This document shows positions 1 through 64,000 of a DNA stretch of 64,000 bases, piece after piece. Position 1 is the first letter of the stretch. Each line of letters begins with the position of its first letter. Made by a program: the position numbers and the translations under genes. The notes beneath the pieces were generated by a model. The model was not told where the DNA came from. It did not search any database and saw only the letters and a program-made list of their open reading frames with translations. Source of the stretch: Armatimonadota bacterium. Its GTDB lineage: Bacteria; Armatimonadota; UBA5829; DTJY01. The stretch is from positions 105,541-169,540 of the forward strand of contig JARYMF010000007.1 of assembly GCA_029907255.1 (NCBI GenBank), read 5' to 3'.

Positions 1-48
1 AACAGCGGCAAGGTATGGTTCGATGACATTGCGCTCGTGGAGGAGTAG
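1..48 (+). CDS. 3' end of an upstream gene cut by the window edge
   Basis: Frame 1 reads NSGKVWFDDIALVEE* with TAG at 46-48. No start codon lies in the window and the function cannot be assigned. Confidence 0.3.
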   Translation, partial: NSGKVWFDDIALVEE

Positions 49-624
49 GTGGAGCAGGCAAAATTTGACCATGGGCATGAATGTCCGTACGTAGGAAAGG
101 GCGGTCTCAAACTAAAGTTTGCTCTTGATTATTTCGGTATAGATGTAAGCGGATTGATTTGTGCAGACCTTGGGTGCAATGTTGGCGGTTTTACCGATTG
201 TCTGCTTCAGGCTGGTGCCGCTAAAGTATATGCTGTTGATACTTCGTATGGAATTTTAGCATGGAAACTCCGAACCGATGAGCGGGTAATAGTTTGCGAA
301 AGAACAAATGCGCTATTTTGGACGCCAAATGACACATTAAGCCTAGTTGTTAGCGACCTTGGTTGGACAAAACAAGAACAAGCGTTAAGGGCAATTTGCC
401 GAATGATTAAACCCGGCGGTGAAATTCTATCGCTCGTCAAGCCGCAATATGAAGCGCCGAAATCCTGGCTTGTGAAAGGTGTTTTGCCAGAAAAGCACCT
501 ATCTGCGGTTTTGGAACTAGCTCGCTCGAAAATCCCTAGTGAACTTGTTCTACTAGCCGAGGTTCGCTCGCCATACCTCGGCGCAGGCGGAAATATTGAG
601 TATTGGTGGAGATTGAAGAGGTAG
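49..624 (+). CDS. tlyA: TlyA/FtsJ-like SAM-dependent rRNA 2'-O-methyltransferase, short form without an S4 domain
   Basis: GTG start directly after the upstream stop, with GGAGGAG just upstream. GGLKLKFALDYFGIDV and DLGCNVGGFTDCLLQAGAAKVYAVD match the TlyA SAM-binding core. Confidence 0.75.
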   Translation: MEQAKFDHGHECPYVGKGGLKLKFALDYFGIDVSGLICADLGCNVGGFTDCLLQAGAAKVYAVDTSYGILAWKLRTDERVIVCERTNALFWTPNDTLSLVVSDLGWTKQEQALRAICRMIKPGGEILSLVKPQYEAPKSWLVKGVLPEKHLSAVLELARSKIPSELVLLAEVRSPYLGAGGNIEYWWRLKR

Positions 625-735
625 CTGTAATAGTTAGTTGCAAATCTAAATCCCTCTTTGCACTGACTTACCTTATCTTTGAATTATCGCTTTTCGCACA
701 GCACAGAGATGGCAAACCCAGAATATGTTGGTCGT

Positions 736-1440
736 TTAAGGTTTTGCCTCCCTAAGTGCTTTTACAAACCGTTCCGTTATAATCCACGGGCGCGTAATTG
801 CAGTGCCGACTACAACGGCGTATGCACCCGCATCAAGCGCCCTCCGAGCTTGCTCAGGAGTCCATATTTTGCCCTCTGCGATAACAGGAACATTTACTAC
901 CTTGACTAGCTCTTCTATAAGTTGAAAATCAGGATCTGGGGTCTGTCTACTGTAGGGCGTATAGCCGCTGAGAGTTGTTGAAATTAAATCCGCACCTGCC
1001 TCTGCTGCCGCAATTCCTTCTTCAGCTGTAGAAATGTCTGCCATTATAGGAAGGTTAAGTTGCTTAACGCGGCTGATTAGTTCGTCTGCCGATGTATCTC
1101 CTGGATGTGGTCTATTTGTCGCATCTAGGGCGATTATATCGGCGCCAGCAGCTGCAATTTGCTCTGCGGCTTCATAGGTAGGAGTAATGTAAGGTTCGGC
1201 GTCGGGGTAGTGAATTTTGTATATGCCAATTACTGGGAGCCGAACTGCCTCTTTAATTGCTCTAATGTCTACCGGACCATCAGCCCGAATGCCAACGGCG
1301 CCACCCATTTCGGCAGCTTTTGCCATTCCGGCCATGAATTTTGGCCCATGAAGAGGCGTTCCAATGCCTGCTTGGCACGAAACTATCAGTCCGCCTTTTA
1401 GGGATTCAATCACACTTTTGTTGGTTGCTTGCTGATTCAT
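736..1440 (-). CDS. nanE: N-acetylmannosamine-6-phosphate 2-epimerase
   Basis: LKGGLIVSCQA...GAVGIRA...IIALDAT...ISTTLSGYT...VIAEG...VVVGTAITRP is the NanE TIM-barrel pattern. I trimmed the ORF to ATG 1440, which has GGAGGT 4 nt upstream. Confidence 0.85.
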   Translation of the reverse strand: MNQQATNKSVIESLKGGLIVSCQAGIGTPLHGPKFMAGMAKAAEMGGAVGIRADGPVDIRAIKEAVRLPVIGIYKIHYPDAEPYITPTYEAAEQIAAAGADIIALDATNRPHPGDTSADELISRVKQLNLPIMADISTAEEGIAAAEAGADLISTTLSGYTPYSRQTPDPDFQLIEELVKVVNVPVIAEGKIWTPEQARRALDAGAYAVVVGTAITRPWIITERFVKALREAKP

Positions 1441-1631
1441 AATTACCTCCATTTGGAGGTTAAATGTTTGTTGCCTTTTTTCCTTCAAAGTTGGGAAAGC
1501 AAAAACGGCCGCTTTTCGTATTTTTTCTAATACTGCGGCCGCCAGCACAAAAGCCAGAAAATTATTGCATCATATGTTTCGCGCAACTGTTGGCGCTAGT
1601 TAACCCGACCCCTTCCGTGGGATGGGATTTA

Positions 1632-1814
1632 TTAATGTTGACCAAAGCTCATTGCCGCGATAGGACGAGCTTCTAGCTTAACTCCTAAAAGGCTACCTAT
1701 CGAGGGGCTGAGCATTGCGGTAAGGAATGGAGACCATTGAAGGCTCCTGTTGCAAAGATGGCACGTCTCGCGCTCTTTGCTATTTTTCGCACCACACCAG
1801 AAGCATTTTATCAT
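1632..1814 (-). CDS. small (60 aa) zinc-ribbon-like hypothetical protein
   Basis: ATG 1814 is preceded by AAGGAG (1823-1828) with an 8-nt spacer. The sequence CFWCG...CHLC forms a CxxC...CxxC pair. I recognised no family. Confidence 0.3.
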   Translation of the reverse strand: MIKCFWCGAKNSKERETCHLCNRSLQWSPFLTAMLSPSIGSLLGVKLEARPIAAMSFGQH

Positions 1815-2464
1815 TGTACCCGCTCCTTCCAAAATTGCGGGATAGCGCTTAAGTTTTACCCCTAAGCTTGCTCCCTGAAACTCCTTGTATTTTCGAGTAA
1901 CGAGCTTCAGATTATATCCCCACCATTTGCAGTGGAGATGAGGCATTTCCTAGTAATAAAGCTTGCAAAATTCATGCCAGTATTGTTACCAGGTGTAGTG
2001 TTTTGGAAAAACAGGTAAATTTACTAGGTATACACAAGTATACTTACTAAAAGACGCTAATATTCCGCATTCCATTGCCCTTAACTTTGAGTGCAAAAGG
2101 TTACCTCTTTTTGTTATAGCTGGTAGCGGAATCCTTCGGCATTCTCAGAATCAAGCGGCGGCAATCCCCTTGTTACCCCAAGATGATAGGTGTTAAGGCA
2201 GTGCAAACCTCAGTGGAGAGTGTTTACGTGGTGGCACACGCCCACTAGGCATTCTGCAAACGTCTGGCGACTGGCTAACATTGATAAGATAGGAACAAGT
2301 TATCTTGAGTTGCGCTTACCCTTTTGCCGATGGTCAACTCCCACACGTTATGTGATTCATGACTTTTGGTTGATGAATGGTGGGGAGGATTATGCAAGAA
2401 CTTTCTAATTCCTAACAATAGCAGTTTGGGTAAACATTCGATATAATGTTTGTGGTGTGATAGG

Positions 2465-3367
2465 ATGCTGAAATACTTGGATATATCCGAAGAAGTAAGC
2501 ATAGGCTTAAGAAACAATAAGCCCGTGGTAGCGCTGGAATCAACCGTGATTGCGCATGGTCTTCCATATCCATCAAACGTAGAGGCAGCGTTGGCTGTGG
2601 AGTCGGTGATTCGTGCTGCTGGAGCCATTCCTGCTACGATTGCTGTCCTGAACGGCAAACTTCGGGTGGGTCTTAGTGCTGATGAGATTGAGCAAATTGC
2701 AGGAAAGCAAGCCATTAGGAAGCTTGGCACACGTGACTTGCCGCTAGCCATTGCTTTCGGGTGGACCGGCGCGACGACGGTGAGTGCTACTGCTTATATT
2801 GCTGCCCAGGCTGGTATTGATGTGTTTGTTACCGGCGGCATTGGTGGCGTCCATAGGAATGCCAGCCATACTTTTGATGTCTCTTCGGATTTGTGGGAGC
2901 TCACCAAAACAAGTATTATTGTTGTCTGCGCTGGAGCAAAAGTAATCCTTGATTTACCGGCTACTCTCGAATGGCTTGAAACCCACCAAATCCCTGTAGT
3001 CGGGTATCAAACGAGTGAGTTTCCTGCATTTTATACAAAGAGGTCCGGATTGCCTGTTGAAAAGGTGCACACACCTGAAGAAGTAGTTGACATATTTTTG
3101 ACTCAGAGGCGCTTAGGATTTCCAAATGGAATCATCGTTGGTGTGCCTCCTCCAGAGGAGGCTGAATTCGATGCAGAGCAAGTAGTAAATCAGGCACTTG
3201 CCGCCGCCTGCGAGTCGGATATCCGTGGCAAGGAGGTTACACCATGGCTTCTTGCTAGAATTGCTGAGCTTACCAATGGAGCATCAGTTGATGCGAACAT
3301 AAAACTATTGGAGTCTAATGCCCGCGTAGGTGCTCAGATTGCCAAGGCTCTAACTGCTTCTCGCTAA
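2465..3367 (+). CDS. psuG: pseudouridine-5'-phosphate glycosidase
   Basis: PVVALESTVIAHGLPYP, GATTVSAT, FVTGGIGGVHR and VVCAGAKVILD are typical PsuG/YeiN motifs. The start is uncertain (ATG 2465 or TTG 2450). Confidence 0.85.
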   Translation: MLKYLDISEEVSIGLRNNKPVVALESTVIAHGLPYPSNVEAALAVESVIRAAGAIPATIAVLNGKLRVGLSADEIEQIAGKQAIRKLGTRDLPLAIAFGWTGATTVSATAYIAAQAGIDVFVTGGIGGVHRNASHTFDVSSDLWELTKTSIIVVCAGAKVILDLPATLEWLETHQIPVVGYQTSEFPAFYTKRSGLPVEKVHTPEEVVDIFLTQRRLGFPNGIIVGVPPPEEAEFDAEQVVNQALAAACESDIRGKEVTPWLLARIAELTNGASVDANIKLLESNARVGAQIAKALTASR

Positions 3368-3506
3368 GACTTACAGTTCTTAAAGACCTGTATTAACTGA
3401 GCTCAAAATTAGAGACTCACCATGGTAGATTTCTGGGAGATTCATTGCAAAGCAAGAGCTTGATGAGATAGTATACCTTATAATTTCTGAGGAGGAGATG
3501 TGCGTC

Positions 3507-4136
3507 ATGGATTTGTTTGATGCCATTCGAGGTCGTAGAAGCATACGCAAGTTTAAGCCTGATTCAGTGCCCGAAGAAGACATACGACGGATGTTTGAGG
3601 CAGCCACGCTTGCACCGAGTGCAGGCAATAAGCAAATGTGGAAGTTTGTTGCTGTTTTGAATAAGCAAATCCTTAAACGAATGGCTGATGCAGTTCGGAA
3701 AAAGTTAGATGAGTTTGCATCCTTACCAGAAGGGAGTTCTTATAAGGACCAGCTTGAGGCAGCAAAGAAATGGAGTGCTTTTTTTGAAGAAGCCCCCGTC
3801 ACAATCGTTGTTCTTGGCGAGAGATACCGGTCAACAATAGATGAAATTATGGAAAAGCGAGGGGCTAGCCTGTTGGAGATTGACGAGCTTCGACAAAGAC
3901 CGGACATCCAAAGTATTGGAGCCGCAATTCAAAACCTATGTTTGGCTGCTTATGCAATGGGCTATGGGACGTGTTGGATGTCGGCGCCATGCGTGGCAGG
4001 GGCGGAAATCAAGGAAATATTAGGCATAAAGCCGCCATGGGAGGTAATCGCGCTTGTCCCGGTTGGTATTGCGGACGAATTGCCAGCGATGCGCCCTAGA
4101 AAGCCTTTGGAAGAAGTTCTGGAGTTCGTTAGATAG
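3507..4136 (+). CDS. nitroreductase family protein
   Basis: RRSIRKF...APSAGNKQMWKF is the nitroreductase N-terminal signature. GAGGAGGAG lies 9 nt upstream of ATG 3507. Confidence 0.8.
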   Translation: MDLFDAIRGRRSIRKFKPDSVPEEDIRRMFEAATLAPSAGNKQMWKFVAVLNKQILKRMADAVRKKLDEFASLPEGSSYKDQLEAAKKWSAFFEEAPVTIVVLGERYRSTIDEIMEKRGASLLEIDELRQRPDIQSIGAAIQNLCLAAYAMGYGTCWMSAPCVAGAEIKEILGIKPPWEVIALVPVGIADELPAMRPRKPLEEVLEFVR

Positions 4137-5321
4137 ATGGAATGTGAAACTGGTGAGAGCAATCTCGCTCAACTTAAATTATTTGCCAAGCGGGGCATAT
4201 GCGATCTCCGCCTGCTTGCATTTACGGTATTTTGTGTATCTTTTGGTTTTGGAGCATATTTTTCCACCTTCAACAACTTTGCCGTTGAGTCGCTCGGTTT
4301 GACCCCAATTCAACTAGGCAGACTCGAAGCACTTCGAGAAATGCCTGGTTTCCTAATGTTTGCCGTCGCAGCTCTAACAATGCGAGTGGCCGAACCTATT
4401 CTTGCTGGAATCGCGCTTTTATTATTGGCGGTTGGACTCGGGGCATACTATACAGTCGACAACGTTAATTCACTCCTTTTTTATTCGCTGATATGGAGCA
4501 TTGGGTTGCATGCATGGATGCCGCTTCAACCGTCAATGGCTCTAAGTCTGGCTGATGAGCATAGCAAAGGTAAGCGCCTTGGTCAGATGGGCGCAGTTGG
4601 GGCATTTGGTACAATTCTAGGAATGACGTTGGTTCAGCAGCTTGGCGGGCGAATAGGGTATCAGAACATTTTTATTATTGCTGGCATAGTTGTTGCGGCT
4701 GGAGCTTTAGCGGTTTCGTTCATTCGCAGGGACATCGGCCATGCGGAAAAGCCGAGATTTGTTTTTAAGCAACGATATTCCTTGTATTACCTTCTTGTTT
4801 TTCTCGAGGGCTGCCGGAAGCAAGTCTTCATCACATTTGCAATATTTGCCTTAGTGCGAAACTACGGCACACCAGTCAGCGTAGTTGCAACACTTATGAT
4901 AATCAACAATATAGTTAACCTTCTCCTAGCGCCTAGTGTTGGCCGTTTGATTGACAAAATCGGGGAGCGGTGGGTGTTAATGTTCTGTTACACTAGCTTG
5001 ATTCCCGTGTTTGTTGGTTATGCAACGATAAAGATTCCCGCGGTTCTTTATGTCCTTTATTGCCTTGACAATTTATTTTATTTGGGTAGCATTGGCTTGA
5101 ATACCTACCTTCATAAAATCGCAGAACCTGCTGACGTGATGCCAAGTCTGACAATGGGTGTTTCAGTAAATCATGCCGCAGCGGTGGCAGTGCCTTTAAT
5201 TGGTGGCACGCTTTGGTCAAAATTGGGTTATCAAGCTACCTTTTTTGGCGGCGCATTTGTTGTTGCGATTTCGGTGTTGGCAGTACTTAGGATGCGCATA
5301 CCTAAGATGGCCGACGGATAA
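4137..5321 (+). CDS. MFS-type membrane transporter
   Basis: 394 aa with about 12 hydrophobic segments by eye. The ATG directly follows the nitroreductase stop. Substrate is unknown. Confidence 0.65.
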   Translation: MECETGESNLAQLKLFAKRGICDLRLLAFTVFCVSFGFGAYFSTFNNFAVESLGLTPIQLGRLEALREMPGFLMFAVAALTMRVAEPILAGIALLLLAVGLGAYYTVDNVNSLLFYSLIWSIGLHAWMPLQPSMALSLADEHSKGKRLGQMGAVGAFGTILGMTLVQQLGGRIGYQNIFIIAGIVVAAGALAVSFIRRDIGHAEKPRFVFKQRYSLYYLLVFLEGCRKQVFITFAIFALVRNYGTPVSVVATLMIINNIVNLLLAPSVGRLIDKIGERWVLMFCYTSLIPVFVGYATIKIPAVLYVLYCLDNLFYLGSIGLNTYLHKIAEPADVMPSLTMGVSVNHAAAVAVPLIGGTLWSKLGYQATFFGGAFVVAISVLAVLRMRIPKMADG

Positions 5322-5586
5322 TGAGAAAAGGAAATAGAATTAAAGTATCTCAAAGCATTGAGCAACCGACTTTCTAAATATGTACAGCTATTTGACCTAA
5401 ACTTGCACTATTGTCCTGTTTGCCATGCAGATAAAACATCCTTTCTAGTTAACAGTGTTTGTTGAATTAAACGAATGTCTAGCCATTTGCATCTAAAATG
5501 CAGGACAACATCTTTTTCACGACTAACGTATGCTTAGTATTTGACCGCCTCTAAGATTGCTAGTCGGCATCTTGCCAAGGAGGATT

Positions 5587-8409
5587 ATGACATTGAGGTT
5601 ATTCTCACGATTCTTGGTGTTGGTTGCCTCGGTTGTATTATTTTGTCTCACGTGTGCTCTTGCATGGAGCGAAGAAGGTATTTCTTGGCAGGAACTTAAA
5701 GCAAAGCTCGCCGAACGCCAGAAAACCATGAAGACCATGGCCGATACAAATGCCTCCCCAGGGTTCTCACAGTTTAAAGGTAAGTATCTTCGACCGGAGT
5801 ATGCTTCTCAATATCGATCTTTTATAAAGCTGAATCCTCAAACTGGCCTCCTTGAGTATGAGGGAAAGGTAATAAGGCCATTCTTTACCGTCTATAGCCA
5901 GCCTAAACCTGGTGGTGGCTGGATATTAAATATCCCAGATTTAGACTTCGATCTTTTGGAGAAAGATTTCGCTCGAATGAAGCAAGCAGGCATCAATGTT
6001 CAGCCGAGATTTTGGAGCTGGTCGGAGTTGCTGAACCCCGATGGTACATGGCGAAAAGTCAATAAGCAGCCAAAGGGACGAGGTCTGCCTTACTTCAAGT
6101 ATGTTTTCCAAATTTATGATTACTTTCTTGACAGAGCACAAGCCCATGGACTCTATGTAAACATTGAGCCCTCATTTTACTGGGGTTTGGCACCAGAAGT
6201 TATACCGCCCGAATATCGAGGAAAGATACTCCTTTATGATGAGCTTTGGGATGCTTCAGTTGAAGCTTATTCCAAGATACTGAATTATTTTAGCCGTCGA
6301 ACTGTTATTGTTGCAGTGATGATTGGTGAGGAAGATTTGGTTTTCGACCATTGCTTAAGCGAACCAATGATGCTTGAGCGCTTCAAAAGATACCTAAGAA
6401 GGACCTATGGCACTATCTCGAACCTTCAGCGAGTTTGGCGTTGGGGCTATGATTATGATAATCCAAAATTAGAAGAACAGACGGTTGGCGGCAAAAAAGT
6501 ACTTTATCCAATATATCCCTTGGTATCCGGAAAATTCGATTCCTGGAAATCTTTTGACGATGTAAGATTGCCTTTGTTGGATTACTACCGCTCACCAGAT
6601 TCGCCGAATACTTTTATTCAAGATATGCCGACTTATCAAAGGAACCTCCTACAAGACCCAATTTGGATAGACTTCATGCAGATGAAGGAAGAGATACTGA
6701 TTGCGCGCTTAAATCAGCTTGCTGATGCACTGCGCAAGGCAGACCCAAATCATATTCTCTATTACTCGAATCCCTACGACTTTAATCCAGCTTGGCATTT
6801 TCTACACTGCTTTGACAGGGCACGGCTTCGGTTCGACGTGATTGGGGTTGGACAACATGACTCAAGTCTAGATCCCCCCGAAGTCCCTCAATGGGCGACT
6901 TGCAGGGAATATGTCCAGAATGTTGCGTCATATGGACCCTACATCTGTATTGAAAAAGGATTTCCGAGAGGTTTTGCATGCGGCGAAGGCGAGGGTGGTA
7001 GAACTCGCGATGGTACCGCAAAATACTATCCGTGGTGGTTGACGGATATCGTTGGAGGAGGCGGCGCATTCTTCCAAAGCTACCATTGGAACCACATTGC
7101 CGGTAGGTCTACTGAGAAACCAACGGATTATGATTCAAAAACACTCGATGCAATTCAGAATTTTCTAGCTGAGATAAAAAATGTTCCATTTAGTTTCAAT
7201 CGAAATGCCGAAGTGCTCATACTTCGCAATAAGCATGCAGCCTATGGGATGAGTGCAGGTTACGACTACGGCAACGCGCGTTACCTTGCTAGCATCCTCC
7301 ATCAGTTGCATATCCCCTTTGATATCTTGCCCGATTCAGACATAACCCCTGGTTCATTTGAAGAAGGGAAGGTCAATCTCAGTAAATATCGATTTATTTT
7401 TGTTCCATGCCAATACCAATTGCTTCCCAGTCGAACATGGCAAATGCTGTTTGATTGGTTAACTGACCCCCGCTATGCCGGACGGCGTGGTCTTTGTCTG
7501 GGATGGTTTGGCGATCTAGATTGCTATTTTAATCCAATAAAGCCGGAGGAGGTTCATCCTGCCTTTGGTGCCCTGACAGGAACGCATGGGTATAGTTCGA
7601 GGGTTTCAGCGTCGGGAAAGTTGTGCCTTAGGTATGCAAGATTTTTTGGCTCGGCGGCTCGAGGAGATGAACTTGAAATCTTGTTACCGCAAGACGCTGA
7701 AATTGGCTATTTTGACGCGAATAAAGTGAGCGCCGAACCAATAGTAACTTTGGGCGAAAACGAAAAAGCTGTCGTCGTCCGCAATGTGGTAAATGGCAAT
7801 TCAATATACACGTGCGGTTTTCCATTGGGCATCGCATATGACCCGGTATGGGGTGCGGAAAAGGAACAGACACCAAACAATGCCCTGCTATTGCTCTATC
7901 AGGGAATGATGAGCCTTGTTGATGTGAAGCCAACGCTCAGCGCGCCAGACAACCTGGGTGTATATGTCTCGGATGACAGGTCAGCAATTTTGCTAAAAGA
8001 GCGATTTGGCAGAAAAACCGAAGTTGTCCTTAAATTAAATGATACATCGGGCAATATATACCAAGGTACTACAACAGCATTCAGCCCAAATGGTGAAGCA
8101 GAGATTAGGGATTTTACTATCGAGCCATATGGGGTTAAAGTGCTTCGCAAAGTAGCAGCAGTTCGAGCGCCAGGCGTATCTATAGTCTGCAAGCCCACTT
8201 CTGAAGGTGGATTGGAATGTGAATTAATTGGCGTGGGAAAAGTTGAAGTTTTGTTCGAATTGAAACCAATGACAATTTATAGTGTTAGGGAAAACGGAGA
8301 GCTGTCTATGGTTTTTACTGCTGATGGTTTGGGACGTCAAGCTATCGCATTTAATCTCGGCAATGGCACAAAACCACTTCATGTTTCAGTCAAACCCAGC
8401 CAACGATAG
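5587..8409 (+). CDS. secreted glycoside-hydrolase-like protein (GH42/clan GH-A-like TIM barrel plus C-terminal beta domains)
   Basis: AAGGAGG precedes ATG 5587 and the N-terminus looks like a signal peptide (FLVLVASVVLFCLTCALAW). FARMKQAGINV...FWSWSELLNPDGTW resembles the GH42/GH5 N-terminal barrel. The family assignment is not verified. Confidence 0.5.
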   Translation: MTLRLFSRFLVLVASVVLFCLTCALAWSEEGISWQELKAKLAERQKTMKTMADTNASPGFSQFKGKYLRPEYASQYRSFIKLNPQTGLLEYEGKVIRPFFTVYSQPKPGGGWILNIPDLDFDLLEKDFARMKQAGINVQPRFWSWSELLNPDGTWRKVNKQPKGRGLPYFKYVFQIYDYFLDRAQAHGLYVNIEPSFYWGLAPEVIPPEYRGKILLYDELWDASVEAYSKILNYFSRRTVIVAVMIGEEDLVFDHCLSEPMMLERFKRYLRRTYGTISNLQRVWRWGYDYDNPKLEEQTVGGKKVLYPIYPLVSGKFDSWKSFDDVRLPLLDYYRSPDSPNTFIQDMPTYQRNLLQDPIWIDFMQMKEEILIARLNQLADALRKADPNHILYYSNPYDFNPAWHFLHCFDRARLRFDVIGVGQHDSSLDPPEVPQWATCREYVQNVASYGPYICIEKGFPRGFACGEGEGGRTRDGTAKYYPWWLTDIVGGGGAFFQSYHWNHIAGRSTEKPTDYDSKTLDAIQNFLAEIKNVPFSFNRNAEVLILRNKHAAYGMSAGYDYGNARYLASILHQLHIPFDILPDSDITPGSFEEGKVNLSKYRFIFVPCQYQLLPSRTWQMLFDWLTDPRYAGRRGLCLGWFGDLDCYFNPIKPEEVHPAFGALTGTHGYSSRVSASGKLCLRYARFFGSAARGDELEILLPQDAEIGYFDANKVSAEPIVTLGENEKAVVVRNVVNGNSIYTCGFPLGIAYDPVWGAEKEQTPNNALLLLYQGMMSLVDVKPTLSAPDNLGVYVSDDRSAILLKERFGRKTEVVLKLNDTSGNIYQGTTTAFSPNGEAEIRDFTIEPYGVKVLRKVAAVRAPGVSIVCKPTSEGGLECELIGVGKVEVLFELKPMTIYSVRENGELSMVFTADGLGRQAIAFNLGNGTKPLHVSVKPSQR

Positions 8410-8416
8410 GCTCCCC

Positions 8417-9112
8417 CTACATCAACCCGCGTTCTTTGAGACTAACCCATCTTCCATCACCAATAATGAGATGGTCAAGAACTTCGATGCCTACGAAATC
8501 GCCAGCTTGCACGAGTCTTTTAGTTACGTTTATATCTTCCTGGCTAGGAGTTGGGTCGCCTGATGGGTGATTGTGAGCAACGATTATAGACTTGCTGTTA
8601 TAGGAAATTGCCTTCTTGAATAATTCGACTGGTGTGATGATGCTGGCATTCAGGCTTCCGATAGTAATAGTGCGTATCCTCAGAACCTCCCCTTTTGTAT
8701 TAAGGAATATGGCTTTGAAACATTCTTGGGGATAATCTCGAAGTTCTGGCATAAGAACCTCTGCAGCATCTTGTGGAGACCGAATTGCTATGCGTGTCTC
8801 GCCCGAAGCGGTTGCCAGGCGCTTTCCTAATTCCACCATCGCTTGAATCTGAGCCGCTTTGGCTGTTCCAAGCCCTTTGATTTTGCTTAGTTCCTCAATG
8901 CTTGCTGTAGCAATTCCTTTGAGGCTTCCGAATCGGCTCAGCATATGCTCTGCAAGTCCAATGGCGGAGTAGTCGGCTGTTCCAACTCTGAGGATAATTG
9001 CTAGAAGTTCGGCATTCGACAAGACTTCCGGCCCGTACTTTACTAGGCGTTCCCTAGGCCTCTCATCTACGGGAAGGTCCTTAATTGTAATATTATATTT
9101 GGGTTCACCCAT
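8417..9112 (-). CDS. radC: RadC-family JAMM-motif protein
   Basis: PRERL...LSNAELLAIILRVGT plus a HhH region plus the C-terminal HNHPSGDPTPSQED JAMM motif. ATG 9112 has GGAG 8 nt upstream. Confidence 0.85.
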   Translation of the reverse strand: MGEPKYNITIKDLPVDERPRERLVKYGPEVLSNAELLAIILRVGTADYSAIGLAEHMLSRFGSLKGIATASIEELSKIKGLGTAKAAQIQAMVELGKRLATASGETRIAIRSPQDAAEVLMPELRDYPQECFKAIFLNTKGEVLRIRTITIGSLNASIITPVELFKKAISYNSKSIIVAHNHPSGDPTPSQEDINVTKRLVQAGDFVGIEVLDHLIIGDGRWVSLKERGLM

Positions 9113-9232
9113 CGCCAAATCTCCAGAAACTGGACAATACTATCAGAGTTCTAAACAATGGTCAAGTGTCTTAATCGTTTGACAACCAGGGTTTTTAATG
9201 GCTATAATACCGCAAGTTTGGGAGGTAGTATC

Positions 9233-10156
9233 ATGAAAGTAAGCATTATTGGTGGTGCTGGCCGAGTTGGATCAAACACAGCCTATGCTTTGCAAATCGG
9301 TGGTTTGGTAAAAGAAATAGCGATTGTTGATGTGGCAGAGGATGTTGCAAAAGGAGAAGCGCTCGATTTGCGCCACGGTGCATCTGTTGCAGGCTCGCAA
9401 AAAATTTATTCGGGTGGATATGAGGTTGTAGGCGGCTCAGAGATAATAATTATTACCGCGGGCCTCCGACGAAAACCCGAGGAAAGTCGGTTGGAACTAA
9501 TTAATCGAAACGTGGTTTTGTTTAAAAATATCTTAGGAGAAATACAAAAGGTCGACCTGCTGCCAAATACAATCGTGCTTGTCGTTTCAAACCCCGTGGA
9601 TATCCTGACATACTTAGCTGTAAACACGCTCCAACTGCCTGCAAATCAGGTTATCGGCTTGGGAACGGTATTAGATACAATACGCTTCCGCTCGCTTCTC
9701 GCCGAGCATTTTGGCGTGGATCCAACTAATGTGAATGCTTTGATTCTTGGCGAACATGGCGACAGCATGGTACCCATATGGAGTTCGGCTACAATTAACG
9801 GTGTTCCTTTGAGAAGTTTTCCCACCTATAACACAAAAGCTGTAAAAGCCATTTTTGAGTATACGAAGAAAAGCGGTGCTGAAGTAATACGATTAAAAGG
9901 TGGGGCAGGTTATGCAGTTGGTTTAGCTGTCAAAACTGTTATTGACGCAATAATTCTAGATAAGAAAGCAGTATTGCCTGTCTCGTCGCTGATGCAGGGA
10001 TTTATGGGTATTAACAATGTGTGCTTCAGTGTTCCCACTATCATTGGCCGAGGCGGAGCGGAAAAGCAAATAGAGATTAGTCTAACAAAGTCTGAGGCAG
10101 CAGCCTTAAGCCGGTCCGCGGATGTTCTTAAGGAAACGCTGAAGCAACTTTCCTAG
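9233..10156 (+). CDS. mdh: malate dehydrogenase (LDH-like type)
   Basis: MKVSIIGGAGRVG Rossmann start and the LDH/MDH family along its full length. Arg sits in the loop GLRRKPEESR where LDHs carry Gln. GGAGG lies upstream of ATG 9233. Confidence 0.75.
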   Translation: MKVSIIGGAGRVGSNTAYALQIGGLVKEIAIVDVAEDVAKGEALDLRHGASVAGSQKIYSGGYEVVGGSEIIIITAGLRRKPEESRLELINRNVVLFKNILGEIQKVDLLPNTIVLVVSNPVDILTYLAVNTLQLPANQVIGLGTVLDTIRFRSLLAEHFGVDPTNVNALILGEHGDSMVPIWSSATINGVPLRSFPTYNTKAVKAIFEYTKKSGAEVIRLKGGAGYAVGLAVKTVIDAIILDKKAVLPVSSLMQGFMGINNVCFSVPTIIGRGGAEKQIEISLTKSEAAALSRSADVLKETLKQLS

Positions 10157-10203
10157 TGGGTTTGGAATTCTAGAAACCCTGTCTACCAGGAGGTGCAAAG
10201 AAA

Positions 10204-10860
10204 ATGAAAATCCAGTGGTTAGGGCATTCGTGTTTTCTGCTTGTTGCGTCGGATGGGACGAAAATTATAATGGACCCCTATGAATCTAATGCATTCGGCG
10301 GCGGGCTCAAGTATGAGCGAATCAAAATCGCTCCTGACATCGTCACTGTATCTCATTCTCATGCCGATCATGGCTATGTCGAGGGCCTACCAAACCATTT
10401 TGAAGTAGTCTCTGACGTCGGTGAAAAGCAAATCAGGGGAATCTCTATAAAGGGCATCAAGTCGTATCATGACAAAGAGCGAGGTACCGTAAGGGGAAAT
10501 AATATTATATTCGTTGTCGAAGTTGATGGTATCCGCGTATGCCATCTTGGAGATTTGGGTCATGTGCTTTCTGCCGACCAAGTTAATGAAATTGGAGCTG
10601 TTGACATCCTCCTTATTCCTGTAGGTGGCTATTATACGATTGGCCCTGAGGAAGCGTCTGCTGTTGTGGACCAGCTAAATCCAAAGGTTGTTATTCCAAT
10701 GCATTTCAAAACGCCAAAGGTTGAATTCCCAATCGTAGGGGTGGATGAATTTCTTAGGGGCAAGCAAAACGTTAGACGTTTCGATTCATCGGAGTTTGAG
10801 ATAACAAAAGATACACTTCCTGCGGAACGACAGATTGTTGTCCTCAAATACGCATTGTAG
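10204..10860 (+). CDS. MBL-fold metal-dependent hydrolase (UPF0173-like)
   Basis: MKIQWLGHSCFLL...SHSHADH is the beta-lactamase-fold metal motif. AGGAGG lies upstream. Confidence 0.8.
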   Translation: MKIQWLGHSCFLLVASDGTKIIMDPYESNAFGGGLKYERIKIAPDIVTVSHSHADHGYVEGLPNHFEVVSDVGEKQIRGISIKGIKSYHDKERGTVRGNNIIFVVEVDGIRVCHLGDLGHVLSADQVNEIGAVDILLIPVGGYYTIGPEEASAVVDQLNPKVVIPMHFKTPKVEFPIVGVDEFLRGKQNVRRFDSSEFEITKDTLPAERQIVVLKYAL

Positions 10861-10936
10861 TTTTTAAATTCAGCGGCTGAAGATTTTGTGTCGCGTCCGA
10901 TGCAAATCAAATCAAATCAAATTTTGAAACTCACAC

Positions 10937-11779
10937 ATGCGGGAAATACACATTTCAAAGATAGCAGAAGCTGTTGCTGAACTATGCATCAGATCAAACT
11001 ATGAGCTTGGTGATGACGTCTATCAGGCATTGAGAGATGCTATGGAGGTTGAGGATTCTCCCATTGCTCGGGATGTTCTTGCCCAACTGATTGAGAACGC
11101 CGATATTGCCCGACGAGATAGCGTGCCTATTTGTCAGGATACTGGTTATGCAGTTGTTCTTATCGAGCTTGGCCAAGATGTGCATATAGTAGGAGGTCTC
11201 TTATCCGATGCGGTAAATGCAGGTGTGGCTAAGGGATATACTGAAGGCTATCTACGCAAATCCATTGTTGCTCATCCGCTAGAACGAAAAAATACAGGCG
11301 ACAATACGCCCGCTGTGATTTACACCGATATTGTTGCTGGTGACCGTCTTAGAATTATGCTTGCGCCAAAAGGCGGAGGCAGCGAAAATATGAGCGCAGT
11401 TCGAATGATGAAGCCTTCTGACGGCATCGAGGGCGTTAAGCGATTTGTTGTGGAGACTGTGAAGGCCGCTGGTCCAAATCCATGCCCGCCGCTTATAATT
11501 GGCGTCGGCATAGGAGGGACGATGGATAAAGCTGCCGTTCTCGCGAAAAAGGCGCTGTTTAGAAGGGTAGGGGAACATAATGCGAATCCTTCAGACGCAA
11601 GCCTGGAGAAAGAGCTGCTGAGCCTCGTAAACGAAACTGGTATCGGTCCCGGCGGATTTGGCGGGAGGACTACTGCATTGGCTGTTAATGTGGAAACATA
11701 CCCTTGCCATATTGCTAGCTTGCCAGTCGCCATAAATATTCAATGTCACGCGGCGCGCCACAAGGAAATTGTAATTTAA
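10937..11779 (+). CDS. class I Fe-S fumarate hydratase / tartrate dehydratase, alpha (N-terminal) subunit
   Basis: PICQDTGYAVV, LAPKGGGSEN and IGVGIGGT motifs of Fe-S hydrolyases. It is paired with the beta subunit gene 8 nt downstream. Confidence 0.85.
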   Translation: MREIHISKIAEAVAELCIRSNYELGDDVYQALRDAMEVEDSPIARDVLAQLIENADIARRDSVPICQDTGYAVVLIELGQDVHIVGGLLSDAVNAGVAKGYTEGYLRKSIVAHPLERKNTGDNTPAVIYTDIVAGDRLRIMLAPKGGGSENMSAVRMMKPSDGIEGVKRFVVETVKAAGPNPCPPLIIGVGIGGTMDKAAVLAKKALFRRVGEHNANPSDASLEKELLSLVNETGIGPGGFGGRTTALAVNVETYPCHIASLPVAINIQCHAARHKEIVI

Positions 11780-11786
11780 GGATTCA

Positions 11787-12332
11787 ATGGAAGAGCCTAT
11801 TAAAATTTATACGCCATTAAACGATGATGAAATTGCCAACCTGCGCTCGGGTACAAGGGTACTTCTAACCGGCGTTGTCTATACTGGCAGGGATGCCGCA
11901 CACAAGAGACTTTTCGAACTTCTCCAGCAAGGAAAACCTTTGCCAATTGATATTTGCGGGCAAGTAATCTATTACGTTGGGCCAACTCCTGCAAAACCAG
12001 GACGTGTAATTGGCTCGGCGGGTCCAACAACGAGTGGGCGCATGGATGCATACACACCGGCGCTCATTGCTTGTGGCCTCAAGGGGATGATTGGAAAAGG
12101 AGTTCGGAGCCAGGCTGTAAAGGATGCCATGAAGAAATATGGCGCCGTCTACTTTGGGGCAACTGGCGGAGCAGGTGCACTGCTTGCCCAGCGAATAAAG
12201 AAGGCCGAGGTTGTTGCTTATGAAGACCTCGGCCCTGAAGCCATTTTCCGCCTCGAAGTCGAAGATTTTCCCCTAATTGTTATTAATGACATCTACGGCG
12301 GAGACTTATATGAAAGGTTGAAAATTGGCTAA
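11787..12332 (+). CDS. class I fumarate hydratase, beta (C-terminal) subunit
   Basis: LTGVVYTGRDAAHKRL...GPTTSGRMD...IGKG is typical of the beta subunit. Confidence 0.85.
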   Translation: MEEPIKIYTPLNDDEIANLRSGTRVLLTGVVYTGRDAAHKRLFELLQQGKPLPIDICGQVIYYVGPTPAKPGRVIGSAGPTTSGRMDAYTPALIACGLKGMIGKGVRSQAVKDAMKKYGAVYFGATGGAGALLAQRIKKAEVVAYEDLGPEAIFRLEVEDFPLIVINDIYGGDLYERLKIG

Positions 12333-12358
12333 GATAGCCAATGAAGTCTTGAATTCCA

Positions 12359-13516
12359 TTACTCGACGCCTTGGATTTTTCGGATTATTGCATCCGCCAT
12401 TTCGGACGTCCCGACCGCAGTTGGATCATCGCGATGCGGCTTCATATCATAGGTAACATATTTTCCCTCTGCAATAACAGCGGCAACTGCTTTTTCGAGC
12501 CTGTCCGCAGCTTCTTTTTCGCCAAGATGTCTTAGCATAAGCATGCCCGAGAGAATGAGCGCGGTGGGATTTACTTTATTTTGTCCCTTGTATTTTGGAG
12601 CGCTGCCATGAGTTGGTTCGAATATTGCTACATCTTCGCCTATGTTAGCCCCAGGTGCTACTCCAAGACCGCCAACTAGTCCGGCGCATAGGTCGGAAAT
12701 TATATCTCCATACAGATTAGGAAGCACAAGTATATCGTATATTTCGGGCTTTTGGACTAATTGCATGCACATATTATCAACAAGTCGCTCTTGGTATATA
12801 AGGTTTGCTCCCTTGCCTTTTACACTATTTACAAGAATAGGATCGGGTTCCAAGCCATCTGCAAGTTGCGGGTCCTCGAATTGTGCTCCATAGGCGAGGG
12901 CAACTTGCCTGGCTACTTTGTAGAAGAGGCCATCCGTAAACTTCATTATATTTGCTTTGCATACCGAAGTAATTATTTTTCGGTTGTTTGCCAGAGCATA
13001 ATCAAAGGCAAACTTGACAATCTGCCTGGTGCCTGTGACAGAAATCGGTTTTATTGAGATTGCTGCATCCTCGCGGATTTTCCCTTCGGCCATTTTAATA
13101 ATCTGCTTTGCTTCTGGGGTGCCCAAATCATACTCTACACCCGCATATAAGTCTTCGGTGTTCTCTCTAACGACTACCAAATCAACATCTGTGTACTTAG
13201 AGCGAATTCCAGGATAGTACTTGCATGGCCTAAGGCACGCATAAAGATTGAGCTCCTTTCGCAGAGCCACGTTTACCGACCGAAATCCTTTGCCAATTGG
13301 AGTGGTAATAGGACCTTTTAAAGCAACTTTGTTTCGGCGAATGCTCTCCAGCACGTGTTCAGGAAGTGGCGTGCCGTATTTTTCCATTACATCCATCCCG
13401 GCATCGTGAATTTCCCATTCAATGGGAACGCCAAGCGATTCGATTACGCGTTTTGCAGCAGCAGTTTGTTCCGGGCCAACTCCATCGCCTGGAATCAAGG
13501 TAACTTTGTGTGCCAC
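12359..13516 (-). CDS. isocitrate/isopropylmalate dehydrogenase family; isocitrate dehydrogenase by context
   Basis: [29 protein letters not shown] and LYGDIISD are beta-decarboxylating dehydrogenase motifs. The gene is co-oriented with aconitase. Confidence 0.75.
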
Positions 13517-13540
13517 GGTGTTTTCTTTCCTTTCTAGTTC

Positions 13541-14374
13541 TTAGTTTGATGATTGGTGAGTAACCTTAGGTTCTCTGGTTGCTTCGTAAAGCAGTATGCC
13601 AGCAGCAACAGTAACGTTTAGAGAATGTGCTTTTCCATACATTGGAATTCTTATTATGCTATCGCATTGTCTTCGCAGGTCTTCCGATAAGCCGGTGCTT
13701 TCATTGCCCACTACAATAGCGCATGGCGGTGTCAGATGACTCTGCCATATGAGGGTTTTGCCTGTCGCTGAGCTTCCAATTATGCGAAATCCTAAGTTTT
13801 TTAGTTTGGCAATATCTTGAGTAAGTTCTTCCGACTGAACTATGGGTACTCTAAATATTGAGCCAGTGGTGGACCGCACACTAGCACGCGAATAAGCATC
13901 CGCGGAATTCCCAAATATTACAAATTTGACTCCCCAAGCATCTGCGTTTCTAATTAGGACTCCAACGTTTCGGGGGTCCTGGATTTTCTCGCCAACAAGA
14001 ACAATTGCGTGCTTGTCGCAACGGCTTACTAAATTATCAATATGCAGTTTTTGAACTTCTGCAACCGCAAGCGCTTCAATTGAGGTATTATAACCCAAGG
14101 GCATGATTCGCGTGAATACTCCGGGTGTTACGCGATAGCAAGGAATGTTTTGCTTTCTTAATCGGCTGACGAAATCATTAAGTTTTGGATTTTGAGCGTT
14201 TTCTCGAAAAAACGCTTGTTTAAGTTGAATCCCAGCATCAAGGGCTTGTTCTAGCATGTCGAAGTCTTCAACTGGGTAGGTTTTGTGCAGGCGACCAACT
14301 ATTTTAGCTAGGTCTGCCCTTGCTTGGACGATTGCTGGGTGTTTGATGCTTGAGATTAGTTCGATCTCAATCAT
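13541..14374 (-). CDS. TrmH/SpoU-family RNA 2'-O-methyltransferase
   Basis: QDPRNVGVLIRNADAWG, RVPIV and GNESTGLS...IPMYGKAHSLNVTVAAGILLYE are SPOUT motifs. Confidence 0.8.
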   Translation of the reverse strand: MIEIELISSIKHPAIVQARADLAKIVGRLHKTYPVEDFDMLEQALDAGIQLKQAFFRENAQNPKLNDFVSRLRKQNIPCYRVTPGVFTRIMPLGYNTSIEALAVAEVQKLHIDNLVSRCDKHAIVLVGEKIQDPRNVGVLIRNADAWGVKFVIFGNSADAYSRASVRSTTGSIFRVPIVQSEELTQDIAKLKNLGFRIIGSSATGKTLIWQSHLTPPCAIVVGNESTGLSEDLRRQCDSIIRIPMYGKAHSLNVTVAAGILLYEATREPKVTHQSSN

Positions 14375-14390
14375 TTGGTCGTCCGATTCT

Positions 14391-16316
14391 TTATTGAAGA
14401 TTAGAGGATTTCATATAACTCAACATTCCGCCGGCAAGGATTATGCTGACCTGCCGAGGTGTAAGATCGTATCGCACTTCAATTTTTGTGCCCTTGGTTT
14501 TGTTTTTTATGGTGATTGGTAGGCGGTTTAACAAACAATCGCGTATGGCTTCAATCTCCAGTTCGTCGTCTTGTTCTAGTTTATCGTAGTCCGCTGGATT
14601 AGCAAAGGTAAGAGGCAAAATACCGAAGTTCACTAAGTTTGCCTTGTGAATACGCGCAAAAGATTTCGCAATTACTGCTTTTACGCCGAGATACATAGGC
14701 GCAAGGGCAGCATGTTCACGACTTGAGCCTTGGCCATAGTTTTCCCCGCCAATGATAAATCCTCCACCCGCTGATTTTGCTCGAGACGCAAAGGAAGGGT
14801 CGACACCCTCAAAGACGTGCTCTGAAATTGCCGGAATGTTAGAGCGCAATGGCAGAATTTTTGACCCAGCGGGCATAATATGGTCGGTCGTGATGTTATC
14901 TTCTACTTTGATAAGTATTTTGCCGGTTAGCGTTTCAGACATCGGCCCGCGCAGAGGCAGAGGCTTGATGTTGGGCCCACGGATAATTTCAACGCGTTCG
15001 GGGCATTCGGCAGGAGGAATTATCATACTGTCGTCTATTATGTATTTTTCAGGCGGGATGACTTCCACTGGCTGGCCTAGCTCTCTGGGGTCGGTAAGCT
15101 GACCAGTAAGAATGGCAGCTGCGGCAACTTCGACACTTGCTAGGTATACTTTCCCACTCGGTGTGCCGCTTCTGCCCTCGAAATTGCGGTTGAATGTCCG
15201 TATGCTAACTCCGTTTGTGCACGGGGCTTGTCCCATTCCGATGCAGGGGCCACATGCAGCCTCAAGGATGCGCACACCTGAAGCGATGAGATCCGCTAGC
15301 GCACCGTTCCTAGCTATCATTTCAAAAACTTGGCGTGAGCCAGGTGAGACTCCAGCGCTCACGTTGGGATGGACCTTCTTGCCCTTTAGAACGCTGGCTA
15401 AAGTCATGAGATCCCGATACGATGAATTTGTGCAACTCCCTACAAGCACCTGGTCTACTTTGAGCCCCTCGATTTCCTTTACCTTGACAACTTTATCGGG
15501 TTGATGAGGTTGTGCAACCATTGGCTCTAGCGAAGAGAGGTCAATCTCGATTATCTCATCATATTTTGCATCGGGGTCGGCTTCTATTTGCGTCCACGCA
15601 TGTTCTCTTTCTTGGGCTTTGAGGAAAGCTCGTGTCTGCTCGTCGCTCGGAAATACCGACGTTGTCGCACCAAGTTCTGCGCCCATGTTGGTTATCGTCG
15701 CTCGCTCTGGAACGGTAAGTGTGCTGACGCCCGGCCCTCCGTATTCGAATATTTTTCCGACGCCACCTTTGACCGTTAGCCGGCGAAGTAACTCAAGAAT
15801 TACGTCTTTTGCAGACACCCAAGGGCGAAGCTTGCCAATGAGTCTCACAAGAACAATTTGGGGCATTGTAAGGTAAAAGGGTCCGCCCGCCATTGCCACT
15901 GCCACGTCTAATCCACCGGCACCGATTGCAATCATCCCAAGTCCACCGCCCGTCGGCGTGTGGCTGTCAGAGCCGAGAAGTGTTTGTCCGGGCACCCCAA
16001 ATCGCTCTAGGTGAACCTGATGGCAAATGCCGTTGCCTGGTCGAGAAAAGTAAACTCCGTATTTCGCCGCAATTGTTTGGAGAAAGCGGTGGTCATCCGC
16101 GTTTTCAAAGCCGGTCTGGAGTGTATTATGGTCGACGTAACTGACCGACAGCTTTGTTTTTACGCGTGGGACACCCATGGCTTCGAATTGAAGATATGCC
16201 ATCGTGCCGGTCGCATCCTGCGTAAGGGTTTGGTCAATCCTCAGTGCGATTTCATTGCCAGGCGTCATCTCGCCGGATACGAGATGACTGGAGATTATCT
16301 TTTGTGCAACGTTCAT
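14391..16316 (-). CDS. aconitate hydratase (about 640-aa type)
   Basis: DQTLTQDATG, GSDSHT, GSCTNSSYRD, ACGPCIGMG and a C-terminal swivel domain (GENYGQGSSREHAA). Confidence 0.85.
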   Translation of the reverse strand: MNVAQKIISSHLVSGEMTPGNEIALRIDQTLTQDATGTMAYLQFEAMGVPRVKTKLSVSYVDHNTLQTGFENADDHRFLQTIAAKYGVYFSRPGNGICHQVHLERFGVPGQTLLGSDSHTPTGGGLGMIAIGAGGLDVAVAMAGGPFYLTMPQIVLVRLIGKLRPWVSAKDVILELLRRLTVKGGVGKIFEYGGPGVSTLTVPERATITNMGAELGATTSVFPSDEQTRAFLKAQEREHAWTQIEADPDAKYDEIIEIDLSSLEPMVAQPHQPDKVVKVKEIEGLKVDQVLVGSCTNSSYRDLMTLASVLKGKKVHPNVSAGVSPGSRQVFEMIARNGALADLIASGVRILEAACGPCIGMGQAPCTNGVSIRTFNRNFEGRSGTPSGKVYLASVEVAAAAILTGQLTDPRELGQPVEVIPPEKYIIDDSMIIPPAECPERVEIIRGPNIKPLPLRGPMSETLTGKILIKVEDNITTDHIMPAGSKILPLRSNIPAISEHVFEGVDPSFASRAKSAGGGFIIGGENYGQGSSREHAALAPMYLGVKAVIAKSFARIHKANLVNFGILPLTFANPADYDKLEQDDELEIEAIRDCLLNRLPITIKNKTKGTKIEVRYDLTPRQVSIILAGGMLSYMKSSNLQ

Positions 16317-16344
16317 TTAGGCTTTAGCTCCTATTTTGCCTGAA

Positions 16345-16383
16345 ACCAAACCAGTGGCGGAAAGTTCTCGCCACTGGTTTGGT
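16345..16383 (-). terminator. 15-bp perfect stem-loop between the synthase and aconitase genes (attenuator, processing site or partial terminator)
   Basis: ACCAAACCAGTGGCG (16345-16359) pairs with CGCCACTGGTTTGGT (16369-16383) around a 9-nt loop. The U-run is better on the plus strand (GTTTTAT) than on the transcribed minus strand. Confidence 0.4.
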
Positions 16384-16415
16384 GTTTTATACTACATCAA
16401 TCTTCCTGGATACCT

Positions 16416-17645
16416 CTACGGATTTACGGTCATTATCTTAGCGCATTCTTCGGGATAAGCAGCGATGAATCGTAGCTCGAGTTCGTGCAGAGGCTTCGAG
16501 GTATGGAGGTCTGCATATTGCACTAATTCCAGCACTCTTTCAGCTTTTTCCTGGCTTTCGAACTCTATCCCCAAGTCGCTATAAACTTTGAGGAATCCTT
16601 TAATTCCACCATAGGCGCCTGTTGTGATGATTCTGCCCGTTGGAATAATTTCCGGCTCACCCCGACCGAGGTCTTCATAGTCGTAGAGTTCGTAATTTCG
16701 TCGGTCTTTTAGTGCGCCGTCGGCGTGGATGCCCGATTCATGCGCAAATGCATTTGCTCCAACTCCAGGCTGGTTTATTGGAATCGGGATATCAAACACG
16801 TGAGAAGCGTATTTTGCGATTTTCCACGCTTTTGTTAGGTCCACTCTATCATCTAGCAGTGATAGATCTTTGAATCCACTCGAGTAGCGCAGTGCCAGGA
16901 TGCAGGAAACTAAGTCAGCATTTCCTGCACGTTCGCCAACTCCATTGATACAGGTATTAATAAACGCATCAACGCCTGCATCAATTGCGCCTTTTGCGCC
17001 TTCAACGGAGTTAGCCACAGCCATACCCAGGTCATTATGGCAGTGGAGCTCTATTGGGAGTCCCACATGTTTAGCCAAAGTCTTTATCCTGTGGTAGATG
17101 GTCGTAGGATCATCGTATCCCAAGGTATCGCAGTATCGGATACTGTCTGCGCCAGCTTCCCTCGCCGCTTGAGCAAACTGGATAAGGTAATCCATATCTG
17201 TCCGAGATGCATCCTCCGCATTGACGCCAACCCACTCGACGCCTTTTTCCTTGGCCAGTGTAACTGCATCTTTCATTTCGGAGATTATGCTTTCACGGTC
17301 GAGTTTGCCTTTAAATTTGTGAGTTATCATTTGGTCGGAAGTCGAGATTGAGAGATTCAGCATTTTGACGTTTGTAAGCTCTAAGCTTTTCTCGACATCT
17401 TGGGGAATCGCGCGACACCAACCTTCGAGTCTTAGTGGTTTAAGCACACCTCTTTCCCAAAGTTCAAGGTTGGTGTTCAAGTAGTTTTGTTCATGCTTTA
17501 CAAATGGGAAGCCAAATTCACTTTGGAAGATTCCCATTTCATTGAGCAGAACGTTGAACAGCGTCTTTTGGAGTTTTGAAGCTCCAATTCTCGATGTTTG
17601 TACACCATCGCGATTTGTTACGTCGATGATGTAAATCTTAGGCAT
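16416..17645 (-). CDS. homocitrate synthase / 2-isopropylmalate synthase family (DRE-TIM) enzyme; candidate Re-face citrate synthase
   Basis: DVTNRDGVQ, HCHNDLGMAVANS and HESGIH motifs. AAGGAG lies 7 nt upstream of ATG 17645. The gene sits directly upstream of aconitase and IDH. Confidence 0.8.
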   Translation of the reverse strand: MPKIYIIDVTNRDGVQTSRIGASKLQKTLFNVLLNEMGIFQSEFGFPFVKHEQNYLNTNLELWERGVLKPLRLEGWCRAIPQDVEKSLELTNVKMLNLSISTSDQMITHKFKGKLDRESIISEMKDAVTLAKEKGVEWVGVNAEDASRTDMDYLIQFAQAAREAGADSIRYCDTLGYDDPTTIYHRIKTLAKHVGLPIELHCHNDLGMAVANSVEGAKGAIDAGVDAFINTCINGVGERAGNADLVSCILALRYSSGFKDLSLLDDRVDLTKAWKIAKYASHVFDIPIPINQPGVGANAFAHESGIHADGALKDRRNYELYDYEDLGRGEPEIIPTGRIITTGAYGGIKGFLKVYSDLGIEFESQEKAERVLELVQYADLHTSKPLHELELRFIAAYPEECAKIMTVNP

Positions 17646-17768
17646 CACACGGCTCCTTTCATGGATTAAAGTCGTGCTAGTTATTTACCGAACGTTCCAA
17701 GGATAGGAAACATAACGCATTGTGTTTCCTAAAGCAATCCCTTAGCCTCGGAATGTTGCGGCAGGCTG

Positions 17769-17798
17769 AGTATAACGCAGGTAATGGTTTCTTGTCAA
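17769..17798 (-). promoter_or_regulatory. sigma70-like promoter for the synthase-aconitase operon
   Basis: On the minus strand, TTGACA (17798-17793), an 18-nt spacer, then TATACT (17774-17769). This predicts a 5' UTR of about 120 nt containing an AGGAAACA/TGTTTCCT hairpin. Confidence 0.4.
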
Positions 17799-17960
17799 GA
17801 TATGGCTGTGTGGTGGGCACTATATTAACAAATGCCTTTGTTGTCTAAGAAAGCAATTTTAAAATCATTAGGTTGGAATTTTTGCTTTAGTTCTAATATT
17901 GGGCTTATCTGTATCTTGCACTTTTAGAAATATAGGTTACCAAACAATGTTTGTTTAAGC

Positions 17961-19688
17961 TTATTTGTCGAGTTCTTTCCACCAGGAAGGGTCAATATCA
18001 GGGAAAAGACAATCGCGCTCTTCGCATAGTTTGTAATTGACCCAATCAGCTTCGTTGATTTTCTCACCAGCTGCCTTTTTTCGTATCAGCTCTGCCAGTC
18101 GTTTGAAGTTTTTGCAATGTTCAGTTAATCTTGCTTCACCATAATCCTTTGACGCACCCGTGCTGATGTTAAATTGCCAGTCTGACGATTGAAGAAGGAA
18201 TAGTTCGCGTGCGGCTTGCTTCAAAATTGGCAAGAGCTCTTCGTTGTCAGCGTATTTTTCCACTAGCTCTCGCATTTCGAGCTCCGCATCATAAATGTGC
18301 GACCATGTCCATTCGGTGTTTTGATTTAGCCACATGTAGTGGAATCCACCTTCGCCCCATGAACCCTCTGGAAGCGAAATTGCGGCGGTCGGCGGATTCT
18401 TCTCAAGATATTCCGAACAAGTTACAAGTTGAATCTCTGGGTCGTAATGCATGCCTTTGATGACTTCTTTAAGCCAATTTATTCCTTCAAACCACCAGTG
18501 GCCGAATAGTTCGGTGTCGTAAGGTGCGCATATGATAGGTATTCTTCCGCTTGCATTTTCTCTTCGGAAAATCTCTTTAGTCAACCATAGGAAGTGCTTT
18601 GCATGGTCGTATGTTCGGTTAAATGCTCGGTCTACTTCATAGATTTGCTTTGCGCCTAAATCAGTATCTGGACCGGTTACACGCCAGTAACGAAGGCCGC
18701 CAGTTTGATACTTTTTATGGAATTCGAGATACCATTCGTCGCCTGGGAATCCTTGCCAGCGGCTCCACACTTGTGAGCCGGTTGCTTCATCGCGAACAAA
18801 GACAAAAACCCCCGAGGTTTTCTCTGCATTCTCAGAAGATTTGATAAGATACGGTTGATAAGGTGTTTTGGCAACGGAGATGTCGGGCCTTTCTTGTACA
18901 AACTGCGCCCATAGCTTTTGTAACGCACCAAACCTGTCGATATAGACCCCTCTAGTTTCTCCGCCATGGAGAAGGTGCGATTCGATTATAAAATATTTCA
19001 ACCCATTTTCCGCAAGAAATTCCTCGATTCCCTTGCGCTGGTACGGCTCAATAGTATGATGCTTCGGCTGGACTGGCGGAGACCACCGATACCCAGGACG
19101 GTATGCGCATTCTGGGAGCCAGAATCCTAGCGGCTGGCGCTTGAAGTGTCTCTTGTATGTGGCAACTCCCTGCTTTACCTGCGCTTGGATGCTTACGTCT
19201 TGCGAAAGCAGAGGTGAATAGCCATGTGTTGCTGAGCTGGTCATAATTTCGATGTGGCCAGCATCTTGTAGTTCCGCGAATGCTTTAAGTAGCGAACGTC
19301 GGTACTTGTTCTTAAAATGGTCAAGCGCTCTAGAATAAAAATCATGCCAGAAGTCTGCAAGACTGATGAATTGCTCTTCATGCAGTCGGGAAAAATCCTT
19401 TTTATTGTCCAAGGCGGTTTTTGCCTTCATACGCAGGTAAGCCGCCATCTCATATTTGAAGGAATCATCCGCAAGCTGCTCGGCAAGGACCGGCGTAATG
19501 CCGATGGTAATTTTTGGAGAGCATCCTTCCTCAATAAGGCTGTATAGGGCGTCGAGCAGCGGAATATATGTTTCCGCAGTGACTTCAAGTAGCCAATCGC
19601 TACCGTGGGGCCATCGCCCATGACTCAGCACATATGGTATGTGAGAGTGCAGTACAAATGCAAAATAGCCCAGTGGCTGTGATGACAA
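17961..19688 (-). CDS. GH57-family 1,4-alpha-glucan branching enzyme
   Basis: FVLHSHIPYV and DTELFGHWWFEG are characteristic of GH57 branching enzymes. Length is 575 aa. Confidence 0.8.
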   Translation of the reverse strand: MSSQPLGYFAFVLHSHIPYVLSHGRWPHGSDWLLEVTAETYIPLLDALYSLIEEGCSPKITIGITPVLAEQLADDSFKYEMAAYLRMKAKTALDNKKDFSRLHEEQFISLADFWHDFYSRALDHFKNKYRRSLLKAFAELQDAGHIEIMTSSATHGYSPLLSQDVSIQAQVKQGVATYKRHFKRQPLGFWLPECAYRPGYRWSPPVQPKHHTIEPYQRKGIEEFLAENGLKYFIIESHLLHGGETRGVYIDRFGALQKLWAQFVQERPDISVAKTPYQPYLIKSSENAEKTSGVFVFVRDEATGSQVWSRWQGFPGDEWYLEFHKKYQTGGLRYWRVTGPDTDLGAKQIYEVDRAFNRTYDHAKHFLWLTKEIFRRENASGRIPIICAPYDTELFGHWWFEGINWLKEVIKGMHYDPEIQLVTCSEYLEKNPPTAAISLPEGSWGEGGFHYMWLNQNTEWTWSHIYDAELEMRELVEKYADNEELLPILKQAARELFLLQSSDWQFNISTGASKDYGEARLTEHCKNFKRLAELIRKKAAGEKINEADWVNYKLCEERDCLFPDIDPSWWKELDK

Positions 19689-19732
19689 TTATAGATTGCT
19701 CCTTTCTTGAGGCTATCACGAAGATAGCATAC

Positions 19733-20278
19733 CTATTTCGCCTTGTCAAATTGAAATAAAGATTTCAAGCGGTAATAAACAAAATCATGAGCGACCGCAC
19801 GCATCTGCCCCCAACTTGACCACTCGGCAGGAAGATTGCGCAGCTGGTCGGCAATGGCTTTTAACTCTAGTATATCAACTTCTTTGAAATCAGTTATTTC
19901 CTCTTCTTTGCTAGTTGGTTGCGGTTTTTCAAATGTTTCAGCGCAGAGAAAGACATGGGACCTAAACTCTTGTTTGCAGTTATTGCACCGAAGCATGTAT
20001 ATTATCTCACCAATTTTTTGGATTTCGGCCGGCTGCAAACCAGTTTCCTCAGCAATTTCACGTTGGGCTGCCTCAATGGGAGATTCGTTTTTGCCTACTT
20101 TGCCGCTTGGGAGCCTATAAACATTGCTGGGATAGAAAGCCTTTGTGTGCACAAGGACTCGTCTGCCTGGGCGAAGAAGTACTAAAACTACCTCCTCAAA
20201 TGTCTCAGCATGTCTTTGCTGGAAGTCATTTAAAAACTTACAAGGTACTTCCAACACATAATATTCCTGCTGACTCAA
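19733..20278 (-). CDS. NUDIX hydrolase
   Basis: The Nudix box GKVGKNESPIEAAQREIAEETGL is present. Confidence 0.8.
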   Translation of the reverse strand: MSQQEYYVLEVPCKFLNDFQQRHAETFEEVVLVLLRPGRRVLVHTKAFYPSNVYRLPSGKVGKNESPIEAAQREIAEETGLQPAEIQKIGEIIYMLRCNNCKQEFRSHVFLCAETFEKPQPTSKEEEITDFKEVDILELKAIADQLRNLPAEWSSWGQMRAVAHDFVYYRLKSLFQFDKAK

Positions 20279-20411
20279 TAAATGCCTCCTAACCCCTTTA
20301 TTAGACTTAATTGCGACATTCAGGGGTGATTTACCTTCTTTTAATTATTGACGTTTGCATTCAGCTATGATAGATTTTAATCGTTTTCTTAGTAAATTGG
20401 GTAATAACAAC

Positions 20412-21284
20412 ATGCCGATGAGGCGGCTATTGGAAATGGTTGGAGGCGGTCAAGCGGATCTTCATGTGCATACCACAGCATCGGACGGTACTTTGACTCC
20501 CGAGCAAGTTGTCCGTGAAGCTGCGCGCATTGGCTTGGCTGCAGTTGGCATAACCGACCATGATTCAGTTGACGGTATTAAGGAAGCGGTTGGGACCGGA
20601 AAAACGGTTGGCATCAAAGTTGTGCCTGGTATTGAGATAAACACTGATGTAGGAAACGAAGAAGTCCACATTCTCGGCTACTTTATAGATGATGAATCTG
20701 TTGCTTTGCGCAGACATCTCGAAAACTTGAGGCAAGGACGCTTGGACCGCGCAAAAAAGATAGTCGAACGCCTGAATAAATTAGGCGTTAATATTAGCTT
20801 TGATGATGTACTCAAAGTTGCAGATAAGGGATCGGTAGGCAGACCTCACATTGCACGGGCAATTGTCAATGCAGGATACGCAGATTCTCCAGGCGACGCT
20901 TTTGGTAGGTATCTCGCCCGCGGCGCCCCAGCATACATTCCGCGTTATAAGGTAAGTCCGTTTGAGGCATTACATACAATCAAAGAAGCACTTGGTGTTC
21001 CTGTATTTGCCCATCCTGGGACCAGCAAACATGATGAACTGATTCCCCAGTTGGTTGAGGTTGGTTTGAAGGGTATTGAGGTCTATCATCCTGAGCATTC
21101 GCCCGCACAAACTGAGCACTACCTTCGAATTGCTGAAAAGTATAACCTCATAGCGACCGGCGGGTCGGATTCCCATGGCCCAAACATGATAAAGACAGTC
21201 CCAATTGGCTATGTTACAGTTGATGTTTCGGTTGCTTATGAGCTAGAGGAATTGGCTGGAAAACTAGCATCTTCTCGGGGCTAG
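20412..21284 (+). CDS. PHP-domain phosphoesterase (TrpH/YciV-like)
   Basis: DLHVHTTASDG, GITDHDS, AHP and GGSDSHG motifs. The start is ambiguous (20355, 20367, 20412 or 20436). Confidence 0.7.
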   Translation: MPMRRLLEMVGGGQADLHVHTTASDGTLTPEQVVREAARIGLAAVGITDHDSVDGIKEAVGTGKTVGIKVVPGIEINTDVGNEEVHILGYFIDDESVALRRHLENLRQGRLDRAKKIVERLNKLGVNISFDDVLKVADKGSVGRPHIARAIVNAGYADSPGDAFGRYLARGAPAYIPRYKVSPFEALHTIKEALGVPVFAHPGTSKHDELIPQLVEVGLKGIEVYHPEHSPAQTEHYLRIAEKYNLIATGGSDSHGPNMIKTVPIGYVTVDVSVAYELEELAGKLASSRG

Positions 21285-21445
21285 ATTTTCCCATCCAACA
21301 GGTGATATTCTAGTAAAGCTAGATTACAAGCGTTGAGTTGCTAAAGCAAAACGTTAAACTATAAATAAAGCGACTTTTGGCGTATTAGGGTATTTAGAAA
21401 ACGATTACATTGGCTGAATTTTGTTAAAAATGCCCCTGAAAACGA

Positions 21446-21475
21446 TTGACTAGCAATCCCTCATTGTGTTATAAA
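21446..21475 (+). promoter_or_regulatory. sigma70-like promoter upstream of the SIS gene
   Basis: TTGACT (21446-21451), an 18-nt spacer, then TATAAA (21470-21475). Confidence 0.35.
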
Positions 21476-21567
21476 TGTTTACGGTGCCTTTGGCGCCCGG
21501 TTAGCCTTTTTTGGTTTTGCCGGTGTAGCAAGAGTAGCCAAAAGAAAGCTGATAGGGAGAGAATGTA

Positions 21568-22335
21568 ATGGAAATGTTTGGATCTAAATGGATTGCAAAG
21601 GCTAAAGAAATTATGGATCGCATCGAGACAACCCAGTCGGAGAACATCGTGAAAGCCGCAACGGTCATGGCGGATGCCATAGAAGCCGAACGCTGGGTGC
21701 ACATGTTTGGAGCAGGTCATGCCCATATTCCTTTGGAGGAGGTTTATCCCCGAACGGGAGGCTTTGTAGGATTCCATCCGATTGGCGAAATGGCGCTCAC
21801 GTATTTTACGAATGTTGTCGGCGATTCGGGTGTTCGACAGTTTTGTTTCCTGGAGCGCGTTGAGGGCTATGGCCGAGTTATAATGCAAAATTATGACCTT
21901 GACCCTCGTGATGTTATGTGGATATTCTCCCATTCGGGAATAAACTGCGTTGTTATAGACGTGGCACTAGCGGCAAAGGAGCAGGGTGCAACTGTAGTTG
22001 CGACAACTTCGCTTGAGCACTCTAAACAAACGGAATCAAGACACTCGTCCGGAAAGAAGCTATACGAAGTGGCAGATATCGTTATTGATAGCTGTGTTCC
22101 TTTTGGCGATGCAATGATTGAAGTCCCAGGCTTGGAACAAAAAGTCGGTCCTGGCTCGACTCTGGGATTTATTACTGTAGCGAATGCCGTTGTAACGACT
22201 GTGGCAGACATTCTAACAAAGCGGGGAGTCAAGCTCTACGTAAACGCAACTTTAAACGTGAAAGGCGACCGAATCGCAGAGGACCTTGTGGAAATCGGTA
22301 CGAGAGAATACAAGCGTCGCGCAAAAGGCTTCTAA
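21568..22335 (+). CDS. SIS-domain protein (UPF0309-like sugar-phosphate isomerase/binding)
   Basis: The N-terminal helix followed by VHMFGAGHAHI...SHSGIN...VVATTS is the SIS-fold pattern. Confidence 0.7.
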   Translation: MEMFGSKWIAKAKEIMDRIETTQSENIVKAATVMADAIEAERWVHMFGAGHAHIPLEEVYPRTGGFVGFHPIGEMALTYFTNVVGDSGVRQFCFLERVEGYGRVIMQNYDLDPRDVMWIFSHSGINCVVIDVALAAKEQGATVVATTSLEHSKQTESRHSSGKKLYEVADIVIDSCVPFGDAMIEVPGLEQKVGPGSTLGFITVANAVVTTVADILTKRGVKLYVNATLNVKGDRIAEDLVEIGTREYKRRAKGF

Positions 22336-22402
22336 AGAATCAAACCCGGGGAATGTGGCATTCCCAAACTTGAATTATAAAAATATTTAAGGAGGTTTTC
22401 AG

Positions 22403-23377
22403 GTGGCAGAAATTACTTACAGGCAGTTCGACCCCGTTGCCGATCGAAAGGCAGTCATGGACCTTTGGAATCTTTGCCTGCCTGCCGATCCAATTGACGA
22501 CGCAACTTATGATGAGAAGATTACTTCAGACCCGAATCTACACCCAGATGGGTGCCCTGTCGCAGTGGCCGGCGACAAGATCGTTGGATTTGCAATCTCG
22601 CAAGTGCGTCGTACACCAAATGATGGCCGCGGTTATGAGTTGGATAGAGGCTGGATTACAGTATTCATGGTTCACCCGGACTTTCGTCGGCAGGGCATCG
22701 GCTCGGAATTGATTGACAGATGCATCAAGTTCATCAAAGGGAAAAATAGAGACAAGATTTTTGTCTGTGGGCTTACTGGTTCGTCGCCCAAGTATTTCTT
22801 CCCTGGCGTGGATGTAAAGGAATATCCAGCAGCAATTAAGCTTCTCGAAAAGTTCGGTTTTTGGACCTCCCACGTAGCCCATTACATGGAACGCTCTCTA
22901 ACGGACTGGAGTTATCCTGAGGAAGTTGCCAAGATTGAAGAAGAGCTGAGAAAAGAAAACATAACAGTACAGCCGCTTGAGAAGGGCGAGCATCTCGACC
23001 TTCTCGAATTCTTGTGGCATAATTTCCCGGGCGATTGGTACAGACATGTGGAGATTGTTATGAACCAGAGCCCAGAGAACTATGTTCGTTTCTTTACTGC
23101 AAAGTTGAACGGCAAAATCGTAGGCTATTGCCACATCGAGGAGTCGCACTTTGGCCCATTCCTTGTTCGTTTCGACCTCCGCTCAAAGAATATCGGAACA
23201 GTAATCTTCAACAAGGCTCTGCAAAAGATAAAGGACAACGGCTATGATCGCGTATGGTTCGGTTGGGCTGATGAGCCAATCCCTGCGCGCTTCTACCGCA
23301 AACAGGGTATGAAAGAAAAGCGCACCTACGCTATGATGCGCAAGGGAGGCTTGCAGGGTTGGCACGCCGACTCATAA
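22403..23377 (+). CDS. two-domain GNAT N-acetyltransferase
   Basis: FRRQGIGSELI in the N-terminal half and a second acyl-CoA-binding-like half (KNIGTVIFNKAL). AAGGAGG lies upstream of GTG 22403. Confidence 0.7.
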   Translation: MAEITYRQFDPVADRKAVMDLWNLCLPADPIDDATYDEKITSDPNLHPDGCPVAVAGDKIVGFAISQVRRTPNDGRGYELDRGWITVFMVHPDFRRQGIGSELIDRCIKFIKGKNRDKIFVCGLTGSSPKYFFPGVDVKEYPAAIKLLEKFGFWTSHVAHYMERSLTDWSYPEEVAKIEEELRKENITVQPLEKGEHLDLLEFLWHNFPGDWYRHVEIVMNQSPENYVRFFTAKLNGKIVGYCHIEESHFGPFLVRFDLRSKNIGTVIFNKALQKIKDNGYDRVWFGWADEPIPARFYRKQGMKEKRTYAMMRKGGLQGWHADS

Positions 23378-24324
23378 TTGGCATTGACCTTGGTGGGACA
23401 AAAATCTCTGGCGGGATAGGCAATCTAGAGGGTGAAATACTCCATATTGTCGAGCGCCCAACAGATACATCTAGTGCTGAAGCTGTTGTAAATCAGGTTA
23501 TCGACGTAACTCGAGAGCTCGCCGTCGCAAATCCGATTGGCGAGCTCTCGGCAATTGGTATCGGCGTTCCTGGAATTACGGTAAGCGAGACGGGACTTGT
23601 TGTGTGGGCGCCGAATCTTCCCGACTGGCGTGATATCCCTCTTGGAGAGATTCTACGCAAAGAGTTCGGTGTTCCGGTGTTGGTTGAAAATGACGTGGAC
23701 GTAGCTGTCCTTGGTGAATGGTGGAAAGGCGCAGGGCAGGGTGCGCAGAACATCTTTTTAATGGCTATAGGAACTGGAATTGGCGGCGGTATTTTAATTA
23801 ACGGTCAGCTTTACAAGGGAAGTGGCGGAGTAGCAGGAGCGGTGGGATGGTTTGTCATTGGCGAAGACCGCCTCTTCAAGGAGGAATACAAGGCCGGAGG
23901 TTCTGCAGAAATACTTGCCGCTGGTCCAGGAATTGGCCGCAGGGGCCGCGAAGCAGCCAGGTGTAAAGAGACTAAGATGACGGAGCTTGCTGGCGGCGAT
24001 ATCAAAAAAATTGACTCGCGAATTGTTTTTGAGGCGGCTCGATTAGGCGACCCGGTGGCTCAGGAAGTAGTTAACGATACTGCAAAATATCTGGGAATTG
24101 TAGCCGCAAATGTGATTAGCTTGCTCAATCCCGAAGTTTTAATTATCGGCGGTGGGGTAGCTGATGCAGGAGACATAATCCTGAAGCCAGTTGCCGAGAT
24201 TGCCAGGGAGCATGCCCAACCGTTTTCAGCTAAGCAAGTTAGAATTGAAAAAGCAATGCTTGGAAATCGTGCTGGATTGATTGGTGCACTTTGCCTTGCC
24301 GCGCGGAGTGTTAACAACTTATAA
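23359..24324 (+). CDS. ROK-family sugar kinase lacking the canonical Cys zinc motif
   Basis: IGIDLGGTKI, ENDVDVA and GTGIGGG motifs. TTG 23359 has AAGGGAGG 9 nt upstream and overlaps the GNAT stop by 19 nt. Confidence 0.75.
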   Translation: MARRLIIGIDLGGTKISGGIGNLEGEILHIVERPTDTSSAEAVVNQVIDVTRELAVANPIGELSAIGIGVPGITVSETGLVVWAPNLPDWRDIPLGEILRKEFGVPVLVENDVDVAVLGEWWKGAGQGAQNIFLMAIGTGIGGGILINGQLYKGSGGVAGAVGWFVIGEDRLFKEEYKAGGSAEILAAGPGIGRRGREAARCKETKMTELAGGDIKKIDSRIVFEAARLGDPVAQEVVNDTAKYLGIVAANVISLLNPEVLIIGGGVADAGDIILKPVAEIAREHAQPFSAKQVRIEKAMLGNRAGLIGALCLAARSVNNL

Positions 24325-24463
24325 GGGAAATGGAAAGCAAACGAACAAATTGCCTTAGGTTAAAAAATCCAGCGTCCTTTTGCCGATTGCTATGAACTTT
24401 TCGCTTATTGCTGGCTAGAAGTCTCAAAGCAATTTAGGTTCAAAATCGAAAGGAGTTTTCCAA

Positions 24464-25189
24464 ATGTCTGATAAGCTTCACATTGTATTTTTTGGCGCAC
24501 ATATTGGCGATGCGGAAATCACATGTGGTCACGTGCTTGCAAAATATGTTAAGGCAGGGCACAAAGCCACCATAGTTGCAGTAACACCCGGCGAGAAGGG
24601 CCATCCAACACTGCCTCCCGAAGAGTATGAGGTTCAAAAGCGCCAGGAAGCCGAGGCATCCGCAAAGCTTTGGGGGTGTGATCTTAGAATCATGCCATTT
24701 AAAGACGGCGAGACATATCTAAACGAAGAAAGTAAACTGATGTTCGCCGATGTGATTCGAGAGCTTAAGCCAGATATTGTCATTACTCATTGGAAAGGAA
24801 GCTTTCATAAGGACCACATAAATACACACTATAATGTAGTTGAAGGTATTTTCTACGCCGCTGTTCCTGGAATCAAGCGCGCGCTGCCTGCACATGGGAT
24901 AAAGCAGCTGTATTTTGCAGATAATTGGGAAGATGCGCTTGAGTTCGAGCCAAACGTCTATGTGGATATAACAGATGTCTATGATATCTGGAAAGAAGGC
25001 ATAGAAAAGCACGCATTGTTCCGCGGAGAAGTATCTTCATTCCGCTATAACGAATATTACTCCGGATTGGCGCAAGTTCGCGGGGCAATTGCAGGCTGTG
25101 ACAAAGCCGCAGCTTTTATGCTCCCAAGGTTCTCAACTCATCGGACCTTTGACTTTTTCCCTGTCCATGAGACCATGTTGATATACTAA
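24464..25189 (+). CDS. PIG-L/LmbE-family N-acetylglucosaminyl deacetylase
   Basis: VFFGAHIGDAEITCG...IVITHW...HKDH matches the LmbE metal-site pattern. AAAGGAG lies upstream. Confidence 0.8.
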   Translation: MSDKLHIVFFGAHIGDAEITCGHVLAKYVKAGHKATIVAVTPGEKGHPTLPPEEYEVQKRQEAEASAKLWGCDLRIMPFKDGETYLNEESKLMFADVIRELKPDIVITHWKGSFHKDHINTHYNVVEGIFYAAVPGIKRALPAHGIKQLYFADNWEDALEFEPNVYVDITDVYDIWKEGIEKHALFRGEVSSFRYNEYYSGLAQVRGAIAGCDKAAAFMLPRFSTHRTFDFFPVHETMLIY

Positions 25190-25201
25190 TCCTTCGAGAA
25201 G

Positions 25202-25242
25202 AGGAGCTCCCGATAGAATTGTAAGATGCGTCGGGAGCTCCT
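25202..25242 (+). terminator. 12-bp perfect hairpin after the deacetylase gene
   Basis: AGGAGCTCCCGA (25202-25213) pairs with TCGGGAGCTCCT (25231-25242) around a 17-nt loop. The U-tract is weak. Confidence 0.45.
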
Positions 25243-25328
25243 GTCTTTAACCAATAGGTTGACGTAGCAAGACTATCAATGTATATTTGAGTATGTGATA
25301 AACTTGGGCATTTTGGGGAGGTAACAAG

Positions 25329-25439
25329 TTGCGAATAAGGGCGAAAGAGTTAAGGAGGATTCGAAAGCGAAAGAAGGAAGCTTATAAAGCTAGAATGCGA
25401 GCGGCTCAGCAGCAGCAAACTTCGACCAAGAAGAAGTAG
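25329..25439 (+). CDS. possible 36-aa Lys/Arg-rich micro-protein
   Basis: TTG 25329 is preceded by GGGGAGG, and a TTGACG-17-TATATT promoter-like pair lies at 25259-25287. It translates to (M)RIRAKELRRIRKRKKEAYKARMRAAQQQQTSTKKK*. I recognised no homology. Confidence 0.2.
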   Translation: MRIRAKELRRIRKRKKEAYKARMRAAQQQQTSTKKK

Positions 25440-25528
25440 ATTATAGATTTTGCAGAATAGTTGAACTTTTTGTTGGGCTTGACGGTAAGATTAATTAAGA
25501 ACAAAGAGTCGTACGCGGTGCAGTGGCC

Positions 25529-25557
25529 TTTACAAAGGGATTGAGTTTTGCTATAAT
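25529..25557 (+). promoter_or_regulatory. sigma70-like promoter of the tRNA gene
   Basis: TTTACA (25529-25534), a 17-nt spacer, then TATAAT (25552-25557), about 20 nt before the tRNA 5' end. Confidence 0.5.
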
Positions 25558-25577
25558 ATTCACACCTCGAAAGTAGC

Positions 25578-25654
25578 GGCCCGTTCGTCTAGCGGTCTAG
25601 GATACGTGGTTCTCAGCCACGGGATCAGGGGTTCGAATCCCCTACGGGCTACCA
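25578..25654 (+). tRNA. tRNA-Glu (anticodon CUC), CCA encoded
   Basis: I folded the cloverleaf by hand. Acceptor stem GGCCCGT/ACGGGCT, D arm GTCT/GGAT, anticodon stem CGTGG/CCACG with loop TTCTCAG, and T arm AGGGG-TTCGAAT-CCCCT. Confidence 0.9.
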
Positions 25655-25661
25655 CATTATC

Positions 25662-25700
25662 GGCCCAAACGCATGGAAGTCGTTTGGGCCGTTTTGCTTT
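25662..25700 (+). terminator. rho-independent terminator after the tRNA
   Basis: GGCCCAAACG (25662-25671) pairs with CGTTTGGGCC (25681-25690), followed by GTTTTGCTTT. Confidence 0.7.
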
Positions 25701-25918
25701 ACTGACAATTGATGGTTTCTTCAATTTCACACCCCAGCTGAATTAGCTGTGGATGATCATTCGCAAGCTTTTTTGACCGTGTGATCATTCACCTTGTCGA
25801 AACTCAAGGCGGTCTAGTAAGTAATAGTTACACCAGGGAGTATACTCCACTTCTTTCCTCCTCGTTTCTAGTGAACGTTGTCATTGCCGATGTGCCTGCC
25901 TCTGAGCGCTCATGGGTG

Positions 25919-26104
25919 CTACTGCTGTCTGCCTTTTTGCAACTCATCCCACCACCATATTAGTATGCTATTGACCAGAAAAAGAATAGCTATGGTTTCC
26001 GAACTGTCTCTTCCTGGGACGATGTTATGATAGATAAACCAACCAAAACCCAGCGTTGAAAAGTAGAATCCAATCTTTGACTCACGTTGCCTGACCACAA
26101 ACAT
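25919..26104 (-). CDS. small two-TM membrane protein, possible orphan immunity remnant
   Basis: Two hydrophobic helices (IGFYFSTLGFGWFIY and TIAILFLVNSILIWWW). A strong RBS (AAGGAGG, 26164-26170) plus ATG 26153 lies upstream in another frame, which suggests a frameshifted longer gene. Confidence 0.3.
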   Translation of the reverse strand: MFVVRQRESKIGFYFSTLGFGWFIYHNIVPGRDSSETIAILFLVNSILIWWWDELQKGRQQ

Positions 26105-26197
26105 CCCATACTAAGAACCCCAAACCCGCAGATAACACGCTAGGTAGGTTCATCTGAATCCACCCTCCTTATGTGTTTGAGCACGCATCACCGCTGA

Positions 26198-26551
26198 CTA
26201 TGGCTGAGCCCATGCCGGGAAGTGGGAATTCCGTCCTCCTCTATATCCGATTGGGACATGAGAGATGAAGTGCCAATACCTGGCTCATAGTACCTTATTT
26301 TTGTGAAATCAAGCAAGAAATCCGTTGCTTGCCATCCCTGTTAGCTTTCCTTACGCTTATCCCATCTGCGTTAAACATATAGGTTGTAGTGACGCCAACG
26401 TTTGTCTCAGTGAGCATGTTGTTCTTTTAGTCTTAGGTAAACGATAAGTTCCGGCGCTGAGCATCTTTATTGCGGCGTCGTGGGTGTAAATCGTCGTTCC
26501 TACGCCTACTTTGGCTGCCAAGTGCGAATCGCTATAGTCATAATCAGCCAT
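26198..26551 (-). pseudogene. orphan Rhs/YD-repeat core C-terminal fragment B, frameshifted
   Basis: The minus strand reads DYDYSDSHLAAKVGVGTTIYTHD, then TETNVGVTTTYMFNADGISVRKANRDGKQ, then RYYEPGIG, then HFISHVPIGYRGGRN. These are spread over three frames with stops. Confidence 0.7.
26312..26420. repeat. copy 1 of a roughly 110-nt imperfect direct repeat (Rhs core DNA)
   Basis: agcaagaaatccgttgcttgccatccctgttagctttccttacgcttatcccatc... is about 80-85 percent identical by eye to 28503-28610. Confidence 0.8.
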
Positions 26552-26928
26552 GTCAACCAGACAAAAGGAGCTGCCGAGATGATAAACCGAACAGCAAGAG
26601 ACCAGGACTCTCGCCCCCAAATCGCAGTGTGCTCTTTTGGAATAGGACGCTCACCAAAGCATGCTGGCCATTTTCTTATCAGCATCCCGAATGGTACGTA
26701 TAAAAAACGGAACCCGCCAGGCGAGACAACCCATCCAGCCAATGCTCCGGTGCCGAGCAACAATAGCACTGCACCAGCGATAAACTGTGGATAAACATCC
26801 GAGATCTGCGCCGGCGGCTGGATACGCAACGGCAAGCACAGCATGTGAACGCCGACAACAGCCATGAAATAGAATGCAAGCCCAAAAAGGGCCTGGCCTT
26901 TAAGCGCCCCAAATTCGGCTTTCTTCAA
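26506..26928 (-). CDS. four-TM membrane protein of unknown function (candidate immunity-type gene)
   Basis: 140-aa ORF with a TTG start and four hydrophobic segments. Its 3' end overlaps the start of Rhs fragment B. Confidence 0.35.
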   Translation of the reverse strand: MKKAEFGALKGQALFGLAFYFMAVVGVHMLCLPLRIQPPAQISDVYPQFIAGAVLLLLGTGALAGWVVSPGGFRFLYVPFGMLIRKWPACFGERPIPKEHTAIWGRESWSLAVRFIISAAPFVWLTWLIMTIAIRTWQPK

Positions 26929-27099
26929 CCTGACGAATAGTTCGGCGAGAACAAGCCAACCGGAAACAATAATTTCAGCAAACTATTATAAACATCCATT
27001 AAATCAAACCTCCCATCAGTAGCCCCGACTTTGCGTACAGCATTCGTGCACCTCGCAGCAGGGGCTTTCCAAATTTTTGTATATGTCCGAACATGCCAT

Positions 27100-27240
27100 C
27101 TACTCCATTGCCCACCTATCTGCATTCCTACCCAAGCAGACTGCCAAGCAAAGGAGATATCCTAGCACACCGCCAATCACGGCTAAGCCATAAGCAACAA
27201 AACACCACACGATACCTAGGCTGTTACAGCTACCGACCAT
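27100..27240 (-). CDS. possible 46-aa single/double-TM peptide
   Basis: ATG 27240 lies 7 nt after the TGA of the upstream ORF. It translates to MVGSCNSLGIVWCFVAYGLAVIGGVLGYLLCLAVCLGRNADRWAME*. Confidence 0.2.
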   Translation of the reverse strand: MVGSCNSLGIVWCFVAYGLAVIGGVLGYLLCLAVCLGRNADRWAME

Positions 27241-27247
27241 CTCAGTA

Positions 27248-27752
27248 TCACTTACGATTTGGTTTGTCAACCTTGCCTATATAATAGCCTGCAACGTCAG
27301 GGGCTAACAAGAAAACCCATAAGGGCATCCATCCAAGTTCCCACAGGTGAAAGCCGTAAAGTAAAAATTCGAGAACTAAGCGAATCGGCACAACACCTAT
27401 CATGAGTGCATAGCTCCACTTCTCTCGACATATCAAGATATAAAAACAACATGCTCACGCCATAAAAGGTAACTAACCCAAACCACCAACCGTAACCAAA
27501 AATGGCCGCAGTCGTGCATAGAAGCAGAACAATTAAGGCGGAAGATGCAGCCATACGGCGTATAGAGCGCTCTGTCACACCAGAACCGCCAATCCGCATG
27601 CCCATGAATTTGGGGTACAACCGGCCTGCAGAGGTGTTCCGTATGACTTGCCTGCCAACGAATAGCCAGTCTAAAAGAATTACTAAACCACATATCCCCG
27701 AAAGAATCGCTGTTATAATTATGCTATCTGTTACTGACATAAGAAATCCCAT
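27248..27752 (-). pseudogene. multi-pass membrane protein apparently split by a frameshift near 27430
   Basis: ORF 27297-27752 is hydrophobic until ...MLFLYLDMSRE. Hydrophobic coding then continues in ORF 27248-27436 (KWSYALMIGVVPIRLVLEFLLYGFHLWELGWMPLWVFLLAP). The start overlaps the end of Rhs fragment A by 29 nt. Confidence 0.35.
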
Positions 27753-28696
27753 CCTGTGCTAAATGTACGATTTTATTTCCAGGGCACAAGCAAATTAACC
27801 GTAGGCGGTTCAACTGAATTAACGTTAATTGGATTTGCAAAATATTTGTAAATAGATTTCTTTTACATTTCTCGGAATTCCTGCACGCAAGGGAGCAAAA
27901 CAATACCAGACCAAAGGCAATTGTGCGCGGCAAGACACATTTGGGTGCTTCTGGGCTCACAATTGCACACATCTGACATGGAGAAATAGCTCCACCCAAA
28001 AGGGATGCTATGCAAGTAAACGTGCAGTTTCCGTACGGTATCTCTGACAGTGGCAGAGGTGGCGGTGGCATTGTTATCTGCTGCTTTATTAATCCATAAG
28101 GGTCTAGAAATGTTGTAGGCCAATACCCAACATATTCACGCAGGTTTACTCCACCAACATATGCAATCGAATCCATCGAAACGAAGCGGCCAACACTTGG
28201 ATCACAGTGCCTTGCCTTCAGGTAGGTGTAAACGTGTCGAATCAGCATAGTACCTGTATTGCCCGGCGAAACCGAGGTTTGGGGTTCCTCCGAAAGAGAC
28301 AAGCATGTTCCTATAAGCATCATAGACCGCTGCTTCGAGGATTGCTGGTGGTGTACTGCCATCACTCTTCACCCTCGTGCTCCCAATTCCATCCGCGTGG
28401 GGTAGATTTCCTGTGTCTCTTCCTTTATTCTGTTAAGCAGTCCAGGTTTAACATACTATGCGACGCTATTGCTAGTTTTTCCTTCAAATATCAGTAAAAT
28501 TCAGCAAGAAATCCATTGCCTGCCATCCCTGTTAGCCTTCCTTACCCTTATCCCATCCGTGTTATACATAGGTTGTCATAACACCACCGTTTGTCTTGGT
28601 AAGCTTGTTACCTTTGGTGTCATAGGTGAACGTGCAGTTGCCGGCAGTGGCGTACTCATAAGCAATCCATTTGCCATCCTGGGCTAGTGGGAGCAT
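27724..28696 (-). pseudogene. orphan Rhs/YD-repeat C-terminal fragment A with a Cys-rich C-terminal tail, multiply frameshifted
   Basis: The minus strand reads KWIAYEYATAGNCTFTYDTKGNKLTKTNGGVMTTYV*, then NTDGIRVRKANRDGRQ, then AVYDAYRNMLVSFGGTPNLGFAGQYRYYADSTR. The last segment is YTYLKARHCDPSVGRFVSMDSIAYVGGVNLREYVGYWPTTFLDPYGL followed by a 110-aa tail. Four frames are used. Confidence 0.75.
28503..28610. repeat. copy 2 of the roughly 110-nt imperfect direct repeat (Rhs core DNA)
   Basis: agcaagaaatccattgcctgccatccctgttagccttccttacccttatcccatc... has a 1-nt deletion relative to copy 1 that shifts the frame. Confidence 0.8.
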
Positions 28697-28794
28697 CTAG
28701 GATTGGGGAAATGGTTTATAATGAGAGCATTAATATACATGACTCATATTCGACCATGTATCAACGCGCATGAACTTGGCAGACGCCGTGGCTT

Positions 28795-29202
28795 TCACCG
28801 TTCGTCTTGGATAATCTCGGCTTCGAGCACGAATAAGGGTGAACGAGAGCGTACCAGCGATGCTTTCACTGTCACCATGCCGCCAACTCGCACAGGTTCC
28901 CTATATTCGACGTGTAGGTTCGCCGTTACTGCCGATATGCCCTTTATCAGCAGGCAGTTCGTCATGGCGGAATCGAGAACAGTAGCTATAATGCCGCCAT
29001 GTGCAATTCCTGGATAACTCTGATATCGGGCTTCGCAGAACCATTCGGCCGAAACGGTATCTTTGGCACTCACCTTAAATGTCAGACCTAGGCCGTCTTT
29101 GCCGTTCCCGCAGGCGAAACAGTTGCGGTAAAGGTCGGCAGCGCTGGTGCTCTCTTCTGCGTTTGATTGTTTTGCATTCTGCGGCAGTTCTAGTGATCGC
29201 AA
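28795..29202 (-). CDS. PaaI/hotdog-fold thioesterase
   Basis: CFACG...GLGLTF...GIAHGGIIATVLDSAM...VEYREPV is the hotdog pattern. I trimmed the ORF to TTG 29202, which has AGGAG 7 nt upstream. The long ORF version overlaps the NifX-like gene. Confidence 0.7.
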   Translation of the reverse strand: MRSLELPQNAKQSNAEESTSAADLYRNCFACGNGKDGLGLTFKVSAKDTVSAEWFCEARYQSYPGIAHGGIIATVLDSAMTNCLLIKGISAVTANLHVEYREPVRVGGMVTVKASLVRSRSPLFVLEAEIIQDER

Positions 29203-29245
29203 GGATTTGCTCCTGTCTCCAGCGTCCCATCGAGATACGCAGCTA

Positions 29246-29527
29246 CTATGTCGGCAGGAGGAGCAACGGATAGCCCACGCATACCTGAATTCCATTCTGT
29301 GCGAATAGGCCCTGGGCGCGGACTCCCATTCCTCCGGCGATAACAACAGTAACTCCCATCTCGTGCAGCCATCTCGGAAGCAGTCCGGGTTCATGTTCGG
29401 GCGCGGGAATCGTTTGTGTGTTGACGATTTCGTTGTTTTTAGGGTCAACATCCACAATCGTGAATTCATCGGAATGTCCGAAGTGAGGACAGAGAAGGCC
29501 ATTTGCAGTAGGTATAGCGATCTTCAT
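29246..29527 (-). CDS. NifX/NifB-C-terminal-like (dinitrogenase FeMo-cofactor-binding fold) protein
   Basis: MKIAIPT...HFGHSDEFTIVDV...PGLLPRWLHEMGVTVVIAGGMGVRAQGLF is typical of this small-protein family. Confidence 0.8.
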   Translation of the reverse strand: MKIAIPTANGLLCPHFGHSDEFTIVDVDPKNNEIVNTQTIPAPEHEPGLLPRWLHEMGVTVVIAGGMGVRAQGLFAQNGIQVCVGYPLLLLPT

Positions 29528-29564
29528 TTTAGGTATATACTACCTCCTTTATGTATTTGATTGG

Positions 29565-30455
29565 TTATTCCAGTTTGTGCTTTACAGCATTCCATAGCGA
29601 TTTGATATCGCTGGACGCAGGGCCGTTGTCATATTCGACAACGCTTTTACAAACTATCTGAGCCCGAGTGACTGCCTCGTCATAGCGAATTTCACCTAGG
29701 AAGCTTGTGTTCCGTTCGATACATCGTTCGCGGATCACCGCAGTCATTTCGGGATTGAGGTCACTTTTATTAATGCAGACTACTGTTGGAATCTTAAAAT
29801 AGGCGGCCAAATCAGCAACACGGTCCATGTCGTGTAGTCCAGATAGAGTCGGCTCCGTTACTATGAGTACCAAGCTTGCGCCGGTGGTGGAAGCTATGAC
29901 GGGGCAGCCGATGCCGGGCGGGCCATCGATTATGATTAGTTCGAGGCCGTTTTCTTCAGCGATTCTTTTTGCTTCTCTTCTGATTATCGTGACAAGCTTG
30001 CCGGAGTTCTCCTCGGCGAGCCCAAGCTTTGCGTGAACCATTGGGCCGTGTCTAGTTTCAGAGACGAACCATTCTCCGTTGATGCTTGGAAAGAAATTCA
30101 CAGCTTTGACGGGGCAGACGTAGACGCAGACTCCACAGCCTTCGCAAGCTATGGTATCAATCTGATAGGTCTTGCCGACGACGTCGTTTGGAGGGCCGTC
30201 GAAGCTAATAGCGTCAAATCGGCACATAGACGCGCACTTTCCACATCCTATGCATTTGTCGGCTAGGATTGACGCTTTCTTGCTACCGCTGAACTCCTCG
30301 CGGCGCACGATTTTGGGAGACAGCACTAGATGTAGGTCGGCGGCATCCACATCGCAGTCGGCAAGCACTTTGTTTTCTGCAAGAGCGGCGAACGAGGCGA
30401 CAACACTTGTTTTACCTGTTCCGCCCTTTCCGCTTATCACGACAAGCTCTTTCAC
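29565..30455 (-). CDS. MinD/ParA-type P-loop ATPase with an inserted 2x[4Fe-4S] ferredoxin domain
   Basis: The Walker A motif is ISGKGGTGKTS. Cluster motifs CIGCGKCASMC and CEGCGVCVYVCP lie between Walker A and the rest of the ATPase. Confidence 0.85.
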   Translation of the reverse strand: MKELVVISGKGGTGKTSVVASFAALAENKVLADCDVDAADLHLVLSPKIVRREEFSGSKKASILADKCIGCGKCASMCRFDAISFDGPPNDVVGKTYQIDTIACEGCGVCVYVCPVKAVNFFPSINGEWFVSETRHGPMVHAKLGLAEENSGKLVTIIRREAKRIAEENGLELIIIDGPPGIGCPVIASTTGASLVLIVTEPTLSGLHDMDRVADLAAYFKIPTVVCINKSDLNPEMTAVIRERCIERNTSFLGEIRYDEAVTRAQIVCKSVVEYDNGPASSDIKSLWNAVKHKLE

Positions 30456-30542
30456 GGATTCTTACCTTTCTTGTGTTTTTTTGTATCAGGTCCTGCGTAC
30501 ATAAAATATGGGGTTGCTGAATTAAGCCTAATTCCAGTCAAT

Positions 30543-31352
30543 TCATATGCACCAGGACATCCCAGCTTGGCCAATGGTAACTTGCGAGCCAAGATTGGAC
30601 CTGAGATACTGATATGCTTTCGCCCCTGTGCAGTGGCAGCAGGCTATCTGTCCTATATCCATGTTTTGCAGGAATACGGCGAGCGATTCCAGCCTGTCTT
30701 CATCTGCGTTGCCCAGATGAAATCCGCCTGCGAGTAGGTCAATACGCGTTACACCCGCCACATTCATTGCAGCGAGTACGTTGTTCTCGACTCCCCTGTG
30801 CGCACAGCCAACCAGCACGGCAAGCCTGCCGCCGTTTCGCACGATTAGACACTGTTCATCCTCAAAAGTGTCTTGCGTAAGTTCGTCATCGCCTGTTAGA
30901 AACCTGCTTTCGAATATGTGCGTTCCAGTAATTGGTGTAATCTCTCCACTCAGAATCACACCTGGCAGAACTTCGACCGCCGATTTGTTGAGCGCGAAAG
31001 CTGCTTTCCGCAGCACGACTTCCGCAGGCATTCCAATGTAACGCATCCCAACTGTTGATTGCGCGTACTTCGGTTGAAAACATGCAGGGTGTGCAAAGTA
31101 TGCTATCCCAGGCAATTCCTTCATTGCTCTAATCAGTCCGCCGGTATGATCGTAGTGCCCATGGCTGAGACCTATGGCTTTTATCGCTCCGGGCTCGCGT
31201 CCAAGAGCAATTAAGTTGTGTAGCCACGCGTCGGTCTGCCCAGTGTCGAACATGACTGCCCCATCGTTGGTTTCAACGAGAAAGCTCAGTCCGTGTTCCG
31301 ACTTTAGTCTGTCACTTGCTGCTTCGTTATCAACAAGGAGTGTTATTTTCAT
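30543..31352 (-). CDS. MBL-fold metallo-hydrolase
   Basis: LVDN...HGLSFLVE...LSHGHYDHTGGL motif. ATG 31352 overlaps the Mrp gene end by 23 nt. Confidence 0.75.
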   Translation of the reverse strand: MKITLLVDNEAASDRLKSEHGLSFLVETNDGAVMFDTGQTDAWLHNLIALGREPGAIKAIGLSHGHYDHTGGLIRAMKELPGIAYFAHPACFQPKYAQSTVGMRYIGMPAEVVLRKAAFALNKSAVEVLPGVILSGEITPITGTHIFESRFLTGDDELTQDTFEDEQCLIVRNGGRLAVLVGCAHRGVENNVLAAMNVAGVTRIDLLAGGFHLGNADEDRLESLAVFLQNMDIGQIACCHCTGAKAYQYLRSNLGSQVTIGQAGMSWCI

Positions 31353-32169
31353 CACGTGGTCCAGCTGTTTGCGCTTGTTTTATCGCCGTCAGCCGGCTTA
31401 TAATCAAATCAATTTTATCGGCAATAGGGTTTAACATGTGGTCTTCAATTGTCCCAGCATCGGAATGGGACGATATTTCTGGGTCAATCGGCAAGTCGAC
31501 CAGGTGAGGAATCCCCATATCGCGGGCGATATGTTCCCCATTAGAGTTTCCGAATGGGTAGTTGACACTGCCGCATTTTGGACACCTAAGCCATGCCATG
31601 TTTTGAACTAGCCCGAGAATAGGTGCGTTCATCTTTCGACACATATCCACTGCCTTCCGCACAACCATTGCGGCTAGTTCCTGTGGCGAGGTTACTATTA
31701 CCACGCTGTCCAGGGGAAGTGACTGCATTACGGTGAGAGGGACATCGGCCGTGCCGGGTGGGAGGTCTGCCAACAGATAGTCAAGCTTGCCCCAGAACAC
31801 ATCCTTCCAAAACTGCTTGACCGCATTTGAGATTAAAGGGCCGCGCCAAATCACGGCCTCATAGGGGCTGTCGAGCAACAGATTGATGGAAATAACTCTT
31901 ATTCCGGAGCTAGTCTTGACTGGGAATATGCCAAACTCATTTATCTCAGGCCTTTCAGCTATTCCGAACATTTTCGGAATGCTTGGGCCGGTAACGTCCG
32001 CGTCAAGTATCCCGACCTCGTGTCCAGCTTTTCTGAGAGCGCAGGCAAGCAGGCTGGTAACAAGCGATTTGCCTACGCCTCCTTTGCCGCTCATTACGCC
32101 TAGCACATTAGCAACCTCGTTCGATTGCTCGGCTAGCGTGAGATGGTCGGTGGTTCGTACATCCGCCAT
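31330..32169 (-). CDS. Mrp/NBP35/ApbC-type Fe-S cluster carrier ATPase
   Basis: GVMSGKGGVGKS Walker A and a downstream CPKCG motif. GGAGG lies 5 nt upstream of ATG 32169, which begins immediately after the radical-SAM stop (TAA at 32171-32173). Confidence 0.85.
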   Translation of the reverse strand: MADVRTTDHLTLAEQSNEVANVLGVMSGKGGVGKSLVTSLLACALRKAGHEVGILDADVTGPSIPKMFGIAERPEINEFGIFPVKTSSGIRVISINLLLDSPYEAVIWRGPLISNAVKQFWKDVFWGKLDYLLADLPPGTADVPLTVMQSLPLDSVVIVTSPQELAAMVVRKAVDMCRKMNAPILGLVQNMAWLRCPKCGSVNYPFGNSNGEHIARDMGIPHLVDLPIDPEISSHSDAGTIEDHMLNPIADKIDLIISRLTAIKQAQTAGPRDENNTPC

Positions 32170-32170
32170 T

Positions 32171-33124
32171 TTATCCTCCAATCACACAACGATAGTAAGG
32201 GTCAGTGTCCCCGATTTGTTCTATGAGTCCTTCTTGCATGAGATGTTGCAGATGCTTTGTAACCTCGTGAATATTTCGGCCTGAAGCAGTGACAATATCG
32301 TCTATGGTGCAAGGCCTTCTGGAGAGCATCCGCATTAGCTCGTCTCTGACCTCCTGCCATTGCCACCTATCAGCAGGCATTACCACTCCGCCTGCGATAA
32401 TCTCGACCGAGCCACCGAAGGTTTCACATGCTCTTCTAAGCGTCTCTGATGAGACGCGCTTGGCGTCTCCGGATTTTGATGGTCTTTCAACCGTGTTTAA
32501 CTGCAATTTGTCGGGACAGACCAGTCGGACAACTTCGTGCATCGCACGAAGTTCGGCATCTGAGTCATTGACTCCCTTGACTAGCATAATCTCCAGCCAG
32601 ATTTTGCCAGGGAACTCTTGTGCTGTTTGCACAAGACCTTCGGTCATTCTGGCGAAACTGATGCCGGGCGCAGGTCTATTTACTGCATGAAAAGTATGCT
32701 GAGTTCCAGCGTCCAAGGAAGGTAGCAAAACGTCTGCCATCGAAACTGCGTCACGTATTTCGACATTGTCGAGCAGCGAACCATTCGTAATCACAGCTAA
32801 TGGAATATTGGTGAGTTTCTTTATCGCCCGAATCATCTCGCCAAGATCAATGTTTAGCGTAGGTTCGCCGGAGCCTGCGAATGTGATGTAATCAGCGATT
32901 CCACCGTGTTGCACCCAATGCTCAATCTCTCTAATAACATCTGGTGCGTCGACAAGCCGTTCAGGCGTGGAAGTCAGTTTGGTGGTGCATCCGAGCTGAC
33001 AATAGATACAGTCGTAGCTACAGACTTTGTGCGGCACGATGTCTACCCCCAGCGACCGTCCAAGTCGCCTGGATGGCACTGGCCCATATAGGTATTTATA
33101 TTTTACAGGGGCTTTTGCGCTCAT
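32171..33124 (-). CDS. radical SAM enzyme with a C-terminal winged-helix-like extension
   Basis: CSYDCIYC (CxxxCxxC), GSGEPTL, and a C-terminal tail ...LSRRPCTIDDIVTASGRNIHEVTKHLQHLMQEG. The start is ATG 33124, and a longer ORF to 33208 is possible. Confidence 0.8.
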   Translation of the reverse strand: MSAKAPVKYKYLYGPVPSRRLGRSLGVDIVPHKVCSYDCIYCQLGCTTKLTSTPERLVDAPDVIREIEHWVQHGGIADYITFAGSGEPTLNIDLGEMIRAIKKLTNIPLAVITNGSLLDNVEIRDAVSMADVLLPSLDAGTQHTFHAVNRPAPGISFARMTEGLVQTAQEFPGKIWLEIMLVKGVNDSDAELRAMHEVVRLVCPDKLQLNTVERPSKSGDAKRVSSETLRRACETFGGSVEIIAGGVVMPADRWQWQEVRDELMRMLSRRPCTIDDIVTASGRNIHEVTKHLQHLMQEGLIEQIGDTDPYYRCVIGG

Positions 33125-33254
33125 TATGTCTCTGTCGGCCTTTCCTAATAGGTAATAGAAAACAACATGCGGGCGTTCTTTGCCGCTTTGAGCCTTTTGA
33201 AATCGCAATTAAAGCTACGCTGTCTCTACTTTTATCCTGCGAATCTTTCTTTTG

Positions 33255-33893
33255 TCAGTCTTCTTCTAGCTGTGCTTTCGAAAGAGCTTCAGCGATTGCC
33301 CTCTCATCTAAAACGCCAAACAGCTCATTGGCTGCCGTCTTCTTTCCTGAAGCAACCCACGCGCGTGTGATAGTGAACTCCTTGGTCTCAACACTATCGA
33401 ACGATGAGCGCAAATGCTGGTCGATGTCTTCGGTGGACATCTCGCCCTTTCGGTGTTTCCCCTTGCCTTGCATCTGATGGTGCAGTTCCATCAACTCAAA
33501 TCCCTTTGCATTGAACTCCACTATGAGTAGCCTTCCATTATCAGCTAGCACCCGTGTTATTTCGTCAAGCACACCGCTTGGATTGTCAATTTCATGGATG
33601 GCATTCACAAAAGTTATTGCGTGGAAACTGCCTTCATCGAACGGAAGCTTGTGTGCATCCAAGATTACAAGCGTGGGTTTATCGGCTAGACTGCCGAGTC
33701 GCTCCCTGGTTTTGTCCAATGCCTCTTGGTTGATGTCGCCTGATATCACCGAATATCCCCGCTTTAGAATCTGCAAGAGCATTCGGCCTGAGCCGGTGGC
33801 GACATCCAGGACCGTATCCCTAGTATCGAAGCTTGCAAGGTCAAGCGCCGCATCGTACTCGCTGACAAGCACAGCCTCCCGCTCGTACAGCAT
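33255..33893 (-). CDS. class I SAM-dependent methyltransferase
   Basis: VLDVATGSGRM (motif I) ...ISGDIN... pattern. ATG 33893 lies 4 nt after the MinD-ferredoxin stop. Confidence 0.8.
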   Translation of the reverse strand: MLYEREAVLVSEYDAALDLASFDTRDTVLDVATGSGRMLLQILKRGYSVISGDINQEALDKTRERLGSLADKPTLVILDAHKLPFDEGSFHAITFVNAIHEIDNPSGVLDEITRVLADNGRLLIVEFNAKGFELMELHHQMQGKGKHRKGEMSTEDIDQHLRSSFDSVETKEFTITRAWVASGKKTAANELFGVLDERAIAEALSKAQLEED

Positions 33894-33897
33894 CTTT

Positions 33898-34761
33898 TCA
33901 AGATTGGAGTTGCGCAATAGTAACACCTTTCAGCAGCGATTCGAACGCCGCGGTATATTCGGGCAGTGCCTCGATGATAAGTTTGCCTCGCGAGTAAGCT
34001 TCTGCAATTCGTTTGTCGTCAGGTATTTGCAAAAGCACCTCAATGGACTCGCTGGCGCAGTAGTCGAAAACGGCTTCGTCGCCAATATCGGCACGGTTTA
34101 CAACAACCCCAAATGGCAGCTTCAGTACCCTGAGCATCTCAACGGCCAGCTTCAAATCATTTAGGCCAAACGGTGTCGGCTCAGTAACAAGGAGCACATA
34201 ATTAGCTCCTCTCACTGATTGTATTACCGGGCAGGAAGTGCCGGGGGGAGCATCGATTATGTTCAAACCGCCGTCTGTTTTTTTCTTTCTGACTTCTCTT
34301 ATAAGAGGTGGTGACATCGCCTCGCCAATTCTGAGCTTCCCATGCACAAATTTAATTCCGTTCGCCGTTCCCTCTTCAACAACTCCTACTTCGCGGCCAG
34401 CCTCGGTTATTGCGCCTGTCGGACAGACCAGCACACAACCGCCACATCCATGGCATAGATTTGGAAATGTGAGGACAGTTTTGCCGAGTAGTGCTATCGC
34501 GCTGTACTGGCATATCTCCTTGCACTTTCCGCAAGCCGTACATTTGTCCTTATCCACAACGGGAACGGGAACAAAAACGGAGGTCGTTTTCTCAAGCATA
34601 GGCTTCAGGAATATGTGGCCGTTCGGTTCCTCAACGTCGCAGTCAAGGTAGCTGACGTCAAATCCCTGCATTTCCGCAACGCGCGCCAAATTAGTCGCTA
34701 TGGTTGTCTTGCCGGTGCCGCCTTTCCCGCTGGCCACCGCAATGGTAGTTGTATTTATCAC
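33898..34761 (-). CDS. MinD/ParA-type P-loop ATPase with an inserted 2x[4Fe-4S] ferredoxin domain (paralog)
   Basis: ASGKGGTGKTT Walker A, with CTACGKCKEIC and CHGCGGCVLVCP cluster motifs. GTG 34761 lies 2 nt after the upstream TAA. Confidence 0.85.
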   Translation of the reverse strand: MINTTTIAVASGKGGTGKTTIATNLARVAEMQGFDVSYLDCDVEEPNGHIFLKPMLEKTTSVFVPVPVVDKDKCTACGKCKEICQYSAIALLGKTVLTFPNLCHGCGGCVLVCPTGAITEAGREVGVVEEGTANGIKFVHGKLRIGEAMSPPLIREVRKKKTDGGLNIIDAPPGTSCPVIQSVRGANYVLLVTEPTPFGLNDLKLAVEMLRVLKLPFGVVVNRADIGDEAVFDYCASESIEVLLQIPDDKRIAEAYSRGKLIIEALPEYTAAFESLLKGVTIAQLQS

Positions 34762-34763
34762 TT

Positions 34764-35123
34764 TTACCAGTGCTTCTCCACATCAGCAGAGTCTATTGGG
34801 TTTAGCTTTCCAGACTTGAACTCCTCAATAGCTTCTCCAACAGTGCCTTGAAACCCCACGTAAGTTCTGATTCCCGCAGCCGACAGAACGCGGAAAGCGT
34901 TCGGTCCCACGTGACCTGTTAGAACTGCTTCGACGTTCAGTAAAACAACATTCTGGGCTGTCTGTATCCCCGCGCCCTGTACGGCGTTCAGGTTGACTTC
35001 GTTATCATGCACCTCGGTATTTCCGGTCTCAGTGTCAATGACTATGAGATACCGAGCACGTCCGAACCTTTGGTCAACATTGCTTTCAATAGACGGTTCT
35101 TTTGCAGTGATTGCCACTCTCAT
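34764..35123 (-). CDS. NifX/NifB-C-terminal-like protein
   Basis: DQRFGRARYLIVIDTE...GAGIQTAQ...LTGHVGPNAFRVLSAAGI. The ATG overlaps the upstream TGA (TGATG). Confidence 0.8.
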   Translation of the reverse strand: MRVAITAKEPSIESNVDQRFGRARYLIVIDTETGNTEVHDNEVNLNAVQGAGIQTAQNVVLLNVEAVLTGHVGPNAFRVLSAAGIRTYVGFQGTVGEAIEEFKSGKLNPIDSADVEKHW

Positions 35124-35371
35124 CAGAAAGTGCGTCTCCTGCCTCGGCCTTGTCTTCGGCCACCTCCCATACCACGACCGCCTCCTCGGCGAATGCCATA
35201 GGCTCCAAGGCCGAAACTGCCAAGTGTCCCTTGCAGTATTTTTCCAAGCCAGCTAATTGGCTGCTGTGGGGTCGCTTGTGAACTATTAGTTCCAAGAGGG
35301 TTACAAGGCCCTTGTCCTCTACCCGTCATAGGTCCTTGTCCAGCAGGACCTGTTCCATCCATTCCTGGCAT
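35123..35371 (-). CDS. DUF5320-like glycine-rich small protein (82 aa) with an Arg/Gly tail
   Basis: GGAGG lies 8 nt upstream of ATG 35371. It translates to MPGMDGTGPAGQGPMTGRGQGPC...RRGGGRGMGGGRRQGRGRRRTF*. Confidence 0.65.
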   Translation of the reverse strand: MPGMDGTGPAGQGPMTGRGQGPCNPLGTNSSQATPQQPISWLGKILQGTLGSFGLGAYGIRRGGGRGMGGGRRQGRGRRRTF

Positions 35372-35393
35372 CTGATTAACCTCCGTTAGATAT

Positions 35394-35852
35394 TTACCAT
35401 CCGCCACGCCCACGGCCTCCACGACCCATGCCTCGGCCGAGGCCCATACCGCCGCCCATGCCCATTCCTGGTCCTTGGCTGGGAGGGGCATTCATTCCAA
35501 AGTGGGCTGCAACTGTCGGCGCAGAGATTTCTTGTAGTGCTCCTGCTTTGAGTAGATTCACTGCGTTCCTCACGGTTTCTCCCGCGCACGAGTATACCTT
35601 GATTCCAGCCGCAGAGAGCGCTTGGTACGCATTCGGACCCAGATTGCCGGCTATCACGGCCGACACCCCAAGGGATGAGAGCACTTGTGCCGCTTGAATT
35701 CCCGCGCCTTGCGCCGACATTGCCCCAGGGTTTTGGACGGCAGATGCATCGAACGTCTCTGTGTCAACAATGACGAAATACGCACACCTGCCAAATCTGG
35801 GGTCAACCAGCGCATCGAGTGTGTTGCCTGTTGAGCAAACTGCTACTTTCAT
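35394..35852 (-). CDS. NifX/NifB-C-terminal-like protein with a Gly/Met/Arg-rich C-terminal tail
   Basis: DPRFGRCAYFVIVDTE...GAGIQAAQ...IAGNLGPNAYQALSAAGI, followed by PPSQGPGMGMGGGMGLGRGMGRGGRGRGGW*. Confidence 0.8.
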   Translation of the reverse strand: MKVAVCSTGNTLDALVDPRFGRCAYFVIVDTETFDASAVQNPGAMSAQGAGIQAAQVLSSLGVSAVIAGNLGPNAYQALSAAGIKVYSCAGETVRNAVNLLKAGALQEISAPTVAAHFGMNAPPSQGPGMGMGGGMGLGRGMGRGGRGRGGW

Positions 35853-36154
35853 TTGGGTTTCGTTCCTTTCAAATAAGTTTTTCAAGTTACGATTTCATTT
35901 GTGAAGCTGAGCAGAAGGCCGGTGCCGGCTCCTGCTCAGAGTACGAATGACAGTCATAAGTCTTCGTTTCCTCGTTTTCGGTTAGGCATGTCTTTACGGC
36001 GACAGTCGCATTTTGACCACGAACGGCTGACACTAAGAAATTATCTTTTCATGCGCTGCCGCTGTCTGTCCACGACTATAAAGCATGCCAACTAGCTGAA
36101 TAGGGGATCTATCCTCGAATCGGGCATGCTGTTTATTGAATACGCCAGCTCCTA

Positions 36155-36457
36155 TTATTTGGTCTGAGCTTTTTCCAGATTCTCAATCTGGGACTTAATG
36201 GTAGCGAGTTGCTGTTCGAGTATCTCGGCTTGCTTCCTCAGGAACTCCAGCCGCGTCTGCGGCTCAAAGCCTGGCCAGCCACCTGGAGCGCCAGATTGTG
36301 CCATTGGCGCCGCTTGAAAAGTAGGCCACCGACCAGTTATGAGGTACTCTGCACAAGGGCCCAGCCCTGTCGCGCTCCGACCGACCCAACCGGGGCTGTA
36401 GCCGAATCGCATCCATCCAGGCAAGCCTGTAAGATAATACATGTTCCGATATCTCAT
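36155..36457 (-). CDS. DUF5320-like protein, C-terminal-half type (GLPGW motif plus coiled coil)
   Basis: AGGAGGT lies 6 nt upstream of ATG 36457. It carries YYLTGLPGWMRFGY and a C-terminal heptad-like LEFLRKQAEILEQQLATIKSQIENLEKA. Confidence 0.65.
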   Translation of the reverse strand: MRYRNMYYLTGLPGWMRFGYSPGWVGRSATGLGPCAEYLITGRWPTFQAAPMAQSGAPGGWPGFEPQTRLEFLRKQAEILEQQLATIKSQIENLEKAQTK

Positions 36458-36589
36458 CGTTCTACCTCCTTTTGCCGCCTTAACGGCGAATTAGCAATTT
36501 CTTAATTTCTCAAGAGATTGCAACTTTTGGTCTTTTCAAGCCGATTCTTGCCACCGCTAGCTGCTATCCCAACGCTGATAGGTGCGACC

Positions 36590-36862
36590 CTAGCTTGGTC
36601 CTTTTTTCAGCCGTGGTTGTTTTGGGAACACTTCGGTTACCGGCGTGGCGAATCCGGTATAAAAGGAATACCCTCCAGTCGGTCTTGTGCGGAACGAAGG
36701 TTCGAAGCCGATTCTGTTTCCGCGCCATCGCGCCGCTCCGCAACCGAAGCTTAAGACTGCAGGGTTAGCGAATCCCGACATGCAGTAACCGGCACAATAC
36801 CCAACCCTTCGACCGGTCATAGGTCCTAATCCGAGGGGGCCGGTCCCATCACCTTTTGGCAT
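36590..36862 (-). CDS. DUF5320-like protein, N-terminal-half type
   Basis: MPKGDGTGPLGLGPMTGRRVGYCAGYC... An alternative start is ATG 36895. The RBS is weak (AAGGAA). Confidence 0.55.
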   Translation of the reverse strand: MPKGDGTGPLGLGPMTGRRVGYCAGYCMSGFANPAVLSFGCGAARWRGNRIGFEPSFRTRPTGGYSFYTGFATPVTEVFPKQPRLKKGPS

Positions 36863-37100
36863 GTCTTCCTTCTTTGCGCCGCCAGTCTCTGACATCACCG
36901 CACTTAGGTTGGGTGATAGGTGTAACTTACACTTATGATTATACCCTACCATTCCATGGGAGTCAACATATTTTTCAATTTACTTAGAAATTTTTTCTCT
37001 CGCCTAGGGAATCATTCGGCAGAAAACCTTGGCGAACGTGAGCGAGCTAATTGTGGTATTTTTCAAAGCGGCATGCAAGTTCAGAGGTATGCAGTAACAC

Positions 37101-37126
37101 ACCACTTAATGCTAGCATTAAGTGGT
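37101..37126. promoter_or_regulatory. perfect 26-bp palindrome, candidate PadR operator in the divergent control region
   Basis: I checked ACCACTTAATGCTAGCATTAAGTGGT base by base. It lies between candidate promoters at 37050-37078 (minus) and 37164-37192 (plus). Confidence 0.5.
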
Positions 37127-37280
37127 TCAGGCTGCGTCTAGATTGTGAGGACATTCTCGAATATATACAAGCGGCACGAGATGTGATAGAATTATAACGC
37201 TATGGTACCCGTGACATAAGCGACGCAAAGCGCATGACTGGGGCCGTGGTGTTTTTGAAAAAACAAGGAGTTGCTAGTTC

Positions 37281-37712
37281 ATGCCCAGAAGATATTGCCA
37301 TCGGCACGCGGCTAGAGGCCCGTGCACCTGTGCGATGGGAAATCTCTATAGGTTTGTAGAGCCGGTTGTTCTGTATATGCTGGCGAAAAAGGGGTCAGCT
37401 TATGGCTACGAACTCGCGGCTGACTTGGCCGACCACGCTCTTACCGACGCCGAGATTGACCGCGGAGCGCTTTATCGAACCCTTCAGCGACTTGAAGCGA
37501 TGGGGTATGTTACCTCCGACTGGGACACCAGCGGGTCCGGTCCACCACGCCACGTTTACAGAATTACTGAAAGCGGCAGGGGACATCTTCGCGAATGGTC
37601 TGTGGTTTTGAGCAACCTGGCTCGCTCCATGGATGCCTTTGTGCATGACGTGAAGTCCCTTGGCGAAGCTGATACGGAATCGGCTGAATCACCGATTGCA
37701 GATGTACATTAG
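37281..37712 (+). CDS. PadR-family transcriptional regulator with a Cys/His-rich N-terminal extension
   Basis: LYMLAKKGSAYGYEL...GALYRTLQRLEAMGYV...HVYRITESG is a winged helix of PadR type. The N-terminus is MPRRYCHRHAARGPCTC. Confidence 0.8.
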   Translation: MPRRYCHRHAARGPCTCAMGNLYRFVEPVVLYMLAKKGSAYGYELAADLADHALTDAEIDRGALYRTLQRLEAMGYVTSDWDTSGSGPPRHVYRITESGRGHLREWSVVLSNLARSMDAFVHDVKSLGEADTESAESPIADVH

Positions 37713-37810
37713 GCCCATTGTGTAACAGCGAAAACTGCCTATTTAGACTTTAAAGAAAAATCTCCTTCATTGTGAGTCTGGGCGTCGCCAAGGTGCTTTC
37801 CCACATTACT

Positions 37811-37851
37811 GGCACAAGACGCTTTTTACGCGTTTTGTGCCGGTTTGCTTT
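37811..37851 (+). terminator. rho-independent terminator candidate downstream of padR
   Basis: GGCACAAGACGC (37811-37822) pairs with GCGTTTTGTGCC (37830-37841), 12 bp with one G-U, followed by GGTTTGCTTT. Confidence 0.5.
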
Positions 37852-38762
37852 ATTAGGTGGTGAAGCAACATCAAATTAGTGTTTCCATGCTCAGATTCTT
37901 TCGAAAACGGCAGAGGGTTTGAATCACAATTAACAAACTCATTGCGAAACTTTATTTAGCCAGCAGACAAAATTGAAAAAATGGAGAAAGTTGCGAAAGT
38001 AAAATTTTATGCTTCTAAGGCTTGCGAAAGACCGTTCAGATAATGTGCTGTAACTTAAAAAGGCGTAAGCTTGGTTGATTTGATGTTTGATTTTCTATTG
38101 CCACTCTCTTAGCCTTAGCTGTATGCTTACTCATTATCACATCTACGAGTATTGGCAACATGGGGCGGATCAACTTATTGCCGTGAATGCAGCATGTCAA
38201 GAGATTGAAATATGCAGAAGCACGGAGGTTCATCTTCCAGCAATCGTTCAAACGCACCTCTTGTGAGCGTCATGCCTCTAGTAAGAAAGCTAACAAACAC
38301 TTCGGCAAACTTGAAGTAGCTGGCTACCCATATTCAGAAAAGCAGTCAAAGTATATGGCTAACGCCCTACACTGCTGGTTGATTGGAACACAAAACATCA
38401 TTTGAAGGAGTTTACCCTAAAATACGACACTGCTTGTATTGGCGGCACTGTCATTCCATTTGTGGGGCAGCCGCTTAAAATTTAGTTATGGCGGATATGT
38501 GTGCAGGGACGCAGAGCTCTCACGCCGGATAAGCGCGTTTTTAGATTGCCAGCGTCTACTTTGTTTTGCTTGCAGGTTGGGCGCTTGCGGTTTCGGGCGA
38601 GAAAGTAATTCTAAATTCTCGATTCTCGACATGAGACAGCTTTTTTGCGCACGCCTGCAGTAGCGTGTTTTTGAGGTTTGTTCAAAAAGCAACAAAGGAA
38701 CTTAAAAATATAAAGCTGAATGTATAGATGAAGCCATAAATTATAAGGGAATTGATTTAAAG

Positions 38763-39341
38763 TTGCTGGCGTTCAATCTGATTGGCTTGTGTATCCTGGC
38801 GGCTTGCTTTATTCTTGATAGGCACAAGACAGTTCGCTCTGTTCATCGGGGGCTGATGATGTTCTGGAAGATAGTCCCAGAGATGTCGGTTGTGCTTATC
38901 CTTATCAGCATTTCTCTTTCGGTTTTGACGCCAGCACAGCTTAGAGAGTGGCTCTCCGCTGATACTCCCGCGCATTTTGTATTGGCATTGGCTGTCGGCT
39001 CGGTCGCGCTCATACCTGGGTTTGTTGCTTTCCCACTAGCAGGAGTCTTGCTAAAGAATGGCGCATCTATAACGCTTGTTGCAGGTTTTTTGACAACGCT
39101 GTTACTCGTATCTCAGCCTCATCCTCAAGCTTCACCTTTGTATTGGACGTTTAGTCATAACGTTTCGCCATCTTCGAAGGCTTGGGGCGCTAAGGGATGT
39201 TCGGATTGTCATGCCCCAAATTCCCAATTCTTCAATTCCCCGGTGATAGTCGACCCATTTGACGACAAAGGCCGCCAAAAAAGCGTGCCAATGTGGCAAT
39301 ACTGCCGAATAAGTAAAGATGTGATTGAGGTGGGGAGTTGA
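38763..39341 (+). CDS. membrane permease-like N-terminal part fused to a soluble tail with one CxxCH motif (possible chimera or truncation)
   Basis: The first 115 aa or so form 4 hydrophobic segments ending GFVAFPLAGVLLKNGASITLVAGFLTTLLLV. Then comes SQPHPQ...AWGAKGCSDCHAPNSQFF...*. The TTG start has no clear RBS. Confidence 0.35.
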   Translation: MLAFNLIGLCILAACFILDRHKTVRSVHRGLMMFWKIVPEMSVVLILISISLSVLTPAQLREWLSADTPAHFVLALAVGSVALIPGFVAFPLAGVLLKNGASITLVAGFLTTLLLVSQPHPQASPLYWTFSHNVSPSSKAWGAKGCSDCHAPNSQFFNSPVIVDPFDDKGRQKSVPMWQYCRISKDVIEVGS

Positions 39342-40384
39342 AACATTGTAGATTTCTTCTAGCGCTGGCGTTGCTTACATGTATAATAACTTCATCCAGC
39401 GTAGGTTCCACCACTCACAAGTGGCAAGGCTATTTCCAGGTGTGCTATACTAACCCAGAAGATCGTGCCGATTACCTAAGTCTGCGCAGGCTTAAGCTGT
39501 ATGGAGGCGGTCCCATTTCTGGCAATTGGAGCTACTACTTGCAGTTCCTGTATAAAACGAATAACCGCAGCTCAACTGATAACCAAATAGTCGTTCAGGA
39601 GGCAAGTGCTAGTACGCAATCTGGTTCTGTCAAGCTCACAGTAGGACAGTTCAAGCCACCTTTTGGAATGGAACGGTTTACCTCCGATTCCGTGCTCGCA
39701 TTAATTGACCGCAGTCAGCCGACCGATAAGTTGGTTCCAAACGGCAGCCTGGGAATGTCGTTTGCCCGTGATCGAGGCATCCAAATTGAACGAAAGATTG
39801 GTAAAGTTGGCCGATGCGCAGTTGGGGTGTTCGACGGGAACGGTGCTAACGAGCCATTAGAGGGCAATGGCCCGCTGGTAGTTGGGCGCTTTATATACGA
39901 GCCATGTTCTGCGGCAAAGCGATTTCATTCCGAACTTGCCGTATCCTGGCGCAAAGATCATGATATTGACTTTACTGGTCAGCTTCCAGGCGCTCCGCCA
40001 GGTTATGCAAATTTCTCAGGCAATGATGTTCGGCAGAATATCGCGATTGCCTATGATTTTGGCAAAAATTCGCTTCGCTGTGAGTACTTTGCGGCTCGGT
40101 ATCACAGCAACAAATCTGCGATTCCCAGCATAGATGCACAGGGATATTATCTGCAATGGGCTTACGCTGTATCTAGGAAGTGGTTGCTGGCTGCACGTCT
40201 TGAAGCTATGGACCCTGACCGTTCGGTTGTGAACTCGAAGGATATATCATGGCTCACAATTGGCGCTACTTACTACATAAAATCCGACTACCACAAGATT
40301 CAAGTTAACTACATATTTAAGTCGGAAAAGGCTGGCGAGATTAATAATGATGCTATAGTAGCGCAGTATCAAAGATTTTTCTGA
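39338..40384 (+). CDS. OprO/OprP-like (phosphate-selective porin family) outer-membrane beta-barrel
   Basis: Signal peptide MKHCRFLLALALLTCIITSSS, GQFKPPFGMERF motif, alternating beta-strand pattern and a C-terminal ...AQYQRFF. Confidence 0.7.
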   Translation: MKHCRFLLALALLTCIITSSSVGSTTHKWQGYFQVCYTNPEDRADYLSLRRLKLYGGGPISGNWSYYLQFLYKTNNRSSTDNQIVVQEASASTQSGSVKLTVGQFKPPFGMERFTSDSVLALIDRSQPTDKLVPNGSLGMSFARDRGIQIERKIGKVGRCAVGVFDGNGANEPLEGNGPLVVGRFIYEPCSAAKRFHSELAVSWRKDHDIDFTGQLPGAPPGYANFSGNDVRQNIAIAYDFGKNSLRCEYFAARYHSNKSAIPSIDAQGYYLQWAYAVSRKWLLAARLEAMDPDRSVVNSKDISWLTIGATYYIKSDYHKIQVNYIFKSEKAGEINNDAIVAQYQRFF

Positions 40385-40635
40385 TTTGATAACGCTTTTG
40401 AGAAGCTTTAAGGCATTGCAAAGTAGCGATATGGCTTCATTCTCGTTTATCCGACTCGCTTGTAGAAGTCTTTCAAACTCGGAAACACGCAAGAGAAATG
40501 AAGCAGCATTTTGGAGGAAAACCAGGTTTCAATCCTAAAATCATTAATTAGAAAGCAAAAGATTTTAACTTCGGAACGGCAAATTTTCTTGCCAAAAGAA
40601 CGCTTTTTCTCGCCTTTCATAATATTGGGTAACAA

Positions 40636-41607
40636 ATGTCTACTAATTGTCAAGCCATAGGCGTAGAAATTGGTGGGACCACGCTCAGGATAGGCCTTGT
40701 TGACGAGAAGGGCAATGTTGGGCATACAATTCGACTTTCTTCCTCTGATTTATATAATCAAAATACCGCGACAGAACGCTTAATTGTGCATATCACCGAG
40801 TTCTTATGGGAGATTCAAAAATCGTTTGATGAGTGTAACGGCATTGGAATCGCCGCGGCTGGATACGTTGATAATAATGCAAAGACGATGGTAGTTGCTT
40901 CAAACCTAGGTTGGCGGAATTTCGCCCTTGGGAGGGAAGTCGAGGACCTAATTGGCAAACCGGTTGTGATGGACAAGGATACAAATATGGCCGCGCTAGG
41001 CGAATTCTCCGTCGGGGCTGGTCGAAGTCTCAGTTCCTTTATTTATGTTGCGCTTGGAACTGGGGTTGGTGGTGCGATAATTCACGAAGGAAGATTACTT
41101 CGGGGCAGGAGAAACAGCGGCGGAGACTTTGGCCATGTCTTTGCAGGGGGAGATTGGAAGTGCGGCTGTGGGTTCGTTGGTTGCCTAGAAACAGTCGCAG
41201 GCGGAGTGGCAATCGCAAGGAAAGCGAGAGAAGCAATTGAGGCGGGTTCGAAATCAATAATTACAGACTTGGTTAACAACAAACCTTCCGACATCACTGC
41301 TCAAACAGTGGCAAAAGCGAGCAGCGAAGGAGACGCGTTGGCACGACAAATATTGACCGAGGCTGGAAATGCAGTTGGTGTTGCGCTTGTGAACATAATA
41401 CGAATGGTTGGGCCTGAAGCGGTAATTCTAGGTGGAAGTGTCGGCAAGGTTAAAGAAATATTCGAAACCGTGAAGGCTTATGTAGAGGAAAACAGCGCTT
41501 TTCCTGGAACCGACCTGCCACCAGTTAAGGTGCTCCCAGCTGCTCTTGGCGATTCTGCTGCAATCATTGGGGCGGGGCTGGTTTGTTCCAAACTGTTACC
41601 TGACTGA
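40636..41607 (+). CDS. ROK-family sugar kinase/regulator with a canonical zinc motif
   Basis: GVEIGGTTL, DKDTNMAALGE, GTGVGGA and GHVFAGGDWKCGCGFVGCLE. Confidence 0.8.
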   Translation: MSTNCQAIGVEIGGTTLRIGLVDEKGNVGHTIRLSSSDLYNQNTATERLIVHITEFLWEIQKSFDECNGIGIAAAGYVDNNAKTMVVASNLGWRNFALGREVEDLIGKPVVMDKDTNMAALGEFSVGAGRSLSSFIYVALGTGVGGAIIHEGRLLRGRRNSGGDFGHVFAGGDWKCGCGFVGCLETVAGGVAIARKAREAIEAGSKSIITDLVNNKPSDITAQTVAKASSEGDALARQILTEAGNAVGVALVNIIRMVGPEAVILGGSVGKVKEIFETVKAYVEENSAFPGTDLPPVKVLPAALGDSAAIIGAGLVCSKLLPD

Positions 41608-42484
41608 TGACCTCGGAATTGACAGGTTTGCCATTCTCAAAAGTTATCACCGTTTTTGTTACACGCTTTCCAGTTTTGGTGCCAGTTCGATATCTGAGTT
41701 CTGAAGGTGCTGTTACTTCTGTTACCTTTGTGATTAAGCTTTTGGTTATTACCGTAACCGGCGGCTTAGGAGGCTTTATTAGCAGTCTATCTCCCTCAAC
41801 CAAAGCATCTAGATTAATGTTTGGGTTGAGTTTTTTGAGATCGGTTAGCGAAACTTCATATTGTTGAGCGATGAATACAGCGCGGTCGCCGGCCTTCACG
41901 ACATGATAAATTGGCTCTTCGGTGGTTGACACAAGAATATCGGCGGCTTTTTCTGGGGTAGGGCAGATTTTGCTGATTTCCACATACTTGCGCTCGATGC
42001 CTACATTTTCTTTGAAGGTGGGTTCCTCGCTGAGATTATCAACTTTGCTTGCGAAACGTTTCTTTACAATCTCAAGGGTCTTTAGGGCGTCTTCTTCTTT
42101 GGCGAGTGCAACAATTGGTTCTTCATTTACAGAAATTGCAAATGCTTCAGCCATAACTGATAATAGGTTTTCAAGCATTCCGGCGGCTTCCGGGATGGGG
42201 ACGACTTCCGCGTTTTGCCGAGCAGGACGAAGCGTAACGATTTTGTCAAACCTGGTGTGTCGGATTTTTACCTCACTTGGGGTTCTCAATTGGTTTAGCA
42301 AAGCTTTTGCGGCGGCGGTTGATTCCACAGTAACGATTGCATTGCCATCAACACAGATTGTGCACGGCTTCCCACCGAAGTGTTGAGAAGCCGCCCATCC
42401 TGCAATTATGATAATTATCAAAATTAAGAAAGCACGCTCAATCCATATCCTGCGCTTAATGTTTTTTTCGAGCTTTTCCTCCAT
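41564..42484 (-). CDS. membrane-anchored LysM-domain protein with a G5-like C-terminal domain
   Basis: N-terminal TM segment (AFLILIIIIIAGWAA) and LysM domain YHVVKAGDRAVFIAQQYEVSLTDLKKLNPN...GDRLLIKP. The 3' end overlaps the convergent ROK gene by 44 nt. Confidence 0.65.
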   Translation of the reverse strand: MEEKLEKNIKRRIWIERAFLILIIIIIAGWAASQHFGGKPCTICVDGNAIVTVESTAAAKALLNQLRTPSEVKIRHTRFDKIVTLRPARQNAEVVPIPEAAGMLENLLSVMAEAFAISVNEEPIVALAKEEDALKTLEIVKKRFASKVDNLSEEPTFKENVGIERKYVEISKICPTPEKAADILVSTTEEPIYHVVKAGDRAVFIAQQYEVSLTDLKKLNPNINLDALVEGDRLLIKPPKPPVTVITKSLITKVTEVTAPSELRYRTGTKTGKRVTKTVITFENGKPVNSEVISQVTVWNKPAPPQ

Positions 42485-42600
42485 ATACTATTTCTCCCAT
42501 CAACTCCTTTTTTTGTGGTAATGAGATGTCGGCTAGGGTAGGGAAGTTTCGCGTTCACATTTCACATTTTTCTGAATGCTTGCTAGTAGAAAAGGTGAAA

Positions 42601-43557
42601 TCAAATACCAATTAATTCGCTTACGGTAACAATTTGATATCCAGATGACTGTAGCGTTTCAATTATGGAATCTAGGGCATCTGCTGTTGCCTTACTGCCG
42701 CAGTGCATAAGGACAATCGAGCCGTTTTGAACATGACTGAGCACGCGCTGGCGAATCTCGTTGGCAGTAATACCGCGTTTGAATGCGTCCCAACTGTCCA
42801 CATCCCAGTATATAGAGCGATAGCCGTTTTCTGCAAGAATGCGCAGTACTCGCTTGTCCCTAGAACCGTATGGTACTCTTGCGAGTGGTTTGGTGCTGCG
42901 GCCTGTTAGGCGAATCACCAAGTCGTCAACGCGTGCCAACTCATTTACTATTTCCCCGTCGGGAAGCTTGGGTAAACTTCGATGTGAATAAGTGTGGTTG
43001 CCGATTTCATGGCCTTCGGTAGCAATTCGTCGGGTAAGTTCAGGATTGCGCTCAATCCATTTGCCTGTGAGAAAGAATGTGCAGTGCAAGTTGTGCTTCG
43101 CTAAAACATTCAAGATTTCGTAAGTTGGGCTGCTATCTGCGCCAGCATCGAATGTTAGAGCAATCAAAGGCTTCATTCTGCTCCCATGAGAAACCTCGTT
43201 CCATTGTTCCTTTGAGGTAATCGTTGGCTTAGGCGACTTCCTAATTGATGCCTCAGATTCTTTGGAAGCGGAATCAACGCTTGGGTGCGAGATAGGATTT
43301 TCGGCTTTTGCTGTTTGTTCGGCTTCGGATGGTTTGGGCGGCTTGTGACGAGAAGGTGTTTGCTCCCATGCAGGCGCAATTGGCTGTGTTCTTGTAGAAG
43401 GGGCGTGCTGAGGAGCCGTAGGAAAACTTTTGGGAAGTTCCCTCCTGTTTTGCGATAGGAGATATGCCGCTCCAAATCCTACGGCTGCTAGCAGTAGTAG
43501 AGCTGCCGTATATTTGATACAGCCCGGCAAACATGATTTGCGAGTTCTACGCACCAA
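42601..43557 (-). CDS. polysaccharide (peptidoglycan) deacetylase, NodB domain, membrane anchored
   Basis: TM segment plus a Pro-rich linker, then LTFDAG...HEIGNHTYSH...VLMH NodB motifs. Confidence 0.8.
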   Translation of the reverse strand: MVRRTRKSCLPGCIKYTAALLLLAAVGFGAAYLLSQNRRELPKSFPTAPQHAPSTRTQPIAPAWEQTPSRHKPPKPSEAEQTAKAENPISHPSVDSASKESEASIRKSPKPTITSKEQWNEVSHGSRMKPLIALTFDAGADSSPTYEILNVLAKHNLHCTFFLTGKWIERNPELTRRIATEGHEIGNHTYSHRSLPKLPDGEIVNELARVDDLVIRLTGRSTKPLARVPYGSRDKRVLRILAENGYRSIYWDVDSWDAFKRGITANEIRQRVLSHVQNGSIVLMHCGSKATADALDSIIETLQSSGYQIVTVSELIGI

Positions 43558-43560
43558 AGT

Positions 43561-44853
43561 TCAGCTCTTTCTATGGTCCCGAGCTGTTGTGGTTTTAAAG
43601 TTCGACTGGAGTTCTGCTTTCAGAATTTCAATAGCTTTCTTAAGCTGTACGTCGTTTTCTGCTTTTATGTCTTCGTCGGTTGGTTCTACGATTACATCCG
43701 GCTTTATCTTTTGCTTATCAACGTCTCGGCCAAGAGGTGTTAAATATTTTGCAGTGCTGATTGCCACCGCTGAGCCATCCTCGAGATTGAATATTTGTTG
43801 AACCAAGCCTTTGCCGAATGTAGGAACGCCTACTAACTTACCAGCCTTGTGGTCCTGGATTGCACCCGCCACAATTTCGGATGCGCTAGCGCTCATTTCG
43901 TTTATTAGAACAACTAGCGGATATCTCTTATGATTATGTTGACTAGGATTTACTCTTAGAGATGTTCTCTCGCCACCTTTGTTTTGAATGATGACGATAT
44001 CACCGTTATCAATGAAGCGGCTTCCTATATCAACAGCGACGTCTAGTAAGCCCCCAGGGTTGTTTCGGAGATCAAGAATTAGGGCTTGCACCTTATCAGC
44101 TTCTAGCTTTGTAAGCGCTTGGTCAAACTGTTCGTCGCTTTTCTCATTGAATTGCCGAAGGGCGATGTAGCCGATTTTGCTTTCGTCGTCCTTCATTTCG
44201 ACTTCGACCATGGGTGATATAATTACCTGGCGGGTTATCTCGAATTCCATGGGTTCTGGAACGCCTTCGCGCTTGATGGTAATTCTTACCTTTGTCCCAC
44301 GAGGCCCACGAATTCGCTTGACTACCTCGTCAATATCCATGCCGTGGATTAGCGTGTCGTCTACTTTTAGGATGACATCATTCTTCTTCAGTCCCGCATT
44401 TTTTGCTGGGCTGTTAGGCAAGGGGTTTTTTATAAATACATAGCCATCTTTAACATCAAGCTCGGCGCCGATTCCCTCGAAGTCGCCGCGATTTTCGCTT
44501 TGCATTTCCTTATTTTGTTCAGGATCTAAGAAGCGAGTATATCTGTCGCCTAACGCAGCAAGCATTCCGCGAATTGCGCTGTAGGTGAGTTGTTTTGGGT
44601 CGGGAGTTTTGCCAAAATAATTGTTGCTTATGTAAGAGTAAATTTGCCAATAAGCATCCGTGCACTCCACATCTGCCTTGCTAGACTCAAGTTCAGCTCT
44701 TATGCCTAGAAGCAGTCTGGAGGGCGCTTGTTCAAGTAAGGCTACTAAATTCGGTATGCTTGGGTTTCGAGAGAAATCTGTGTAGGTGAAACCACATAGA
44801 AACGAGGTGCAAATCAGCATTATAATTAATACAAAATAGAACGCTTTTTTCAT
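43561..44853 (-). CDS. ctpA: S41 carboxy-terminal processing peptidase (paralog 2)
   Basis: PDZ domain (SPAKNAGLKKNDVILKVDD), LILDLRNNPGG and NEMSASASEI (Ser nucleophile region). I trimmed the ORF to ATG 44853. Confidence 0.8.
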   Translation of the reverse strand: MKKAFYFVLIIMLICTSFLCGFTYTDFSRNPSIPNLVALLEQAPSRLLLGIRAELESSKADVECTDAYWQIYSYISNNYFGKTPDPKQLTYSAIRGMLAALGDRYTRFLDPEQNKEMQSENRGDFEGIGAELDVKDGYVFIKNPLPNSPAKNAGLKKNDVILKVDDTLIHGMDIDEVVKRIRGPRGTKVRITIKREGVPEPMEFEITRQVIISPMVEVEMKDDESKIGYIALRQFNEKSDEQFDQALTKLEADKVQALILDLRNNPGGLLDVAVDIGSRFIDNGDIVIIQNKGGERTSLRVNPSQHNHKRYPLVVLINEMSASASEIVAGAIQDHKAGKLVGVPTFGKGLVQQIFNLEDGSAVAISTAKYLTPLGRDVDKQKIKPDVIVEPTDEDIKAENDVQLKKAIEILKAELQSNFKTTTARDHRKS

Positions 44854-44866
44854 TTTCGTTAGCCTT

Positions 44867-46285
44867 TTATCCTTTTGGTGTCCCAATCTTAGAAACCAAC
44901 AGCTTCTCAGCTGCAGTAAGCTGAGCATCATCCTTGCGGTTTTTGTTCTCAACAGTTATGTCTGGATTTAACCCATGGCCATTGAAGTCAATACCGCCCG
45001 GAGTTATCATTTTTCCAGTCGTAACTATCGCAGATGCGCCGTCCTTGAGCACAACCGGTGTTTGAACCAACCCATCGCCAAAAGTCTTTGTTCCGACAAG
45101 GGTCGCAATTTGCGAATCTCTTAGAGTTCCAGCGAAAAGTTCTGCCACGCTGGATGTACCGTGGTTGATGAGAACGGCAACGGGTATTCCAATACTGCGC
45201 GTCTTGGGTAATCTGATTGAACGCTTTGCGTTCCTGCCCTGGATTGTGGCGACTGTTCCTCCGCCTGTGAGCTTAGATGCTATATATGTTGCTGAATAAA
45301 GCGACCCACCTGGATTGTTGCGCACATCTAAGATTAGAGCCTTCGCCCTGCGCGCTTGTAATTTGCTAATTTCTGCTGTGAATTCCTTTTCTGCTCGTTT
45401 GTTAAACTGCGCAATTCGTACGTATGCAATTCCATGCTTAAGTTCTTTGACAACAACAGGGTCTACCACTGTGTCGCGGCAGCGCAGCTTAACCTTGATT
45501 CTCTCCGATTTGCCAGGCCGTTCGACCTCAAGATTTAAATCGCCAGATGTCGTGGTTGTGAGTTTGTCAAGTGCATCTTGAATAGTAATTCCTTTTTTTA
45601 GCCGCGCATCAATTTCGTCAAGCGCTTTTCGATAAGAGAGAAGGTCAAGTTGTTTATTCCTGACCATCTTGCGCATCTTTTGGATTTCTGGCTCCATATA
45701 TGGATCATGATTGATGACCCACTTTCCGCCTACTTCGGTTATGGCATCACCAGGCTCGAGCCCGGCTTCGTCCGCTGGGCTTCCCTGCATGGGTGCCACT
45801 ACGACTATATTTGTTGTATCAAGATCGCCGATTTTTTCATGTTTTAGAGCTAGTATTGCACCAGTTCCATGGAATATGCCGGCTTCGACATCATTCAGCA
45901 GTTTGCGTTCTTCAGGGGTGATAAAGCGCGTGTCTGGGTCATCTAACGAGTCCAACATAGCGCGGATTGCGCCTTGAGCCATTTTTGCTTCTTTTTCAGG
46001 CGTTATCTTTTCTACATAATGCTTCTTGCAAAGATTAAGCACCGTCGAGAAAAGATTGCGATACTCCGCATCCGCCCCAATTTGTGGTTTCGGCTTGATG
46101 GATTCTACCTGAATAGGGGTTTGCTCCGGTGCTAGCTTTAGCAGAGCATTCGCCTGTGGAGATGCGCCCTTTATAATCAATAAGGGCCTATCTTGAATTG
46201 ACCTAAGATATTTTCCGCCGCAAAAAGCAGCAATGATAAATATTATTGCAAGCCATACATGAACTTTTTTTCTCATTGCTTTCAA
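44867..46285 (-). CDS. ctpA: S41 carboxy-terminal processing peptidase (paralog 1)
   Basis: PDZ domain (SPADEAGLEPGDAITEVGG), LILDVRNNPGG and NHGTSSVAEL. TTG 46285 has GAGAGGAA upstream. Confidence 0.8.
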   Translation of the reverse strand: MKAMRKKVHVWLAIIFIIAAFCGGKYLRSIQDRPLLIIKGASPQANALLKLAPEQTPIQVESIKPKPQIGADAEYRNLFSTVLNLCKKHYVEKITPEKEAKMAQGAIRAMLDSLDDPDTRFITPEERKLLNDVEAGIFHGTGAILALKHEKIGDLDTTNIVVVAPMQGSPADEAGLEPGDAITEVGGKWVINHDPYMEPEIQKMRKMVRNKQLDLLSYRKALDEIDARLKKGITIQDALDKLTTTTSGDLNLEVERPGKSERIKVKLRCRDTVVDPVVVKELKHGIAYVRIAQFNKRAEKEFTAEISKLQARRAKALILDVRNNPGGSLYSATYIASKLTGGGTVATIQGRNAKRSIRLPKTRSIGIPVAVLINHGTSSVAELFAGTLRDSQIATLVGTKTFGDGLVQTPVVLKDGASAIVTTGKMITPGGIDFNGHGLNPDITVENKNRKDDAQLTAAEKLLVSKIGTPKG

Positions 46286-46312
46286 GATGGTTTCCTCTCG
46301 TTTGGTAATTTT

Positions 46313-47461
46313 CTAGAATGGTGGTTTTTTAGGCGTTCCGTTTACCCTAAATTCAAAATGCAAATGCGGACCGGTACTAAGCCCTGTACTACCTACATAC
46401 CCTATTATTTGCCCTTGTTTTACTTTTTGATTAACCGACACGGCGAGACGACTGCAGTGCGCATAAAGAGTATCAATGTTTCCGCCGTGATAAATAATTA
46501 CTGTCTTGCCATATCCCCCACAGACTCCGCTAAATTTCACAATCCCATCGGCTGCGGCTCGAATTGGGGTGCCGTAGGCGGCTCGAAGGTCAATGCCATC
46601 ATGGTGTATATACCTTTTGAGTATTGGATGCATGCGCATGCCAAATCCCGATGTTACAGCACCAGGCACTGGCCTTAGCCATCCGCCAGACCACATAGGA
46701 ATATCTTTTCTGCTAATTGATGCGGCTCTATGCATCCGCCGCAGCATTTCGCCCAAGCGGCGAGATGTTTGCTCAAGCTCGGCAAGGGCGCGCTCCAGCT
46801 CCGCGGCTTCGCTTTGTATTCGCTTTAAGTTACGTTCTTTTTCCTCAGCCCATTCCGCCGCCGCGCGTGTCTCGATTTCTTGTTGATATTCCAGCCGCCT
46901 TCGCTCTCGTTCTTGAGCCTCAAGTTGTGCTTGGTATTGCTCAATTGCGGCTTTGTCCCTTTTAATGGATTCGATGATTTCAGCGTCTTTTTCTAATACC
47001 TTCCGAACAACATATCCGCGGCTTAGAAGATCTGAAAAGTCAGCCGCGCCAAGAAGAATGCCAATATAGCTCATGCTTCCATGTTTGTATGTATCCGCTA
47101 TGCGTGTTGCAAGCAACTCGTTTCTTTTCTTGAGCCTTTGCTTTGTTTTTTCCAGTTCTGCGCGTGTTAATTCGATTTTTTTACGAGTGCGCGCAAGCTG
47201 TGTGCGAATATCGGCAAGTTTTGCTTGCGAAATCGAAAGTTTTCGTTCAGCGGCAACTAGGTTTTGATAGGCATAAATCTTTTGCCGTTTTACAACTTTT
47301 AGCCTGCTTCGATACTGGTTCATATTTCGGGCAACCTGCTGGAGTTGCCGCTTGATGCTTGTTATGCTTTGCTTTTTTGCATCAATCGGCGTCGCAGACA
47401 TGACGCTGATGATTAAGACTGCTAATGCAAACCTAGCTCCAAGTTTTTGCGGCTGCCCCAA
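46313..47461 (-). CDS. coiled-coil M23 (LytM) peptidase, EnvC-like architecture with intact catalytic motifs
   Basis: Signal peptide, a long heptad region, then HHDGID (HxxxD) and GPHLHFE (HxH). GGAGG lies 7 nt upstream of TTG 47461. Confidence 0.8.
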   Translation of the reverse strand: MGQPQKLGARFALAVLIISVMSATPIDAKKQSITSIKRQLQQVARNMNQYRSRLKVVKRQKIYAYQNLVAAERKLSISQAKLADIRTQLARTRKKIELTRAELEKTKQRLKKRNELLATRIADTYKHGSMSYIGILLGAADFSDLLSRGYVVRKVLEKDAEIIESIKRDKAAIEQYQAQLEAQERERRRLEYQQEIETRAAAEWAEEKERNLKRIQSEAAELERALAELEQTSRRLGEMLRRMHRAASISRKDIPMWSGGWLRPVPGAVTSGFGMRMHPILKRYIHHDGIDLRAAYGTPIRAAADGIVKFSGVCGGYGKTVIIYHGGNIDTLYAHCSRLAVSVNQKVKQGQIIGYVGSTGLSTGPHLHFEFRVNGTPKKPPF

Positions 47462-47572
47462 AGTGATTCCTCCAGTTGTCCGCAGTGGTTAACATAACCT
47501 GCGCCAGCTTATCTTGCCGTATATGATTACATTATATATCATCGGCGCTGACTATGCCAACCGAAAAGGGTG

Positions 47573-48454
47573 TTATGTTTTTAGGAACTTTCTTATGGAC
47601 ATGAAGCTCCCTACAAGCCCTATGCAACAGCCTAGACCAACCATGCCGCCCAGAAGCTGAGATGGTTCGATGTTTCCTGGATAACGCTCCAATAGGGGCC
47701 ACATGCGAGTAACAACCTTGGTTACATAAAATGCTCCGCCCAATACAATGCCGCATGCAATGGCGGCGCCAATTGCTCCTAGGATTATTCCTTCAAGTAG
47801 AAAAGGTAGGCGAATGAACCAGTTGGTTGCCCCTACAAGCTGCATGATTCTTATTTCGCGCCGCCTAGCGAAAACAGTTAGGCGAATTGCATTGCTGATT
47901 ATAAATGCTGTTATTATCAAAAGCACGCCGCTAGCGGATGCACCTAATATCTCAACGAAGTTCGAAAACCGAACAATTTCTTTGGCTTCTTTTCTAGGTG
48001 CGAGAACCTCGTCTACGCCTTTCAATTGCGCTATCTCGTTAGCAACGGAAGAAGTGTGTTTTGCATTATCGAGCTTTATGATAAACTCATCGCCAAGACT
48101 GACGTTTGGAATGCCGGTTAAGTCAATGTAGCCCTTGTAACTTTGCTTAGCTTGTTCCCAAACCTGCGCTGCGGGTATGTGCGTAAATGCTTTTACGTGT
48201 TGCATTTGTGAAAGATAATCATGTACTTGGGCTATTTCCTGCGGGGTGGCGCGAAACTTCATAAAAACGCATATTTCTAGCTCCTCCGAAAGCGACTTGG
48301 CAACGCCGTTGAGCCAGAGCACAAGGAGCGCGAAGCCGCCAAGCACCGCGAGTGACAGGCTAATAGTAGTAACTGATGCTATAGACATTAAGCCGTTCCG
48401 CCAAATGCTTACAAATGCCTCGCGGACGGCAAACTCAAGACTTCGCAAGCTCAT
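47573..48454 (-). CDS. ftsX: cell-division ABC transporter permease-like protein FtsX
   Basis: 4-TM FtsX topology with a large periplasmic loop. ATG 48454 overlaps the ftsE end by 20 nt. Confidence 0.8.
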   Translation of the reverse strand: MSLRSLEFAVREAFVSIWRNGLMSIASVTTISLSLAVLGGFALLVLWLNGVAKSLSEELEICVFMKFRATPQEIAQVHDYLSQMQHVKAFTHIPAAQVWEQAKQSYKGYIDLTGIPNVSLGDEFIIKLDNAKHTSSVANEIAQLKGVDEVLAPRKEAKEIVRFSNFVEILGASASGVLLIITAFIISNAIRLTVFARRREIRIMQLVGATNWFIRLPFLLEGIILGAIGAAIACGIVLGGAFYVTKVVTRMWPLLERYPGNIEPSQLLGGMVGLGCCIGLVGSFMSIRKFLKT

Positions 48455-49127
48455 GATATGTGCCTTTTGCCTCGTCTCTAATGATTTCTCCCTTGTCGAG
48501 GGCAATCACCCGCTTCTTCATGTGGTCTACGATGTGTTTGTCATGGCTGGCAACTACGACGGTAGTGCCGCGCATATTTATACGCTCAAGAAGCCGGATG
48601 ATTTCCAAAGATGTTTCGGGGTCGAGATTGCCAGTAGGTTCATCTGCTAGGAGAATTGGAGGATTGTTTACCAGCGCCCTTGCGATTGCAATGCGCTGTT
48701 GCTCGCCGCCAGAGAGCTGGTCAGGATATGCATTTGCTCGGTCAAGGAGCCCGACCAAGTCGAGTACCTCAGCTACCCTCGTTTTAATCTCTTTTCGAGG
48801 TGCACCGGTTACGTATAAAGCAAAAGCTATATTCTCGCGTGCAGTTTTTCTTGGAAGCAGGCCGAAATCCTGAAATACAACGCCAATCCCTCTGCGAAGG
48901 CGCGCAATTGCATTGCCACGAAGCCTTTTGACATCCAAACCATTTACAATAGCTTTGCCGCTTGTGGCGACTTCTTCGCGATAAATTAGCTTAAGCAACG
49001 TGGACTTGCCGGTTCCAGTAGGGCCGACGATAAATACAAATTCGCCCTTTTCGATCCGCAAGCTTACGTCTCGAAGCGCTTGAATATTATTGGGGTAGAT
49101 TACCGATACGTTTCTAAACTCAATCAT
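48435..49127 (-). CDS. ftsE: cell-division ABC ATPase FtsE
   Basis: GPTGTGKST Walker A, LSGGEQQR signature and LLADEPTGNLD Walker B. I trimmed the ORF to ATG 49127 (MIEFRNVSVIY). Confidence 0.85.
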   Translation of the reverse strand: MIEFRNVSVIYPNNIQALRDVSLRIEKGEFVFIVGPTGTGKSTLLKLIYREEVATSGKAIVNGLDVKRLRGNAIARLRRGIGVVFQDFGLLPRKTARENIAFALYVTGAPRKEIKTRVAEVLDLVGLLDRANAYPDQLSGGEQQRIAIARALVNNPPILLADEPTGNLDPETSLEIIRLLERINMRGTTVVVASHDKHIVDHMKKRVIALDKGEIIRDEAKGTYHELAKS

Positions 49128-49156
49128 CTTCCGCACCGGCGGGGTTCTTTTGCGAA

Positions 49157-49185
49157 AGTATACCAGATGAACTCCGAGATTGCAA
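49157..49185 (-). promoter_or_regulatory. sigma70-like promoter of ftsEX
   Basis: On the minus strand, TTGCAA (49185-49180), a 17-nt spacer ending in TGG, then TATACT (49162-49157). Confidence 0.5.
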
Positions 49186-49284
49186 GTGAAATGGGCAGGG
49201 GTTGTTTTTGTGTTGTTAATAATTTCCAGCGGCGTTACATGGGTCGTTGAGGCGGGCGGTGCCCTGCCCACAGTGAAGGGTGAA

Positions 49285-49482
49285 TGTAGGGTTAGTGTAG
49301 GGTTGAAAGGTCAACCCTACATAAATTCACGGCGATTTTGAGCGTGAAAATGCGGTTAATGTAGGGTGTGTAGGGTTAAAACACCTCTAAACGCGGGGGA
49401 AGTGATATATATCTCCACAGAGATATATATCCTTTAAAAATGGATTCGACTGCAAAACCCTACATAACCCTACATCCCTACA
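49285..49482. repeat. symmetric array of TGTAGGGT / ACCCTACA octamers around a perfect 12-bp inverted repeat
   Basis: Forward octamers lie at 49285, 49296, 49360 and 49369. Reverse octamers lie at 49314, 49457 and 49467, with a 7/8 copy at 49476. There is an 11-bp hairpin at 49296-49321. The central inverted repeat GATATATATCTC-CACA-GAGATATATATC spans 49404-49431. Confidence 0.85.
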
Positions 49483-49574
49483 TACCTCAACCGATGATAA
49501 CCGCCAATCAGCTGTGCCTAGCGAGTGGGTTTGGTTGGGCGGCGATGTTCGACACGAGCTATGACGAGCTATGG

Positions 49575-50714
49575 CTAGGCTTTCACGTATAGCAGTGCCA
49601 CGTCGTCTTTTAAGTGCCCGTCGCACCATTTGTTGATTTCTTCAAGCAGTGAGTTCACAAATGCCGAGGGTTCTTCGTGTTTGTGGGATAAGGCAAATTC
49701 TTTGAGCCTGTCTCGCCCAAAAAAGCCGTATTTTCCTCTTGCCTCTGTAACGCCATCCGTGTAGAGCAGTAGACTGCCGCTTCTAAACGGTATTTTGCAT
49801 TCCTCGTATTTCTCGTGCTCGGCAATTCCAATAGCAGTTCCAGTGAGTGCTAATTCTTCGACTTTATCGTTAATTAAAAGCGGTGGTTCGTGCCCAGCTG
49901 TTACAAAGCGAATTGTGCCTTCGTTTAAATCTGCTATCCCGTAAAATAAGGTTATGAACGCCTCCTTGGATATTTGGTGGTAGACAGCGTTATTCAGGCT
50001 TTCCATGACAAAAGACGGCGATGGGTCTTGATAAGCATAAGCTCTTAGCGAGTATTTTGCCAATGCCGTATGCACAGCGGCTTCGACTCCTTTCCCCGAC
50101 ACGTCACCGATGGCTATTGCGACAATGTTGGGGGATGGCTTGAATACGTCATAGAAGTCTCCACCAATTGCGGCTTCTTCTAAAGCCGCCTTATATGCGC
50201 TGACAATGCGAAGTGAATCTGTCTTCTCCGGTATTTCCGAAAAGAAAGCCCTCTGAAGGGTTTCAGAGATTCGCCGTTCTCTCTCATACGCTTGTTTAAG
50301 TGCTTCTCTGGCTTCTACTAACGGCGTTATATTTTCGGTGGATGCTACTACACCAATAACTTTTCCTTCTTGGTCGCGGAGCGGTGCCGCGCTTAAAAGC
50401 AGGTAGTTTCGTTTGCCTGAGGGTGTTTCAATTACTAGCTCGTCATTGTAGACAGTTTCGCCTTTATTTAGCGCACGACTCATCGGAAGTTCGCTTACGA
50501 GATAAGGCCTGCCATCTGGATGCATTAGTTTATTTGCAACTGCATAAGCAGGTAGGGGCATTCCAATCTCTGGGGGGACTTGGAAGAACTCTTGAGCATG
50601 TTTGTTCATATATGTTACCCGTTGCTCAGGTCCTTCGACGATAATTATTCCCGATGGAATTGTGTCAAGAACGGTCTGCAGGCGAGTCCTGCTTTCCATG
50701 GTCTCTTCGGTCAT
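49575..50714 (-). CDS. PAS-domain PP2C/SpoIIE-family serine phosphatase (RsbU-like)
   Basis: N-terminal PAS domain (LDTIPSGIIIVEG...) and a C-terminal GGDFYDV...GDVSGKG...YTDGVTEA PP2C pattern. Confidence 0.8.
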   Translation of the reverse strand: MTEETMESRTRLQTVLDTIPSGIIIVEGPEQRVTYMNKHAQEFFQVPPEIGMPLPAYAVANKLMHPDGRPYLVSELPMSRALNKGETVYNDELVIETPSGKRNYLLLSAAPLRDQEGKVIGVVASTENITPLVEAREALKQAYERERRISETLQRAFFSEIPEKTDSLRIVSAYKAALEEAAIGGDFYDVFKPSPNIVAIAIGDVSGKGVEAAVHTALAKYSLRAYAYQDPSPSFVMESLNNAVYHQISKEAFITLFYGIADLNEGTIRFVTAGHEPPLLINDKVEELALTGTAIGIAEHEKYEECKIPFRSGSLLLYTDGVTEARGKYGFFGRDRLKEFALSHKHEEPSAFVNSLLEEINKWCDGHLKDDVALLYVKA

Positions 50715-51049
50715 TTAATTTTGCCTCCACTTTGCGCCCGTTTGTTTGGCTTTAAATTTACGGCAGGACATCCAAAAACCAATGTATCATTATATCATTA
50801 TACCGAAACATTTGTATTGTCATTGCAAGCATATTCAAATGCATGTGCTTTGCAAAATATCAAATCAGCAAGCCCAGTAAAGCTGTCTTTGTTGCGAAAA
50901 TTCCACTTTGTAAATACGCAAGCCGTTGGATCTTTGTTTTTTAATATGTTTGCAGGAGTTCGGAGACATTATGATTAAAAGCTATCCTTGAAAATGATAT
51001 TCAGTGGACAACGCCAAAATTGCTTTTACTTGTAGGTTGAGGAGAAGAC

Positions 51050-52453
51050 ATGAAAAAAACGAATCTTATTCTATTTGGAATTGACAGCTTGCGCGCAGAC
51101 CACATGAGTTTGTATGGCTATCCTAGGCTAACAACTCCGCATATAGATAAGTTTGCGGCAGGCGGAGCTGTTTTTGAGAAGTGTTACAGCCCGCACATCC
51201 CGACAACACCGGGATATGCCTCAATGTTTACTGGCATGGATGTATTCGGTACTGACGTTGTAGCTTTGAGGCATCAAGGGGGCCTTGGCAGCCATCTGAA
51301 AACGTTGGCTGAGATTCTGGGGGAGAATGGATACAACACAACTTGTGTAGGATTTAGCGGCAATCCTGCGTCTAGAGGATTTCAGAAGTATTTGGATTTC
51401 CCTGGCTGGGGTTCCTGGGAGGAAGGCAGAAGCCATAAAGCAGAGAACTTAAACAATGTTGCTATTCCGGAACTCAAACGTCTTGCGGCAGAGGATAAGC
51501 CTTTCTTTCTTTTCTTGAGGCACATGGACCCACACGCCCCATATTTGCCGCCTCGCCCCTTCGAAAGAATATTCTACGATGGAAACGAGTATGACCCAAA
51601 CAATAAGTCCCTTGAACCAGTAATGAAGTTCAAGCCGTTTTGCGACTTCTTTGCAAGCTGGTTTCCGCCGGGATGCACAGATAAAGACTACATCATTGCC
51701 CAGTATGACGGCGCAATTGCTTATATGGACGCATGCATTGCGAACATATTTGCTACGATTGAGCACCTGGGGATAAAGGAAGATACACTTGTTGTAATAG
51801 ACGCAGACCACGGCGAAACTCTGTATGACCATGAGTGTTGGTTTGACCATCATGGACTTTACGACTGCACGTTGCACATTCCGCTGGTGTTCGTTTTCCC
51901 GCGCAAAGTTCCAGCCGGAAAGCGCTTTTCTGATTATGTTCAAATGAAAGATATCGCTCCGACGATTTTAGATTTGTTGGAGATAGAAACCGACATTAAT
52001 TTTGACGGAAGGAGTCTAGTTCCGCTTTTCGAAGGCAAACCTCGCGAACAAGAGCCCGAGTTTTATATCACAGAGGCTACATGGATGAGAAAACATGGAT
52101 GGCGGACACCGGAATGGAAGCTAATCCATGCCCTTGAGCCCGATTTTCACTTCAAGCCAGAGATTGAGCTGTATAACCTAATAAAGGATCCCGAAGAAAA
52201 CTTTAACATTGCTGAACAAGAGCCGGAGATTGTGCGAATGCTTGAGGCGCGAATGCAGGAATGGATTAAAAAGCGAGAGCAGGAGACAGGCAGAAGGAAT
52301 CCAATCTTCACGAACTTGAATTGGCATGGCCACGGAGCGCCATTTAAATCCAGCGAGGAGGCTTACAATACCCTGTACATAGGTTCACCTAAAGCGGCTG
52401 AGGCGCTTCAGGCTAGGGAGCTTCAGCGGCAAAGGGGTCAAGAAAAGCTGTAA
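51050..52453 (+). CDS. sulfatase-like hydrolase/transferase (alkaline-phosphatase superfamily)
   Basis: LFGIDSLRADH, TTPGYASMFTG (Thr where sulfatases have Cys/Ser) and DADHGE. GAGGAG lies upstream. Confidence 0.75.
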   Translation: MKKTNLILFGIDSLRADHMSLYGYPRLTTPHIDKFAAGGAVFEKCYSPHIPTTPGYASMFTGMDVFGTDVVALRHQGGLGSHLKTLAEILGENGYNTTCVGFSGNPASRGFQKYLDFPGWGSWEEGRSHKAENLNNVAIPELKRLAAEDKPFFLFLRHMDPHAPYLPPRPFERIFYDGNEYDPNNKSLEPVMKFKPFCDFFASWFPPGCTDKDYIIAQYDGAIAYMDACIANIFATIEHLGIKEDTLVVIDADHGETLYDHECWFDHHGLYDCTLHIPLVFVFPRKVPAGKRFSDYVQMKDIAPTILDLLEIETDINFDGRSLVPLFEGKPREQEPEFYITEATWMRKHGWRTPEWKLIHALEPDFHFKPEIELYNLIKDPEENFNIAEQEPEIVRMLEARMQEWIKKREQETGRRNPIFTNLNWHGHGAPFKSSEEAYNTLYIGSPKAAEALQARELQRQRGQEKL

Positions 52454-52526
52454 TTTTCTCGATTAATAAGAACTGTAGCCAAAACTCTACAGGGAATTAC
52501 AGAATTCTTAATGGGGCATAGGGCTT

Positions 52527-53528
52527 ATGTTGCGCGTCTGTACCATTGGCATGGGACCGATTGGAAACCTCCATGCGGACATATATAAAAGCGATGAACT
52601 TGCCGAATTGGTGGGCGTCTGTGACATTATCCCCGAACGAGCAAAGGCGGCAGGTGAACGTCTGGGTGTTCCATGGTACACCGATGACCAGGAAATGCTT
52701 GATGCATGCCGACCGGATGTGTGCAGTATAACAACAGGCGGATATGAGTACTGCAGCGACCATTATGAACCTGCAATGCTCGCTTTGAAGTCGGGCAGTC
52801 ATATACTCTGCGAGAAGCCAATCTGCAATGATTTAGCAAGAGCAGAAGAAATGGTTCGAACCGCAAAGGAGCTGAATCTTTGCTTTGGCATTAACTTCAA
52901 CCACCGCTTCACTCCAGCCGCTCGTCTTGCGAAGCAGTGGATAGATGAGGGCCGTCTGGGGGATCTCCTTTTCGCTAATATGGCGCTGTGGATTGGTAGA
53001 CAGGGAGAGTTTGATTCGCCTTATTTCCACATAAAAGCATTAAATCCGCATTCGGTTGATATGATGCGCTACTATTGCGGTGAGATTGTTCGCGTGCAGT
53101 GCTTTGCGATGAAAGCGCCTGGCAGAAAAATTTGGTCAACTGCTTCGATTAACATGCAGTTCGAAAACGGTGCAGTTGGCCACCTAACAAGCAGCTACGA
53201 TATTGCTCGTGGCCACCCAATGGAGCGGTGCGAGGTTGCCGGCGTAAAGGGGCGTTTTGTTCTGGAAGATATGTGGCGGGAGGTAACGCTCTATCCTGCT
53301 GGTGAGCTTATCAAGCAAGTCTATACAAACCCGATTTTTGGCGGATACCGCGATTTTAACGACACATTCAGAGACCGCATTCACCGGTTTTTGCAGCAGG
53401 TTTCTGAAGGAGCATCGCCTGATGAGATTGATGGCTCTGGCGCCGATGGACTAGCCGCCCAGAGGGTTATCCATGCCGCGATTAGATCTCTGGAGACGGG
53501 TTGTGTGGTTGAAGTTAGCGAGGTATAA
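52527..53528 (+). CDS. Gfo/Idh/MocA-family oxidoreductase
   Basis: CTIGMGPIGNLH Rossmann start, a conserved ILCEKP motif, and a C-terminal alpha/beta domain. Confidence 0.8.
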   Translation: MLRVCTIGMGPIGNLHADIYKSDELAELVGVCDIIPERAKAAGERLGVPWYTDDQEMLDACRPDVCSITTGGYEYCSDHYEPAMLALKSGSHILCEKPICNDLARAEEMVRTAKELNLCFGINFNHRFTPAARLAKQWIDEGRLGDLLFANMALWIGRQGEFDSPYFHIKALNPHSVDMMRYYCGEIVRVQCFAMKAPGRKIWSTASINMQFENGAVGHLTSSYDIARGHPMERCEVAGVKGRFVLEDMWREVTLYPAGELIKQVYTNPIFGGYRDFNDTFRDRIHRFLQQVSEGASPDEIDGSGADGLAAQRVIHAAIRSLETGCVVEVSEV

Positions 53529-53576
53529 GGCAGCTTAACTGCAGTGAGTGGTTTTATCACCGAAAACTAAAAAGAT

Positions 53577-55442
53577 TTACGGCTGTGCTATTTTGCTTTT
53601 CTCGACGTTTGAATGAATTTGGGCACCGTAAAACGGTCTTGTAATCGGTCCTTCGTCGCTTAATAATGAACAGAGAATCGGGTCTTGCAGCACATTGCGA
53701 ATATCATAGGGCTTACCATCTACGATGACAGTCCGTTTAACCAAGCGAATCCCATGGCTGTAATCCACATACCAATTAACATGCACCGTAGATAGCGGTT
53801 GGATTGGTGTGCCATCGAGCCTGTGCCAACCATAAATTGCAACGTGGTCTAAGCGGTTCTCGGGAAGGTTTGTGATTACCACGTCTTTCTTTATGCCCGC
53901 AACGAGTGCTCCCAGCGGCTTTCCTTTGCGTTGTTCCTCGATGATTGAGTTGTGCTTTATAAAGGTTTCGACAGCCTCGCGTTTTTCGGTAAGCGGTTTG
54001 GGTTCCAGCTTTACTTCGGCTTGCCGATAAATCTCGTCCACCATCTTGCGAGTCGGTAGCGAGCATTTAAAAAAGTCTGCAATCGCTTGAGCAGAAATTG
54101 GTGTTAACGGCACTCGCACGAAGTTTTTATCGGATCCTACCGCCAAGTAATCAGGCATGGTGTAGAAGCAAATCGAGTGTTCTTTGCCATTTGCATCCCT
54201 TGCCTTGAAAGAAATGGTTTTGAATTGCCTTAGAAAATCAGGCATATTGCCGCTCTTGAGTTCTTTTAGGATAATCTTTTCTCGATTTGATAGCGAGAAG
54301 CTGCCAACTTTTTTCATTACCGAAGTGCCATCTGCGGCATGCCTGGGGCGTCTTGGTATGTTTGTCGGTGCCGTTGGTTGAATCCACTTAACATAGGCAC
54401 GCGTGCCGCCGAATTTACCCCACTTTTCCTCAAGCATTGTGCCTAAAGTCAGTGCTTCTAAATAGCCATTCATCTCGCCAACTAGCGCTGTATGCAGAAT
54501 CTTATTCAAGGGATTGCGGTGGATTATAAAACTGATGCAAGATGCGTTGCTATTTTGTTTGGCGGACAAATTAGCGCGAGGCACAAAAGCGCTGTATATA
54601 TCAAAGTCGCCTAGCGATGACCTTCTGAAGGAAACTAGCTTCTCAAAATAGCCCAGCATTCGATGCGATGCGCGAAATGTGCCGCCTGTAGGTCCCACAA
54701 CAAGCTTGCCGTTGAGTGTTATTCGCCTGTCGTCATAGGCAATCACCACTAGACGGGTGCCAGGGTTTGCTTGAAGCCAGGCGAAAAGTTTATCGCCGTG
54801 GTGTTTGTCGTCGGAGTAGCTATAGTTTGCATCCAAGAAGACAATCCTGTCTACCCAAGATGGAATGGAATTGTAAGCGTCAATGAAGCCGAAAATCATG
54901 CTTCCTCCACCGCTGTGGGCGGCTAGCACTGCTTTTTTCTCTTGGCAAGGGATTTCGCCCAATACGTCCTCGATGGTCTTGCGGATAATCTGAGTGTCAT
55001 TGGAATGTTGCCGGCGCCAAGCTGGCCAGCTCAACTCGCTGGTTTCCATGCATATGAGCACTATATTTCTGTTTTTGTCCAACTTCCTCAGAAGCCGAGT
55101 TTGTGCGGCGATATGCTGAATATCAAAATGCCAATCAAGGCATTCTACCATCGCGGTTCCCAGGGTTTGTTCGATAGTATTTCCATTTGGTGTTCCGTAA
55201 AAAATAGCTAGAGTAGGGAGGTCATGGCGGAAGGGTGCAGGAGCGTTTATGAGCATCCGTATTCCTAAGTCATTTCGTATTTCCCGCACCTGTTCATTGA
55301 ACCAGGGGCTCTTAATGAACCCTTCTAAGCACTCGGCTTTCACACTGCTAAGGTCTACCAAGCTTATTCCGAATATTGAAAGTACTGCAACTTTTCGCAG
55401 AAGATAGTTATGCATAATTTTGGTGCGAATCATTTCTATCAA
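53577..55442 (-). CDS. secreted two-domain hypothetical protein (N-terminal alpha/beta-hydrolase-like; C-terminal unknown)
   Basis: Signal-like N-terminus (VAVLSIFGISLVDLSSVKA) and an AAHSGGG nucleophile-elbow-like motif. I did not recognise the C-terminal 250 aa. The start is uncertain. Confidence 0.5.
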   Translation of the reverse strand: MIEMIRTKIMHNYLLRKVAVLSIFGISLVDLSSVKAECLEGFIKSPWFNEQVREIRNDLGIRMLINAPAPFRHDLPTLAIFYGTPNGNTIEQTLGTAMVECLDWHFDIQHIAAQTRLLRKLDKNRNIVLICMETSELSWPAWRRQHSNDTQIIRKTIEDVLGEIPCQEKKAVLAAHSGGGSMIFGFIDAYNSIPSWVDRIVFLDANYSYSDDKHHGDKLFAWLQANPGTRLVVIAYDDRRITLNGKLVVGPTGGTFRASHRMLGYFEKLVSFRRSSLGDFDIYSAFVPRANLSAKQNSNASCISFIIHRNPLNKILHTALVGEMNGYLEALTLGTMLEEKWGKFGGTRAYVKWIQPTAPTNIPRRPRHAADGTSVMKKVGSFSLSNREKIILKELKSGNMPDFLRQFKTISFKARDANGKEHSICFYTMPDYLAVGSDKNFVRVPLTPISAQAIADFFKCSLPTRKMVDEIYRQAEVKLEPKPLTEKREAVETFIKHNSIIEEQRKGKPLGALVAGIKKDVVITNLPENRLDHVAIYGWHRLDGTPIQPLSTVHVNWYVDYSHGIRLVKRTVIVDGKPYDIRNVLQDPILCSLLSDEGPITRPFYGAQIHSNVEKSKIAQP

Positions 55443-55595
55443 AAATTCTACAAAAAATTGCTAAAACCTCTTGCCAATAAGACAATCATCGCATAGCATA
55501 AGAAAGCACTATGAAGAGTCCAGAAAATCGTGGAACAATTCATTGGGGAGAAGAATCAAAGTTAGACGAAAGTATGACAATTATGTTATAGTTTC

Positions 55596-55624
55596 TTGAC
55601 ATTTCGGTGTTTTTGTGATAGTAT
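55596..55624 (+). promoter_or_regulatory. sigma70-like promoter upstream of the GH130 gene
   Basis: TTGACA (55596-55601), a 17-nt spacer, then TAGTAT (55619-55624). This predicts a leader of about 100 nt. Confidence 0.45.
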
Positions 55625-55732
55625 TTTTGATAGAAAAAGAATGCTTGTTTGTGTTGTGCTGGCGCAGTTGCCGCATGAAAGAAAAATCTCCAAAACAAAC
55701 TTTAGAACTAGTTAGAGTTTTAAGGTCTACCA

Positions 55733-56662
55733 ATGGAGCTAGAGCGTTACGAAGGTAATCCCGTACTTACACCCACCGAGCGCTGGTGGGAGAATAAAGC
55801 AGTCTTTAATTGTGCAGCCGCAAGATCGAATGGAACTGTCCATATTATCTATCGGGCAATCGGAGAGGATGGTGTGTCTCGTTTTGGCTATGCCGCAAGC
55901 AAAAATGGCTTAGACGTGATAGAGCGTCACACCATGCCAATTTACGAATCTGTCGGCGATGAGCTTGAGCGGTTAGGAGTTGAGGATCCTCGGATTACCC
56001 GCATAGATGATACCTACTACATTACCTACACAGGCGTTTCGGTTTATCCCTGTTGTGAGGTTCATCCGTCTGCTATTCACACGGTGCCTTGGCGCTGTCG
56101 GGTGGGTCTCTTATCAACCACCGATTTTAAGACCTTCAAAAAGCATGGCTGTATCTTGCCTGATATGGACAACAAAGATGTTGTGTTGTTCCCTGAAAAA
56201 ATAAAAGGCAAGTACGTAATGCTACACCGAATCTTTCCTAATATTTGGATTGCATATTCCGAAGACCTAATCCACTGGCATGACCATAAAGTGCTTATGC
56301 ATGTTCAACCCGGTTCGTGGGACTGCGATCGCATTGGCGCTGGTGCACCGCCTATCAAGACCGAGTATGGCTGGCTGAATTTCTACCATGGCGTTGACCA
56401 CAAACGGAATTATCGGCTCGGAATACTGCTTCTAGACCTAGAAGACCCTTCTAAGGTCATAGGTAGGTCTGCTGAACCTGTCCTTAGCCCTGAAAAGGAT
56501 TATGAGAAAGTTGGGTTAGTTCCGAATGTTGTTTTTACGTGCGGCGCAATTTCGATGAATGGCCGGTATTATGTTTACTACGGCGGTGCCGACAAGGTAA
56601 TTGGTGTAGCTACGATGGATAAAAAGGATCTAACCAAAATTAGGTTAGAAAAAGTTACCTAG
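55733..56662 (+). CDS. GH130-family glycoside phosphorylase/hydrolase (DUF377-type beta-propeller)
   Basis: GNPVLTP...AVFNCAA...YRAIG...GVEDPRITRIDDTYYITYTG...GGADKVIG pattern. Confidence 0.75.
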   Translation: MELERYEGNPVLTPTERWWENKAVFNCAAARSNGTVHIIYRAIGEDGVSRFGYAASKNGLDVIERHTMPIYESVGDELERLGVEDPRITRIDDTYYITYTGVSVYPCCEVHPSAIHTVPWRCRVGLLSTTDFKTFKKHGCILPDMDNKDVVLFPEKIKGKYVMLHRIFPNIWIAYSEDLIHWHDHKVLMHVQPGSWDCDRIGAGAPPIKTEYGWLNFYHGVDHKRNYRLGILLLDLEDPSKVIGRSAEPVLSPEKDYEKVGLVPNVVFTCGAISMNGRYYVYYGGADKVIGVATMDKKDLTKIRLEKVT

Positions 56663-56790
56663 GCGGACGTGCCCCTTTAAACACTTTGCAGTTTACCTTT
56701 ATTATGCGGCTTTGAGACGATTTTTTTGCCTTGCATACAAAGTATCTTTTGCCCCTCTTTGCAATTTCAAATATTAAGCTAAATGCCATA

Positions 56791-56826
56791 AAAGCCTTTC
56801 CTTTGGTGAAAGGCTTTTTTTGTTTT
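56791..56826 (+). terminator. rho-independent terminator after the GH130 gene
   Basis: AAAGCCTTTC (56791-56800) pairs with GAAAGGCTTT (56808-56817), followed by TTTTTGTTTT. Confidence 0.75.
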
Positions 56827-56851
56827 GTAAACTTGCAAACAAGATGGTGGC

Positions 56852-56880
56852 TTGCCAAATCGAGCATAGCAGTTTACAAT
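56852..56880 (+). promoter_or_regulatory. sigma70-like promoter upstream of the DapA-like gene
   Basis: TTGCCA (56852-56857), a 17-nt spacer, then TACAAT (56875-56880). Confidence 0.45.
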
Positions 56881-56907
56881 AAGCCAAACTGACTTTGGGA
56901 GGTAGCG

Positions 56908-57957
56908 ATGGATTTTCGAGGGGCATGGACTGCGCTTATTACTCCAATGACAGCGGATGGTGAAATTGACTGGGAGGGTCTCGAAAAGAATATCCAATTT
57001 CAAATAGAGCAAGGGATTACTGGTTTGGTTCCGACTGGGACAACGGGCGAATCTCCAACGTTGAGTTGGGACGAGCACAATTCTGTAATCAAAGTTTGTC
57101 TTGACATGAGTGCAGGCCGCTGTCAGGTCATTGCGGGCACAGGAAGCAATTCAACCCAGGAAGCTGCCGAGAGCACGGAGCATGCTTTTGAAAATGGCGC
57201 TAAAGCAGCTCTTCTCGTAGATTGTTACTACAATGGACCGTCATCATTGGAATTGCGTAACGAGTACTACGGCGTGCTGGCGGAAATGTTTCCTGAGGTA
57301 TTCTTTGTGCCTTACGTTATTCCTGGTCGGTCTGGAACTGCGCTTGCGGTTGAGGACCTTGCAATCCTTGCGGATGAGTATCCCAATATTCGCGCGGTCA
57401 AAGAGGCGACGGGAGACCTCGAGCGGATGGCGCGAACAAGAGAGCTTCTTGGCGATGATTTTGCCATTCTCTCAGGAGATGATGATTTGACCTTCAAAAT
57501 GATGACGTCATCTTCGATAAGGGCTCAAGGCGTAATTTCAGTTATCTCGAACGTTGCGCCGAAAGCTGTCGCGCAAATGGTAGCAAATATCCTTAACGGC
57601 AATTTGGAAGCCGCCACGGCCCTCAGAGATGCTTTGAATCCACTCTTCGGCATAGTAACAGTCAAAGCCGAAAGCAAGCGTTGTCTTCCAAATGGCGAAG
57701 TTGTGGTTGTGCAGGATCGTTTCCGCAATCCCTTGGGCATTAAAATTCTCATGAACGGCCTTGGAATGCCTGCCGGTCCCGCCCGTCAGCCGCTTGGAAG
57801 GATGACACCTGAGGGTGTGCAGATTGTTCGCAATGCGTTGCACACAGTTTGGAAGCAGAACCCAGAAATCCTTGCGCCAATCGGCGATTTCTTTGGCATA
57901 GATGTCGAAGCAAGGATATACGAGGATTCTCACTGGACGAACTTTTGCTATCCTTAG
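56908..57957 (+). CDS. DHDPS/NAL-family class I aldolase (DapA-like, long form)
   Basis: LITPMT...GLVPTGTTGES...Schiff-base Lys context RAVKEATGD. At 349 aa it has extra sequence (TVKAESKRCLPNGEVVVVQDRF...) compared with typical DapA of about 290 aa. Confidence 0.7.
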   Translation: MDFRGAWTALITPMTADGEIDWEGLEKNIQFQIEQGITGLVPTGTTGESPTLSWDEHNSVIKVCLDMSAGRCQVIAGTGSNSTQEAAESTEHAFENGAKAALLVDCYYNGPSSLELRNEYYGVLAEMFPEVFFVPYVIPGRSGTALAVEDLAILADEYPNIRAVKEATGDLERMARTRELLGDDFAILSGDDDLTFKMMTSSSIRAQGVISVISNVAPKAVAQMVANILNGNLEAATALRDALNPLFGIVTVKAESKRCLPNGEVVVVQDRFRNPLGIKILMNGLGMPAGPARQPLGRMTPEGVQIVRNALHTVWKQNPEILAPIGDFFGIDVEARIYEDSHWTNFCYP

Positions 57958-57987
57958 AGCACACTAGGTTGGGAGAAGTTCTTGAAA

Positions 57988-58893
57988 ATGGAAATTCAGC
58001 CCATTGCGGAAAATAATGTAACCAAAGTATGGGAAATCTATCAGCGGAACGTTGCCGAGTGCGATAAACTGCCTCTTGAGCTGTTCAAATATAAGGTTCT
58101 AGGTGACCCGAACTATAGCCAGGAGCTTTCCCTAGCGGCTTTTGAATCCGATAAGCCAGTTGCATTTATGGACGCAGTAGTTCGAACTTTGGATGATAAT
58201 CGTGTGGGCTTCTTGAAGGCTTGGGCGACGGAAACCGAATATCGAGGAAAGGGAATTGCCACAGCGCTTTTAAACAGGGTAGAAAAACGGTTCCAGGAGC
58301 TCGGGGTTCAAAAAGTAGAAGCAGGGTGGGCAAGGCCACATTATTTTACCCCTGGTATAGATGCAAATGCGTATACTCCTGCGATAGCTTTTCTTTTGCG
58401 GCGGGGGTTTACGCGAACGAAAATTAGCTACAACATGGATTTGGCTCTTGAAAATCGGACCTTTGCAGATAAGACGCTTGAAAAACGGATTGCCGAGCAA
58501 GGCATTACTGTGCGGCGATTAGATTCAACCGAAAAAGAAGCTTTTCTTGCTTGGATAGCTGAAGATGGATGGTCGCAAGGCTGGCAGCACCAAGTTGGTT
58601 TTGCGTGTGATTTAAAGCCGCCGACCGTCTTTGTCGCCGAGCGCGAGGAAAGATATCTAGGATTTGCCGCCTATGATGCTGTGCGGCCAGGATGGTTTGG
58701 GCCAATGGGAACATCGCAGTCCCTGAGGGGATGTGGAATTGGAGGGGCCCTTTTCCTGCGGTGCATGGATGACATGAGGGAGAAGGGATATCCTATATGC
58801 CATATTTGCGCCGTTGGGCCCCTTTATTTCTATTGGAAAGTCGCTGGGGCAGTTGTTTCTAGGATATTCTGGATTATGGAGAAAAACCTATAG
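57988..58893 (+). CDS. GNAT-family N-acetyltransferase (two-lobed)
   Basis: YRGKGIATALL acetyl-CoA loop and a second lobe with LRGCGIGGALF. ATG 57988 is 9 nt after GGGAGAAG; TTG 57982 is an alternative start. Confidence 0.7.
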   Translation: MEIQPIAENNVTKVWEIYQRNVAECDKLPLELFKYKVLGDPNYSQELSLAAFESDKPVAFMDAVVRTLDDNRVGFLKAWATETEYRGKGIATALLNRVEKRFQELGVQKVEAGWARPHYFTPGIDANAYTPAIAFLLRRGFTRTKISYNMDLALENRTFADKTLEKRIAEQGITVRRLDSTEKEAFLAWIAEDGWSQGWQHQVGFACDLKPPTVFVAEREERYLGFAAYDAVRPGWFGPMGTSQSLRGCGIGGALFLRCMDDMREKGYPICHICAVGPLYFYWKVAGAVVSRIFWIMEKNL

Positions 58894-58995
58894 CTAGGGT
58901 TGTGCAACTTGACTTTGAACCCATAATATGATAGATTGCCCACCGGGGACTAGCTTTTCATGGCTCTTTTAGAACACCAGGAAGGTGGTAATTGA

Positions 58996-60432
58996 ATGGA
59001 TAGAGCGTGTTATAGAATCACCTTCAGCATCGTCTTTTTCCTTTTAATTACTGCGACTATTTTATTTGCACAAAACAGCACCGAATCGGACCTTCCTACA
59101 ATTGTTATTACTTCACCTAAAAACGGCGCAGTGATATCTGGCAGTAAAGTTCAGGTTTTGGCAGAGTTCCGTTCGAATGATAAGCAACAGGTTTCATCCA
59201 TAAAAGTCTATTTGGATGGCAAATTCATTTCGGAGAGAACTTTCAATCCACCCGTTTCAAAAGGTAGTGCCGGTTTTCTTTGGGATACAGTTCGCACCAA
59301 AGACGGCAGCCACAGGTTGGATATTCAGATATTCGCTGCCGAGCAGTATCTGGCGATGGCAACGTGCGTTGTGACGGTATCCAATAAGTCAAAAGAGATG
59401 GATACCGAGCCGCCTCAAGTGGTTGTGCTTGGTCCTGCCGAAGGTCAGACGGTTTCGGGGAAGGTGAGAATAGAGGTACAGGCCCGCGACAATAGCGGCC
59501 AACCACCATATGTAACAATCTCGATTGACAAAGTAGTCAAGGCAATGAGGAACTTCCCGCCGTATACTTACGAGTGGGATACTACTGAGGTGCCAAACGG
59601 TCCGCATACAATCGAAGTCAAGGCAATTGACAACTTCGATAATCGTCGGGACTCAAAGCCGATTCGAGTAATAGTGAAGAATCCTTCAAAAGTTGCTCCG
59701 GTGGTAGCGCCGTCTACTCGCACGCTTCCCACGAGTTCGCCCAAGAAGTCGGATGCTACCAAAGAACCCGTAGTTAAGGTGAGTTCGGTCATCGAGGAGT
59801 ATAAACGAACAACGCCGGTTGTTGCGGAGGTTGTGCATGAGAAGCTTAATGGTGAGAAAAACTCATCTATAGCCCCCGATGCGCAAGGCACATCCAAAGT
59901 GCAGATTGTTAAGTCATCGGTTGCCGGTGCGATTGAATCTATTCGCAATGAGCCTGGCGTTGATGTTCAAGCACCTGATAACAAGGCAAAGACAGATACC
60001 GTCCAAACTAAGCAAGAGATTATGACGGAGTATATAGTAAAAGAAGGCGATAGCTTGATTCGTATCGCCAATGAGTTTGGCGTGCCAGTCGCAAAGCTTA
60101 TTAGTCTAAATGATATAAAAGACCCAAGCCTCATCAGAATCGGCGATAGGCTTCGGATACCCCAACCTCAAGGTGAGGTTTTGATGGTTCCAATAAGGCC
60201 TGTCTTCGAGGCTGTCAGAGGAACAATCGTATGGGATGGCGAGTCCAAGACAGTTCGGGCACTCTCTCCAGAGTACGATATTACCCTGCAACTTGGAAGT
60301 GCAGAAGCGATAGTTAACTTTCAGCCAGTAATAATGGAAAAGGAAGCGCTTGTCCAAGATGGCCGCATCATGGTCCCCGCTTCCTTTATAAAGAAAACTC
60401 TGGGAATGGGTGAATATATAAGGGAAGGTTAG
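58996..60432 (+). CDS. secreted protein with Ig-like repeats, a LysM domain and a C-terminal stalk-like domain
   Basis: Signal/TM segment at the N-terminus and two similar Ig-like modules (VITSPKNGAVISG... and VVLGPAEGQTVSG...). It also has a LysM domain YIVKEGDSLIRIANEFGVPVAKLISLN...GDRLRIP. Confidence 0.65.
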   Translation: MDRACYRITFSIVFFLLITATILFAQNSTESDLPTIVITSPKNGAVISGSKVQVLAEFRSNDKQQVSSIKVYLDGKFISERTFNPPVSKGSAGFLWDTVRTKDGSHRLDIQIFAAEQYLAMATCVVTVSNKSKEMDTEPPQVVVLGPAEGQTVSGKVRIEVQARDNSGQPPYVTISIDKVVKAMRNFPPYTYEWDTTEVPNGPHTIEVKAIDNFDNRRDSKPIRVIVKNPSKVAPVVAPSTRTLPTSSPKKSDATKEPVVKVSSVIEEYKRTTPVVAEVVHEKLNGEKNSSIAPDAQGTSKVQIVKSSVAGAIESIRNEPGVDVQAPDNKAKTDTVQTKQEIMTEYIVKEGDSLIRIANEFGVPVAKLISLNDIKDPSLIRIGDRLRIPQPQGEVLMVPIRPVFEAVRGTIVWDGESKTVRALSPEYDITLQLGSAEAIVNFQPVIMEKEALVQDGRIMVPASFIKKTLGMGEYIREG

Positions 60433-60695
60433 GATGTCTTAGATTCCGCCTTCTCCGAAGAGGTATCTGACGGGAGAGAAAACTCGGGTTTGCGCCCGTC
60501 ACCATCTTTCTTGTCAGGTTTCCTGTAGTCTGTAACGTGAAACCCTGTGCCTTTGAAAACTATGCCTACCGGGAAGAAGAGCTTGCGAACTTCACCATTG
60601 CATTTTTCACATTCGGTGATGGGCTCGTCGGTTATTCTTTGGAAGACTTCAAATCGGTAACCACATCTCGTGCATTCGTAACCGTACGTTGGCAT
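60429..60695 (-). CDS. FmdB-family zinc-ribbon protein
   Basis: MPTYGYECTRCGYRFEVFQ...CEKCNG is the CxxC...CxxC signature of this family. Confidence 0.8.
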   Translation of the reverse strand: MPTYGYECTRCGYRFEVFQRITDEPITECEKCNGEVRKLFFPVGIVFKGTGFHVTDYRKPDKKDGDGRKPEFSLPSDTSSEKAESKTS

Positions 60696-60813
60696 AGCAT
60701 CACCTCTCTATAAAGATAAAAAATTGCACAATTTTTTCCACTGGAATTATACCAAAATAAGCGTATTAACACAATAAACCAGGTGCTCCAAGGGGAAATA
60801 TGCGAGGTGGGCT

Positions 60814-62010
60814 ATGGAAATAAATGGCAAGGATACACTTAAGGTTATTGGCTTGATGCCGGCCGCGTCGGGTGCTGGGGTAGATGCCGCGCTTGTTGAA
60901 ATTGAGGGTTTTGGGCTAAACTCTCAGGTTCGATTTCTCGATTACAAATACTATCCTTACCACGCACGAATCAGAGAGGTCATTTCTCAGCAGTCCAACT
61001 CATTGATTGGCAACATAGATTCAATCTCAGCGCTTAGTTTTGTACTTGGCGAGCTTTTTGCCGCGTTTGCCGTTGATTTAGCAAAGCAAAATGGATTATC
61101 AATGTCCCAAATTGATTTAATCGGTTCGCATGGCCACACCATTATTCATCAGACTCAGCAAGTAGAAATTGGAGGAATGTGGGCAATCTCGGTTTTGAAT
61201 ATTGGCGAACCTGCTGTGATTGCCAATCGAACAGGCGTTACTGTTGTTGCTGACTTTCAAGCAGCTGACATGGCGGCAGGAGGCCAGGGCGAACCGCTAA
61301 TGGCATATCCAGATTACATTTTGTTTCATGTAACAAATAGAGGTAGAGCGGTTCAGCAAATAGGAGACAAAGGAAGTGTTACCTACCTTCCTGGCAGAGC
61401 AGGGCTGGATGATGTAATCGGATTTGTTACAGGACCAGGAAGCACCCTTATAGATGAAGTGGTCTACAAAGCAACGGATGGTAAGCTCAGCTATGATGCG
61501 GGAGGCATGCTCGCAGCAAATGGCAAAATTGACAAGGTTATGCTGGGGCGAATTCTAGACCATCCATTTCTTCAAAAACGTCCTCCAAAGGCTGCAAGCC
61601 CCGGCGATTTTGGGCGAGAATTCGCAGGGGTAATTCTTAAAGAGTTTGGAAGCTTGCCTATTGAGGATCTTGTTGCTACGGTTACGGCATTTGTCGCTCG
61701 TACTATAATTCACAGCTACCATAAATGGCTTCCAAAACTACCAGATGATTTAATTGTTGGTGGTAGGGGTGCAGAGAATCCAACGCTTATGAAAATGCTT
61801 GCTGAAGGATTGCGCGGGGTAAAAGTTATGACCCATGAAGACTTTGGTATCAATAACAAGGCAAAGGAAGCCCTTTCAATCGCTTTATTGGCAAACGAAG
61901 CTATTCATCTTCAGCCTTCAAACATACCATCCGCAACCGGAGCAAAGCACCAAGTCATCCTTGGTAAAATTGTCCTTGGCCACAATATGGTGCGAAAAGT
62001 TAATAATTAG
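60814..62010 (+). CDS. anmK: anhydro-N-acetylmuramic acid kinase
   Basis: IGLMPAASGAGVDAALVE, GSHGHTI, NIGEPAVIA and ADFQAADMAAGGQGEPL are AnmK motifs. Confidence 0.8.
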   Translation: MEINGKDTLKVIGLMPAASGAGVDAALVEIEGFGLNSQVRFLDYKYYPYHARIREVISQQSNSLIGNIDSISALSFVLGELFAAFAVDLAKQNGLSMSQIDLIGSHGHTIIHQTQQVEIGGMWAISVLNIGEPAVIANRTGVTVVADFQAADMAAGGQGEPLMAYPDYILFHVTNRGRAVQQIGDKGSVTYLPGRAGLDDVIGFVTGPGSTLIDEVVYKATDGKLSYDAGGMLAANGKIDKVMLGRILDHPFLQKRPPKAASPGDFGREFAGVILKEFGSLPIEDLVATVTAFVARTIIHSYHKWLPKLPDDLIVGGRGAENPTLMKMLAEGLRGVKVMTHEDFGINNKAKEALSIALLANEAIHLQPSNIPSATGAKHQVILGKIVLGHNMVRKVNN

Positions 62011-62272
62011 CCGCTAAAAACATTATATGCTTTATTGACTAGGCCGCAATGTAATTTTGTTTTTCTTGAAACTTAGCAGTGGGTTTTTATCTTGATTTGC
62101 GGCTAATCATTATCTTTCTCTGCGTTGGCAAATTGGCGGTAGAATCTGCAATTGACATATAAGGGACCGTTCTGCTAAATTAAGACGGCGTTTCAAAAAA
62201 CATGCTCAGGACGGTTGACCCGCGCCAAAGCGGGTCATAATTACATTAAGACGTTTACCGGAGGTGGAGGGC

Positions 62273-63838
62273 ATGGAGGATTTGGAAAAATACACAACGA
62301 GCATAAATGGGGTCTCTGCCGCCGGCATTGTTCGTGAACCTACCTCCACTGTTTTCACTTCATTTTTGCCTCAACTCGATATAGAAACGAAAAACAGTGA
62401 GCATCTAATTCAGCAGGTCGAAGAAATGATGAACCAGCCGTTTCCAGTTTCGGCTGATGTAGTAATTATTGGCGGCGGCCCAGGTGGGTATGTAGCGGCA
62501 ATCCGCGCGGCACAGCTCGGCGGCAAAGTTGTTCTTATAGAAAAGAATGAACTGGGCGGTGTCTGCCTAAACAGGGGCTGCATTCCTACAAAAGCTATGC
62601 TGTCGAGCGCCAACGCTTATGACATTGCCCTCCACGGAGGTTCGGAGTTTGGTTTTACGGTGAACGCAGTTTCATTAGACTACAAAAAGGTTGTAGAACG
62701 CAGAGAAAAAGTCGTCAAGCAGTTGGTATCTGGCTTACATTTCCTAATGAAAAAGCATGGCGTTCGTGTTGTAAAAGGAATGGCGCGCCTCGCTTCTCGC
62801 ACTACCGTTGAGGTAACATTCGAAGACGGCAAAAAAGAAAAAATCGCTGGGCAAAGTATTATTATCGCAACCGGCTCAGAGCCTGTTCAGCTTCCAATTC
62901 CTGGTCTGCAAGGCGAGAACATTTGGGATAGCGATGGCGCCCTTGCGGCTACCGAACTTCCTGGTAGCCTCCTCATCATTGGTGGTGGTGCAATAGGCCT
63001 TGAATGGGGTTATATGTTCCGCAAATTCGGCTCTGAGGTTACGATTGTAGAATTGATGCCTCAAATTCTCCCTGGTGGCGACTCCGAGGTCGCTGAGGAG
63101 CTGAGAAAGTCCCTAGAAAAGATAGGCATTCGAATCCTTACCGATTCTCGCGTTTCGCAGGTCGAAGAAAGGGATAACCAAGTTCTAGCTACTATTGTTT
63201 CTTCGGAATCCCAGCGACAGATTATTGCCGATAAAGTACTGGTAGCAGTCGGACGCCGACCTATCACGGAGAACCTTGGGTTGGAAGAGGTCGGCGTTGC
63301 CTTCGACCTGAAGGGGATTAAAGTGGATGAGCGCATGCAGACCAACATCCCGCGAATTTATGCGATTGGCGATGCGGTCGGTGGAATGATGCTTGCACAC
63401 AAGGCGTCGGAAGAGGGCGTCGTTGCCGCTGAGAACATAATGGGTAGGTCAAGCAAGATGAAATACAACACAGTGCCTTCCGCAGTCTACACCAATCCTG
63501 AAGTCGCAGAGGTAGGAATGACTGAAGACCAAGCCAAGCGCGCAGAAATTAACTACCGCGTTGGCAAGTTTTACTTCCGAGCGAACGGAAAAGCTTTGGG
63601 GCTTGGTGAAACAACTGGATTCGTCAAGTTTATCACGGACCCTAAATACGGTGAGGTTCTTGGTTGCCACATAATTGGTCCTCACGCGACCGATTTAATC
63701 CACGAAGTAGTAATCGGAATGGAAGCAGAGGCAACAATTGACGTAATCGGGCGCGCAGTTCATGCTCATCCAACCCTCTCGGAAGCTATTAAAGAAGCCG
63801 CTCTAGATGCAGATGGCGAATCACTGCACAAAGGATAG
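62273..63838 (+). CDS. lpdA: dihydrolipoyl dehydrogenase (E3)
   Basis: VVIIGGGPGGYVAA and the redox disulfide GGVCLNRGCIPTK, plus the C-terminal HAHPTLSE. GGAGG lies 8 nt upstream of ATG 62273, which gives a 50-aa N-terminal extension. Internal ATG 62426 is an alternative start. Confidence 0.8.
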   Translation: MEDLEKYTTSINGVSAAGIVREPTSTVFTSFLPQLDIETKNSEHLIQQVEEMMNQPFPVSADVVIIGGGPGGYVAAIRAAQLGGKVVLIEKNELGGVCLNRGCIPTKAMLSSANAYDIALHGGSEFGFTVNAVSLDYKKVVERREKVVKQLVSGLHFLMKKHGVRVVKGMARLASRTTVEVTFEDGKKEKIAGQSIIIATGSEPVQLPIPGLQGENIWDSDGALAATELPGSLLIIGGGAIGLEWGYMFRKFGSEVTIVELMPQILPGGDSEVAEELRKSLEKIGIRILTDSRVSQVEERDNQVLATIVSSESQRQIIADKVLVAVGRRPITENLGLEEVGVAFDLKGIKVDERMQTNIPRIYAIGDAVGGMMLAHKASEEGVVAAENIMGRSSKMKYNTVPSAVYTNPEVAEVGMTEDQAKRAEINYRVGKFYFRANGKALGLGETTGFVKFITDPKYGEVLGCHIIGPHATDLIHEVVIGMEAEATIDVIGRAVHAHPTLSEAIKEAALDADGESLHKG

Positions 63839-63901
63839 CGAAGGTTTGCCTTTGGTGCGGGTCGAATATTCAAATAGAATGTTCGGCTTGCGGGGTGATA
63901 T

Positions 63902-64000
63902 ATGAGTCGTTGGACTATTTTCACTACTTCTCTTCTAATTTTGCTCATCTTCTTACTTTGTGTTTCCGGTTGTTCCAAACCCAAACAAGCTCCCTCAGAA
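63902..64000 (+). CDS. 5' end of a lipoprotein gene (partial)
   Basis: MSRWTIFTTSLLILLIFLLCVSGCSKPKQ... shows a signal peptide with lipobox VSGC. It is cut by the window end. Confidence 0.5.
   Translation, partial: MSRWTIFTTSLLILLIFLLCVSGCSKPKQAPSE

Follow-up and report, generated by a model that had tools for sequence, protein, structure and literature searches.

A thirteen-gene Armatimonadota operon as a probable expanded variant of the ORP system of sulfate reducers

The stretch of 64,000 nucleotides from contig JARYMF010000007.1 of an anaerobic Armatimonadota bacterium, hereafter called the window, contains 13 minus-strand genes, all in the same direction (36862-28795; ORF list, Pfam and NCBIfam), and a divergent padR gene (Table 1), and the question raised is what proteins of the NifX fold, MinD-like and Mrp ATPases, a radical SAM enzyme and small glycine-rich peptides do together. 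The first-pass annotation had given this gene order, the domains and the junctions, including three NifX-like proteins, two MinD/ParA ATPases with two cysteine motifs each and three glycine-rich DUF5320-like peptides, and the ORF coordinates, the sequence and the Pfam and NCBIfam profile searches agreed with it. Its statement that a neighbourhood of NifX-like and ferredoxin-MinD genes has no assigned function was not supported, as this is the neighbourhood of the known ORP (orange protein) system (PMC6345978, PMC8359166). The locus is probably an Armatimonadota expanded variant of the sulfate-reducer ORP system with features of IssA, in which inorganic metal-sulfur species would be stored and handed on with the use of ATP.

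Gene arrangement and control region

The genes are closely spaced: the stop codon of g4 overlaps the start codon of g5 (TGATG at 35123), gaps of 2 nt (34762-34763) and 1 nt (32170) separate g5 from g6 and g8 from g9, respectively, and g9 and g10 overlap by 23 nt (31330-31352). The start of g7 at 33893 agrees with the gene call on a Logan contig, and g13 must start at TTG 29202 and not inside a long ORF of 235 amino acids, the Logan gene call being 135 amino acids. The locus appears to be one sigma-70/PadR-controlled operon. No sigma-54 -24/-12 motif was found upstream of g1. In three Armatimonadota loci (L002, L003, L038) PadR homologues adjoin the cluster; the 26-bp palindrome is not conserved there and is therefore only a candidate operator. 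Carbohydrate and cell-wall genes flank the locus. The operon may be partly decayed, since g12 and g1 are damaged and hydG and a nifU-like gene, found in close relatives, are missing here.

Table 1 Features of the locus (positions in the window)
Feature	Position	Strand	Description	Basis
PadR	37281..37712	+	PadR-family regulator, divergent	Pfam PadR, 68 bits
Palindrome	37101..37126		26-bp perfect palindrome ACCACTTAATGCT/AGCATTAAGTGGT, candidate operator between divergent promoters	unique in window
Promoter	36938..36966	-	sigma-70-like, TTGACT-17-TATAAT (11 of 12), ~75 nt upstream of g1	promoter scan
g1	36590..36862	-	DUF5320 peptide, MPKGDGTGP...GYCAGYC motif, pI 10.2	Pfam PF17253, 57.8 bits
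g2	36155..36457	-	DUF5320-like peptide, own GGAGG ribosome-binding site	Pfam, 23.3 bits
g3	35394..35852	-	ORP-like NifX-fold protein, 37-aa cationic Gly/Arg/Met tail (IssA/IssX-like)	Nitro_FeMo-Co, 88.6 bits
g4	35123..35371	-	DUF5320-like Gly/Arg-rich peptide, pI 12, GGAGG ribosome-binding site	Pfam (N-terminal half), 25.8 bits
g5	34764..35123	-	second ORP-like NifX-fold protein, without Cys, without tail	Nitro_FeMo-Co, 80.6 bits
g6	33898..34761	-	MinD-like ATPase, inserted 2x[4Fe-4S] ferredoxin domain, Orp3/Orp4 type, a paralogue	Pfam CbiA, ParA, Fer4
g7	33255..33893	-	class I SAM methyltransferase	Methyltransf_11, 64.7 bits
g8	32171..33124	-	compact radical SAM enzyme, C-terminal winged helix	Pfam Radical_SAM, CSYDCIYC
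g9	31330..32169	-	Mrp/NBP35 Fe-S carrier ATPase with CPKC motif	Pfam Mrp; NF041136 MrpORP
g10	30543..31352	-	MBL-fold protein	Lactamase_B
g11	29565..30455	-	MinD-like ATPase with ferredoxin insert, b paralogue	Pfam CbiA/ParA and Fer4; Walker A motif
g12	29190..29527 (ORF 29246-29527)	-	free-standing MrpORP-type Di-Nase domain (CPHFGHS...CDH), interrupted	Nitro_FeMo-Co
g13	28795..29202	-	PaaI-like hotdog thioesterase, TTG start	4HBT, 46 bits

Likeness to the ORP system and to IssA

The ORP system of Desulfovibrio, specific to anaerobes, was described in 2011 and studied later (PMC6345978, PMC8359166). The core of the present locus is of this kind, with two ORP-like NifX-fold proteins, a pair of Orp3/Orp4-type ATPases and the two parts of an MrpORP. 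The g3 protein is 51 % identical to D. gigas ORP and g5 is 40 % identical to ORP, the PDB matches of g5 being 1RDU (2.6e-19), 2WFB (ORP, 3.3e-18) and 1EO1 (MTH1175, 8.9e-15). The MrpORP of Desulfovibrio is split here into its P-loop half, g9 (319.8 bits with NF041136, model positions 3-256, cut-off 450), and its Di-Nase half, g12 (109.9 bits, model positions 265-348), which has the CXHFGH and CDH motifs described for the Di-Nase domain (PMC6345978). The reading frame of g12 is broken where 1 nt is missing close to the GGG run (29274-29276), and the conserved C-terminal end (...AYLDGTLETGANPCDH) is read in a different frame, up to 29190. With the frame repaired, five relatives can be aligned with g12 from end to end, and the invariant C110 and H112 fall in the shifted frame; a Logan contig of the same DNA has an identical 93-amino-acid gene call.

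The ferredoxin motifs are CTACGKCKEIC and CHGCGGCVLVCP in g6, the deviant Walker A motif of which is SGKGGTGKT, and CIGCGKCASMC and CEGCGVCVYVCP in g11. Such an a-b pair is present in nearly all ORP loci, and in 58 genomes the ORP orthologue is almost always followed by the same pair and a NifX-like gene, and usually also by a NifU-like gene. The neighbourhood is conserved in related loci, which agrees with the synteny check proposed with the first-pass annotation. MTH1175, a protein of IssA type according to the IssA paper, has an 85 % identical relative in a Methanothermobacter operon (NifX-Mrp-NifX-MinD-MinD).

Experiments on homologues have shown that proteins of the NifX fold can hold inorganic metal-sulfur anions with no covalent ligand, examples being the Mo-Cu-S cluster bound non-covalently in D. 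gigas ORP and the thioferrate stored by IssA (PMC5524996). An Mrp/NBP35 ATPase homologue carries a bridging [4Fe-4S] cluster, Orp3, 4, 5, 8 and 9 form a complex, and the Orp3-Orp4-Orp8 complex receives Fe-S clusters from MrpORP (PMC6345978). The earlier proposal of ATP-dependent metal-sulfur cluster handling unrelated to nitrogen fixation is in line with these experiments.

The tail of g3 (pI 12, 43 % Gly) resembles the cationic glycine-rich tail of IssA, the thioferrate-storing protein of Pyrococcus, and the whole protein, with 3 Cys and a pI of 8.99, agrees only marginally with the published pI criterion for IssA (at least 9). Among 171 NifX-like ORFs in related loci, 27 could be classed as IssA or IssX, one of them an ORP orthologue.

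The DUF5320 peptides are similar in composition to the IssA tail. The g1 peptide, which shares 55 % identity with the full-length L001 orthologue over residues 1-80 of the latter, is truncated before the DUF5320 coiled coil, the remnant of which is out of frame with a stop codon (36608-36540). The g2 peptide, which has an aromatic and Gly-rich N-terminal part followed by a C-terminal coiled coil, covers the C-terminal half of DUF5320 (positions 39-99 of 99), and g4 is conserved with 58-66 % identity in L001, L002 and L004 and 45 % in L003. Both g2 and g4 score below the curated cut-off of 27 bits; on the Logan contig g2 is called as a gene, g1 and g4 are not. Small Gly/Arg-rich ORFs show a 5-fold enrichment in the vicinity of NifX-like genes (p = 4e-4), a Gly/Arg-rich gene of 112 amino acids precedes ORP in Desulfobacterota, and in DPANN archaea DUF5320 adjoins NifX-like genes, with neither MinD nor radical SAM gene. 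Composition and neighbourhood suggest that these peptides may be equivalents of the IssA tail.

Storage and hand-off of inorganic metal-sulfur species, dependent on ATP, is the most likely function of the operon. The g3 and g5 proteins would be the holding proteins, and the cationic tail of g3, as a fused form of the IssA tail, and the Gly/Arg/aromatic peptides g1, g2 and g4, as free forms of it, would stabilise the anionic cargo electrostatically. By analogy with its homologues, g9 would pass Fe-S clusters to g6 and g11, the Orp3/Orp4 equivalents, and to an ORP-type NifX-fold protein, and the MinD-ferredoxin heterodimer could load or release the cargo by hydrolysing ATP and transferring electrons. 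Electrons for the radical SAM enzyme may likewise come from these two ATPases; in many genomes its gene lies immediately behind their genes or between them. Optional accessory enzymes would be the radical SAM-winged-helix enzyme, the methyltransferase, the MBL-fold protein and the hotdog thioesterase.

Accessory enzymes and cofactor assembly

The presence of these four enzymes in one operon with the scaffolds would also fit the reading put forward earlier, an operon devoted to assembling a complex or organometallic Fe-S cofactor of a new kind, with NifH-like ATPases and the parts of NifB supplied in trans. The analogy with NifB is not supported. Only CX3CX2C is conserved in the g8 family (73 and 50 sequences), with no conserved cysteines for an auxiliary cluster, NifB is not among the NCBIfam matches of g8, and its AF2 model is as close to NifB as to viperin, TYW1 and PFL-AE (Foldseek, all TM ~0.5). 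As had been noted, nifH is absent from the window, which contains only three proteins with a deviant Walker A motif, none with the NifH motif.

ORP-type genes occur within 10 kb of g8 relatives in 43 of 80 loci from many phyla, and the radical SAM-winged-helix enzyme is a recurrent accessory of ORP-type loci; NifU_N, FeS_assembly_P and OrpR-like sigma-54 activators are also among its neighbours. The methyltransferase is a variable accessory, since it was found at a coverage of at least 50 % in 8 of 80 radical-SAM loci and by clustering in 14 of 72; g7 belongs to no equivalog family, its best NCBIfam matches being far below the cut-offs. Homologues of g10 (PDB matches 2P4Z, 2e-34, and 3H3E, TM1679, 4e-31), which we take to resemble COG1237, are present in 19 of 80 radical-SAM loci, and the pair of hotdog and MBL-fold proteins recurs in L021, L028, L036, L057, L073 and L136.

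In L002 the methyltransferase and radical SAM genes are separated by a gene for a genuine HydG orthologue (546 bits, cut-off 312), and others are found in L004 and the Planctomycetota locus L028. In the Planctomycetota clusters there are also a PvlArgDC-like enzyme, a Cys/Met PLP enzyme, further methyltransferases and an FMN reductase, which, together with hydG, look like small-molecule or ligand biosynthesis and would suit cofactor assembly. However, the accessory enzymes vary by genome and are missing from most canonical ORP operons, hydG is absent from the window and no candidate client enzyme was found among the nearby genes, which makes an assembly line unlikely as the role of this operon.

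Cell division and peptide modification

The authors of the Desulfovibrio work prefer to connect the ORP complex with cell division, and a MinD-like positioning or division device, with Fe-S redox sensors coupling division to anaerobiosis, would fit the morphological defects on loss of OrpR and the location of MrpORP at the cell pole (PMC8359166, PMC6345978). Amphipathic 11-mers are present at the C-termini of g6 and g11; their hydrophobic moments are 0.46 and 0.54, compared with 0.45 by the same measure for the membrane-targeting sequence of E. coli MinD. Against this, the bit scores with the MinD family models fall far short of the cut-offs (55-65 bits for TIGR01969, cut-off ~202; 33-42 bits for TIGR01968, cut-off ~213), no MinC, MinE or division genes are near the locus, the partners that recur throughout are NifX-fold, Mrp and NifU-like proteins, which bind clusters, and the DPANN archaea retain NifX-like and DUF5320 genes without the ATPases, so a division device is considered improbable here.

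That the three small peptides are RiPP-like precursors modified by the radical SAM enzyme, with its winged-helix domain, and the methyltransferase of the same operon is very improbable, as their DUF5320 N-terminal motif is long and strongly conserved across Bacteria and Archaea and adjoins NifX-like genes where there is no radical SAM gene, and none of the 13 genes encodes a protease or transporter (Pfam). In the winged helix of g8 (AF2 model, pLDDT 91) three helices precede a hairpin, which is the canonical order and presumably differs from that of the PqqD-type recognition element.

The ORP core and the control of the operon

The thirteen co-directional minus-strand genes, g1 to g13, were present as the first-pass annotation had described them, with a divergent PadR gene; the four gene junctions that it quoted were all correct, and profile searches (Pfam/NCBIfam) recovered every domain that it had named. 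Nitro_FeMo-Co proteins with the NifX fold are encoded by g3, g5 and g12, and CbiA/ParA ATPases with two CxxCxxCxxxC motifs apiece by g6 and g11. The product of g9 is an Mrp/NBP35 ATPase with a CPKC motif, and that of g8 a radical SAM enzyme (CSYDCIYC) with a canonical winged helix at residues 253-313 (AlphaFold2 model, mean pLDDT 91). Of the other enzymes, g7 is a class I methyltransferase, g10 an MBL-fold protein and g13 a hotdog thioesterase. The DUF5320 family (PF17253) has a Pfam gathering score of 27 bits; g1 scored 57.8 bits, and g2 (23.3 bits) and g4 (25.8 bits) were slightly below the cut-off, matching complementary halves of the model. We take COG1149, COG1433 and COG1237 to be the COGs of families in this cluster; g10, which matched the PDB entries 2P4Z and TM1679, presumably resembles COG1237.

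The orange protein (ORP) was reportedly found in about 2000, and the ORP complex is said to have been described in 2011. The Desulfovibrio system consists of five proteins. Orp3 and Orp4 are MinD-like, and each of them has two [4Fe-4S] motifs; Orp5 shares homology with a small [2Fe-2S]-binding protein; Orp8 is ORP itself, whose S2MoS2CuS2MoS2 cluster in D. gigas is held non-covalently; and Orp9, or MrpORP, is a fusion of an Mrp domain with a NifX-fold 'Di-Nase' domain that has CXHFGHCE and CDH motifs (PMC6345978). A physical Orp complex, and Fe-S transfer from MrpORP to Orp3-Orp4-Orp8, have been demonstrated in D. vulgaris and D. alaskensis only, and MrpORP is located at the cell pole (PMC6345978). 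The role of ORP was still termed unclear in a paper from 2021 (PMC8359166). ORP operons are activated by OrpR at very low redox potential.

The window contains the ORP core, and the neighbourhood, which had been held to be without an assigned function, is therefore not without identity. Single-domain NifX-fold proteins of the ORP/Orp8 type are encoded by g3 (51 % identity with D. gigas ORP, PDB 2WFB, over 100 amino acids) and g5 (40 % over 107 amino acids, 2WFB also being matched in the PDB search), and a MinD-like pair of the Orp3/Orp4 type, with two [4Fe-4S] motifs each, by g6 and g11, the MinD-Fer4 ATPases 'a' and 'b'. The same a/b pair comes after the ORP orthologue in almost all of the 58 loci fetched from other genomes. 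In these loci the core is nearly constant, with ORP, the 'a' and 'b' MinD-Fer4 genes and a NifX-like gene in that order, and in most cases a NifU-like gene and a small Cys-rich Zn-ribbon protein come next; the canonical operons compared were those of Desulfobacterota, D. vulgaris not being among the matches listed. The Mrp/NBP35 and Di-Nase modules, with their CXHFGH...CDH motifs, are shared with the ORP system as well (g9 and g12), as is the confinement to anaerobes.

Unlike in ORP operons, these two modules are on separate genes, with the MBL and MinD-b genes between them: against the MrpORP model NF041136 (cut-off 450 bits), g9 scored 319.8 bits over model positions 3-256 and the frameshifted g12 109.9 bits over positions 265-348. 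With Mrp/NBP35/ApbC carriers g9 shares the deviant Walker A and CXXC motifs (ApbC, 193.7 bits), but it is nearer to the P-loop half of MrpORP and sits in an ORP-type operon. The control also differs. ORP genes form two divergent sigma-54 operons with OrpR, whereas the window appears to have a single operon behind a strong sigma-70-like promoter, about 75 nt upstream of g1, and PadR; a motif scan found no sigma-54 -24/-12 motif upstream of g1. OrpR-like activators accompany the radical SAM gene in 11 other loci. Unlike ORP loci, the window operon has no NifU-like gene, and none of its 13 genes matches the small Zn-ribbon Cys protein of the Desulfobacterota operons. Three DUF5320 peptides, the IssA-like tail of g3, itself an ORP orthologue, and a block of accessory enzymes (radical SAM-winged-helix enzyme, methyltransferase, MBL-fold protein and hotdog thioesterase) are additions to the ORP set and new here; the PadR/sigma-70 control and the split MrpORP are likewise new.

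A palindrome between the divergent genes (Table) is at most a candidate PadR operator, as it is not conserved in three of the fetched loci (L002, L003 and L038). No riboswitch or other RNA was found upstream of or within the operon, the sole match in 25000-38800 being a tRNA-Glu. Between g2 and g3 lie a weak promoter-like site and a hairpin, which may point to an internal promoter or to processing at this place. In Desulfobacterota ORP operons a Zn_ribbon_8 protein with a Cys-rich C-terminus comes after the last NifX-like gene; it may, at a guess, be of the [2Fe-2S]-binding Orp5/Dde_3197 type.

Table. Positions of the features discussed, in the window or in loci (L) fetched from other genomes
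Feature	Position	Remarks
Operon g1 to g13	36862-28795 (-)
PadR gene	37281-37712 (+)	divergent
Sigma-70-like promoter	36966-36938	TTGACT-17-TATAAT, score 11/12
Palindrome	37101-37126	26 bp, perfect, unique
Gap g2-g3	35886-36154	300 nt
Weak promoter-like site	36068-36040	in gap g2-g3
Hairpin	~35905-35935	GC-rich, imperfect, seen by eye
g1 coiled-coil remnant	36540-36625	out of frame, stop codon inside
g12	29190-29527	frameshifted
g12 lesion	near 29272-29276	1-nt deletion by GGG run 29274-29276
tRNA-Glu(CTC)	25578-25654
Region directly downstream of operon	25700-28700	~3 kb
HydG orthologue	L002:8536-9966	closest complete Armatimonadota relative, inside ORP-type cluster; TIGR03955, 546 bits (cut-off 312)
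HydG orthologue	L004:8601-9941	same type of cluster position
hydG remnant	L001:9687-9974	96 amino acids
HydG orthologue	L028:4328-5731	Planctomycetota cluster
PvlArgDC-like (pyruvoyl-dependent arginine decarboxylase-like) and Cys/Met PLP enzymes	L028:7011-9532	Planctomycetota
PvlArgDC-like and Cys/Met PLP enzymes	L057:5713-9078	Planctomycetota
EamA transporter	L057:9096-9965	after the methyltransferases
GQGRGQGRG... protein	L140:7414-7752	Desulfobacterota, precedes ORP
Zn_ribbon_8 protein	L140:10669-10917	Desulfobacterota ORP operon

The IssA-like tail and the DUF5320 peptides

In the IssA protein of P. furiosus a NifX-fold domain precedes a disordered, cationic tail in which Gly, Arg and aromatic residues abound. 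IssA keeps iron and sulfide in store as nanoparticles of anionic thioferrate, and is able to rebuild [4Fe-4S] clusters (PMC5524996). Proteins with the IPR003731 domain are classed as IssA if they have a pI ≥9, <5 Cys and ≥20 % Gly in the last 40 residues, and as IssX if they have a pI ≥8, <10 Cys and ≥10 % Gly in the last 40 residues (PMC5524996, supplementary figure 7). In g3 the IPR003731 domain is likewise followed by a disordered cationic Gly-rich tail, AHFGMNAPPSQGPGMGMGGGMGLGRGMGRGGRGRGGW, which has a pI of 12, 43 % Gly and zero acidic residues. The whole protein (pI 8.99, 3 Cys) falls within the IssX limits and outright within two of the three IssA limits, its pI being borderline against the value of ≥9. 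Unlike that of IssA, with 70 residues, the g3 tail has 37 residues and is Met-rich and aromatic-poor, and the window host is a mesophilic bacterium. The aromatic/Gly/Arg character of the IssA tail is found in the window on the separate DUF5320 peptides, whose composition is as reported for that tail (g1, pI 10.2, 19 % Gly, 13 % Arg+Lys, 13 % aromatic and 11 % Pro; g4, pI 12, 29 % Gly).

The IssA/IssX limits fitted 27 of the 171 free-standing NifX-like ORFs in the fetched loci, including an ORP orthologue (L133) and an Armatimonadota orthologue (L003). MTH1175 was classed as IssA-type in the IssA paper (PMC5524996), and a relative with 85 % identity to it lies in a Methanothermobacter operon with the order NifX-Mrp-NifX-MinD-MinD. 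Proteins of the ORP and IssA types thus share a single kind of gene neighbourhood.

Small Gly/Arg-rich ORFs show a five-fold enrichment near NifX-like genes, up to a distance of 1.5 kb (p = 4e-4), and a low-complexity cationic protein of 112 amino acids precedes ORP in Desulfobacterota operons. In four loci of DPANN archaea (L149, L150, L151 and L153) a DUF5320 gene and a NifX-like gene lie at most about 1.3 kb apart, and MinD-Fer4, Mrp and radical SAM genes are all absent from the vicinity of the pair; these archaea are Woesearchaeota, Nanoarchaeota and Pacearchaeota with very small genomes. From such composition and proximity we infer that the DUF5320 peptides may be detached counterparts of the IssA tail. 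A literature search found no paper that proposes this idea or connects the radical SAM-winged-helix enzyme with ORP, and nothing relevant on DUF5320, the inserted ferredoxin domain, the three COGs named above or the wider neighbourhood; the radical SAM-winged-helix enzyme, DUF5320, the MBL and hotdog pair and, in some genomes, HydG were unmentioned as ORP partners in the literature searched.

Accessory enzymes and the state of the window copy

The radical SAM family of g8 is large, all 8000 candidates that were scored reaching E ≤1e-10, and the closest relatives are from Armatimonadota genomes of anaerobic systems. The winged helix, with an RRPC motif, occurs throughout the family. Among 80 relatives (from Armatimonadota, Desulfobacterota, Spirochaetota, Planctomycetota, Acidobacteriota, Zixibacteria and others) linkage to ORP-type genes is clear: counting matches within 10 kb that had a query coverage of 50 % or more, 43 of the 80 loci had any ORP-type gene near the radical SAM gene, 37 MinD-Fer4, 36 a NifX-like gene, 21 Mrp and 19 MBL. 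The radical SAM gene is often directly after or between both MinD-Fer4 genes, and further recurrent neighbours encode NifU_N, FeS_assembly_P, TrmO_N, Methyltransf_11, Zn_ribbon_8 and hotdog proteins, and OrpR-like sigma-54 activators whose PAS domain contains Cys. It is present in only about one sixth of the ORP-centred loci, and is accessory, outside the ORP core. The MBL gene repeatedly adjoins the hotdog gene across loci.

The first-pass annotation had likened the operon to a NifB supplied in trans, an analogy which did not hold. Conservation in the family of g8 is limited to the CX3CX2C cysteines and a GPVPSRRLG motif at the N-terminus, and its fold matches are generic, viperin, TYW1, PFL-AE and NifB all being matched about equally (Foldseek, TM ~0.5); g8 is therefore not a NifB equivalent. 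NifB stood at Foldseek ranks 18-20 (TM 0.51-0.52), level with unrelated radical SAM enzymes, and was not among the NCBIfam matches of g8. The radical SAM domain of NifB, usually fused to a NifX-like domain, has extra Cys/His ligands for the K clusters, and g8 is without these. The JGI label 'wyosine synthetase' (TYW1) was also rejected (TIGR03972, 33.9 bits against a cut-off of 317.95), as were MoaA and viperin, with scores far under the cut-offs and generic fold matches. With Nif cofactor maturation (NifB, NifX, NafY, NifH) the window shares NifX-fold carriers, a radical SAM enzyme and SIMIBI ATPases with Fe-S; it differs in that the radical SAM enzyme has no NifB auxiliary-cluster ligands and the ATPases have ferredoxin inserts, in contrast to the bridging NifH-type cluster of the nitrogenase system. 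No NifH motif was found in the window, and no annotated gene there is nitrogenase-related, in a search that was non-exhaustive for nifDK and nifEN.

Two genes of the window are damaged. In g12 the conserved C-terminus, ...AYLDGTLETGANPCDH, is in another frame, so that the CDH-containing part with the invariant Cys110 and His112 is cut off from the remaining Di-Nase sequence; when a single base is put back near the GGG run, g12 aligns over its whole length with five relatives. Programmed frameshifting was ruled out, no slippery heptamer being present at the site. Identical DNA is present in the public Logan assembly of run SRR27730047, and its contig has the same g12 gene call of 93 amino acids. 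In g1 the N-terminal 80 residues of DUF5320 are retained and the coiled coil is lost, the frame changing near a stretch of six A; L001 has a full-length orthologue of 118 amino acids. Neither hydG nor a NifU-fusion gene is in the window; in L002 and L004 hydG is between the methyltransferase and radical SAM genes, and the NifU-fusion gene is after the third NifX-like gene. Because of these defects and missing genes, the window copy appears to be a somewhat eroded version.

Genes added in the Planctomycetota versions encode HydG, PvlArgDC-like and Cys/Met PLP enzymes, DUF169 and an FMN reductase. The DUF169 gene is an extra in L028, and L057 has two further methyltransferases with an EamA transporter after them; these additions look like a small-molecule pathway.

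Candidate functions and genomic setting

The best-supported reading, by analogy with homologues, in which alone the steps have been shown experimentally, is an ORP/IssA-type system for the ATP-dependent storage and hand-off of inorganic metal-sulfur species. The Mrp protein g9 would be the Fe-S donor, g6 and g11 a heterodimeric redox-active ATPase, and g3 and g5 non-covalent holders, with the g3 tail and the DUF5320 peptides as electrostatic clamps.

A dedicated pathway to a novel cofactor is favoured by HydG and the small-molecule enzymes in relatives, but the radical SAM enzyme is a plain one and the gene content varies, both of which count against such a pathway. The Desulfovibrio phenotype and the amphipathic C-termini would fit a MinD-like division device, against which stand the constant cluster-handling partners; g6 and g11 scored 64.9 and 54.9 bits against the MinD model TIGR01969 (cut-off 201.75) and 32.8 and 42.2 bits against TIGR01968 (cut-off 212.9). 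It is doubtful, though conceivable, that the extended ORP/IssA-type clusters are a third assembly line for complex metalloclusters beside Nif and Hyd. NifX-fold proteins would then hold an unusual inorganic or organometallic Fe-S species, such as a thioferrate-like polymer or the product of a HydG-type synthon, clamped by detachable cationic DUF5320 peptides, and the ferredoxin-MinD ATPase pair would spend ATP to provide low-potential electrons for a dedicated radical SAM enzyme, which would modify the clamped cargo. That the locus is a RiPP-like cluster is unlikely.

The ORP system is widespread in strict anaerobes of the Bacteria and Archaea. The window locus and its relatives join three strands so far treated apart, ORP, MrpORP and IssA, and the recurrent partners give concrete, testable ideas on the storage and transfer of iron and sulfur in anaerobes. 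The window locus alone, an unstudied and partly damaged copy from an uncultured bacterium, is a lead rather than a discovery.

The operon, which may be an acquired island, is flanked by unrelated carbohydrate and cell-wall functions. The ORFs between the tRNA-Glu gene and the operon had no Pfam match, some of them having membrane-like sequences. The G+C content is 0.49-0.52 in the operon and 0.45-0.47 in the flanks.

Follow-up and report, generated by a model that had tools for sequence, protein, structure and literature searches.

The window, by which we mean the whole 64-kb stretch of DNA that was analyzed, carries a compact array of the octamer TGTAGGGT in the intergenic region between ftsE and a PAS-SpoIIE (PP2C) phosphatase gene. 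The annotated genes within approximately 10 kb on either side of the array are ordinary chromosomal host genes. The features of the region, with those of the array named according to the reading developed below, are the following:

48435 to 49127, minus strand: ftsE (ABC ATPase), host flank, followed by ftsX, an M23 peptidase gene and two S41 peptidase genes.
49128 to 49216, minus strand: region upstream of ftsE with a promoter-like site (TTGCAA at 49185–49180, TATACT at 49162–49157), common to a CRISPR-Cas9-bearing strain.
49229 to 49515, no strand assigned: repeated unit, homologous to a second copy with other flanks in hot-spring metagenomes; its left border lies at 49225–49229 and its right border at about 49515.
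49274 to 49281, plus strand: degenerate first iteron TGAAGGGT, which is a perfect TGTAGGGT in the second copy.
49285 to 49321, no strand assigned: proximal module '+ + -', with iterons at 49285 (+), 49296 (+) and 49314 (-), the latter two forming an 11-bp hairpin.
49360 to 49376, plus strand: left iteron pair of the putative core origin, at 49360 and 49369, 9 bp apart and 45 bp from the proximal module.
49377 to 49456, no strand assigned: AT-rich spacer and candidate melting site, 64% versus 53% AT, holding the palindrome at 49404–49431.
49457 to 49482, minus strand: right iteron set, at 49457 and 49467 with a 7/8 copy at 49475, directed towards the left set.
49575 to 50714, minus strand: PAS-SpoIIE (PP2C) phosphatase gene, host flank, whose stop codon lies 92 bp from the last octamer.

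Given that the segment from 49128 to 49216 is common to the CRISPR-Cas9 strain, it is host sequence and lies outside the element. The sole sigma-70-like site (TTGCAA-17-TATACT, 49185–49157, minus strand) is approximately 90–100 bp from the first octamer. These distances agree with the original prediction, made from the letters of the window alone, which had placed the array about 100 bp from the ftsEX promoter and 90 bp past the stop of the PAS-PP2C gene.

Exact copies of TGTAGGGT were found on the plus strand of the window at 49285, 49296, 49360 and 49369 and on the minus strand, where the octamer reads ACCCTACA, at 49314, 49457 and 49467, giving seven exact copies within 49285–49474 (four on the plus and three on the minus strand). 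All four forward and all three complementary copies claimed in the original prediction were thus recovered exactly, and its additional 7/8 copy was located at 49475–49482 (TGTAGGGA, minus strand). A second 7/8 copy, at 49274–49281 (TGAAGGGT, plus strand), was absent from its list; with both near copies included, the array spans 49274–49482. The single further exact copy in the 64 kb is isolated and in-gene, at 6936 on the minus strand. Dinucleotide-preserving shuffles yielded 0.94 octamer copies per 64-kb window (maximum 4), and the chance expectation is approximately 0.003 copies per 200 bp, so that seven copies are far beyond chance. The concern that the octamer might simply be over-represented everywhere can therefore be set aside for the 64 kb, and the cluster is real.

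The arrangement of the copies is regular. Same-strand neighbors lie 11, 9, 10 and 8–9 bp apart from start to start, and the earlier description of a spacing of about one helical turn holds at the 8–11 bp measured. The two inverted repeats that had been called perfect, namely the 11-bp stem formed by the copies at 49296 and 49314 (49296–49306/49311–49321, TGTAGGGTTGA-AAGG-TCAACCCTACA) and the 12-bp AT-rich palindrome (49404–49415/49420–49431), are both 100% complementary. The plus-strand pair at 49360 and 49369 faces the minus-strand copies at 49457, 49467 and 49475 across an 82-nt spacer, which is 64% AT versus 53% for the 64-kb window. Written as a string, with signs for octamer orientation, the layout is '++.-_45_++_89_---'. 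A self-alignment of the repeated unit for long terminal inverted repeats gave only weak extended symmetry beyond the octamers.

The window was also searched for genes that could belong with such an array. Neither a D5-like helicase (hmmsearch and phmmer with a helicase profile) nor the helicase C-terminal domain (hmmsearch with its profile) was found in the six-frame translation of the 64-kb window, and no island genes (integrase, stl/str, packaging) surround the array. With regard to a mobile element beside tRNA-Glu (25.6–35 kb), Pfam gave only metabolic or Fe-S proteins or no matches, and the ParA-fold proteins at 29.5–34.8 kb are NUBPL/Mrp-type Fe-S proteins.

Arrays of the same type were found in viruses. 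Scanning IMG/VR viral contigs with a query of two TGTAGGGT copies 1–3 bases apart identified at least 115 loci with tandem octamers, and 49 among the 115 loci listed hold at least four copies in both orientations. The composition and inter-octamer sequence of these viral arrays are unrelated to those of the window and to each other. Their common layout consists of direct copies, a spacer and then inverted copies, and they carry the octamer of the window, its 9–11 bp spacing, two opposed sets and an AT-rich spacer of approximately 80–90 bp. Class statistics were obtained from 47 non-identical viral arrays among the matches listed. In these, same-strand spacing was 9 bp in 63 cases, 10 bp in 23 and 11 bp in 19 (range 8–12); the short convergent gap measured 8–14 nt, compared with 12 for the hairpin pair of the window, and the long convergent gap 52–105 nt, compared with 82. 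The long spacer had a mean of 67% AT versus 55% in the flanks, the corresponding values in the window being 64% versus 53%. Octamers that are kept while the intervening sequence is unrelated across contigs are characteristic of a binding-site design and not of copies of one mobile sequence.

Other searches returned little. Of two metagenome scans for the array, the first gave no matches and the second only two unrelated contigs (L121 and L122). Three element-specific sequences had no matches among the viral contigs, the 25-mer GAATGWAGGGTTAGTGWAGGGTTGA had none in the genome collection, and relatives of the PP2C protein were not found in that collection either. Searching the literature for the octamer yielded primers and unrelated matches only.

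The neighbors of the viral arrays offer an indication of function. Clustering of ORFs within 3 kb of the arrays yielded one dominant family (25 loci, median distance 10 bp), which Pfam identifies as a D5_N + DUF5906 + Pox_D5 primase-helicase. With a profile built from the neighbor proteins, a D5_N/DUF5906/Pox_D5 gene was detected in 48 of the 115 loci listed; among these 48 listed helicase loci, the closest tandem octamers lie within 500 bp past the helicase 3' end in 45 and within 150 bp in 39. When the helicase gene is set upstream, 26 of 28 non-redundant arrays open with an octamer in coding-strand orientation ('+'). Several arrays resemble that of the window in layout, namely L035, L059, L092 and L116, which read '++.-_47-51_+(+)_89-96_--' where the window has 45 and 89, and whose '++.-' module adjoins the helicase 3' end. 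The last 110 residues of the helicases fall into one BLAST cluster for 38 of 45, consistent with a DNA-binding domain shared among them. The helicases match SaPI5 PriRep (PDB 7OLA/7OM0) with E-values of 1.8e-42 and 7.8e-18 and are 46–53% identical to the primases of Listeria phages PSA and B025 and Lactobacillus phage A2. A transposase was not found as a recurrent neighbor of the viral arrays; the recurrent neighbor is the helicase. In 22 of the 49 viral arrays, no D5-like helicase was present in the contig stretch examined, and the octamer array is thus not exclusive to helicase 3' ends; some of these helicase-less arrays adjoin an integrase, capsid or terminase gene.

Replication origins of this general form are known from several elements. 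In staphylococcal pathogenicity islands of the SaPI type, the C-terminal winged-helix domain of Rep recognizes iterons, of which 6–12 lie directly downstream of rep, with at least two on each side of an AT-rich centre and in opposite directions; two Rep hexamers, bound to the iterons through their winged-helix domains, load on the opposed sets and melt the AT-rich spacer (PMC9371898). Like the SaPI ori, the array of the window repeats its iterons roughly once per helical turn and has opposed iterons, at least two per side, around an AT-rich centre, and in its viral relatives the array stands directly 3' of the rep gene, as in SaPI. Unlike SaPI, in which the iteron is a penta- or hexamer, the window uses the octamer TGTAGGGT, and its copy has no adjoining rep gene or island genes.

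The alpha protein of P4 works in a comparable manner: its winged-helix domain binds repeats, and two hexamers load and melt an AT-rich stretch. The 'type 1' repeats of P4 are likewise octamer iterons, 9–11 bp apart and in both orientations. The P4 crr lies directly 3' of the alpha gene, just as the viral TGTAGGGT arrays follow helicase genes, and the P4 ori is a second iteron cluster apart from the alpha gene, so that one replicon holds two arrays. However, the P4 'type 1' word is GGTGAACA/TGTTCACC, and both P4 arrays lie inside an 11.6-kb element, whereas the array of the window lies between host genes. The third comparison is with phage A2 (GenBank AJ251789), in which the annotated rep_origin overlaps the 3' end of a P4-family primase gene. 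The A2 primase is homologous to the array-linked helicases, with 45.8% identity to the L117 helicase. Its origin resembles the array of the window in having direct repeats, a 'tatatatata' centre and then inverted repeats; it differs in its repeat word, ACGGGAGGAT, and in being part of a complete phage genome. In phage PSA, the corresponding position at the 3' end of the primase gene is occupied by GGTGGATAGTT repeats.

We therefore read the array of the window as an orphan iteron-type origin module of the kind used by SF3 self-loading primase-helicases (SaPI Rep/PriRep, P4 alpha, A2/PSA primases), and we place the probability of this reading at roughly 0.75. The array has short repeats about one helical turn apart, opposed sets of at least two repeats per side around an AT-rich region, and the repeat word and module layout of the helicase-adjoining arrays. 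An initiator gene, which in SaPI, P4 and A2 adjoins the origin or lies in the same element, was not found; the neighbors here are ftsEX and the PP2C gene. At the level of sequence, the array thus agrees with the SaPI/P4/A2 kind of origin in every respect, and it departs from that kind in gene position. Since the window contains no helicase gene and host genes stand on both sides, the array is regarded as an orphan and is not filed as a working origin. Among the explanations that the original prediction had offered, the iteron-like protein-binding array is the one that gained support: word, spacing, opposed sets, AT-rich centre and module distances match the helicase-adjoining viral arrays, and the reading also agrees with the origin annotated in A2 and with both P4 arrays, ori and crr.

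Several further steps can be proposed for such an orphan origin. As judged from its layout, the array is complete at its gene-proximal end. By the polarity of the viral examples, a cognate helicase gene would once have lain to the left of the array on the plus strand, where the ftsE promoter now is. The array may derive from a mobile replicon, either because the rest of the element was deleted or because a fragment was captured. By itself it would probably be inert and, as no helicase gene adjoins it, it could act only in trans. A helicase of the same specificity supplied in trans, for example by the second-copy element, might bind the array and perhaps fire it; winged-helix domains would then occupy the iterons, two hexamers would load on the opposed sets, and the AT-rich spacer would be melted.

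Residual coding sequence was looked for at the left end of the repeated unit. The frame-3 peptide of 49229–49284 was the best of the six frames against the helicase C-terminal-domain profile, at an E-value of about 1, which is only a hint that the segment may represent the last 18 or so codons of a helicase gene. Read as such a stub, it would end at the TAG within the first iteron, a stop-codon position also seen in L034, L035 and L090.

Hot-spring metagenomes revealed considerable variation at this site and a second copy elsewhere. In run X1, the window version is found between an ftsE contig (27.5x) and a PP2C contig (24.7x), and a 9341-nt contig (26.7x) carries a second copy, here called version B, at its end. 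As neither the ftsE contig nor the PP2C contig shows doubled depth, we infer that version B is a second locus or a co-abundant replicon, not an allele. It is approximately 90% identical to the unit of the window, and its flanks are unrelated on both sides. On the left, it shows 9 differences over 78 positions (49229–49306) and then unrelated sequence; the centre has 6 substitutions and 4 gaps relative to the window; and on the right, 3 of 51 positions differ (49465–49515, on a 166-nt contig) before the sequences diverge. No octamer is hit by any of the 16 differences mapped between the two X1 versions, and two of the changes, G>A at 49273 and A>T at 49276, give version B a perfect TGTAGGGT in place of the degenerate copy at 49274. 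Peptides from the 30-nt flanks of version B, in five of the six frames (three plus-strand and two minus-strand), had no protein match.

Runs X4 and X7 contain a homologue of version B, whose match starts at 49225 and which has the same left flank family. In these runs, all five contig-covered octamers are changed alike to TGAAGGGT (T>A at 49287, 49298, 49362 and 49371; A>T at 49319), and the matching right half reads ACCCTTCA. An identical change of every repeat is not expected from independent drift and thus points to selection on binding specificity or to gene conversion. In run X5, the array and the ftsE promoter are linked on one contig, as they are in the window; this ftsE-linked copy has 15 differences in 49217–49282 and none in 49283–49382. 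The uniform change in X4 and X7, the unaltered stretch in X5 and the octamers spared in X1 are together taken as signs of selection on the sites. The sequence of the AT-rich palindrome differs in the allele of X1, X2 and X3, and its lack of conservation argues for an easily melted region rather than a specific hairpin. A Logan contig with an identical PP2C gene stops inside the array.

One strain appears to have lost part of the site. In the L002 strain (X4), FtsE is identical and homology to the window ends at 49216, after the first 90 bp or so upstream of ftsE; what follows is a tracrRNA-like anti-repeat, then cas9, cas1 and cas2, and then the beginning of a CRISPR array. The X4 PP2C contig reaches only to 49420, with no mismatches, and the run holds no window-type left half. 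The CRISPR-Cas9 sister strain thus appears to keep only the right half of the array, from 49420 onward. The existence of a Cas9 strain with ftsE and without an intact array indicates that the array is not required for ftsEX expression or viability. Comparison of this region among related strains, which the original prediction had proposed, gave a mixed picture: presence and absence do vary, the left half being missing where CRISPR-Cas9 is found, and a second copy occurs in other flanks. That the iterons are intact, and conserved in two diverged populations, speaks for an array that may still be in use; that half of it is deleted in the Cas9 strain suggests that it may be dispensable.

The alternative that survives best, although we consider it unlikely, is that the array is a functional chromosomal titration or decoy site, kept by the host to sequester the initiator helicase of a TGTAGGGT replicon, whether invading or resident. 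Such a site would resemble engineered phage-origin resistance (Per), the inhibition of lambda by ori iterons, and control of the incA type in plasmids. In Per, described for dairy lactic acid bacteria, a phage origin supplied in trans reportedly blocks phage replication, and plasmid-borne lambda ori iterons block the replication of lambda (PMC3349717). The array of the window shares with these cases an origin that is apart from its initiator gene and present in the host cell. However, they are laboratory constructs acting from multicopy plasmids, whereas the site of the window is natural, single-copy and chromosomal. A decoy would also suit iterons that stay intact and conserved while their flanks diverge, a replicon-like second copy with identical iterons that co-occurs in X1, and a CRISPR-Cas9 locus at the same site in a sister strain. 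Against it, half of the array is lost in that CRISPR strain, and three specific scans of viral contigs found no phage carrying the iterons of the array for this host. If the site did act as a decoy, it would capture or mis-fire the primase-helicase of incoming phages or satellites with TGTAGGGT origins, or restrain a resident element, and the uniform conversion of the iterons to TGAAGGGT elsewhere would represent the escape of the replicon. By extension, the host might retain the orphan origin as a natural decoy or incompatibility site within a defence hot-spot, one occupied by CRISPR-Cas9 in sister strains, a proposal that we likewise hold to be improbable.

The original prediction had also suggested a MITE, that is, a non-autonomous transposon moved in trans, whose octamers would be multiple transposase-binding sites at its ends (5'-TGT...ACA-3'). 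One part of that suggestion stood, in that a second copy of approximately 90% identity, at similar depth and with other flanks, exists in the same metagenome; the repeated unit is present once in the 64 kb and at least once more in that metagenome. The homology borders are fairly sharp (49225–49229 and about 49515), the outermost copies read TGT...ACA, and assemblies break inside the array, as a transposon would allow. Nevertheless, the flanks of the two copies differ (aatttcca / gcctagcg versus GAATACGG / AATCAGCA), and neither copy has a direct repeat, and hence a target-site duplication, at its borders, which are placed to within a few bases. The 64-kb window contains no transposase. Furthermore, the homologous unit runs 56 bp and 33 bp past the outermost exact octamers, which means that the octamers are not at the termini, and the viral arrays stand at a fixed place and polarity behind helicase genes with unrelated sequence between their octamers. 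A transposon origin is accordingly quite unlikely in our judgment.

Host regulation, in which a transcription factor of the host would bind the array either as operators of ftsEX or as a terminator or attenuator downstream of the PP2C gene, is very improbable. The intergenic position, approximately 90–100 bp upstream of the promoter-like site of ftsE and 92 bp past the PP2C stop, would suit it, as would the strong folding of the array as a single strand (z = -8.1). However, no terminator-like site occurs within the array, and the same word and layout are found in viruses of unrelated hosts. The link to the ftsEX promoter that had been considered originally is also made unlikely by the sister strain, in which FtsE is identical, the shared sequence ends at 49216 and cas9 follows.

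A structured RNA, a REP-type palindromic element, a partition site or oriC can scarcely be credited: the strong predicted fold, the repeats about one helical turn apart and an octamer that we take to be a distant likeness of the Thermotoga DnaA box would speak for them, but Rfam gave no match at the gathering score or at E ≤ 1, the octamer sequence itself rather than just its pairing is invariant across contigs, the 64 kb hold one cluster and one isolated in-gene octamer (which also speaks against the REP-like element first proposed), no parAB, as the partition site first proposed would lead one to expect, and no dnaA/dnaN are among the annotated genes within approximately 10 kb on either side, the cumulative GC skew has merely small local dips that track gene orientation and no switch beyond these, and the absence of the left half from the CRISPR-Cas9 sister strain means that an oriC here would not be essential.

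An array that looks like a transposon or a regulatory element is thus read here as a replication-origin module marked by TGTAGGGT. D5/P4-type primase-helicases are encoded by a large group of phages, satellites and virophage-like elements, most of which have no mapped origin so far, and TGTAGGGT together with the spacing rules can serve to find their origins. Closely related strains differ at the site, where the array is intact, is halved and accompanied by CRISPR-Cas9, or exists as alleles whose centre is different. The simultaneous conversion of the repeats to TGAAGGGT may represent a change of iteron specificity that occurred in nature. If the orphan origin is still bound in trans, it would offer a simple natural case of an origin serving as a titration or decoy site.

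A sister strain whose FtsE is identical carries a type II CRISPR-Cas locus immediately upstream of ftsE, where it replaces the left half of the octamer array.

Features of the sister-strain Logan contig L002 (SRR16588181)
L002:95-4800, compact type II CRISPR-Cas locus, meeting the window at 49216
About L002:4515-4545, tracrRNA-like anti-repeat

The locus encodes Cas9 (1054 aa), Cas1, and Cas2, and a CRISPR repeat (...GGTTCTCCGGTATGCTATAAT) begins at the end of the contig. On the other flank of the array, shortly after the PP2C stop codon, a perfect 10-bp tandem duplication (ACGAGCTATG twice) occupies 49554-49573. This duplication is polymorphic, since 8 + 2 of its bases are missing from the population of hot-spring metagenome X4.

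Several further features of the window were recorded.

Further features of the window
6936-6943, minus strand, sole exact TGTAGGGT octamer in the window outside the array
25578-25654, tRNA-Glu(CUC)
29565-34761, minus strand, gene run

The octamer copy at 6936-6943 is isolated and falls within an ORF of 950 aa (5557-8409), which is consistent with a chance occurrence. The approximately 3 kb following the tRNA gene (25.6-28.8 kb) contains only short ORFs without Pfam matches and may represent a small strain-variable island at the tRNA-Glu gene. In hot-spring metagenome X1, the contig carrying ftsE is 23,677 nt long and therefore ends at about 25630, within this tRNA. GC content is slightly higher across the minus-strand gene run than elsewhere in the window. 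Two of the proteins encoded there combine a CbiA/ParA fold with 4Fe-4S domains, and another is a NUBPL/Mrp-type ATPase; the run also encodes a methyltransferase, a radical-SAM protein whose tail is TrmB-like, and a protein with a metallo-beta-lactamase fold.

Octamer arrays were also found at integrase genes and at inverted repeats on other contigs.

Octamer arrays at integrase genes and inverted repeats
L009:2540-2774 and L046:10747-10980, array that continues into the 5' end of a tyrosine integrase gene
L121:960-1625 and L122:7450-7560 (JGI metagenome contigs), modules of two forward octamers and one reverse

The arrays of L009 and L046 carry on as a longer repeat, GTAAAAAGTTTGTGCAAATGCCTACACTCCCTACACC, and so may double as integrase arm-type sites. 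In L121 and L122, inverted repeats of approximately 60 nt, with the modules at their inner ends, enclose a segment of about 540 bp that contains four GAACATATGTTC palindromes. This segment, which has no relation to the host of the window, looks invertible or otherwise recombining.

Among the IMG/VR matches listed, virophage-like contigs (L015, L036, L062, L091, L058, and L075) also carry TGTAGGGT arrays, and no helicase recognizable by Pfam lies beside them. The ORFs of 815-864 aa adjoining these arrays have no Pfam match, and genes for Sputnik-type major and minor capsid proteins adjoin the arrays as well. At least two contigs that bear a giant-virus MAG label (L057 and L074) likewise contain such arrays. 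Thus, a single iteron word is common to tailed phages and elements of eukaryotic viruses.
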